DNA of 34,748 nucleotides from a virus (taxonomy: Duplodnaviria > Caudoviricetes), in IMG/VR virus record IMGVR_UViG_3300014613_001551, positions 1 through 34,748 of that record; one strand, given 5' to 3'. Each line of letters opens with the position of its first letter. Positions within the stretch are counted from its first letter, which is position 1. Below the pieces are notes generated by a model. That model had not been told where the DNA came from. It saw nothing but the letters and a program-made list of their open reading frames with translations, and did no database searches. The translations under genes and the position numbers were made by a program. This document shows, in pieces, positions 1 through 34,748 of the stretch.

Positions 1-2483
1 TAACCAGCATATAAAATTAAAGTTGAACCTAAATGAAAGACAATACTATCATTCCATTTACCATTCGCATTAGCTACTTCTAAAGACAGTTGGGCAGCAG
101 TGTTTGGACCTGAATGAGATAAAGTCCAAGATAATATATCATCTGAAATGGCTAAAAGATCAGTCTCTACTAATTTTTGTATAAAATGTGGTCCGTAAGG
201 AGAGACAGTTCCATGGCCCAAACCCCCAACAGTATACAACACGTTGTCACAAACAATCGAAATAGTACCAGGCATAGTTCTTAAATCACCAGCCCCCCCA
301 TATCTGGTTTTGTAATAAGTAGACACAAAGTCACTAACAGACAGATTATCTATTTCTCCAAATTCTCGATAAACAGTATTTAATGCGCCAGTTTTATCAG
401 TATATTCTTCCCCAGTAAAACTACTAAATAAATAATACTTATTACTTATACCAGTAACTTGAAAACTTGTAATACTTCCTTGATAAGTTTTAATAAGCTC
501 AGGTGGACTAACATTATCTCCTGACACATACACTCTATATAGATTTGTTACATCTTCCTCCATCATAGATAATGAGAGATGCCCACCAATATATATATAA
601 AACCCACCACCATCTGGGTTGCTAATCTCACTTAATGGGCGTTCATACTCCGAGAAAACGCCAACCGTTCCCAAGGTATGCCCAAGTACAAACATACCAA
701 CAGCAATAGAAATATATTCTAAATTATTTTCTCCATCTATTGAAACTGCATAAGCTATTATTTCATCACTCACAGGCCATATCCCAGTATTCCTTGAAAT
801 GGGTTTAACTTCTCTCAAGAGTTGCGCTGGTTCTTCAGTAGCAGCAAATGAAGTAAGTTCACTATCAAAAGTAGTATAATTTGTACACTTTATATAGTGT
901 AATTTTCTTGATTCAGATAATAGTGGTTGATAATTGGTTCCATCCCACTGCGCTACATTAGAATTAGCCCCATTAGGACCTGCCCACCAATCTCCCACAA
1001 CCAAAATCTCATTAGCTAATTGATAATCCCAACCTATAACATCACAACCAAGCATCCCACCACCTAATTCTTTCCATGCACCATCATAATAACCAAATCC
1101 ACGCACATTATCACCATCTATCGTCAACTGATCTCCTCCCACATATAAATTCCCATCAGACTCAACTCGCATATTTTCAAGTTTCTTATGAATAGTTAAT
1201 TCTCCTAAACTATCCCATGCAGGTCCTACAATATTATATTTAAAAATTTCATAATCTCGTGTAACTGACGCTTCACATCCTATATAAATATCGCTACCAT
1301 CCCCACTAACCGCAATCTTCTCTACAACTCGATTAATGCCATCTCCAACCTCTTCCCAAGACCCATTTAATGATGCCTTAGCCACCTCAGCCTGCAATGC
1401 GTAACCTGTAAAATCCCCACACACATAAATTATATTATTACTATCTATATCTATATCTTGAACAGTACCAACAATACCATCCAAAGCATCCGGTAACCAA
1501 CGTTGTTCAATATGACTCCACACGGCAATACCTTGAGTATAATTCCCCCCTGCGAAATTAAAATCACCAACAACTACTATATTATCATTACTTGTAGCCA
1601 CCAATCTATTAACTATAGGAATATTATCTGAGGGCTGCCCTAAACCACTTTGAGTAACTCCCCCATTCATTACATGCCATTCCAGATTTACTGGATCAAG
1701 CCAAGCCACACAACTAGAATATTGACTATCACCAGTTAAACTAAAGGAACCACCCATATAAATCATACCATCTGAAGTTTTAACAATTGAATAAATAGTA
1801 GGATTCGATTCCGCCCCAACAACAAAATTTTCTGGAAACCCACTTACACCGCCAACAGCAGTATGAAAACGATTATCTATGGATGAAAATTTTACTATTG
1901 CATTAGCTATTCCCAAAGTTAAATTTCCAACAATAAAAATATCCCCATCTATTTTTAATATATCTGTAGCATAATCCCCAACAGCCTTTACACCAATATC
2001 CTGTGATGTTCGTTCTCCACCAGTAATCAACACCCCAACTTTATTATCCACTCCTCCAATATACCAAACCATAATACTTCGCGGAAGGTCCCCATCATAA
2101 GGTCCTATATCTGTTGCACCGTCCCAACTCCATTGTGAAGCATCTGTAGGGTCTGTTAGTTGCTTAATTTTTAACATCCAACCCCCAGCATCATCAACAC
2201 AACCCGCTAATATAATTCCTCCATCATCTGGTATTACATCATAATCAAACACACCCAAACAACTACTATTAACATACTCTGTTTGATTCTCATCGTGACT
2301 ACCAAATAAGAACCCATTAGCGGCCCCTGTACCGCCCTCTTGAGTAAACTCCTCAAAGGTTAATTTAATAGAATCTAGCAACTCCTCTTCAGAGAGTCCA
2401 GATATATCAAACTCTATTTTAGAGATTGGTACTCGATTGCCCTGTTCACTTAAACTAACAATTGTACTGCCTACATTCCTCAT
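1..2483 (-). CDS. Tail-tip/baseplate hub (Tal-like) protein with N-terminal beta-propeller repeats; 3' end outside the window
   Basis: Absent from the ORF track because there is no stop in the window. Hand translation from ATG 2483 (GAGGA upstream) gives MRNVGSTIVS... and appears open for ~827 codons. Repeats such as IYMGGSFSLTG..VAWLDPVNLEW, VVVGDFNFAGG..IAVWS, LYVGGDQ..GYYDGAWKELGGG. Ends ..QLSLEVANANGKWNDSIVFHLGSTLILYAG, resembling a hub-protein domain start. Lies directly after TMP and Dit. Confidence 0.8.
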   Translation of the reverse strand, partial: MRNVGSTIVSLSEQGNRVPISKIEFDISGLSEEELLDSIKLTFEEFTQEGGTGAANGFLFGSHDENQTEYVNSSCLGVFDYDVIPDDGGIILAGCVDDAGGWMLKIKQLTDPTDASQWSWDGATDIGPYDGDLPRSIMVWYIGGVDNKVGVLITGGERTSQDIGVKAVGDYATDILKIDGDIFIVGNLTLGIANAIVKFSSIDNRFHTAVGGVSGFPENFVVGAESNPTIYSIVKTSDGMIYMGGSFSLTGDSQYSSCVAWLDPVNLEWHVMNGGVTQSGLGQPSDNIPIVNRLVATSNDNIVVVGDFNFAGGNYTQGIAVWSHIEQRWLPDALDGIVGTVQDIDIDSNNIIYVCGDFTGYALQAEVAKASLNGSWEEVGDGINRVVEKIAVSGDGSDIYIGCEASVTRDYEIFKYNIVGPAWDSLGELTIHKKLENMRVESDGNLYVGGDQLTIDGDNVRGFGYYDGAWKELGGGMLGCDVIGWDYQLANEILVVGDWWAGPNGANSNVAQWDGTNYQPLLSESRKLHYIKCTNYTTFDSELTSFAATEEPAQLLREVKPISRNTGIWPVSDEIIAYAVSIDGENNLEYISIAVGMFVLGHTLGTVGVFSEYERPLSEISNPDGGGFYIYIGGHLSLSMMEEDVTNLYRVYVSGDNVSPPELIKTYQGSITSFQVTGISNKYYLFSSFTGEEYTDKTGALNTVYREFGEIDNLSVSDFVSTYYKTRYGGAGDLRTMPGTISIVCDNVLYTVGGLGHGTVSPYGPHFIQKLVETDLLAISDDILSWTLSHSGPNTAAQLSLEVANANGKWNDSIVFHLGSTLILYAG

Positions 2484-2496
2484 GTTATGTTATCCT

Positions 2497-2856
2497 CTAT
2501 CTCCATTCTTTCGCTTTTATATTTCCAAGATAGCGTTCGCAGACAGACTCTTTAGGAGAGAATCCCAGTTCATCCAAAGTAACTGTATATTCATCACCAT
2601 CCTCACCAATCTTCCAATTATGTGTATACGTAACAGCACTATCTTCCTCCCACAAGATTTCCAAAGCTGTTTTATCATCTGGTGTAAGCCATACAGTAAC
2701 CTGCCACTCTCTTGGACCCCAACCAAATTGTCGAGAACGTTTGCCAGTAATTGTTATTTCATCTGTAAGAGTCTTAGGACGCTCACCACCACTAAATTTA
2801 TGTTGATGTATAGTAAAAGTGTCATCATCTATATATAGATAGATTGGAAGTGTCAT
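2497..2856 (-). CDS. Putative distal tail (Dit-like) protein
   Basis: 119 aa, beta-rich pattern, start overlaps the tape measure stop; position typical of siphophage Dit. Confidence 0.6.
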   Translation of the reverse strand: MTLPIYLYIDDDTFTIHQHKFSGGERPKTLTDEITITGKRSRQFGWGPREWQVTVWLTPDDKTALEILWEEDSAVTYTHNWKIGEDGDEYTVTLDELGFSPKESVCERYLGNIKAKEWR

Positions 2857-5800
2857 TATCTACGAATCTCTTGTCTCACGAAATTTCTCATAGTTTTTCC
2901 AAATTCCTTCTGTTGTTCTGTTAATATATCTGCAATGGCTGCTTTATCAACCTCACCTGATACATACAATTGAGGGGCGAATATAAAAGTGCCGCCGCCA
3001 AATCCACCAGCAGTGGGCAAATTTACAGAACCCAAAGAACTAATATTTGGCATTGAAGCAAAAGCACCAAAGGAACCAAAAATGGCATTATAGTTACTAG
3101 CAATAGCAGACAAAGAAATAACATTAGACTGTAGCCAAGTATTGAGACGCCCAAACTCACTGATAATTCCGTTTATCATATCTGGTACTATACTTCTTCC
3201 ATAAATATCAGTATATGCTTTTTGCCAATACTCAGTAACTGGATTATCAGTTGCTGCTAAATCAGATCGTATCTTAATTACTGATTTACTGAACTTATCT
3301 TCTACTGCTTTTGTTGTAGATTCGGCCGATGCCTCTACACCAGCAAATAAATTAGGATCTGCTCCCTTTCTTATTAAAAATGCTTGTAACCTTTCTGCTG
3401 CTTTCTCTTCGCCTTCAAAAAGGGCGGAAAGTCCAGTTCCAAAAAACATGGATGCTTGATCCACAATATCTAATTTGGCCCCTGCTTTCACAGCTTCAGC
3501 ACTAACAGTACCTACATTCCCACCACGCAACATACCCAACCACTCTAAAAGAATAACTGTAATATCATCCATTCTAGTAATCAAATCTGGTATTTTTCTA
3601 AACGCATTATCCTCACTTAAACCGGCCAAATCCTCTATACCATCAACCAATAAAGCCAATCTATCAAAAGCACTTTGTTCTGTTTTAATTGGTATGCCCG
3701 ACGCTCCGCCTTGCAGTGAATATTGATATTTAGGAACAGAAATCTTTTTACCACCAAATAACTGTATTACCATATTAGTAACAGAAGCGATCAAATCAAC
3801 TAAGGCATTACCAAAATCATGAAGGGTTCTACCCAATGTATCAGCAATGTTCTGCTGTTCTGTGCCCATAGCAGCAGCAATCTTAGCTTCTAAATCATCC
3901 ATATTAAATGCCTCTGCTATCTCAGAGGGCAACCCCGAGAATACGCCCGTTAATGCTTCGCTAGTATCCTCCGCGGACTTGGTAAATGATGAGTAAACTT
4001 CAGATAATGTACTAACTGCGGTGGCAGTTTGATCAGCAATTGCTTGAGCGGTACTAAGAGCAGCTTGTTCAATCTCTCGTTCTTGAGCAAAACGTTTCTC
4101 CATTTCAACTTTATCTTCATTTTTAGCATCAAGTTGAGTCTGAAGAGCTTCGATTTGTTTGGCAGTAGCTTCCTTTTGTGCTTCTATAGCTTTAACTTGA
4201 TCTGCATACTGAATACGTAATTCAGCAGCTAACAAATCTCTCTGTTTTAATTTCTTTTCCTCAACACTTATCTCCATCTGCAACTGTTTTAGTCTATCTT
4301 CAAATATTTGCTGATTGGCCCGTAGTTGAATCTCTTCCTGTGACATAACTTTGACACCACGAGATTCACGTTCTTTAACCAAAGCCTCTAGCTTGTTGTT
4401 ATTCATATCATACTCAAACTGTAACAAATCTAGCTGAAGCTGTAATCTCTCAATTAGCTGTTCATCAATTACAATACCCATATTACGCAATTGTTCGGCA
4501 ACACGCTCATCAATCATAGTCTCAATACGCTGAATCTCTTTATCAAAATTAGATTCACGCCGCTGTAGGCCAGAGATCTGATCACGAATCTGAGTAGTCT
4601 CAGCTTCTATAATCTTGATTGCTGCGTCTCTAGTTCTTTCAGCAGCCTCAATACTACTTTTTATTCTATCAAGATTAGCACCAGCAACAACCGCCGCCAT
4701 AGAAGCTCTGACAAATTCAGCTACAGAAGCTAATGGTCCAAGAAATTTTTGAGCATATTCAGTCGCTATTGTAGTAAGATCTGAAGTTCCTCCAGATACC
4801 GACAATGCTTGTAATACTTGTATCTTAAACTTATACGATGCACCAACTGCTTCTTCGCCCACTTTCTCTATATTTCCCAGTACAAAACTCATTAGAGTAT
4901 CAATACCGGAAACAGCGGTAGAACCAACTTGTGTAGCAAGTGATACCAAGTCTTGTAATCCAGTACCAGTTAAATTCGCAAATGTCTTGGCAAAGATATT
5001 GCCCGCAGAAGAATCACCCAAGCCATCAGCTATACCATCACCTACCTCTTTTCCTTTTTCTTTTCCATAGCCATAATCAAAACCCACAAAAGCATTGTCT
5101 TGAAATTTTGCTGCAAAACCCGCTCCAAACTTTTCCCCTAGTTCTTCGCCAATCGCCCTAACTCCACCAGCCTCACCGGAGATGATCCGATTTATCATAG
5201 AAGCCAAGCCACTAATAAGATCAGTAACAAAACTAACAAATCCAATTACCAAACCTTTTAAGTATTTGATAATCAGTTCAGGGTCGCGCTTGACAACGCT
5301 CTCGATTATCTTCCAGAAAGATAAAAATACGCGTTGAGCATTTCCAGTTACCTTGATCCACTCAAACATAAGCTCCAGAACTCGTGAAATAGCCCCACCA
5401 AGTCCCCCTAGTATTTGATCAATGTATGGACTGTATACTGCAATCTGCTTATTAATCTCTCTAAGAATAAGTGACAACCTATTAAAGATCGGCACACCAA
5501 GAGCTACTGACATTAGGCTCATAGCATCTTTTAAGTTAGATACTGCGCCCTCCCAAGTCTTAGCCTGCTCTTCGGCCTGACCAACAACCATTGACGATTG
5601 CATGGCCCAACCCCTCATCAACTCTACACTATCTTTTACGCTATGGTTTAATTCATTATTAGCATTAAGAAGTTTTAGTTCTTCATAACCTTGGGCTTTT
5701 AGATTCTTTTTAAGGTTGCCTGTAGCTTCATCATATACATCGGCATGAGCAGCGGCTTGATAAGTTCCATCGGAAAGTTTTTTCATCCAAGCAGTTACGG

Positions 5801-8800
5801 CCATGAGCGGAACACCAATAGAATAAAAGGTTTTTCGCCAGCTAGGAAGATTATTATTAAGTGCCAGTATACCCTCAAGAATACGATCAACTGGCTCATT
5901 AAAAGAAGCAGCCATTTCAATCATGGGATAGAGCCACTCTTCAGGATTAAAGCCATACTTCATCATCTGAGGAATAGTCTGGAGTACATCAACAACTTCT
6001 AATGAAGAGGAAGCAATAACATCTTTAGCCCATTGAAACCAAGCAGTTGATTCTTCGTTGATTGCTTTGATTCTCTCAGTAGCATCAGCAAATCCACCCC
6101 TACCAGAGATAATACCAGTCATACTAGCTCTGAAACTAGCAAAAGCATCATTAGCAGCCACAAACTCTGATATTGCATTGCGCAATCCACGAACCAACGT
6201 ATGTTTAATATCATAAACAAAACGGCTAAGAAGATTAGCCCCAAAAACAGCAGCAAAAATCTTACCTGTAGTAGACGTTGTCTTCCCAAGCCCAACCATA
6301 GATTTACCAAGATTCGCAACGCCCTTGGTTAATGCAACCACCGGACGAGCAGGAGCTATAATAACCTTGCCAAATGTTTTAGCCACGTCGGCAGTTCGCT
6401 TTACCGTTCTCCCAACCGCTGTACTAGATACTCCAAACTTAGCGGTTTCTTTAGCGGCCGCTTCAGTTAATCTTGATGTAAATTCTAGCTCTCCACGCAT
6501 ATCACCCAATAAATCCACGTATCTGCGCAGAACATCTTTCTCAGCATCCGTTAGACTGTCCGTAAATCTTTGACTGGCATCACCCACTTCATAGAAAGTT
6601 TCATTAAGAAGTCTAAAAGAATCTTCAAGTTCTCCAGCTATACTTTCGCCCTTGTCAGAAGCCTTCTTCATCTTATTCATCTTACCTGTCAGGGCATCTA
6701 TATTAGAAAGTAGCTCTTTATTAACCTCACTAAAATGCTCAGAGGCATTGGCATGACTAGAAGCGGCTACTGCACTTGCCTTGATCTGTCTCATATTATC
6801 GCGAAGAATATAGGTTTGTTGAGCAAGACGCGCATTTGCGGGTCCCAACGCCACACTATACGCATTAACCTGTCCGCCCATCTTATCCAACCACTTGATA
6901 ACAGGATCGGCGGATGCTCGACTACCAGCAAGGACACGACGAAATAAATACCAAGCATTAGTATTTGAATCCAATAATAACTTAGCATCAGACAATGATT
7001 TAGTTAGCTGATTCCAAGCACCCCCGCCTGTTCCACGCAATGTAGTTTGAAATATAGCCTCAGTTTGCTTAGCAATTGCAGCAGCAGCGGGGTCAAGTTC
7101 TTGCCTTGCGCGACGCTCCATCTCTTTGCCAAGAACTATGTCAAGTCCTTCAGCAGTACCCTTAAGAAGTTTCTTGTACTCAGTCAAGGAAGCAATAGCT
7201 TGCTGATCTACTGCCCCACCCGTAGCACGCATCTTTCTCTCTAGTTCTTCTATAACACCCAAAATACGCACCACATCTTGTTGCTGCTGTTTCAACGCCG
7301 TTATATTTAAAGTCTTATCAAGAGTCTTCCCATATAGATTTTCCATACTCTTGCCTAAAGATGTAATAACACCACCAATCTGATTCCAGCTAGACGCCGA
7401 CTCTCCTGTCAAAGTTAATTGTTCTTTTATACTAGTGTTCAGAACCATCATTGCACGACCATACTCTTGTAATGAGCTTACCGCTACCATTGCACCCTCG
7501 TCTACATGTGCATACTCCTCATGCATACCCTTTAGAGTTACAACGTGCTTTATCATGTCAGAATTAGCATTGATTACATTTGTTTGTATCGCATCATAAA
7601 CAGCTTTGAATCCTTTTCTGGGTTCATCCTTTAGAAACTTAGTATACTGCTGCCAAGCACCTCTAGCCTCTGTAGCGGTAACTGCTAAATCTTTCCCAAC
7701 CTTTGTAAATGATTGCCCCTGGGCTATGGCATAAGTCAGTGCTTTGTTTAGTTGTGTATATGATATACCCTCATCACGCGCAGCTATTGAAACAGACACT
7801 AAGCCTGCTCTAGCCTTTTCTAATGTTGGATTCAGTTGAGTATCAGTAATATCTGCGGTGTATCTAAGACTCTCTTCTAGCTTAGCTAAATCTCCCAATA
7901 GCTTAGGGTCAACAATATCCCCAGCAACCATAGACATTTGAGAACCCTTGGCAATATTTGCTAAATCTCGTAATCGTTGAGCAAGTTTTTCGTACTCCGC
8001 TCCCAATCTAGCCATTTCAGGAATATTGCCAGCAGCAGTCGCTTGTTTCAATTCATCTTTAACTATTCTTAATTCATGTCCAGTTGATGTAAATGCAGTC
8101 TTTATAAACTGAAGAGTCTCTCGAAGTTGAGTAAGATTAACGCCCAGAGTCTCAACTGCATTTACACTAACAAAGACTTCTCCGCCCATCTTTTTAAGGT
8201 CAGTATCAACATCACGAATAGAACTAGATAAATCAACATCACTAATCTTTAAGATTCTAGCTGCATCTGCTAGCTTGATAAACCCCTGATCACCTGCTAA
8301 TTCGGCTATTGCTTTTCCCATAGCTCTAGCATTAGCGGTACCCTTAGTCAATGATTCATTTATACTCTCAAAGGTAGAAAGTTCTTTATCAGAAATTAAC
8401 TTTGACAGAGTTTTAATAGCAAGACCGGGTACATCAGCAGCAGCAGTCTTTTTTGGTATATTTAACTTTTCTTTCCAATGAGGCATATCCGCAGGGTCAG
8501 TAACTTCACCCCTAAGAAATTTACCCAGATCTTTACGCCATTCTTTAATCTCATAAGTAGCTTTCGTCGTCGCCTCTTGCGCACTATCAATAAGCGGTTG
8601 GAACATTCTAGCACTAGCGATGTCCATATCTTTTTGAGCAGCTTTGGCAGCAGCTACCAAGCCGGCAAAGCCCGTACCACCTCGTAGTGATGTGTTTAAT
8701 TCCTTAGCCTTCGTTATAGTCGCAGCAATAGACCGGCCCGTGCCTACATACGCTCCTCCAATTTGATTTAGAGTAGCTACACTAACCTGTTGTAAGTTTT

Positions 8801-8864
8801 TTAATGCGGCGGCCGCTTGAGTGACATTTATTTTTAGTGTAAGAGTTGATACAGTTGAACCCAA
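2856..8864 (-). CDS. Tail tape measure protein
   Basis: 2002 aa, Ala/Gly/Lys-rich helical, tape-measure-like domain (..ASSSLEVVDVLQ..MMKYGF..EGAVSNLKDA), coiled coils and hydrophobic segments; follows the tail chaperones; TTG start with AGGGG upstream. Confidence 0.95.
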   Translation of the reverse strand: MGSTVSTLTLKINVTQAAAALKNLQQVSVATLNQIGGAYVGTGRSIAATITKAKELNTSLRGGTGFAGLVAAAKAAQKDMDIASARMFQPLIDSAQEATTKATYEIKEWRKDLGKFLRGEVTDPADMPHWKEKLNIPKKTAAADVPGLAIKTLSKLISDKELSTFESINESLTKGTANARAMGKAIAELAGDQGFIKLADAARILKISDVDLSSSIRDVDTDLKKMGGEVFVSVNAVETLGVNLTQLRETLQFIKTAFTSTGHELRIVKDELKQATAAGNIPEMARLGAEYEKLAQRLRDLANIAKGSQMSMVAGDIVDPKLLGDLAKLEESLRYTADITDTQLNPTLEKARAGLVSVSIAARDEGISYTQLNKALTYAIAQGQSFTKVGKDLAVTATEARGAWQQYTKFLKDEPRKGFKAVYDAIQTNVINANSDMIKHVVTLKGMHEEYAHVDEGAMVAVSSLQEYGRAMMVLNTSIKEQLTLTGESASSWNQIGGVITSLGKSMENLYGKTLDKTLNITALKQQQQDVVRILGVIEELERKMRATGGAVDQQAIASLTEYKKLLKGTAEGLDIVLGKEMERRARQELDPAAAAIAKQTEAIFQTTLRGTGGGAWNQLTKSLSDAKLLLDSNTNAWYLFRRVLAGSRASADPVIKWLDKMGGQVNAYSVALGPANARLAQQTYILRDNMRQIKASAVAASSHANASEHFSEVNKELLSNIDALTGKMNKMKKASDKGESIAGELEDSFRLLNETFYEVGDASQRFTDSLTDAEKDVLRRYVDLLGDMRGELEFTSRLTEAAAKETAKFGVSSTAVGRTVKRTADVAKTFGKVIIAPARPVVALTKGVANLGKSMVGLGKTTSTTGKIFAAVFGANLLSRFVYDIKHTLVRGLRNAISEFVAANDAFASFRASMTGIISGRGGFADATERIKAINEESTAWFQWAKDVIASSSLEVVDVLQTIPQMMKYGFNPEEWLYPMIEMAASFNEPVDRILEGILALNNNLPSWRKTFYSIGVPLMAVTAWMKKLSDGTYQAAAHADVYDEATGNLKKNLKAQGYEELKLLNANNELNHSVKDSVELMRGWAMQSSMVVGQAEEQAKTWEGAVSNLKDAMSLMSVALGVPIFNRLSLILREINKQIAVYSPYIDQILGGLGGAISRVLELMFEWIKVTGNAQRVFLSFWKIIESVVKRDPELIIKYLKGLVIGFVSFVTDLISGLASMINRIISGEAGGVRAIGEELGEKFGAGFAAKFQDNAFVGFDYGYGKEKGKEVGDGIADGLGDSSAGNIFAKTFANLTGTGLQDLVSLATQVGSTAVSGIDTLMSFVLGNIEKVGEEAVGASYKFKIQVLQALSVSGGTSDLTTIATEYAQKFLGPLASVAEFVRASMAAVVAGANLDRIKSSIEAAERTRDAAIKIIEAETTQIRDQISGLQRRESNFDKEIQRIETMIDERVAEQLRNMGIVIDEQLIERLQLQLDLLQFEYDMNNNKLEALVKERESRGVKVMSQEEIQLRANQQIFEDRLKQLQMEISVEEKKLKQRDLLAAELRIQYADQVKAIEAQKEATAKQIEALQTQLDAKNEDKVEMEKRFAQEREIEQAALSTAQAIADQTATAVSTLSEVYSSFTKSAEDTSEALTGVFSGLPSEIAEAFNMDDLEAKIAAAMGTEQQNIADTLGRTLHDFGNALVDLIASVTNMVIQLFGGKKISVPKYQYSLQGGASGIPIKTEQSAFDRLALLVDGIEDLAGLSEDNAFRKIPDLITRMDDITVILLEWLGMLRGGNVGTVSAEAVKAGAKLDIVDQASMFFGTGLSALFEGEEKAAERLQAFLIRKGADPNLFAGVEASAESTTKAVEDKFSKSVIKIRSDLAATDNPVTEYWQKAYTDIYGRSIVPDMINGIISEFGRLNTWLQSNVISLSAIASNYNAIFGSFGAFASMPNISSLGSVNLPTAGGFGGGTFIFAPQLYVSGEVDKAAIADILTEQQKEFGKTMRNFVRQEIRR

Positions 8865-8876
8865 TTTCTACCCCTA

Positions 8877-9383
8877 TTACATTGATTCGATTAATTTTAA
8901 GGGAACAAATACAGAATCAGAGGGAAGTTCAATTCTTCTGCCTTTCTCATCTATTATAGACCCATCCTCTAACTGTCTAACTACTGGTAGATTCCGCTTT
9001 GCAAAGAACTCTTTTTTGCTTCCACCAACCTTGTGCATACGTTTACCTACTTGCTTGGTAATTAGATCATTAACCGCACGCGGAGATACTGCTATCTGAT
9101 ACCGCTCTATATTGAATACCCATTTCCATTTTCTAGGCTCACCACCAGCAGTTACAAATCTCAGATACTCTTCATTCTCTTGAATACGCAAGGACGCCAT
9201 TTTTAATGTTAAGTATCTATCCCAAGCTAGTTCATCATCTATATATGTTATGGGTAAGCCAAAGTATTTTACAATGGGCTGAAGATCTTCATACTCTACA
9301 ACAGCAGTCTCTACTACTTGACCTCGGTCTCCTTCACTATCTCTGGTTCCTTCGCCTCTTCGGTTTGACCAGACGGCGTAGTA
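8877..9383 (-). CDS. Tail assembly chaperone, gpT-like C-terminal part (made as a ~311-aa G-T fusion by -1 frameshift)
   Basis: The frame of ORF 8877..9200 stays open upstream to the slippery site at 9389-9383 (YYAVWSNRRG..YLTLK-MASLRIQ) and is closed by TGA at 9401-9399. Confidence 0.85.
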   Translation of the reverse strand, partial: YYAVWSNRRGEGTRDSEGDRGQVVETAVVEYEDLQPIVKYFGLPITYIDDELAWDRYLTLKMASLRIQENEEYLRFVTAGGEPRKWKWVFNIERYQIAVSPRAVNDLITKQVGKRMHKVGGSKKEFFAKRNLPVVRQLEDGSIIDEKGRRIELPSDSVFVPLKLIESM

Positions 9384-9811
9384 AAATTTTTCAGAGATTC
9401 ACTGGCCTCCTCAGTCATATTCTGACCTACATGGAATATCATAGCCCTAACAGCAGCACCATAGACCTCAATAAAGGTTCCAGCTTTATCTAGTATCTTA
9501 TCATCAAGACCGAGAATTATTGGCAATAGTCCCTCAAACTCATCAAGAAACGCCTCATCCTTCATCAAGGGTCCAATAGCAATTACTACATTTACAATCT
9601 CATCAAAGAATACTGAGACCTCCAGGTCCCCATCAACATCACTACGAGAGAACAAGTTATCCAAACTGAATCCATTATTCTGAGCCTCAGCTACCAGCTT
9701 AGAAAATAGACCAATAATCTTGAACATATTCTTTCGAGCAACTCTACCCTTCAATCGCTCTACTTTATACTTCTTACCCTCAAGACTAAATTCAAAGACG
9801 TCCTTACCCAT
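9314..9811 (-). CDS. Tail assembly chaperone, gpG-like (165 aa)
   Basis: Between tail tube and TMP; ATG 9811 (MGKDVFEF) preceded by AAAGGAG, preferred over the track start at 9856; acidic helical protein. Confidence 0.85.
   Translation of the reverse strand: MGKDVFEFSLEGKKYKVERLKGRVARKNMFKIIGLFSKLVAEAQNNGFSLDNLFSRSDVDGDLEVSVFFDEIVNVVIAIGPLMKDEAFLDEFEGLLPIILGLDDKILDKAGTFIEVYGAAVRAMIFHVGQNMTEEASESLKNFTTPSGQTEEAKEPEIVKETEVK
9383..9389 (-). promoter_or_regulatory. Programmed -1 ribosomal frameshift site A AAU UUU
   Basis: In-frame X XXY YYZ heptamer (codons AAA AAT TTT, K-N-F); the -1 frame fuses to the downstream ORF. Confidence 0.85.
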
Positions 9812-10046
9812 TTTTTTCCAATCTCCTTTTGAAATGGTCTGAACAATCACTATCATCTACTTCACAATCGATATCAACATTAGAATCAATATTACGATAA
9901 GAGTTCCAGATATAATCTTTTACTGAGTTCTTAATCTTATCCAGCCGCTCAGAGTCAATATCAGGAAACACTACCTCTAACTGAGTCTTGAGTTTACCCT
10001 CCAAAAATCTGAATTCAGACTCAAGAACTTCTCGCAATCCTATCAT
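9804..10046 (-). CDS. Hypothetical protein (80 aa)
   Basis: GAGGAG RBS, first ORF after the promoter at 10138-10166, stop overlaps the chaperone start. Confidence 0.7.
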   Translation of the reverse strand: MIGLREVLESEFRFLEGKLKTQLEVVFPDIDSERLDKIKNSVKDYIWNSYRNIDSNVDIDCEVDDSDCSDHFKRRLEKNG

Positions 10047-10102
10047 TAGCTTTCTCCTCTCAAACTTATAATGTTTAGTTCAATATATTTTTCTAGTTAT
10101 AT

Positions 10103-10130
10103 GGCAGAGAGAGGTTTCCCTCTCTCCGCC
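10103..10130 (-). promoter_or_regulatory. 5' leader hairpin directly after promoter
   Basis: GGC-A-GAGAGAGG TTTC CCTCTCTC-C-GCC inverted repeat (+ strand); no poly-U directly after it. Confidence 0.55.
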
Positions 10131-10137
10131 TATATAT

Positions 10138-10166
10138 AGTATACCACATAAAACAGGCTTTGTCAA
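10138..10166 (-). promoter_or_regulatory. sigma70-type promoter (family B) for chaperone-TMP-tail tip genes
   Basis: TTGACA-17 bp-TATACT with extended -10 TG. Confidence 0.85.
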
Positions 10167-10209
10167 GTGATTGGTCAATTAGTTTATTTATTAAATGTCC
10201 ACAGTTAGA

Positions 10210-10863
10210 CTAAAATAGCCACAAACTACATAACCTACGGCCGGCCGGGAAGGTGTTTACTGGTAGTGCCGTAATCTCAACGGGAATGTTATTCTCGCCA
10301 TTGCGTGCCATGGTCCCCCAGTCAAACCCATTAGTAACAATAGCTTTATAGATAGTAAGAATACCACCAGAGATACCATTAGCAATGTTAGCAGTGTCAA
10401 TAGCATGACAATCTACATTAGTCCATTCTACAGTAATAGGTCGAGAAATCATATCACAGCCACCACCAGTAGCAAACACTTTTTCAGACGAATCCTCATT
10501 ATCAAAGGCTGTAGTGTGCAACAGAAGCTCGACCAACTCGGGCTTAAGTTCTTTTGCTTCAAACGACAAGGTAAGTGATTCATCAGTCATATCAAAGATT
10601 GTACCCTGTGGAGCATTAGCAGAATCTACCGGCTCAAACGTTTTAGAAAGAACCTGACCCATACTAGCTAACAATCCCACCTCAAAATACTTTGTACTGT
10701 CCTCGAATCCTACGGGAATACTGTTGTAATTATAAGAATAACTATCAAAATCCAGCGCAGTAGTCCAACCAGTCTTTCCAATAAGAACTCGAACTTCCGG
10801 TTTCACCAAGAATCCCTCAGATACCACCGGTGCAGAGGGAGTATAATCACCAAAAGAAGACAT
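10210..10863 (-). CDS. Major tail (tube) protein
   Basis: 217 aa, beta-rich (ESLTLSFEAKEL; ILTIYKAIVTNGF..NNIPVEITAL), AGGAGG RBS, upstream of chaperones and TMP. Confidence 0.8.
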   Translation of the reverse strand: MSSFGDYTPSAPVVSEGFLVKPEVRVLIGKTGWTTALDFDSYSYNYNSIPVGFEDSTKYFEVGLLASMGQVLSKTFEPVDSANAPQGTIFDMTDESLTLSFEAKELKPELVELLLHTTAFDNEDSSEKVFATGGGCDMISRPITVEWTNVDCHAIDTANIANGISGGILTIYKAIVTNGFDWGTMARNGENNIPVEITALPVNTFPAGRRLCSLWLF

Positions 10864-10873
10864 AATTTACCTC

Positions 10874-11299
10874 CTATATTTCTATTTGTTTCTTGACGGG
10901 TCTGTCCCGTTCTACTTTTTCGCTAATAACTTTAGTACCCCTCACATCTAGTTTTGCCTCATTACTTGGCTTATTTGGTTTTCCCCAATCTGCTACATCT
11001 GTTTTCTTTTCCGTAACCGCCGGAACTACAGGAACCACTGGCTCTTTCAATTCTATGGGCGGCGGCAGAGCACCAACCGGAGCCATACCCTTTTTCACGG
11101 GCTTTATAATACTTCTACCACTATGCGCGCAGTAGAACTCAACCTCTTTATTGGCTACATATTCAAAGTCATCAGATCTAACCGCACAACCCATGTGAGT
11201 AATTTCATACGGGGTGCCACTTGGTGCTTCCCCTTTTACTATTCGTACTACACCAACACGAGCATCAACCAAAACCCATTGCCACTTTATTTGTGCCAT
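10874..11299 (-). CDS. Hypothetical virion-module protein with Pro/Val/Lys-rich C-terminal half
   Basis: 141 aa, GAGGAG RBS, between putative tail terminator and tube; low-complexity PVGALPPPIELKEPVVPVVPAVTEKK. Confidence 0.7.
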   Translation of the reverse strand: MAQIKWQWVLVDARVGVVRIVKGEAPSGTPYEITHMGCAVRSDDFEYVANKEVEFYCAHSGRSIIKPVKKGMAPVGALPPPIELKEPVVPVVPAVTEKKTDVADWGKPNKPSNEAKLDVRGTKVISEKVERDRPVKKQIEI

Positions 11300-11300
11300 A

Positions 11301-11810
11301 TTAGCAACTCCTCATTTTAAATTCGATACTTGAATACATAATAGGAAAATCATTTATGATAAACTCTTCTGAGTTATTAACTCGTATTCCATAGTCTAGT
11401 TCTATATAATACGTTGAATCCCCATAAGTTAGTCTTCCATTACTAGCCTGTAAGATAGTAGTAATAGAATTCACAATTCGATCTCTAACTATTAGGAAAT
11501 CAAAAACCATTGTCTGATAAAGTGTATCCTCGGATTGCTGTGCAAATATAAAGTCAGCCAACTCAATAATAACTAGATAAGAAGTTTCATCTACTATTGG
11601 TAGATTAGAATTGACACTGTCATTATATACAGTTGTTGGAGACCTGGTAGAGATGTTAATATGATAACCACCAGTTGGGGGGGTTAATCTTGTTACCGAA
11701 ATAGTAACAAACTCACGAGCAGCCCCCTGATGAACAATACCAGATACCCAGTCAGCTTTATTGTCATCTACAAAATCTTTAATTGCTAAACGAATTGAAC
11801 TTTCATCCAT
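11301..11810 (-). CDS. Putative tail terminator/completion protein
   Basis: 169 aa, TAATG coupling, begins with a helix (SIRLAIKDFV) and ends in a beta strand (YSSIEFKMR); position upstream of tube. Confidence 0.55.
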   Translation of the reverse strand: MDESSIRLAIKDFVDDNKADWVSGIVHQGAAREFVTISVTRLTPPTGGYHINISTRSPTTVYNDSVNSNLPIVDETSYLVIIELADFIFAQQSEDTLYQTMVFDFLIVRDRIVNSITTILQASNGRLTYGDSTYYIELDYGIRVNNSEEFIINDFPIMYSSIEFKMRSC

Positions 11811-12922
11811 TAGTTGTCATCCACCAAAATAACCCTACGAGATACTGGAAAGTTTTTAGCAAAGTTTTCAGCACGGCTATATTTGAGTGCTCCCCCGCTT
11901 TTTAGAGTTCGAGGAACCATTGTTTTCATGCCCATTGCTTCAACAAACTGACCAGATGACATTAAAGATTCAATATCCTCTTGATAATTAGACTCAAAAT
12001 TCTCAGTAACATTAGTTAGTTTCTGTTGGAACCAATTAGCTCCCTCAACGTTTCCGGGGTGATGCACATATTCAGTCATAAATGCCGCGCCACCTTCAGG
12101 TAATCCTAAACCAGCAGGAGGTTTGTCCCACCAGAATAAAAGTTTCTTGCGTTTGCTGGCTGCCTCAATAAGGTGTGGATTAGTAGCAATAACATGTAGC
12201 TCATTTCCCCGTGTCATCATATTAGCAACAAAGATTGAAAGTGGTGATGTGGAAAAAAGCTCAACATTAAAAGTATATACTAACTCACCAAACAATTTCT
12301 GATGGCTGAGATAATCATATTCATCCTGTCCCAAGGCGTATTCAAAATCATCAGCCAGCTCAAGTTTGATTTGCTTTCTGCGCTCTGTGTTTTGTCTAAT
12401 AGATACATACCAGCTATCTTTGAACTCTGGTTCATCCAATCCCAATCTCTTAGACGCTCTGATAAATGTTTTTGGTCGTTTTAATGGAAACTTTAATAGA
12501 AAGTGTTGATGCCCCTCTTTAATTGGTTTATCAGTAGGAACCCCACCAGAGATAGAAGTTACTTCTACTCCATGCCCTTGCTTGCTCTTTGCACTGCTTA
12601 AACTGCTATATGCACGAGTCATATACGCCTCAGAAACATTGATACTTGCTTCACCCCCCAAATCAGACCCAGACCAATGTGCTTGTGCTAATCCCTCAAC
12701 TACCTTTGACATCTCATCAGCATATTTAACAGCAATCTTTAGATGTTCTATATATGCAGATGATTGAGCCATTGCAATTCCAGCAGCCCAACGGTCAAGA
12801 TTTACAACTCCCTTACGCACTACTCGCTTACCTACTTGTGCTAAATCCTTTTCTTCCACTCGTCTTTCTATGCCACCACCATCATCAATAGTCATAGAAA
12901 CATTAACCAATGGTCTAGCCAC
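11810..12922 (-). CDS. Putative neck protein, HK97 gp10-like C-terminal part with large extension
   Basis: 370 aa; HLIEA..KKLLFWW..FMTEYVHHPG..NWF resembles the gp10-like H-I..L-F..V-HPG motif; position in neck module. Confidence 0.55.
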   Translation of the reverse strand: MARPLVNVSMTIDDGGGIERRVEEKDLAQVGKRVVRKGVVNLDRWAAGIAMAQSSAYIEHLKIAVKYADEMSKVVEGLAQAHWSGSDLGGEASINVSEAYMTRAYSSLSSAKSKQGHGVEVTSISGGVPTDKPIKEGHQHFLLKFPLKRPKTFIRASKRLGLDEPEFKDSWYVSIRQNTERRKQIKLELADDFEYALGQDEYDYLSHQKLFGELVYTFNVELFSTSPLSIFVANMMTRGNELHVIATNPHLIEAASKRKKLLFWWDKPPAGLGLPEGGAAFMTEYVHHPGNVEGANWFQQKLTNVTENFESNYQEDIESLMSSGQFVEAMGMKTMVPRTLKSGGALKYSRAENFAKNFPVSRRVILVDDN

Positions 12923-12925
12923 AAT

Positions 12926-13501
12926 CTATACCCATTGATAAGACGCTAACTGTGATTGAATATATATCTCGTATGCTTCAACCTCACCAGCCGAATCAAA
13001 GAAACTAAGATGATCTGCTAGTTCCATATAATCGGTATTACCCTCCGATGTCATAGCAGCACGCTGAGTTAAAAGAAATCGCTCAGCCTTTGAACCATTA
13101 CGATAACTAGCCCGTAGTCCTGTTTCACCTCGTACTAATCTGGTTAAGAAACTATTAAAGTGTGTAAAGAATACATTACCAGGACTAGTTGAAAGACCCG
13201 GACCCATAGCAGGAGCAGGCCGCATTGAGTCACCTATAATTCCAGCAGCCCCTGATGCCACCATATAATCAAGAAAGTAGGTCTGTGAATCAGGCCAATC
13301 CTCACCAGTCATTGCCGCTAATGGAAGTATATACCCAACCTCAGAAAGACTATGATCTAACAAAGAAGCTGCATATTTAAGATAATACGCTACCTGTACC
13401 GCTGTTGGTCTAGTTGCAGCAGATGCACCAGCTGGAAACAGTTGAAAAAGTAATATATCCAGCGTAGATGCAGTTGAATAAGGGAAGAGAGCCACTGCCA
13501 T
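12926..13501 (-). CDS. Putative head-tail adaptor
   Basis: First gene after capsid; ATG 13501 (MAVALFPYST) with AAGGAG RBS; RPT..QV..YL..A..LD..L...GY.LP pattern typical of gp6/gp15/Mu gp36-like adaptors. Confidence 0.65.
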   Translation of the reverse strand: MAVALFPYSTASTLDILLFQLFPAGASAATRPTAVQVAYYLKYAASLLDHSLSEVGYILPLAAMTGEDWPDSQTYFLDYMVASGAAGIIGDSMRPAPAMGPGLSTSPGNVFFTHFNSFLTRLVRGETGLRASYRNGSKAERFLLTQRAAMTSEGNTDYMELADHLSFFDSAGEVEAYEIYIQSQLASYQWV

Positions 13502-13600
13502 ACTGCTACTCCTTAACTCTTTTAATATCACTTATTGTAAAGTCAGCTACATTTTTCATCATTGTACCCTCTCTTTCTTCATTCCACTCACCAATGATAC

Positions 13601-13628
13601 TATGGGGGGAAGTGCCCTCCCCCCCATA
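13601..13628 (-). terminator. Strong GC-rich hairpin downstream of capsid gene (terminator/attenuator or stabiliser)
   Basis: Minus strand TATGGGGGGGAG-GGCA-CTTCCCCCCATA, 12 bp including one G-U; no clear poly-U tail. Confidence 0.5.
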
Positions 13629-13759
13629 AAGAGAGAGAGTAGAATGAAAGTCCAGTTGTACCTTATCTTTTTCCTTTTCCTATGTGTATTCTCAGGACTA
13701 TGTGAATGAGGAATATGCCTCACGCTAGAGGGGAAAGATAAATGTTTAATTAAAGTTTA

Positions 13760-14905
13760 TCAACTCCAAGCATCGAGAACGAAAATGCTTCCTGCGGCAG
13801 TCAGCATCGGGAAGGCGATGGTCTGGATCCCAAGCTCGGAATGAAACGGGGGAATGGGCTGAGTATAACTGTAGGGAAGTTTCCCATTTTCGTAGATCCC
13901 GTCAGGCCCAGCTACAGGTGCAAAAGCCAAATCACCAAATTTCTCAGCGGGCGGAAGAATCAAGACCTGCCCATCAGCAAGGAACGGAACAGAATTAATA
14001 GTAGGTCCATCACCACTGTCCACGCTGGTACGGTAAGTCCACATAGCATCGTAAGGCATGAACTTAAACCCAAGATCATTAGCCAAGAAATCTTTTAGAT
14101 TACCAACATTCAAGAAACGAATACCCGTCTCAGTTGCAGCCAAACGGGCCAGAACAGTAGTGTTAGTAACCATTCGGGACCATACTGATTCAGAACAAAT
14201 AATGGTAGAGCCACGAGCAGATAATCCAGTGGTTTTCCAAATAAGTTCTGAGATAACCTCAAGGTCCAGCATTGGATCAGAAGCGGGATCATCCCAAGCA
14301 GCACCACCACCAGCACGAGCATTATATCCACTAAGTGTAGAAGCAGACTGCTTAAAGGTAGACCTAAATGGGAACACGAGAGTAAAGGAAGCTTCCCCCC
14401 ATTCGGGAGCCAACTCAGTAATGGTAGCACCAGTAGAATCTACAGGGGGCCAAACAATCTGTCCCTGCATGGCCTGCATAACAAAGTATTCTAGTGTACT
14501 ATCAATCCTATCATCACACCATTCAATCTTATCGCGTACTTCTCGCATTGCACGAGTACGAGCACTCTTTTCCGCACGACTGGTTACACCAACAGTTCCA
14601 ATATCACGAATGGTCATAATCGCATAGGGATCAAGAATACGTGATGCCATAATGTTCTGCACACGGGCAAACATCTGGCTAAACAATTTATCACTACCGG
14701 GAACAGGACGGCCATTAAGTGCGTACACCCCAGCCAAACCATTCTCGGCCTGCATCACATCCCAGTTAAGTTCGTACTCAAAAACATCTTTCTTGGGCAA
14801 TAGAGTCTGCCCAATGTAATTACGCCTTATAGCCCGCTCATCAGGACGACTCTGGATTACGTCCATCAGAAAACTGCGGTCAAGAGGATTCGGATAGTCA
14901 GTCAT
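13760..14905 (-). CDS. Major capsid protein (lambda gpE-like family)
   Basis: 381 aa, AAGGAG RBS, after protease and decoration protein; RIDSTLEYFVMQAMQGQI and AWDDPASDPMLDL motifs match the Phage_cap_E pattern. Confidence 0.9.
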   Translation of the reverse strand: MTDYPNPLDRSFLMDVIQSRPDERAIRRNYIGQTLLPKKDVFEYELNWDVMQAENGLAGVYALNGRPVPGSDKLFSQMFARVQNIMASRILDPYAIMTIRDIGTVGVTSRAEKSARTRAMREVRDKIEWCDDRIDSTLEYFVMQAMQGQIVWPPVDSTGATITELAPEWGEASFTLVFPFRSTFKQSASTLSGYNARAGGGAAWDDPASDPMLDLEVISELIWKTTGLSARGSTIICSESVWSRMVTNTTVLARLAATETGIRFLNVGNLKDFLANDLGFKFMPYDAMWTYRTSVDSGDGPTINSVPFLADGQVLILPPAEKFGDLAFAPVAGPDGIYENGKLPYSYTQPIPPFHSELGIQTIAFPMLTAAGSIFVLDAWS

Positions 14906-14928
14906 AGTATATTATCTCCTTATTTCAC

Positions 14929-15324
14929 TTATTTCCACTGAAGATGGGACAAACTAGATTTAACCGCAGCACTTATTGTACCAAGGGCCCCACCATAAAT
15001 ATAGCAATATGCCTCAATAAAAGTACCCTCTGTAACGGGGGACACCATCTTTGGCAACAAGCTAAGATCAGTGAATTCATTCAACATACCAACCGCAGTG
15101 TCTGAATAAGTGCCATATGACGCGCCCAAGCTATATGGTACATAGTTTACACCATCTGAGGTTTCGGCCAGCACCATACCCGGATACAAGTATTTATGTC
15201 CGTCAGAATCAGCAGTTATTACTGACTCATCAAAATATTTTCCACCCCTACGTTCCTTGGGCACAGAAGCCATAACAGTAAGAATAGCGCGATGCGCTTT
15301 GGTTACAAAAACATTGTAACTCAT
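14929..15324 (-). CDS. Head decoration protein (gpD-like)
   Basis: 131 aa between scaffold and capsid; DGHKYLYPGMVLA..YVPY..AVGML pattern; GGAGG RBS. Confidence 0.8.
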   Translation of the reverse strand: MSYNVFVTKAHRAILTVMASVPKERRGGKYFDESVITADSDGHKYLYPGMVLAETSDGVNYVPYSLGASYGTYSDTAVGMLNEFTDLSLLPKMVSPVTEGTFIEAYCYIYGGALGTISAAVKSSLSHLQWK

Positions 15325-15345
15325 AGTATTTTACCCTCCGATCGA

Positions 15346-16647
15346 TTATAGATTATAGAAGTCCGTAACAGCATCAGCCCTAGCCTTTTCCTGAGCTTCT
15401 ATATCTTCATGGCTAGGATTCTCAAGTTCAGTATCCCCAGTATCATTACTCTCTACGGGCAACGTATATGGGAATGACAAAAGCATCTCCTTAACCGCAG
15501 TTCGCAACCAATCCTTTAGATTTCCACTATTTGCAGCCAGCTCAATTTTTACATCACCCTCACCCATCCCACTACCAGACAATAGACGAGCAGCAAAATC
15601 AATAATAACTGGGGCTAGAGATTTACCATCCTTAACTCGATTGCGAGCATTAGCAAGGAGTTTATCATTCTCGGACTGCTCATACTTGGCCTGAAGGGTA
15701 ACTACCTGCTGTGAAAGAGCATCTCGCTCTCCTTCAAGTTCCTTTGCCTTTTCAGCAGTTACTTCCAATTCACGTACCTTAACAGTTAGAGCCTCAAAAT
15801 CCTCTGGACTAATAGACATCAAAGGCTTCGGCTCAGAAACTACTTTGGCATCACCTGCGTTTTTATCTTTGTTTTCCACTGTTTCCTCCTGATTATTAAT
15901 ATTATCTAATTCGGGCTGTGAAAAAACTATCACAGAACCCGGACTATATTCCGCTTTTCCATCCATTGACAACAAAGCCACCTGCTCCTGTCTATGGATA
16001 AATGGCCGGTTTGTTAGTGCCGCACCCATTAACACCGGACCAAATCCTTGATCTGTCTCTGAATCCACGTAAGCAGCATCCAGTGACATACTAGCATACT
16101 TAAATTTCTCCGTTCGTATTAACTCCAAACCGGTAGGCAGCATCTGTACCATTAAAGTCAAAACATCTTTATCATATTTTAGGTCTTTAACCCAACCCAC
16201 TGCACCCAAGTCAGGTTCATGGGCAACATCAATACTAAGCTCGAAACCTAAAGTATTAGCATAGAAGTTATTTATCAAAGCAGTAAAGAACGCATCATCA
16301 AACGACATCTCACCATACCAAGGATGCTTAAACTTTGACTTACGAAGAATAGGTATTTGCCCATTAATACTATCATCTAAAGTCTCATCCCCAAGCATAT
16401 CAAAATTGAATTCAGTCATTACCTGAAGCATCCGCATCGGCTCATCCCTAGATGCTTTAACCCATTTACCCCGGGCGTTCTTTATATAACCGGCGTTACT
16501 AACTGCACCCCACGCTATCTTAATAGACTTAGTCTCTTCATCACCGGACTTAGACGAGGTATTAAACGCCCCCATCCAGATTCGTTGTGCTTTTACTGGC
16601 AAAGCCTTAACCATATCTGGTAAATCGTCGATTTTGCTGTATGGCAT
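15346..16647 (-). CDS. ChaB domain - Mu-like prohead protease - scaffold fusion
   Basis: ATG 16647 (MPYSKIDDLP..LPVKAQRIWMGAFN..KIAWGAV..GKWVK, ChaB-like); IDVAH..AVGWVKDL..FKYAS..LMGAALTNRPF (Mu gpI-like protease); C-terminal coiled coil. Confidence 0.88.
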   Translation of the reverse strand: MPYSKIDDLPDMVKALPVKAQRIWMGAFNTSSKSGDEETKSIKIAWGAVSNAGYIKNARGKWVKASRDEPMRMLQVMTEFNFDMLGDETLDDSINGQIPILRKSKFKHPWYGEMSFDDAFFTALINNFYANTLGFELSIDVAHEPDLGAVGWVKDLKYDKDVLTLMVQMLPTGLELIRTEKFKYASMSLDAAYVDSETDQGFGPVLMGAALTNRPFIHRQEQVALLSMDGKAEYSPGSVIVFSQPELDNINNQEETVENKDKNAGDAKVVSEPKPLMSISPEDFEALTVKVRELEVTAEKAKELEGERDALSQQVVTLQAKYEQSENDKLLANARNRVKDGKSLAPVIIDFAARLLSGSGMGEGDVKIELAANSGNLKDWLRTAVKEMLLSFPYTLPVESNDTGDTELENPSHEDIEAQEKARADAVTDFYNL

Positions 16648-16741
16648 AGACACACTCCTAGTTGAAATTTATTGTCTATAGAGAGACTTTAATAGACTCA
16701 TTAAATTATTAAATGTTGAAAAAACTATTTATTCTACCTAT

Positions 16742-16771
16742 ATTATACCACAAAAGTATAGTCTATGTCAA
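16742..16771 (-). promoter_or_regulatory. sigma70-type promoter (family A) for head genes
   Basis: TTGACA-18 bp-TATAAT with extended -10 TG. Confidence 0.88.
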
Positions 16772-16788
16772 GCACCCTACATGTTTCA
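16762..16788. repeat. 27-bp direct repeat, copy 1 (TCTATGTCAAGCACCCTACATGTTTCA)
   Basis: Identical to 32702-32728. Confidence 0.95.
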
Positions 16789-16850
16789 TAAATAAATGAT
16801 GCATATAGTTGAACTATGATAACAAAAAAATCATACATATAAAAAAATCT

Positions 16851-17201
16851 TTAGATAAAAATTTGATGATACGATAAAAAACTATCTACATCTTTTCCGT
16901 AGAGCAAGATTTCAAACCACTCAGATTCAAAAAATCTCATCAGACTACGATACAATAAATGCTCTTTTAGCTGACAGCTATAGAAATAATCATCCTTATT
17001 CTTAACAGCAAAATACTTCCTTCCATACTTGTTGGTCTTAAAGCAATTATTTACACACATGTATGGGCATATATCATTCTCTGAAAAACATACATGTTCA
17101 TACGCTAGAAAGGGCAGATTCTTTGTGTCTCTAATAGCCCTATCTACTATTGCATTAGCCAATGCTTCATATCCAACCTGATTTACATTATGCCTACCCA
17201 T
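16851..17201 (-). CDS. Conserved hypothetical phage protein
   Basis: YEALANAIVDRAIRD..RFFESEWF resembles a common uncharacterised phage protein; likely start ATG 17201, overlapping the upstream stop; Cys-containing insert. Confidence 0.65.
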   Translation of the reverse strand: MGRHNVNQVGYEALANAIVDRAIRDTKNLPFLAYEHVCFSENDICPYMCVNNCFKTNKYGRKYFAVKNKDDYFYSCQLKEHLLYRSLMRFFESEWFEILLYGKDVDSFLSYHQIFI

Positions 17202-18513
17202 CTGCCAATCGCCCTGTAAGCACTGCCTCATTGAATTTCTTTTGAGCATGATCCCAAGTCCAACTCTCAAATTTATTCTTGGCAGCTTGCCCATATTTAA
17301 TACGATACTCTTTTCTATTCCGATAAAAATCGATCAGCGTCTCACCCACTTGTTCAGCCGAGACATGAACTAGTTTCACACCAGTATGCCAATAATCATA
17401 AGAATCTTTTGGCGGTTTCATCATATAAGCAACATCACCATAGATCTCAGTTCGAGCAGTTCCATCATCAACTGTAGCAACTGGTACGCCACACATAGAA
17501 CTCTCCAGGGCCGGGAGTGAAAAACCATGCACGGAAGCCACATCCAACAGCATATCAAAAGTATTCAACTTAGTAATATAAGATGCCTGTGACCATAACT
17601 CTCCACGCTCTTCCATACTAGGGGGCCTATTCAAAGAAAGGAGCTTTTCTTTAGTATTCGGTTTGCTATATGCTCCCATTTTATATTTATACTTATCTTG
17701 TTCGGGCTTAAAAAGAAATGAATCAGCTACATCATAAACCTCACCAGTATAACGAAGGTCATACCCTTGGAGTGCGTTCTGATCATATTGCTGAGCATGT
17801 ATATAGATAATAATATGCTCATACTCTTCAGGATAATTATCTTTTATATATCGCATGGCTTCAAATACTTTAGGATAACAATTGGTACGTTTATTAACCC
17901 CTATCATACCAACAAAGAGCAAGTCATCCTCTATAGCAAACAGATTACGCAAATGTAGCCGCTCAGACTCTTCATATTCCTCAAATGGGGCATGGTCCCA
18001 ACCATGTGATACTTTATATGAAGTAACACCCCATTTAGATAATGCGTCAACCCCAAATTGACAATAGGTTAGTGGAACAGCAGATAACCTCCCAACATTA
18101 ACAGTGGATGGAAATATTGGTAAACCCTCAATAGGAAAATAGGATATTAGAGCAGTATGTTTACCAGGACCGATAATATTATTCTCTAACAGAAATCTGG
18201 CTCTACGCATTAGAGTACCTGGATCACCAACAAAGAATATTCTATCAGGCTCCACTTCATCGCACATTCTGCGCAACAGATTATCACCACCAGGATCATT
18301 AGCATTAGCAGGCCAATAGTGATAAGGAAGCTCACGCATCTTTTCATAATCAGGGGTTATATCTAATGATCCCAATACATATACATCAAAATTAGGATTT
18401 GCTACAAATCCCTCTACAGCCATTCTAACCACATTGCCAAAGCCACTAGTAACCATTGGCGAATCACCAAACACTAGAATCTTTAACGTCTCAGGTAGAA
18501 ACGGACTTTTCAT
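17194..18513 (-). CDS. Glycosyltransferase, GT-B fold (GT4-like)
   Basis: KILVFGDSP..SGFGNVVR N-terminus; VGMIGVNKRTN; HGFSLPALESSMCGVPV (EX7E motif with His at the first position). Confidence 0.9.
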   Translation of the reverse strand: MKSPFLPETLKILVFGDSPMVTSGFGNVVRMAVEGFVANPNFDVYVLGSLDITPDYEKMRELPYHYWPANANDPGGDNLLRRMCDEVEPDRIFFVGDPGTLMRRARFLLENNIIGPGKHTALISYFPIEGLPIFPSTVNVGRLSAVPLTYCQFGVDALSKWGVTSYKVSHGWDHAPFEEYEESERLHLRNLFAIEDDLLFVGMIGVNKRTNCYPKVFEAMRYIKDNYPEEYEHIIIYIHAQQYDQNALQGYDLRYTGEVYDVADSFLFKPEQDKYKYKMGAYSKPNTKEKLLSLNRPPSMEERGELWSQASYITKLNTFDMLLDVASVHGFSLPALESSMCGVPVATVDDGTARTEIYGDVAYMMKPPKDSYDYWHTGVKLVHVSAEQVGETLIDFYRNRKEYRIKYGQAAKNKFESWTWDHAQKKFNEAVLTGRLADG

Positions 18514-19397
18514 TTAATCCTCCTTAATATCTCTGTCCATAATTTAGGGTATACAATATGACTTCCGAACCTATTAACAACATATTCCCGCTCCTCTTCG
18601 GTAACTGGGCCCTTCACATCGTTTAACATTGCCTCAGTTAGGGCCATCACTCTTTCATCAAAGTCTAGAATCTCTGGTATAAAAATAGAAGTCTGATCAA
18701 ACCAATATCTATACATTGGATAATCCAAACATATAGGTCGGCAGCCACACAGAATCCCCTCAATATTCCCCAATTCCATACCTTCGACGTACCGCATACC
18801 ATTGCAAAACCTGCTTTTATTATATATCTCAACCATCTTCTCAACAGATACATTTTCAAAGTGATTAAACCCAGGACCAAAATTAAAGTTATGTCCCACA
18901 TGATTTGTTTCTAACATATTCAATGATGCTGCCTGATACATTTCTTTAATAAATTCCGATTCTGCAACATATCCGGTAGTCATTACTGCATTACGATCCC
19001 CATAATTGGTACGTACAAACACGTCGGTATCAACACCTATTGGCGTTCTTATCATATCAAAAGATATATCTGTAACCCATTCATCCAGTGGATAATAAGA
19101 CATTACTATTGCTTTACTCAAAATATCTCGATACAATTCCTTTGATGGAATATTGGCAGAACCACCAGTCTTGAAGCAATAGAAGAATACCAACATCCTA
19201 TCCATAGGTAAGGTAAACTCATTTAACTCGCCCTCACCTATTAAATGAACAAATCTATAATCTGCCTTATCGGGAGTATCAACAAACTCTATATTGTCGG
19301 GTGCAGATTGTTTTATATTATTGGCAGCAGTTCTAATTCCATACCCAATCTCATCTGGAACCTTTGAATATATTTTTATCATTTCCAGCAATTCCAA
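18510..19397 (-). CDS. Glycosyltransferase, compact GT-B (GT4-like)
   Basis: PIGVDTDVF; MVEIYNKS..EGMELGNIEGILCGCRPI (EX7E). Confidence 0.85.
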   Translation of the reverse strand: MELLEMIKIYSKVPDEIGYGIRTAANNIKQSAPDNIEFVDTPDKADYRFVHLIGEGELNEFTLPMDRMLVFFYCFKTGGSANIPSKELYRDILSKAIVMSYYPLDEWVTDISFDMIRTPIGVDTDVFVRTNYGDRNAVMTTGYVAESEFIKEMYQAASLNMLETNHVGHNFNFGPGFNHFENVSVEKMVEIYNKSRFCNGMRYVEGMELGNIEGILCGCRPICLDYPMYRYWFDQTSIFIPEILDFDERVMALTEAMLNDVKGPVTEEEREYVVNRFGSHIVYPKLWTEILRRIK

Positions 19398-19849
19398 ACC
19401 ATCTCGTGCATATCATGTTCAGTTACTCTCTCCACCTTACTAAATCCAACATCGTTTAATATAGATTCAAAAAGCTCAGGAGTGTAGCCAAATTTATGAT
19501 CAGTGAAAGGAACCGCCTCAAATGTTCCATATATATTATGTAAGATTTCTCTGTTGCCTGTCAATAATGTGGCAGCACAAGCTAGAATATTTGGAACACT
19601 TACTTCCAATAGTCCGCCTGGTTCTAACACGCGCTTTAATTCTAGTAATGCACCTATAACTTCATTCGGCCACAAATGTTCCAGTACATGAAAAACTTCT
19701 ATTCTACTAAAAGTATTATCTTCAAACATATTCATATCTCGTATATCCCCAACCAATACGCCAACACTTGGGCGTATGTCTAATAATATAACAGTATCAT
19801 CAAGATTATGCGTCTCACACTTAGACCCTATTGCAAGTATTGTTGACAT
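19379..19849 (-). CDS. SAM-dependent methyltransferase (Methyltransf_11-like)
   Basis: LAIGS..LDI..GDI..FEDNTFSRI..HVLEH..RVLEPGGLL..VP; type common in glycan clusters. Confidence 0.88.
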   Translation of the reverse strand: MSTILAIGSKCETHNLDDTVILLDIRPSVGVLVGDIRDMNMFEDNTFSRIEVFHVLEHLWPNEVIGALLELKRVLEPGGLLEVSVPNILACAATLLTGNREILHNIYGTFEAVPFTDHKFGYTPELFESILNDVGFSKVERVTEHDMHEMVWNCWK

Positions 19850-20346
19850 TAATTTCTACCTATACCAGTTAATGAGCTCCAATTTCTTCCTGTATGAATC
19901 ATACTTATTGTAGATGAGTGCACACCAAACATATATCCAAGATTTCGTTCTGTGTGTTCGCCTTTTAATCTTACTATTTCCAATACTTGTTCATTAGTAA
20001 GTTTAGCATTATGGTGCCTTTCACCAACATTTGATCCTTTTTTAGTGCCACACTTTCCTCTTCTTCCCTTGCTTATCATATCCTGTATATTATCTTTTTG
20101 TGTGCCCAAAAACAAATGATTTGGGTTAACACATCCTTTATTATCACACTTATGACAAACACATAAGCCCTCAGGTATTTCCCCAAATACTATTGTCCAT
20201 ACAAATCTATGTGCTAACAGTGTTTTTCTATTACACTTAAATTGACCATATCCCGCAATATGTAGGTATCCGCCCCAATCCCAACATGCATTATCATTCC
20301 CTTTATTAACATTATCCCAAAATCTTTTAACGTCTGATTCGTTCAT
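19849..20346 (-). mobile_element. Free-standing HNH homing endonuclease (HNH_3-like) with C-terminal HTH
   Basis: RFWDNV..CWDW..GYG..AHR..VCHKCDNKGCVNPNHL..GTQKDN..DM..KGR, then AKLT..V.EI helix-turn-helix. Confidence 0.93.
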
Positions 20347-20390
20347 ATCCTATCCTTTCTTCATTTGTATTGCATGTAATTTCGTCATAT

Positions 20391-21071
20391 TTATGTATGG
20401 TCCACATGTATATTAGGATCAACCCACACAGTAAAACCTAGACTTCTAGCATGATTACAGAAAGCCTTAACATCTAACTCAGTGCCATAACGTGCACCAG
20501 CCTGTACTACTTTACTTTTTGCTAAGAACATACTACCTACATTTTTAACTTCAAAAGTATCCAAATATTTATTAGCGAACCATTGCTTCGTTTGTTGGGG
20601 AAAGCCTTTACCATCAAGAAATTCGTGCGCCCACAGATCGTAAAAAACCCCATGACCCCATATCATCACCCCAATTACATCTTTATCATTTTTCATTAAG
20701 TCCTGTATCAATGTAGCTTTATTATGTGGCTGCAAATCAGGCTGATAATACATGAAATAATCTATACTTTCATCTTTAACCAACTCATTAAGCATGTGAT
20801 CATTTAACGTTCCTAAGATCCAAAACCTTTCAGGGCACACAACAGAACCGTATAGCGGTTTACCCAAGTCCAACTTAAATACTCTAACACGTGGCTCTAC
20901 TGCTTCCCATTCCTTCAATAGAGTATATGTATTATCCTTAGAATCGCCCTCTATAACAGAAACTGTCCAATTGGTATAATTCATAGCATAAATCTTTGCC
21001 TTATATTCTGCCACTCTATCTGCTCTATCTCGCAATAACGAAAAAATAGCTACCTTTGGTTCATCACTCAT
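20391..21071 (-). CDS. Glycosyltransferase, GT-A fold (Anp1-like/GT2-related)
   Basis: IEGDSKDNT; FYDLWA; VGSMFLAK..GARY; FCNHARSLGF.VW; QPD at the DXD position. Confidence 0.8.
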   Translation of the reverse strand: MSDEPKVAIFSLLRDRADRVAEYKAKIYAMNYTNWTVSVIEGDSKDNTYTLLKEWEAVEPRVRVFKLDLGKPLYGSVVCPERFWILGTLNDHMLNELVKDESIDYFMYYQPDLQPHNKATLIQDLMKNDKDVIGVMIWGHGVFYDLWAHEFLDGKGFPQQTKQWFANKYLDTFEVKNVGSMFLAKSKVVQAGARYGTELDVKAFCNHARSLGFTVWVDPNIHVDHT

Positions 21072-21760
21072 ACTCTTTCCCTCTCCAAATTTTCTATAAT
21101 TTTATCATAATTATAGTTTGAACCTTCTCGATTTAATATATATGGATTGCCAGCATATTTCTTTCTATTCTCTGCTTGCGCCTTCTTATATCTCTTCATT
21201 TTCTCTATCATATAATCAAGATACACATACTTTCCATCAGGAGTTTTTGCATCATGTATATCATAATGCTTAATCCAAACATTATCTATTCGTATTGGTT
21301 TGCTCATCCCTTCATGCACATAATGTATTATATCATTAAAACGAAATGTTGAATTATTCTTAAATATTCGTGGGTGCACCTCATGCGATCCACGATATAT
21401 ATTATGACGCGGTATATATATTGTTTCAAACCCTTTTTTATCTAACCTGATTATTCGATTCCTAAGATTTAATAAATCGCCTTCCCATCTCTCATCGGTA
21501 TCAGACCATAAAATCCACTCTCCTGTACACATTTCTCTTGCCAACTGTCTATGAGGATCGGCGAATCCGCGTCGCTCTTCAGTTGCATGAACCTTTGCAC
21601 CAAATGACTTAGCCACATTAAGAACATCCTCAATCTCAGGGCCATCACGAACTACGACTAATTCATCAACAAGACTTGTCATTTTTGTTAGAATTTCTTT
21701 TATATCTTTGGCATGGCCGTATGTCACTACCATAAAGGATAACTTTAATATATGCCCCAA
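21068..21760 (-). CDS. Glycosyltransferase family 2
   Basis: LSFMVVT..VDELVVVRDG..GFADPHRQLA..CTGEWILWSDTDE..PRIF..IH..IKHY. Confidence 0.9.
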   Translation of the reverse strand: MGHILKLSFMVVTYGHAKDIKEILTKMTSLVDELVVVRDGPEIEDVLNVAKSFGAKVHATEERRGFADPHRQLAREMCTGEWILWSDTDERWEGDLLNLRNRIIRLDKKGFETIYIPRHNIYRGSHEVHPRIFKNNSTFRFNDIIHYVHEGMSKPIRIDNVWIKHYDIHDAKTPDGKYVYLDYMIEKMKRYKKAQAENRKKYAGNPYILNREGSNYNYDKIIENLERERV

Positions 21761-21762
21761 AT

Positions 21763-22344
21763 TTACCTCTCTATACTCTCTTCATTTATAAACCATATTG
21801 TAGTGTTAGGAGCTACCTGTGCTAATGGCAATAACTCATTAACGGCTCGCTGCACCCCAGGCCAGGCCGGTGAATAATCGTGTCCTGATAATAGACCATC
21901 TACAGACAATAGATTTCTATAGTTTTGTATATCCTCTTTGATTGAATCATAATCATGTCCCGCATCCAAGAATATAAAGTCAAAGATTGGACCATAATCT
22001 TCTAATAGTTTGTGATATGATTCAGTTGATAATTTATTAATTACAGTCATACGTTCGTGGTGCCCAGACATATTATTCATAAATTGATTTAGAATATACT
22101 CTGGTCCAAGATTAATAACATCGGCAAAATCAACGCTATAATTTTCTATATCCTTTGGCCCAGAAAAATGGTCTACAAAGAAAAGATGTCCTGTACTATT
22201 ATCTGCCAATGATCTTGAACTTCTACCCTTCCAACAACCAACCTCTAATATATCTTTCTTATTCTGTGCCTGCTGCGCCAACCATAGGAGTTCTCCGTCA
22301 AATGTCCACCCCTCTACTTTTTGTGCATTTGATATATCTACCAT
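21763..22344 (-). CDS. SAM-dependent O-methyltransferase (Methyltransf_24-like)
   Basis: ILEVGCWKGRSS..VDHF..FDFIFLDAGHDY..DI..LL..GLLSGHDY..WPGVQRAV. Confidence 0.92.
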   Translation of the reverse strand: MVDISNAQKVEGWTFDGELLWLAQQAQNKKDILEVGCWKGRSSRSLADNSTGHLFFVDHFSGPKDIENYSVDFADVINLGPEYILNQFMNNMSGHHERMTVINKLSTESYHKLLEDYGPIFDFIFLDAGHDYDSIKEDIQNYRNLLSVDGLLSGHDYSPAWPGVQRAVNELLPLAQVAPNTTIWFINEESIER

Positions 22345-22365
22345 GTATTCTCCCTTACCAATGTT

Positions 22366-23097
22366 TTAAGTCCAATGAAATAAAAAATTGTACTTACCGC
22401 CACCTTGGGTTTCTGGACGATGTGATACCATTTCCTCTTTGGTGCGAGCACACTTATATCCCTTACTCTTAAAGTATTCTAGCAACGCCCAATCGCCACC
22501 TTCTGTTGGATGCGCTGTAGGATAATCTAGAGCATCGAGAAATATCTTTGTTTCCATAAAATTACAATTGCCAGAAACATACGTAGATATGGGATAATCC
22601 TCCCAATATTCTCCTGGTGTCATGCCCTTTGCGTAATTGCCATCTAAATGCCTACAATGAAAGGGGGACACAATACTAATCTCATAGGGGCTTCGTTTCA
22701 AATCTTCGTATGTATCAACACACTCTTTTAACCAATTCGGCTTATATTGCATATCATCATTGGTTATAAGACAATACTTTGGCATTGGTATTTTTGGGTT
22801 CTCTGAAGTAATCTTCATTAAAGCTCGCCATTGATTAAGTGCATGATGAATACCCCAATTTCGTTTCTCTATTATTAACTTCTCTATAGCACCATCATAT
22901 ACCTTCTGAAGCAAATACTCTCTTGTTCCATCATCATTTCCATTATCTATAACCCAAAGCCTAAGAGGATAGCCTGGTTCCTCCATCATTGATTCAATAG
23001 ACTCTTTAACAATTTCATATCGTTTCCATGTGTATATCAGGGCCAAACACGCATCATCGTCTATTTGATAATCAACAAAACACGGACTCATGCGCAA
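22366..23097 (-). CDS. Glycosyltransferase family 2
   Basis: TWKR..LWVIDNGNDDGTREYL..NWGIHHALN..ITNDDM..WL..GGDW. Confidence 0.9.
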   Translation of the reverse strand: MRMSPCFVDYQIDDDACLALIYTWKRYEIVKESIESMMEEPGYPLRLWVIDNGNDDGTREYLLQKVYDGAIEKLIIEKRNWGIHHALNQWRALMKITSENPKIPMPKYCLITNDDMQYKPNWLKECVDTYEDLKRSPYEISIVSPFHCRHLDGNYAKGMTPGEYWEDYPISTYVSGNCNFMETKIFLDALDYPTAHPTEGGDWALLEYFKSKGYKCARTKEEMVSHRPETQGGGKYNFLFHWT

Positions 23098-23846
23098 TAC
23101 ACCAATGTAATATACGTCTTAGATACCTTAAATCCAACACTACTATATAACCTCATAGCCGAGATATTAGATAGTTGTGTTCCTACACTAACAGAGTCAA
23201 TACCCTTCTCATAGAAATAACGAAGATTAGCTTTAACTAGTTCGCGCCCAATACCCAAGCCAGACATTTCTTTACGAACAGCAGTAATGCCAATAACCCC
23301 ACGCTTATTTTCGCACAAACGGCAAGTCGAGAACCCACCTATAACAGCATCACGGTCAACAACATCCACACTAGTATCATACTTGCCCTCTACACTGTTC
23401 TTTATCCAAGCCTTATAAACATTATCTGCAACGTCCTTTGATAAAAATGGATCACAATGGTAACGATCACTCTGAAACGCTGAACCAGATATATCTATCA
23501 ATTCATTAAGATCTTCTTCAACTGCCGCGCGTGTTCTATAGGTATCTGATAGAATTAATCTCTTATCCCATCCAATCTGGAAATTATACTCTAAATACCC
23601 ATCTACCATAATGAATCCATATTCTTCTAATGCTTGAATAATATCTATCTTTATACTCGGCACTCGTACCATTATGTGCTTATATCTAAAATCATGAAAT
23701 GCTATTTGCGTTATAATATTCTCTATTAAATCATAGTTGGCTGTTCTAACTTTAAGCTCACATGCAAGTCCCCCAAATAACTCCGAATCCCATGGCTTAT
23801 CAATAACTGTAAACTCATTATTGTCTAATACTACATTATCCACCAT
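23088..23846 (-). CDS. GNAT N-acetyltransferase, WecD/RffC-like (NDP-4-amino sugar acetyltransferase)
   Basis: WDSELFG N-terminal motif, DRYHCDP..VYKAWI, GLGIGRELV, VGTQLSNISAMRLY..GF. Confidence 0.88.
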   Translation of the reverse strand: MVDNVVLDNNEFTVIDKPWDSELFGGLACELKVRTANYDLIENIITQIAFHDFRYKHIMVRVPSIKIDIIQALEEYGFIMVDGYLEYNFQIGWDKRLILSDTYRTRAAVEEDLNELIDISGSAFQSDRYHCDPFLSKDVADNVYKAWIKNSVEGKYDTSVDVVDRDAVIGGFSTCRLCENKRGVIGITAVRKEMSGLGIGRELVKANLRYFYEKGIDSVSVGTQLSNISAMRLYSSVGFKVSKTYITLVYCA

Positions 23847-24291
23847 TATTTTCTCCTATAAACACACTCAATGGCAACATGCGATAGAAATACAAAATAT
23901 ATGATCTATTGTTATGCACTCGCTTAATAACTCTATCCGGCGGCAGCGCGGCTATATTTAGTTTAAGTTGCTGCATGTCTAAAGGTGTAAGTACGAAACA
24001 AGCACCCCCAAGATGGTCCGCCTCTGAATTATAAGTAGCTTCTGCAAACACCAACAACTGTTCATCAGGTTCAAAATCATCCAAATTTGCATCCAGAGTA
24101 TCCTTTACATACCTTGTAATTGAAAGACCTGTAGCAATACCCATATTACAGAAGGTCTTCCCAATTAACAATACATCTCTGAAATCATACTCATCTACCA
24201 ATTGGGCAAAGAGATAAGCCAACGCTAGAGTTTCCTCAATAGGATCAAACAACACAGGCTTTAGAATCCCTTTATAATTAAACTGTTTCAT
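23836..24291 (-). CDS. Hypothetical protein (151 aa)
   Basis: AGGAG RBS, coupled between aminotransferase and acetyltransferase; no recognised motif. Confidence 0.7.
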   Translation of the reverse strand: MKQFNYKGILKPVLFDPIEETLALAYLFAQLVDEYDFRDVLLIGKTFCNMGIATGLSITRYVKDTLDANLDDFEPDEQLLVFAEATYNSEADHLGGACFVLTPLDMQQLKLNIAALPPDRVIKRVHNNRSYILYFYRMLPLSVFIGENNGG

Positions 24292-25404
24292 CTATCTACT
24301 CCTACAGTAACTCTCGATAGACTCAATTACATAATCTACCTGTTCCTCTGAAATCTCTGTAAATAACGGAAGAGAAACACAGTGTTGTCCAAACTCCTCT
24401 GCTTTGGGACAACTGCCCTCAAATCGATTCCTATACCAGGGATGAGTTGTCAGAGAAGTAAAATGAACCCCACAATATATATCCCTCTCACGCATGAATT
24501 CAATAAACTCTTGTTGTTGGTCAATCATAATAACATAAATATATGGTACAGACAGACCAAAAGCTGACTTTGGTTTACGGGCAATAAAAGAATATTTCTG
24601 CTCAAGCTCGTAAAACGCTTGTTCATATTCTTCAACTGCCATCCATCTACCCACCATCAATGGAGCAACCCGTCTTAGTTGCTCAAGAATAATAGCCGCC
24701 GAGAGATCCGTTAAGTTTTTCTTATATCCCGGAAACTCAACCATTGGACAAGCAGAACTGGAACGACCCGTATATCTATCTTCTGCGCCCTTACTTAAGC
24801 CATGTAGACGCGCCTTTCTAATCCATGTATCCTGCTCGGCTGATTGACCTGTTATAATCCCCCCTTCAGCACCTGCTATAATCTTAGTGGGATAAAATGA
24901 AAAACAAGTTAGATTATCCAAGCCGCCCACATAAGTATTATCATCATACTTACCAAAATGAGCTTCTGCTGCATCCTCAATAACGGGTATGGCACGTGCC
25001 ATTAGGTTTAGAATATCAAGAATCTCTCCTGCATAATGAACTCCCATTATAGCATCAGCATTGTCCAAAGCTGGATGATTTACGTCCATCAAGCCAGTCT
25101 CATCAACATCTACGAATAATGGAATATTTCCTGTTGTTTCAATAACATTGGCTGAAGCAGCAAAAGTAATAGGCGAGACAGCAATTACAGCCTTTTGTAG
25201 ACCTAGAGCCTCAATACAAAGTTGAAGGGCTGAGGTGCAACTATCTACTGCAATAGCATTTCTTGGAGCACCAACTATTTTAGCAAACTCATTTTCTAGC
25301 TCTGCTACTTTATTGCCCATTGTCCACCAACCAGACTTTAGACAATCATCAACCGCAGAGCGTTCTCTAGCTGTTACCGATGGCGTACAGAACGGTACGT
25401 TCAT
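24292..25404 (-). CDS. DegT/DnrJ/EryC1/StrS PLP-dependent sugar aminotransferase
   Basis: SGWWTMG..SCTSAL..TFAASAN..VHYAG..IEDAAEA..FSFYPTKII.GAEGG..SLPL. Confidence 0.96.
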   Translation of the reverse strand: MNVPFCTPSVTARERSAVDDCLKSGWWTMGNKVAELENEFAKIVGAPRNAIAVDSCTSALQLCIEALGLQKAVIAVSPITFAASANVIETTGNIPLFVDVDETGLMDVNHPALDNADAIMGVHYAGEILDILNLMARAIPVIEDAAEAHFGKYDDNTYVGGLDNLTCFSFYPTKIIAGAEGGIITGQSAEQDTWIRKARLHGLSKGAEDRYTGRSSSACPMVEFPGYKKNLTDLSAAIILEQLRRVAPLMVGRWMAVEEYEQAFYELEQKYSFIARKPKSAFGLSVPYIYVIMIDQQQEFIEFMRERDIYCGVHFTSLTTHPWYRNRFEGSCPKAEEFGQHCVSLPLFTEISEEQVDYVIESIESYCRSR

Positions 25405-26374
25405 GTTCTAACACCTCCCTTATCCGCTTGACAGTGTAGTATCGAGTATCATTAGGATTTTCTATTTTATTCACACAAGCCTTTATCATATCTAATTGCT
25501 GTGCAAATTCCTCAGTCCATTCCATATTATCAAAAGGTTCTTTCACAGCAACTGGCAACATACGATAGTTTCTTGAATCAAGATTCTGTGATTCAACTCT
25601 TACTTTAGCATCAAAATATTCACCAATGATATTAGCCAAGTCAAGAATGGTTATATTGAAATCAACAACATTTATAATATACCCTTGATTTACAGATGTA
25701 TTAAACAATGCTGCAATGTAAGAATTAACTGCATGTGATACATGAAGAAATGGACGATACTGTTGCCCCCCATACACAGTAAGCTCACCAGTAGTAATCG
25801 CATCAAACACCATCTTGTTAATAGCTAAGTCCAATCTGAGCCGTGCTGATGGTCCATACAGAGTAGCCATACGAAGAATGAATGGTTGCCAATTATCATC
25901 TGCCATTGCCCACAAATCTCTCTCGGTCTCTAGTTTCTCACTAGCGTACAATGAAATTGGAAATGTGGGTGACCATCTTGAACAAGCATAATTAACTGCA
26001 CCGTATACTGAAGCAGACGAAGCAAAAATGAACTTAATTCCTCGTTGATAACACTGGTACGCCAATTGAATAACACTAAAATGATTTATTAGTTTAGTTA
26101 ATGTGGGGTTAATTTCAGATGCTGGATCATTACTAATTGCAGCCAACCATATAACAGCATCTACACTATCAAAACTATCTAATTCTTTTACCCAATCCAT
26201 TTGTTCAACTCGACAGTTTACTAAAAAATACTTGCCATAAGGTTGCTTGGTAACATTCTCACCAAAGAACAAAGCATCATAATTAACAATGTAATCTATT
26301 TCTGGGAAATTCAACAATCTATCAATTAATACACTCCCCAGATAGCCACTACCGCCAGTAATTAAACACCGCAC
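25367..26374 (-). CDS. Extended SDR NDP-sugar epimerase/dehydrogenase
   Basis: GGSGYLG, LAAISND, ASSASVYG, YASEK (YxxxK), RMATLYGPSARLRLDLAIN, RPFLHV. Confidence 0.95.
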   Translation of the reverse strand: MRCLITGGSGYLGSVLIDRLLNFPEIDYIVNYDALFFGENVTKQPYGKYFLVNCRVEQMDWVKELDSFDSVDAVIWLAAISNDPASEINPTLTKLINHFSVIQLAYQCYQRGIKFIFASSASVYGAVNYACSRWSPTFPISLYASEKLETERDLWAMADDNWQPFILRMATLYGPSARLRLDLAINKMVFDAITTGELTVYGGQQYRPFLHVSHAVNSYIAALFNTSVNQGYIINVVDFNITILDLANIIGEYFDAKVRVESQNLDSRNYRMLPVAVKEPFDNMEWTEEFAQQLDMIKACVNKIENPNDTRYYTVKRIREVLEHERTVLYAIGNS

Positions 26375-26398
26375 TATATCTCTCCCCTCGCCATTAAA

Positions 26399-26599
26399 TT
26401 AAGTTTTATTTTCTTTAGTCAAGTCCCAAGTATCGCGCAAAGACTTATTCGCTCTGTAGTAGCTAAGTTCACCAATCAGCCTATCTATCTGAGACTTCAT
26501 ACGCATCACCATCCACACATCCTCCTGTGTAGTTTTCTTCTCAAAGATACGCTGCAAGAGTTGAACGAACTCATCTGCTTTAATCTTATTGATTTCCAT
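26399..26599 (-). CDS. Hypothetical protein (66 aa)
   Basis: AGGAGG RBS, in operon. Confidence 0.7.
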   Translation of the reverse strand: MEINKIKADEFVQLLQRIFEKKTTQEDVWMVMRMKSQIDRLIGELSYYRANKSLRDTWDLTKENKT

Positions 26600-26607
26600 A
26601 ACTCCTC

Positions 26608-27327
26608 CTAATGAGTATCACCAATACGACTTCTAAAGTTCTCTATAGCTTCATCATCTGCATCACCATTTAGTAACCTAACAGTAGAATCATGATTGGT
26701 GCTATAACTTATCTGAAAGTTCTCAGTTAGTTTATAAAAGTATCTGGTCTTCTCAAGAATATCATCAGAGACACATCGCCTTCGCTCATCAGGTGATAGC
26801 TCATTAAGCTCTTCAACAAACTCCTTTAGACGCACCTTCTTTTCCTCTATGCTCCAACCTTCACCAATACCTAGCTTAGACTCATTGACAATCTCTATGG
26901 GAAACTCAGACTCAGAGCCACCAATGGGTAATCTACCCCGCCTGGTATATTGAAGAACCTTTGCTGCATTGTCCAAAGTATTCATATCAATATCAAGAAG
27001 CTCAATCTCATTAAAGCCCAATAAGAGACCCAGTCTATACAGCTTGGTTGCATTGTATGCCCATGACCTTGAAATGTTAAATCTAAATGTAGCGTTCTGG
27101 ACATACTCCTCCCAAGTAACAATAGGCTCTCCATCAACATTCATAGCAAACCGATACAAATGGTTATGTCGTATAGATGCAAACAAAACATAGGCAATCT
27201 GACTATGAGTAGTGCTGTGTTGCAAATGTTTGGATATTTCCTCCTCTATCTCTAGCAGATGGTCTCTATGCGCGCTAACCTCTGTAATCTCTAAACCAAG
27301 ATGCTCAAATACTGTCAATTCCATCAC
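26608..27327 (-). CDS. Hypothetical protein, possible DNA-binding helical domain
   Basis: AAGGAG RBS; TWEEYV..FNISRSWAYNATKLY resembles DUF3102/HTH-type phage domains. Confidence 0.6.
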   Translation of the reverse strand: MMELTVFEHLGLEITEVSAHRDHLLEIEEEISKHLQHSTTHSQIAYVLFASIRHNHLYRFAMNVDGEPIVTWEEYVQNATFRFNISRSWAYNATKLYRLGLLLGFNEIELLDIDMNTLDNAAKVLQYTRRGRLPIGGSESEFPIEIVNESKLGIGEGWSIEEKKVRLKEFVEELNELSPDERRRCVSDDILEKTRYFYKLTENFQISYSTNHDSTVRLLNGDADDEAIENFRSRIGDTH

Positions 27328-27616
27328 TCAACTCCTTGAAGTACAACCTCTTATAAGTTTTGAATGGTGCTCCACTTAACGTTATAGACACTCTACCATA
27401 TACATAATACTCACCCTCATACTCAACTCGCTTAAGAATCTGGCCCTTACTAGCAAAGAAGAACTCCAAAAGAGCTACATCAATAAGTGTAGTCAATTTC
27501 TGATCTGTTACCAAACCATCCATAGACACATTTAGTTCCTCTGCAATACGAACCACATCGTCCCGCTTTACCCACCAATCTCCAATTTCTAAGATTACCG
27601 CATCTTTCCTAGACAT
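27305..27616 (-). CDS. Hypothetical protein
   Basis: Likely start ATG 27616 (MSRKDAV, GAAAGGA upstream), since the track start lies inside the promoter. Confidence 0.7.
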   Translation of the reverse strand: MSRKDAVILEIGDWWVKRDDVVRIAEELNVSMDGLVTDQKLTTLIDVALLEFFFASKGQILKRVEYEGEYYVYGRVSITLSGAPFKTYKRLYFKELSDGIDSI

Positions 27617-27640
27617 TTTCCATCCTTTCTCCATACTCTT

Positions 27641-27669
27641 ATTATAACACACAAAATTCGGTTTGTCAA
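27641..27669 (-). promoter_or_regulatory. sigma70-type promoter (family B) for the glycosylation operon
   Basis: TTGACA-17 bp-TATAAT with extended -10 TG, directly after the portal stop. Confidence 0.88.
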
Positions 27670-27682
27670 GTGTTTGATCAAT

Positions 27683-29383
27683 TTATTTTTTCAATATTGT
27701 ATCTAATTCACTCTCACTCATCAAAATACTACTCCCTTTTTTCTGCCCAACAAGCATACGCGATAGACTATTGTTAATCTCTTCTGGTGATTTCTCAGAC
27801 TCTTCCTCCTCTTTCTCTTTTGGTTTCTCCTCCACAACAACTTCCGATGTTCCGCCGAAATTCGGGTCCTCATATTCCTTGCCCGGTTCTACTATGGGAA
27901 TATTATTAACGGCGGCTAGAGCCTTCCAATCAATCTCATTTGCAACAGCATGTTTAGCATTAACTGCCTGCATTAACAACTTGAGGAGTGCATCCTTTTC
28001 AGCAATATTCAACCCCTCTGTCACCAACTTAACCTTTGCTTCTGACTCATCACCATACTTGTATTTCACAAACTTTGTCAATAAATAACTATTAAGCTGA
28101 CTTATAATCTCAGTCAATACCCTCTCACTATCTAACAATGTTACTTGATAGTGTACATCAGCCATACCATAAGAGCCCGTACCCTGAGTTGTAGCTACAG
28201 TATCAGGCAAAATAACAGACCTAAGAATTAGAGTTCCCAATAGATTGAGAGCATTGATAAATTGATCTCCTCTAAGGTCACTCTTTAAGTATTCTAATGA
28301 GTATAATGGATTACCATCTGGGTCAGTGTCTGATGGTATTGCAATAGCTGGGGAACGAGCAGCACGATAGGCTACACTAAGTGCTTCATCTAATGCCTCT
28401 ACATAAGTTCCATCAGACTTCCTAACAGTAAAGTTAGACGGAGCCTTTGCCAAAAGTTGTGGGGTTCCAGTACGTTCCAAATATCTAACAAATGACCGCC
28501 AAATAATATCATAAAAGAAAAAGAATGGGTACACCGCTTTAAGAGCAGACTCCCCATATACATTCCTGAATCTCTTATTATAAGATATTACTAGACTTTG
28601 CTCCAATGGTATGTTCACATCTGGTCCGGGACTTCCCGATTGAGTAAAGCCATTAAATGAACTCCCATGATACTTTACCTTTTTAATCGACCCTAAATAG
28701 ATGGGATTAATATCCGCCACCAAGGGATTGTTCTTGCTAACTTTCCAGACTATCTCATTAAACGATGCGCCATAGTCAAAGCAAGTTAAGAGATTTGTAA
28801 TTGTCTTGGGCAGTATCTCATACATGTTCTCTTTAATAGCAGTTTGATAAGCACTCTTAACTCCATCAAACTCAAAGGAATAAGAACGCTTATTGCGAAA
28901 GATAGACGCTATTGGTGCTTTCTTCAACGCCAAGCCGAATAAAACCTGACCACACTTAAGCATATCCTCAATATGACTAATATTAAAATCAGCGGCGTAA
29001 TTAACATACGGATTTGTTTTATTGTTCTTGCCAACATACATGCTACCGTACAACACTGACTCATAACCCCCACTACTTCTAGTAACTGTAGGTGGAGCTT
29101 CAGCCATTCTTGCAAAGGCTATTACTTGCTCTAAGTCTCGTTGCAGATGTTTATACTCACTCTTTCCAGACACCTCCTTTAGAATATCTATAACCTCTGA
29201 TGGAAATTCAGCACTAAAAGATTCAATAACATGTTCTTTTTCCTGTTGCTCTCTATACATCTTCTTTTGTTCTCTATCAGTTCGCCCCCATCTTGAATAC
29301 GCAGCATGACGCTTACAATAAGTGCTGGCAGCAATAACAGGAGTACCACAGATTGCGCAAGTACCTTTTTTCTTGGTTACCAT
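27683..29383 (-). CDS. Portal protein (Mu gp29/DUF935-like) with N-terminal Cys/His extension
   Basis: Follows TerL; DYGASFNEIVW, NVYGESALKAVY..W..YLERTGTP, TGSYGMADVH motifs; AGGAG RBS. Confidence 0.9.
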   Translation of the reverse strand: MVTKKKGTCAICGTPVIAASTYCKRHAAYSRWGRTDREQKKMYREQQEKEHVIESFSAEFPSEVIDILKEVSGKSEYKHLQRDLEQVIAFARMAEAPPTVTRSSGGYESVLYGSMYVGKNNKTNPYVNYAADFNISHIEDMLKCGQVLFGLALKKAPIASIFRNKRSYSFEFDGVKSAYQTAIKENMYEILPKTITNLLTCFDYGASFNEIVWKVSKNNPLVADINPIYLGSIKKVKYHGSSFNGFTQSGSPGPDVNIPLEQSLVISYNKRFRNVYGESALKAVYPFFFFYDIIWRSFVRYLERTGTPQLLAKAPSNFTVRKSDGTYVEALDEALSVAYRAARSPAIAIPSDTDPDGNPLYSLEYLKSDLRGDQFINALNLLGTLILRSVILPDTVATTQGTGSYGMADVHYQVTLLDSERVLTEIISQLNSYLLTKFVKYKYGDESEAKVKLVTEGLNIAEKDALLKLLMQAVNAKHAVANEIDWKALAAVNNIPIVEPGKEYEDPNFGGTSEVVVEEKPKEKEEEESEKSPEEINNSLSRMLVGQKKGSSILMSESELDTILKK

Positions 29384-32253
29384 ATACGACTCCTAAATTT
29401 CTCACTGGGGTCTTCAACCCCAAAGAATGTTGGATTTAATTCAGTATAATATCCTTCTCTAGCCATATCAGGTACACTCTCATACTGACGCTTAGGACCA
29501 GCCATCTGATAATCAGCATCATTATGACGTGGATCATTCAGTTCAGATACAATGACAATACCATAAGACGTCAATGATTCATACGCCCAAGCTAAAGCAA
29601 CTACTAAATCATCATGTCTGCCAGAGGGTGCGTTCATACCTCCGCTATTATCATAAGAATATGCTAAAAGTTGATTAAAAGTTTCAGGATCAGTAATAGT
29701 AACCTCACCACTCTCTAAGGCTACTGCTAATTGAGTCATAATAGCTGGCTTGGATTTGGAAGTCATCTTTCTTGGAATTAGTCTACAATTTGGTAATTCT
29801 GGCAACTTGTGCATCTTATAGACAGTCATACCAGTACCATTAGCCTCAATAATCATAGGTCCGGGAAAATCTTTATGTATCCTAGATACGCGTCCGGGAA
29901 GCACTATATCTATCCCATTACGACTCTGTATACTACCTGCCCAAGCAGATAAAGTATCTTGATTGTTTTCAGCATAAATTTGTACCCCTTGCTCATTAAG
30001 AACAACAGCACTATGACAATCACCTAGTTTTCCTCTACCTTCAGCAGTATCAATACCAGTAAAAGATAGTCTAGTTTTCTCTTTTACAAACTTGGGTTTA
30101 TAGCAATTTTTCACCGAAGCTAGATCAAACACTGGATTTCCAGAGCCAACAAAGTCACACTCATACTCCTGTAGAATCTGCTTCTTTGTCATGCCCTCAG
30201 TAGCCTTAGAATACCATGCCTCATCAAATCCGCAATTCTTCCAATGTACTTTAAGCGCGGAAAAACTATTCTCATTATAGAGAGCCTCAAAGTAGATTCT
30301 ATCAAACAGGGCTCCTTTAAGCCCGTGTGGGGTATTATGGCACACCAGCCCATTTACACAATATTCATGTATATTACTAACAGAAAAATCATAGGTTTCT
30401 TCTGAAGGAAGAGATTTATTAACATCGGTTACCTTTACCCATCGTATATTAGGCGCATACAAGGATTTCAAGTATTTATATTCAGGGGTATCCCTAAGCT
30501 CTACATACAAATCTAGAATACGCAATAATTGACGTTTGGAAACATGTTCCGCTATAGTTCTTGTAACACTGTGCTTAACCTCAGCCCTCATTCTATGAAA
30601 TCGTAATATTTCTGGTGGCTGAAGGGTCCAATTATCTAAATGTTTACTAAGAGCTTTTACCGCGTTACTTGCATACGGAACCACATCTTGTCTCCCCTTC
30701 GATAAAGGGACAATCCCCTGTTTCCTTTTAACTCTAAATCCTACAACACTAAGAAATCGATTAACATCATACAATGAGGTTATACAAAGTGCATACATAT
30801 CATGCTGAGAGCATACTTGCCTCCCATTAACTATAGTTTTCCGACCCGCCGGGATAGTACACCTTATACGCGAGTATATTCCCAAATTTAATAAAATCTG
30901 TTGAGTCTGCTGTAAAAGCACCAACGAGGCTGAAGAAAGAACAACAGCACAACCACCATCACGTGGACGTGGATGCGTACCATCAGCATCGAATAAGCCC
31001 TGTAAGAATCCAATAACTACCTCTCGCGGAGCAGTTAAAATTCGCTTCGGAATTATCTTATCAAAAGACTTCAAAGAAAAGTCAAAACCAATCAGCTCTA
31101 AATACCCTGCTAAAAATTTAGAACTCTTCCTATAACCTTGATCCCCAAACTTTGTAAATTTCCAACCACCTTGTCCTGACGTTAAGAAATCAGTTATTTC
31201 TCCATCACTATTACTTATAGTTACCTGATAATGATTATCATTAGTACGAATATACCCATCGCCTATCAACAGACCACACAAATATCCAATATCCGCCGTT
31301 GGGACAAAGTCATCAGTCCCAAAAATGTTTTGGTTATAGGACAGGGCTACAAAGTCATCAACTATTAAATCCTCTGCATTAATCCACCCCTCATAATTCT
31401 CCCTACGCACCCAAAATTTATGATTAGGCGTACACTTTGTTTCAACGCCCAAAGATGTCCGTACTCCCAAAATAGGCGATTTGCCATTATTAAAAACTTT
31501 ATCAACCTCCTGCATCCCATTTCTAGTATGTAGCTGACAACAATATAGTAAGTCATTAAATCCAGGACTTTTTGCATGTTGAACAAATTCAGAAACCTGG
31601 CGTAATCCATTATTTGTATACACATAATTATCAGCAGTCAAACAACTAACCAAAGCCGCCTGACCTGCGTGTGATAAAGTAGGCTTCATAGACTCCCACA
31701 TTACTTCTGATTCTTTATCCGGCCAGAAAGCAACCTCATCCCCCAGTACAAAAGCATAACTTTCTCCTCTACCAGCATGACCTGTTGTAGTAGACGACGC
31801 TATAACAGAAGTTCCAAGAATCTGTCCATAAGTTTCACTAGAAGGATCGTCATCTCTAAATCCAAACTTGATAAGAGTCTTGGTCTCGGAAAGCATCTCA
31901 CCAGTCAACCATTCTGGCATATTACTGATTAGATACTTGACCTTGTCCAACAGAAAAATAGCAGACCTCTCTGTTCTTGAGACAAATAGGACATCTTTAT
32001 TCTGATGCAACATAGCTACCCATAATCCATAAGCGGCCAATGTCCAAGACATTCCCACCTGCCTGGATTTAACTACAACAATATCCTCTCCCGCCTCTAA
32101 TCTCTCTAAAATATCCGTTTGCCAATCATACAGATCCCATCTAATGCGACCACGAGAAGGATGTCTTAAATATCCAAAGTGAGACAATAAATAACAAGCA
32201 CTAGTGGAACAAGCAGTCAGTTCCTCTAGTTGTGCATCAGTTAGATAGATCAT
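29377..32253 (-). CDS. terL: Terminase large subunit (958-aa precursor, ~521 aa after intein splicing)
   Basis: LYDWQ, KSRQVGMS (Walker A-like), VLGDEVAF (Walker B), split S/TPHG coupling motif, nuclease GIDTA..IEAN..HDDLVVALA. Confidence 0.96.
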   Translation of the reverse strand: MIYLTDAQLEELTACSTSACYLLSHFGYLRHPSRGRIRWDLYDWQTDILERLEAGEDIVVVKSRQVGMSWTLAAYGLWVAMLHQNKDVLFVSRTERSAIFLLDKVKYLISNMPEWLTGEMLSETKTLIKFGFRDDDPSSETYGQILGTSVIASSTTTGHAGRGESYAFVLGDEVAFWPDKESEVMWESMKPTLSHAGQAALVSCLTADNYVYTNNGLRQVSEFVQHAKSPGFNDLLYCCQLHTRNGMQEVDKVFNNGKSPILGVRTSLGVETKCTPNHKFWVRRENYEGWINAEDLIVDDFVALSYNQNIFGTDDFVPTADIGYLCGLLIGDGYIRTNDNHYQVTISNSDGEITDFLTSGQGGWKFTKFGDQGYRKSSKFLAGYLELIGFDFSLKSFDKIIPKRILTAPREVVIGFLQGLFDADGTHPRPRDGGCAVVLSSASLVLLQQTQQILLNLGIYSRIRCTIPAGRKTIVNGRQVCSQHDMYALCITSLYDVNRFLSVVGFRVKRKQGIVPLSKGRQDVVPYASNAVKALSKHLDNWTLQPPEILRFHRMRAEVKHSVTRTIAEHVSKRQLLRILDLYVELRDTPEYKYLKSLYAPNIRWVKVTDVNKSLPSEETYDFSVSNIHEYCVNGLVCHNTPHGLKGALFDRIYFEALYNENSFSALKVHWKNCGFDEAWYSKATEGMTKKQILQEYECDFVGSGNPVFDLASVKNCYKPKFVKEKTRLSFTGIDTAEGRGKLGDCHSAVVLNEQGVQIYAENNQDTLSAWAGSIQSRNGIDIVLPGRVSRIHKDFPGPMIIEANGTGMTVYKMHKLPELPNCRLIPRKMTSKSKPAIMTQLAVALESGEVTITDPETFNQLLAYSYDNSGGMNAPSGRHDDLVVALAWAYESLTSYGIVIVSELNDPRHNDADYQMAGPKRQYESVPDMAREGYYTELNPTFFGVEDPSEKFRSRIW
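30334..31644 (-). mobile_element. Intein with LAGLIDADG homing endonuclease (437 aa) in terL
   Basis: VS/CLTADNYV N-junction, CTPNHKF block B, LCGLLIGDG and FLQGLFDADG, TYDFSV..GLVCHN/TP C-junction. Confidence 0.96.
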
Positions 32254-32633
32254 TGCAATACGCTAGTCCTTCCATGTGATGCAACTGCCGACTCTGAGAC
32301 TCTTATTAGCATATTGAGCTTCTCTTTTATTCTAATCAAACGATCAAAAGCCTCTACTAATCTAGCAAGCTCTTGAACTGACAATCCACCCTCTTTAATT
32401 CTACTACTCACCATATCTGTCAGACTAATAAGAATAGTGACATCAATATTTATATCTACTTTGCGCCAGCCCTCATTAGCCGATAACTGCTTCAACAGAC
32501 TTTCAGATAGTGTAACTCCAACAAGATTAAGACTCTTTTCACTAAGCTCTCTAAGAGAAATATCACTACCCTCATAGAGTTCTCTGGCTAGTTGCTTAGG
32601 GTCAGTCCTCTCTTGATTCTCACTTTCATTCAA
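32250..32633 (-). CDS. Putative terminase small subunit
   Basis: Overlaps the terL start; HTH-like ARELYEGSDISLRELSEK..EGWRK plus helices; in-frame TTG 32633 has AGGAGG RBS (track start 32675 is at the predicted TSS). Confidence 0.7.
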   Translation of the reverse strand: MNESENQERTDPKQLARELYEGSDISLRELSEKSLNLVGVTLSESLLKQLSANEGWRKVDINIDVTILISLTDMVSSRIKEGGLSVQELARLVEAFDRLIRIKEKLNMLIRVSESAVASHGRTSVLQ

Positions 32634-32681
32634 TTGCGCTCCTCCTATATAAATTAAATATAAAGACTCTTTCATACTATA

Positions 32682-32711
32682 ATTATACCATATTAGTATG
32701 ATCTATGTCAA
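32682..32711 (-). promoter_or_regulatory. sigma70-type promoter (family A) for packaging genes
   Basis: TTGACA-18 bp-TATAAT with extended -10 TG. Confidence 0.88.
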
Positions 32712-32728
32712 GCACCCTACATGTTTCA
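32702..32728. repeat. 27-bp direct repeat, copy 2
   Basis: Identical to 16762-16788. Confidence 0.95.
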
Positions 32729-32730
32729 AG

Positions 32731-32834
32731 AAAAAACAGTGTGCCTAAAAAAACAGTACCTCTAAAAAAGAAGCACATAAAAAATTTGGTACTAAAAAAA
32801 CTAAGGTAACAAAAAAAGATGAGTACCCTTTTTT
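32731..32834. repeat. Array of six A6-7 tracts with ~16-bp period
   Basis: A-tracts start at 32731, 32747, 32764, 32779, 32794, 32811; T6 at 32829. Confidence 0.8.
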
Positions 32835-32853
32835 ATCAAAGTATGATGGATGC

Positions 32854-32883
32854 TTGACATAGATGATGCTTTTGTGGTATAAT
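32854..32883 (+). promoter_or_regulatory. sigma70-type promoter (family A), divergent
   Basis: TTGACA-18 bp-TATAAT with extended -10 TG. Confidence 0.88.
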
Positions 32884-32930
32884 AGGGGGTAGGAAAAATA
32901 AGAAAATGTCAAGCACAGGAGCAAATTATA

Positions 32931-33683
32931 ATGAACCCCAAGCATATCGTATCTTTTTCAGGTGGTAAAGATAGTACAGCAATGTTACTAATGATGTTAG
33001 AAAAAGATTGGCCCATGGACGATATTATTTTTGTGGATACTACTAAAGAATTTCCGTCAATGTATGACCATATCAAAAGGGTTGAGAACTACATCGGCCG
33101 AGAGATTACAAAAGTAGAAATTGCGTTTGATTATTGGCTAGGTAAACATGTAAAAACTAAAGGAAAGAATAAAGGGAAGATAGGATATGGCTGGGCTGAT
33201 TTTAGAAATAGATGGTGTACTGGCCTAAAAAGAGAAGCATTTGTAACTACTGCTAACAAAAGTAAGAAGTATAACCCATACCATCGGTATGGGTTAGCAG
33301 GTTGTCCAAACACAATTGAGTACCATGGAATAGCTAGTGATGAAGCGCATCGAACTAAAAATAATAAATATGTAGATAGAATTATTAAATATCCTTTAGT
33401 CGAATGGGGTATCACCGAAAAGCAAGCATTGGAATACTGCTATGCTAAAGGTTTTGATTGGGATGGGCTATATGAACAATTCGTTCGCGTCAGTTGTTTT
33501 TGCTGCCCTTTCTCACGACTGGGTGAATTAAAAACAGTCTATACTAAATACCCCAAGTTATGGCAGCAGATCAAGAAGATGGACAAGAAAAGCTATAGAA
33601 AGTTTCGAGCTGACTATTCCCTCGATGAATTAGAAAAAAGGTTCCAAAAAGAATGTACACAATTAACGTTATGTGATCAATAA
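32931..33683 (+). CDS. PAPS reductase-family (PP-loop, Cys-cluster) protein
   Basis: SFSGGKDS PP-loop, DTTKEFP, RWCT..LK, YPL..W, RVSCFCCP; lacks the C-terminal ECGLH of CysH. Confidence 0.9.
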   Translation: MNPKHIVSFSGGKDSTAMLLMMLEKDWPMDDIIFVDTTKEFPSMYDHIKRVENYIGREITKVEIAFDYWLGKHVKTKGKNKGKIGYGWADFRNRWCTGLKREAFVTTANKSKKYNPYHRYGLAGCPNTIEYHGIASDEAHRTKNNKYVDRIIKYPLVEWGITEKQALEYCYAKGFDWDGLYEQFVRVSCFCCPFSRLGELKTVYTKYPKLWQQIKKMDKKSYRKFRADYSLDELEKRFQKECTQLTLCDQ

Positions 33684-33710
33684 TATATAAAAAGGTTTTT
33701 AATCTACCTA

Positions 33711-33739
33711 TTGACAAAACTCGTTTTCTGTGGTATAAT
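33711..33739 (+). promoter_or_regulatory. sigma70-type promoter (family B-like) upstream of ORF-free structured region
   Basis: TTGACA-17 bp-TATAAT with extended -10 TG. Confidence 0.9.
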
Positions 33740-33745
33740 AGAAGT

Positions 33746-34345
33746 AGGTTAATAGGATAGATAATTTATAATAAAGTCCACGAAACTACTTTAGTCTGAT
33801 GGTATACTATATTGAGAGAGTTGATCTTTTTCACATCCAAAAAGGAGAAGTGATAAGACCACTTGCATCCGGTGAACATGCCTAGAGAGCAGAGGATGAC
33901 ACTAAAAGAATAGACGCTACAAAGGTGGAATTACACACAAACACCTAAAATAAGTGTAGGTGCGAATAGAGTCTAATGAGTGGACTTTATTCTGAACTGT
34001 GACGGGGCTAATAATAATACCGTTTCACAGGGGTGCCAATTATGTTAAAGACCGGTCGTAACACCCCAACCAAGACCGGGCCAAACGACAGCTGGTGGTT
34101 CCAGGAAACTGAGATAACTCAGGAGAGGCGTCGAAATAGGAAGTTTAGCTCAGCTTAGCTAACACGTCACAGCGCAGCCCTCGTTGACGTTACTACCTAA
34201 AGTAGAGGACTCCATGCAGGAGTCTATAAGCCAGGTACGAACTAAACACTTGTATCTGACTTGCAGGCGAGCACCGAACAGTCACTCGTTCCGCAGCAAT
34301 GTGATGTAGCTGTTTCTGGAAAAAATCGACTGTTCTACCCTCCTA
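33746..34345 (+). ncRNA. Candidate large structured ncRNA (~600 nt), family unassigned
   Basis: Follows a consensus promoter; no ORF in track; 12-bp long-range helix 33770-81/33980-91, multibranch domain closed by 34099-109/34312-21, many hairpins, G-U pairs on the + strand, two pseudoknot pairings. Ends approximate. Confidence 0.7.
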
Positions 34346-34379
34346 TGTCGCATTTTATTTAAAATCGGAGAGCTAATTA

Positions 34380-34748
34380 GCTACTTGGCTGAGAGCAAGC
34401 CAAGTTTAGGTCTACAGTCTACTGTTCCTCTTGCTTAAACAACCAGCTTAAGGAACATCGACTCTTGACCTAAATAATTTTAATAGTAAAATATGTCTAT
34501 TATACTTGGCAACGAGACAGCCAAGTTTTATTATTAGATGGCTTATCTTCTTACCTTTAACTACCAACTGTTATGACTTAGCCATCTTAAACTTTCTGTC
34601 TACGCCAAAAGTTTAATACTATCTCTTGTAAAACTAAGGACTCTTTAAGCAATATTGATTTCATACTATGGCTTGACCTTAGCTCAGTATCAACATTGCC
34701 AACTACTCACAAGATTGTTGTTCCAACAGTGAGTCTAAGTCTATTGAA
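34380..34748 (-). ncRNA. Candidate second structured element (hairpin array), probably minus strand, may continue past the window
   Basis: Eight near-adjacent stems; A-C mismatches on + become G-U on -; internal loops purine-rich on -; two related ACTTGGC..GCCAAGT hairpins. Confidence 0.5.

What the first reader, a model, noticed from the sequence alone, without database searches (positions are those of the whole stretch)
33711..34345. Promoter-driven ~600-nt highly structured ORF-free RNA
Seen after a perfect promoter. Domain 1 is closed by AATAAAGTCCAC 33770-81/GTGGACTTTATT 33980-91, with inner stems CATCC/GGATG, TAGAC/GTCTA and CACCTA/TAGGTG. Then hairpins 33997-34030 and GGGTG/CACCC 34031-66. 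A large junction closed by TTCCAG-G-AAAC/GTTTCTGGAA holds hairpins at 34109-22, 34145-62, 34164-90, 34193-205, 34208-24, 34232-58 (two G-U), 34267-89 and 34294-312. Size and complexity recall phage-associated large ncRNAs such as GOLLD and ROOL, but I recognise no known family, so it may be a new class.
Basis: partly seen in the sequence, partly recalled or inferred. Interest (0 to 1): 0.85.

Follow-up and report, generated by a model that had tools for sequence, protein, structure and literature searches.

The report
Orphan 600-nt structured phage RNA
An uncultured groundwater phage points a perfect promoter into a 1-kb stretch with no protein gene, whose first 600 bases are GC-rich, fold better than shuffled sequence and match no catalogued RNA family, so it likely makes a new large non-coding RNA, although no relative or transcript was found to confirm the fold.

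Summary
The sequence observation holds. A 12/12 sigma-70 promoter (33711-39) faces 1,065 ORF-free bases at the end of a tailed-phage contig. The contig's 5 other promoters of this type each precede a gene.

All named stems exist. The fold beats chance only moderately (z -2.8, 0 of 100 shuffles; 25 of 26 control windows weaker; a real ROOL scores -1.3). 33997-34346 is 49% GC against 24-39% in other gaps.

Rfam gives no hit, while the ROOL positive control works. No homologue turned up in any collection, and no RNA run is listed, so covariation and expression are untested.

Folding does not fix the strand; only the promoter does.

New here: a likely second internal promoter (33788-33820), and a stronger, minus-strand structured tract at 34351-34748 (z -6.4), cut by the contig end.

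Best reading (0.5): a stand-alone ~600-nt phage ncRNA working like ROOL/GOLLD but not a member of either. The scan has noted large orphan phage RNAs before on other DNA (81 notes by words, none alike in sequence).

The parts
33711..33739 (+). Promoter P1, TTGACA-17-TATAAT with extended -10 TG
   Evidence: 12 of 12 consensus. Same type as promoters at 32854(+), 32711(-), 27669(-), 16771(-), 10166(-), each just before a gene.
33746..34346 (+). Candidate large non-coding RNA, about 600 nt (both ends inferred)
   Evidence: ORF-free; z -2.76, 0 of 100 shuffles; GC 43.8% against 24-39% in 5 other gaps; no Rfam hit.
33752..33757 (+). 5' arm of predicted end-closing helix with 34341-34346
   Evidence: Pair probability 0.92; 4.9% of shuffles have such a helix. 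A second ATAGGA at 34136-41 competes for the same 3' arm.
33770..33991 (+). Domain 1, closed by the 12-bp perfect helix 33770-81/33980-91; inner hairpins 33813-33, 33866-98, 33911-75, 33942-62
   Evidence: Probabilities 0.69, 0.76, 0.49, 0.24, 0.70. z -2.6 plus, -3.7 minus.
33788..33820 (+). Likely second, nested promoter P2 (extended -10 at 33800-33808, no -35); would start a ~530-nt form near 33815
   Evidence: 32 of 33 nt match to another 4,785-nt contig at similar depth in run X1, with unrelated flanks. Shares a 13-mer with the phage promoter at 10146-10134. Function inferred.
33997..34098 (+). Middle region: hairpin 33997-34030, then either GGGTG/CACCC or CCGGTC/GACCGG (together they would be an H-type pseudoknot)
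   Evidence: z +0.3, not above chance as a nested fold.
34099..34346 (+). Domain 3: run of hairpins 34109-22, 34145-62, 34164-90, 34193-205, 34208-24, 34232-58, 34294-312; closed either by TTCCAG/CTGGAA or by 34276-83/34328-35
   Evidence: z -2.3 plus against -0.8 minus; helix probabilities; constrained models.
34353..34377 (.). AT-rich polymorphic spacer just past the predicted 3' end
   Evidence: Run X1 has one unbranched contig over 32851-34352, then two alleles from 34353 on.
34351..34748 (-). Second, convergent ORF-free structured tract, cut by the contig end; candidate second RNA or 5' part of one long minus-strand RNA
   Evidence: z -6.4 minus, -3.7 plus; 12 G-U among 118 confident pairs on minus, 0 among 86 on plus.
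32931..33683 (+). Upstream neighbour: PAPS-reductase-domain gene with its own promoter at 32854 (context)
   Evidence: PF01507 E 1e-12; phrog_424.

Best explanation
Host sigma-70-type RNA polymerase likely transcribes, from the perfect promoter at 33711-39, a stand-alone non-coding RNA of about 600 nt (roughly 33746-34346) that is predicted to fold into three domains and would act in trans like ROOL and GOLLD, as a self-assembling RNA scaffold that holds host or phage molecules during infection. Shown: the promoter sequence, the absence of an ORF, the raised GC, folding above shuffles, and no Rfam match. Inferred: transcription, both ends, the strand (from the promoter alone) and early timing. 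Analogy only: oligomerisation and sequestration (about 0.15-0.2 on their own).
For: The contig's 5 other promoters of this type each precede a gene; this one faces 1,065 ORF-free bases. z -2.76, 0 of 100 shuffles, weaker in 25 of 26 control windows, and stronger than a true ROOL at -1.3. 33997-34346 is 48.9% GC, above all 665 overlapping 350-nt windows upstream (max 48.6%; bounds chosen after looking), while other gaps are 24-39%. A predicted helix joins the two ends (p 0.92). Strain variation starts 7 nt past that helix. Domain 3 favours the plus strand. Size matches ROOL's average of 581 nt (PMC5737381, passage).
Against: No homologue was found, so there is no covariation. Whole-length folding is as good on the minus strand (z -3.15; 15 G-U of 151 confident pairs against 8 of 133), and a mismatch-type test was uninformative (2 G-T, 3 A-C). 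No plus-strand intrinsic terminator. No tRNA in this 27%-complete contig. Loop-loop helices (5 against 2.3, P 0.09; 13 against 9.6, P 0.23) and palindromic loops (4 of 12 against 2.2, P 0.14) are not enriched. The invariance in X1 also covers the upstream gene, so it is not specific to the RNA.
Confidence: 0.5

Rival explanations
1. The folded molecule is one minus-strand RNA of 1 kb or more that starts beyond the contig end. P1 (and P2) would make a counter-transcript that controls or titrates it.
For: Minus-strand z is -6.4 for 34351-34748, -3.7 for domain 1 and -3.15 for the whole tract. The 33911-75 arm forms a longer nested helix with G-U pairs on the minus strand. The whole kilobase is ORF-free.
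Against: Domain 3 favours plus (-2.3 against -0.8). A polymorphic AT-rich spacer separates the two tracts at 34353-77. GC differs sharply, 44% against 35%. No minus-strand promoter can be seen because the contig ends.
Confidence: 0.2
2. P1 and P2 are left over from lost genes, or head a very long leader for genes beyond the contig end. The transcript exists but its fold is incidental.
For: A promoter-like segment and an SD-like AAGGAG (33842-47) before an 11-codon GTG frame lie inside the tract (sequence). z is moderate. No conservation is shown. The middle region is at chance level.
Against: No pseudogene-like frame over 54 codons. The SD-to-GTG spacing of 2 nt is too short (own knowledge). 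GC is above that of the coding DNA, whereas this phage's other gaps are AT-rich. 25 of 26 control windows fold worse.
Confidence: 0.15
3. A DNA-level element: a replication origin, packaging or terminal region, or small inverted-repeat insertion, at the junction of the two gene arms near the small terminase gene.
For: It lies 1 kb from the putative small terminase gene, where gene strands diverge. Perfect 12-bp inverted arms bound a 222-nt unit. Folding is nearly strand-symmetric.
Against: No iteron array or long direct repeats. No target-site duplication beside the 12-bp arms (sequence). No second copy in the contig. The tract is GC-rich, and origins usually hold AT-rich unwinding tracts (own knowledge).
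Confidence: 0.1
4. A highly diverged ROOL that the Rfam model misses.
For: Size about 600 nt and phage location. By eye, four or five motifs of 7-13 nt resemble the ROOL consensus or the L. salivarius ROOL, for example at 33855-67, 33909-16, 33970-81.
Against: No RF03087 hit at E<=10, while the control scores 130 bits. No pairwise nhmmer match to the control ROOL at E<=100. The motif spacing differs: the look-alike helix encloses about 55 nt here against about 300 in ROOL.
Confidence: 0.05

Closest known systems
ROOL RNA (Rfam RF03087)
   Same: About 580-600 nt, phage-borne, stand-alone, many stems, ends predicted to pair (PMC5737381 passage; model consensus).
   Different: No model hit with a working control; no pairwise similarity; different nesting of helices; no tRNA on this contig; pseudoknots and octamer cage not shown here.
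GOLLD RNA (Rfam RF02032)
   Same: Large ornate phage RNA with two-part architecture; uses palindromic kissing loops (10.1101/2024.12.08.627333, sections 4 and 6).
   Different: The solved GOLLD is 833 nt; no model hit; palindromic loops here are not above chance.
Staphylococcus phage K lnc001/lnc002
   Same: Abundant phage long ncRNAs; lnc001 is described as having its own early promoter (PMC9241854 passages).
   Different: No sequence match in the phage collection; those lie beside tRNA genes and are shown to be transcribed.
OLE RNA
   Same: About 600 nt (recalled), multi-domain.
   Different: Bacterial, works with OapA/OapC proteins; no Rfam hit; no such neighbour among 35 proteins scanned.

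Membership tests
ROOL (RF03087) | Match to the covariance model | tested here: not met
   No hit at gathering score or E<=10; positive control 130.4 bits. All runs used the tools' filters.
ROOL (RF03087) | Length near 581 nt, in a phage or prophage | tested here: met
   About 600 nt inferred; virus record with terminase, portal and capsid genes.
ROOL (RF03087) | [quoted passage not shown] | tested here: inconclusive
   Single sequence only; nesting looks different from the model consensus; loop pairings not enriched.
ROOL / GOLLD | Often next to tRNA genes | tested here: inconclusive
   0 tRNA genes in the window, but the contig is 27% complete and ends 400 nt downstream.
ROOL / GOLLD | RNA-only homo-oligomeric cage | not testable with these tools
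   Needs mass photometry or cryo-EM.
GOLLD (RF02032) | Match to the covariance model | tested here: not met
   0 at E<=10. No true GOLLD was run as a control; 5 of 14 control genomes rang below the cut-off.
OLE, HEARO, raiA, RNase P, SRP, group I/II intron cores, riboswitches | Match to the Rfam model | tested here: not met
   0 of 4,227 families at gathering score; 3 chance-level hits (E 3.7-8.2) to unrelated small families. No family-specific controls were run.
tmRNA / intron-bearing tRNA | tRNA-like domain or tRNA exons | tested here: not met
   ARAGORN 0 genes. At a relaxed threshold: 0 tmRNA, and 4 intron-tRNA calls, one inside the coding gene, taken as noise.
Cis-regulatory leader / retron, DRT or OMEGA guide RNA | Partner ORF (controlled gene, reverse transcriptase or nuclease) directly downstream | tested here: inconclusive
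   No ORF in the 400 nt that follow; sequence beyond 34748 could not be read.

The most novel reading that the evidence does not exclude
The end of this phage arm carries a tail-to-tail pair of two unrelated, undescribed large structured RNAs: a ~600-nt plus-strand RNA made in a long and a short form from nested promoters, and a more tightly folded minus-strand RNA of 400 nt or more. At least one is a new class of self-assembling phage RNA outside ROOL and GOLLD and independent of tRNA arrays.
Probability: 0.25. Interest if true: 0.75.

Novelty: new variant of a known kind. Interest (0 to 1): 0.45.

Why it matters
Only a few classes of large, protein-independent bacterial and phage RNAs are catalogued, and their functions are open. 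Whether cage formation is common among large natural RNAs is stated as undetermined in 10.1101/2024.12.08.627333 (Discussion). An unrelated 600-nt candidate can be transcribed in vitro and tested for oligomerisation directly. Its value is limited by being a single sequence without covariation or expression data, and by the scan having noted many similar orphan phage RNAs with stronger support.

Tried and rejected
HOMOLOGUE SEARCHES, ALL EMPTY
- blastn against phages and plasmids: no match.
- Five motif scans of viral contigs gave 0, 51, 13, 28 and 45 loci. One scan of genome contigs gave 11. None extended beyond the seed by nhmmer or by eye. Rfam on 20 of the last 45 loci: 0 hits. Two loci sharing flanks proved to be chaperonin coding sequence (GroEL-like by my recognition).
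- Neighbour-gene routes: terminase N-terminus, 0 loci. Portal, 3 loci at 30-36% identity with no RNA match in locus or whole record. Portal in metagenomes, 0 of 592 stretches. PAPS-reductase, best 80 of 364 loci from a scan that stopped early, 0 matches. Terminase relative in metagenomes, 32 loci: one is the window itself and was left out, 0 of the other 31 match.
- Whole genomes: 9 of 401 Bacillota-phylum genomes gave only 20-36-nt matches at E 5e-4 to 9e-3, taken as chance; 0 of 401 Chloroflexota-phylum genomes.
- The nearest relative (portal 67%, terminase 75%, on a 95-kb contig) and a 37-kb assembly of this phage could not be fetched. The lineage is rare: 6 small-terminase relatives among 1.8 billion representatives.

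EXPRESSION: no RNA holder listed; this is no evidence either way.

OTHER TESTS
- My own pseudoknot, kissing-loop and palindromic-loop ideas were not above chance (the mask had a one-base overlap at 34109).
- The strand test by mismatch type was uninformative.
- Building my own ROOL model failed: only one ROOL was obtained (0 of 151 genomes; no phage match).
- RNase P, group I intron and raiA motif resemblances were recalled, not from a call, and rejected because Rfam gave nothing.
- A dif-like cassette array is unlikely: the paired hairpin motif occurs only twice.

LITERATURE: searches listed no paper on this element. Six motifs were absent from 6 supplementary files of PMC10690425, but files 1, 2 and 4 could not be searched, so it may be listed there. 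bioRxiv supplements were closed.

Full report
Setting. The window is a whole virus record, 34,748 nt, linear, about 27% complete. The three public runs that hold part of the region are groundwater DNA metagenomes. It encodes a tailed-phage head module on the minus strand: intein-bearing large terminase, portal, a block of sugar-modifying enzymes, head protease and major capsid protein. At 32.7-32.9 kb two back-to-back promoters turn transcription to the plus strand. A PAPS-reductase-domain gene follows (32931-33683), then 1,065 bases without a gene up to the contig end.

The promoter. 33711-39 matches the sigma-70 consensus at 12 of 12 with an extended -10. Five more promoters of the same build occur in the contig (32854, 32711, 27669, 16771, 10166), and each lies just before an ORF in its own direction. 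This one has no ORF over 41 aa behind it, and alternative codes give at most 73-91 stop-free codons. That it fires, and that the start is near 33746, is inference.

The fold. 33746-34350 folds at z -2.76, 0 of 100 dinucleotide shuffles. Of 26 same-length control windows, 25 had z above -1.7; the exception overlaps the inverted promoter pair. A genuine ROOL scores only -1.3 in the same test, so a moderate z is no objection. The 12-bp helix appears in 1.3% of 1,000 shuffles and the hairpin count is 8 against 4.1 (P 0.04); helices of 8 or 9 bp are not enriched (P 0.16, 0.10). The 3' 350 nt are 48.9% GC, above all 665 overlapping windows upstream, and the five other gaps are 24-39% GC (bounds chosen after looking). 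Raised GC in non-coding DNA of an AT-rich genome is a usual mark of RNA genes (own knowledge).

The architecture is not settled. The 12-bp helix and most local hairpins have probabilities of 0.7-1.0. A 6-bp helix joining 33752-57 to 34341-46 (p 0.92) brackets the unit from just after the inferred start; it arises in 4.9% of shuffles and has a competitor at 34136-41.

Strand. Folding does not decide it. Whole tract: -2.76 plus, -3.15 minus. Domain 1: -2.6 and -3.7. Domain 3: -2.3 and -0.8. Confident G-U pairs: 8 of 133 plus, 15 of 151 minus. A mismatch-type count was too small to use. The plus-strand assignment rests on the promoter.

First, 33788-33820 matches another 4,785-nt contig of run X1 at 32 of 33 bases with unrelated flanks; its depth is 8.7, against 8.4-10.5 for this phage's main contigs. 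The stretch holds an extended -10, and 13 of its bases recur in the phage promoter at 10146. I read it as a second, nested promoter without a -35, which would give a ~530-nt form lacking the 5' arms of both closing helices; that the other contig belongs to the same phage is inferred from depth. Second, 34351-34748 folds at z -6.4 on the minus strand with minimum-energy and centroid structures nearly equal (plus -3.7), and has 12 G-U pairs of 118 on minus against 0 of 86 on plus. It is a stronger RNA candidate than the finding, convergent with it and cut by the contig end. Between the two lies a polymorphic AT-rich spacer: X1 is unbranched over 32851-34352 and splits into two alleles at 34353, one of which replaces 34413-34500 by 45 other bases.

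Known families. Rfam 15 gives nothing at gathering score in the whole window, and only three chance hits at E<=10 in the last 1.1 kb. ROOL and GOLLD searched alone give nothing at E<=10. The L. salivarius megaplasmid ROOL, fetched as a control, scores 130 bits. A few short motifs resemble ROOL by eye, but nhmmer finds no pairwise match at E<=100 and the spacing differs. ARAGORN finds no tRNA or tmRNA. So this is not a member of ROOL, GOLLD or any catalogued family by the tests available, though it may work like them.

Homologues. None were found. All collection scans, neighbour-gene routes and 802 sampled genomes were empty or at chance level. The lineage is rare, and its few close relatives lie on contigs I could not fetch. 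Several scans are exact-match or stopped early, so this is absence of evidence. The runs laid show no differences within 33745-34352, so they give no covariation.

Mechanism. I commit, at 0.5, to a stand-alone ~600-nt RNA made by host polymerase that folds and acts in trans. By analogy with ROOL and GOLLD it would self-assemble and hold tRNAs, ribosomes or proteins. Those two form 8- and 14-chain cages, and encapsulation is itself only a hypothesis of the authors (10.1101/2024.12.08.627333: abstract, sections 4, 6, 7 and part 1 of 22 read). That last step is analogy, about 0.15-0.2. Rivals: one long minus-strand RNA with a counter-transcript (0.2); leftover promoters or a long leader with an incidental fold (0.15); a DNA-level origin, packaging or insertion element (0.1); a diverged ROOL (0.05).

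Literature and earlier scan notes. ROOL's size and tRNA/prophage context come from passages of PMC5737381, and the phage K long RNAs from passages of PMC9241854. For PMC10690425 I saw the listing and searched 6 supplementary files without a match; 3 files could not be searched. Six searches listed no paper on this element. The scan's own index holds nothing alike in sequence and no note on this genome. It does hold 81 notes on large structured phage RNAs in other genomes (8 shown) and two orphan promoter-driven tracts judged weak. These are unchecked leads and not support.

Verdict. A real promoter-led, ORF-free, GC-rich and moderately folded tract that matches nothing catalogued. It is probably a large phage non-coding RNA of a new sequence family within a known kind, unproven for want of a second sequence or a transcript. 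Interest 0.45; 0.75 if the convergent pair of new RNAs is real (probability 0.25).

Noticed in passing
window 34351-34748 (-): ORF-free tract folding at z -6.4 on the minus strand with many G-U pairs, cut by the contig end; candidate second RNA. Holds two similar hairpins at 34383-34405 and 34504-34526. No Rfam, phage or scan match.
   Followed up: partly
window 33788-33820 (+): 33-nt promoter-like segment with an extended -10 and no -35, nearly identical to a segment of another contig at similar depth in run X1; may mark a second promoter class of this phage.
   Followed up: partly
window 34353-34500 and 34643-34661: Strain variation in runs X1 and X2: a diverged spacer, an 88-nt stretch replaced by 45 nt between the two similar hairpins, and a 9-nt insertion after 34644.
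   Followed up: partly
window 32682-32883: Two back-to-back perfect promoters form a 55-nt inverted repeat at 76%; a third near-copy lies at 16771.
   Followed up: no
window 17194-26374 (-): Block of about ten sugar-nucleotide and modification genes (epimerase, DegT aminotransferase, GNAT, glycosyltransferases, methyltransferases) between portal and capsid genes. Distant relatives L002 and L004 have ORF blocks in the same place that look similar by eye. Possibly virion or DNA glycosylation.
   Followed up: no
window 29377-32253 (-): Large terminase carries a LAGLIDADG intein; relatives P0018 and P0019 are 521 aa, about the length expected without it.
   Followed up: no
window 15346-16653 (-): Head maturation protease with an N-terminal ChaB domain.
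   Followed up: no
window 33826-33856 (+): An SD-like AAGGAG followed 2 nt later by GTG and an 11-codon frame, partly paired in a hairpin; spacing too short for normal initiation.
   Followed up: no
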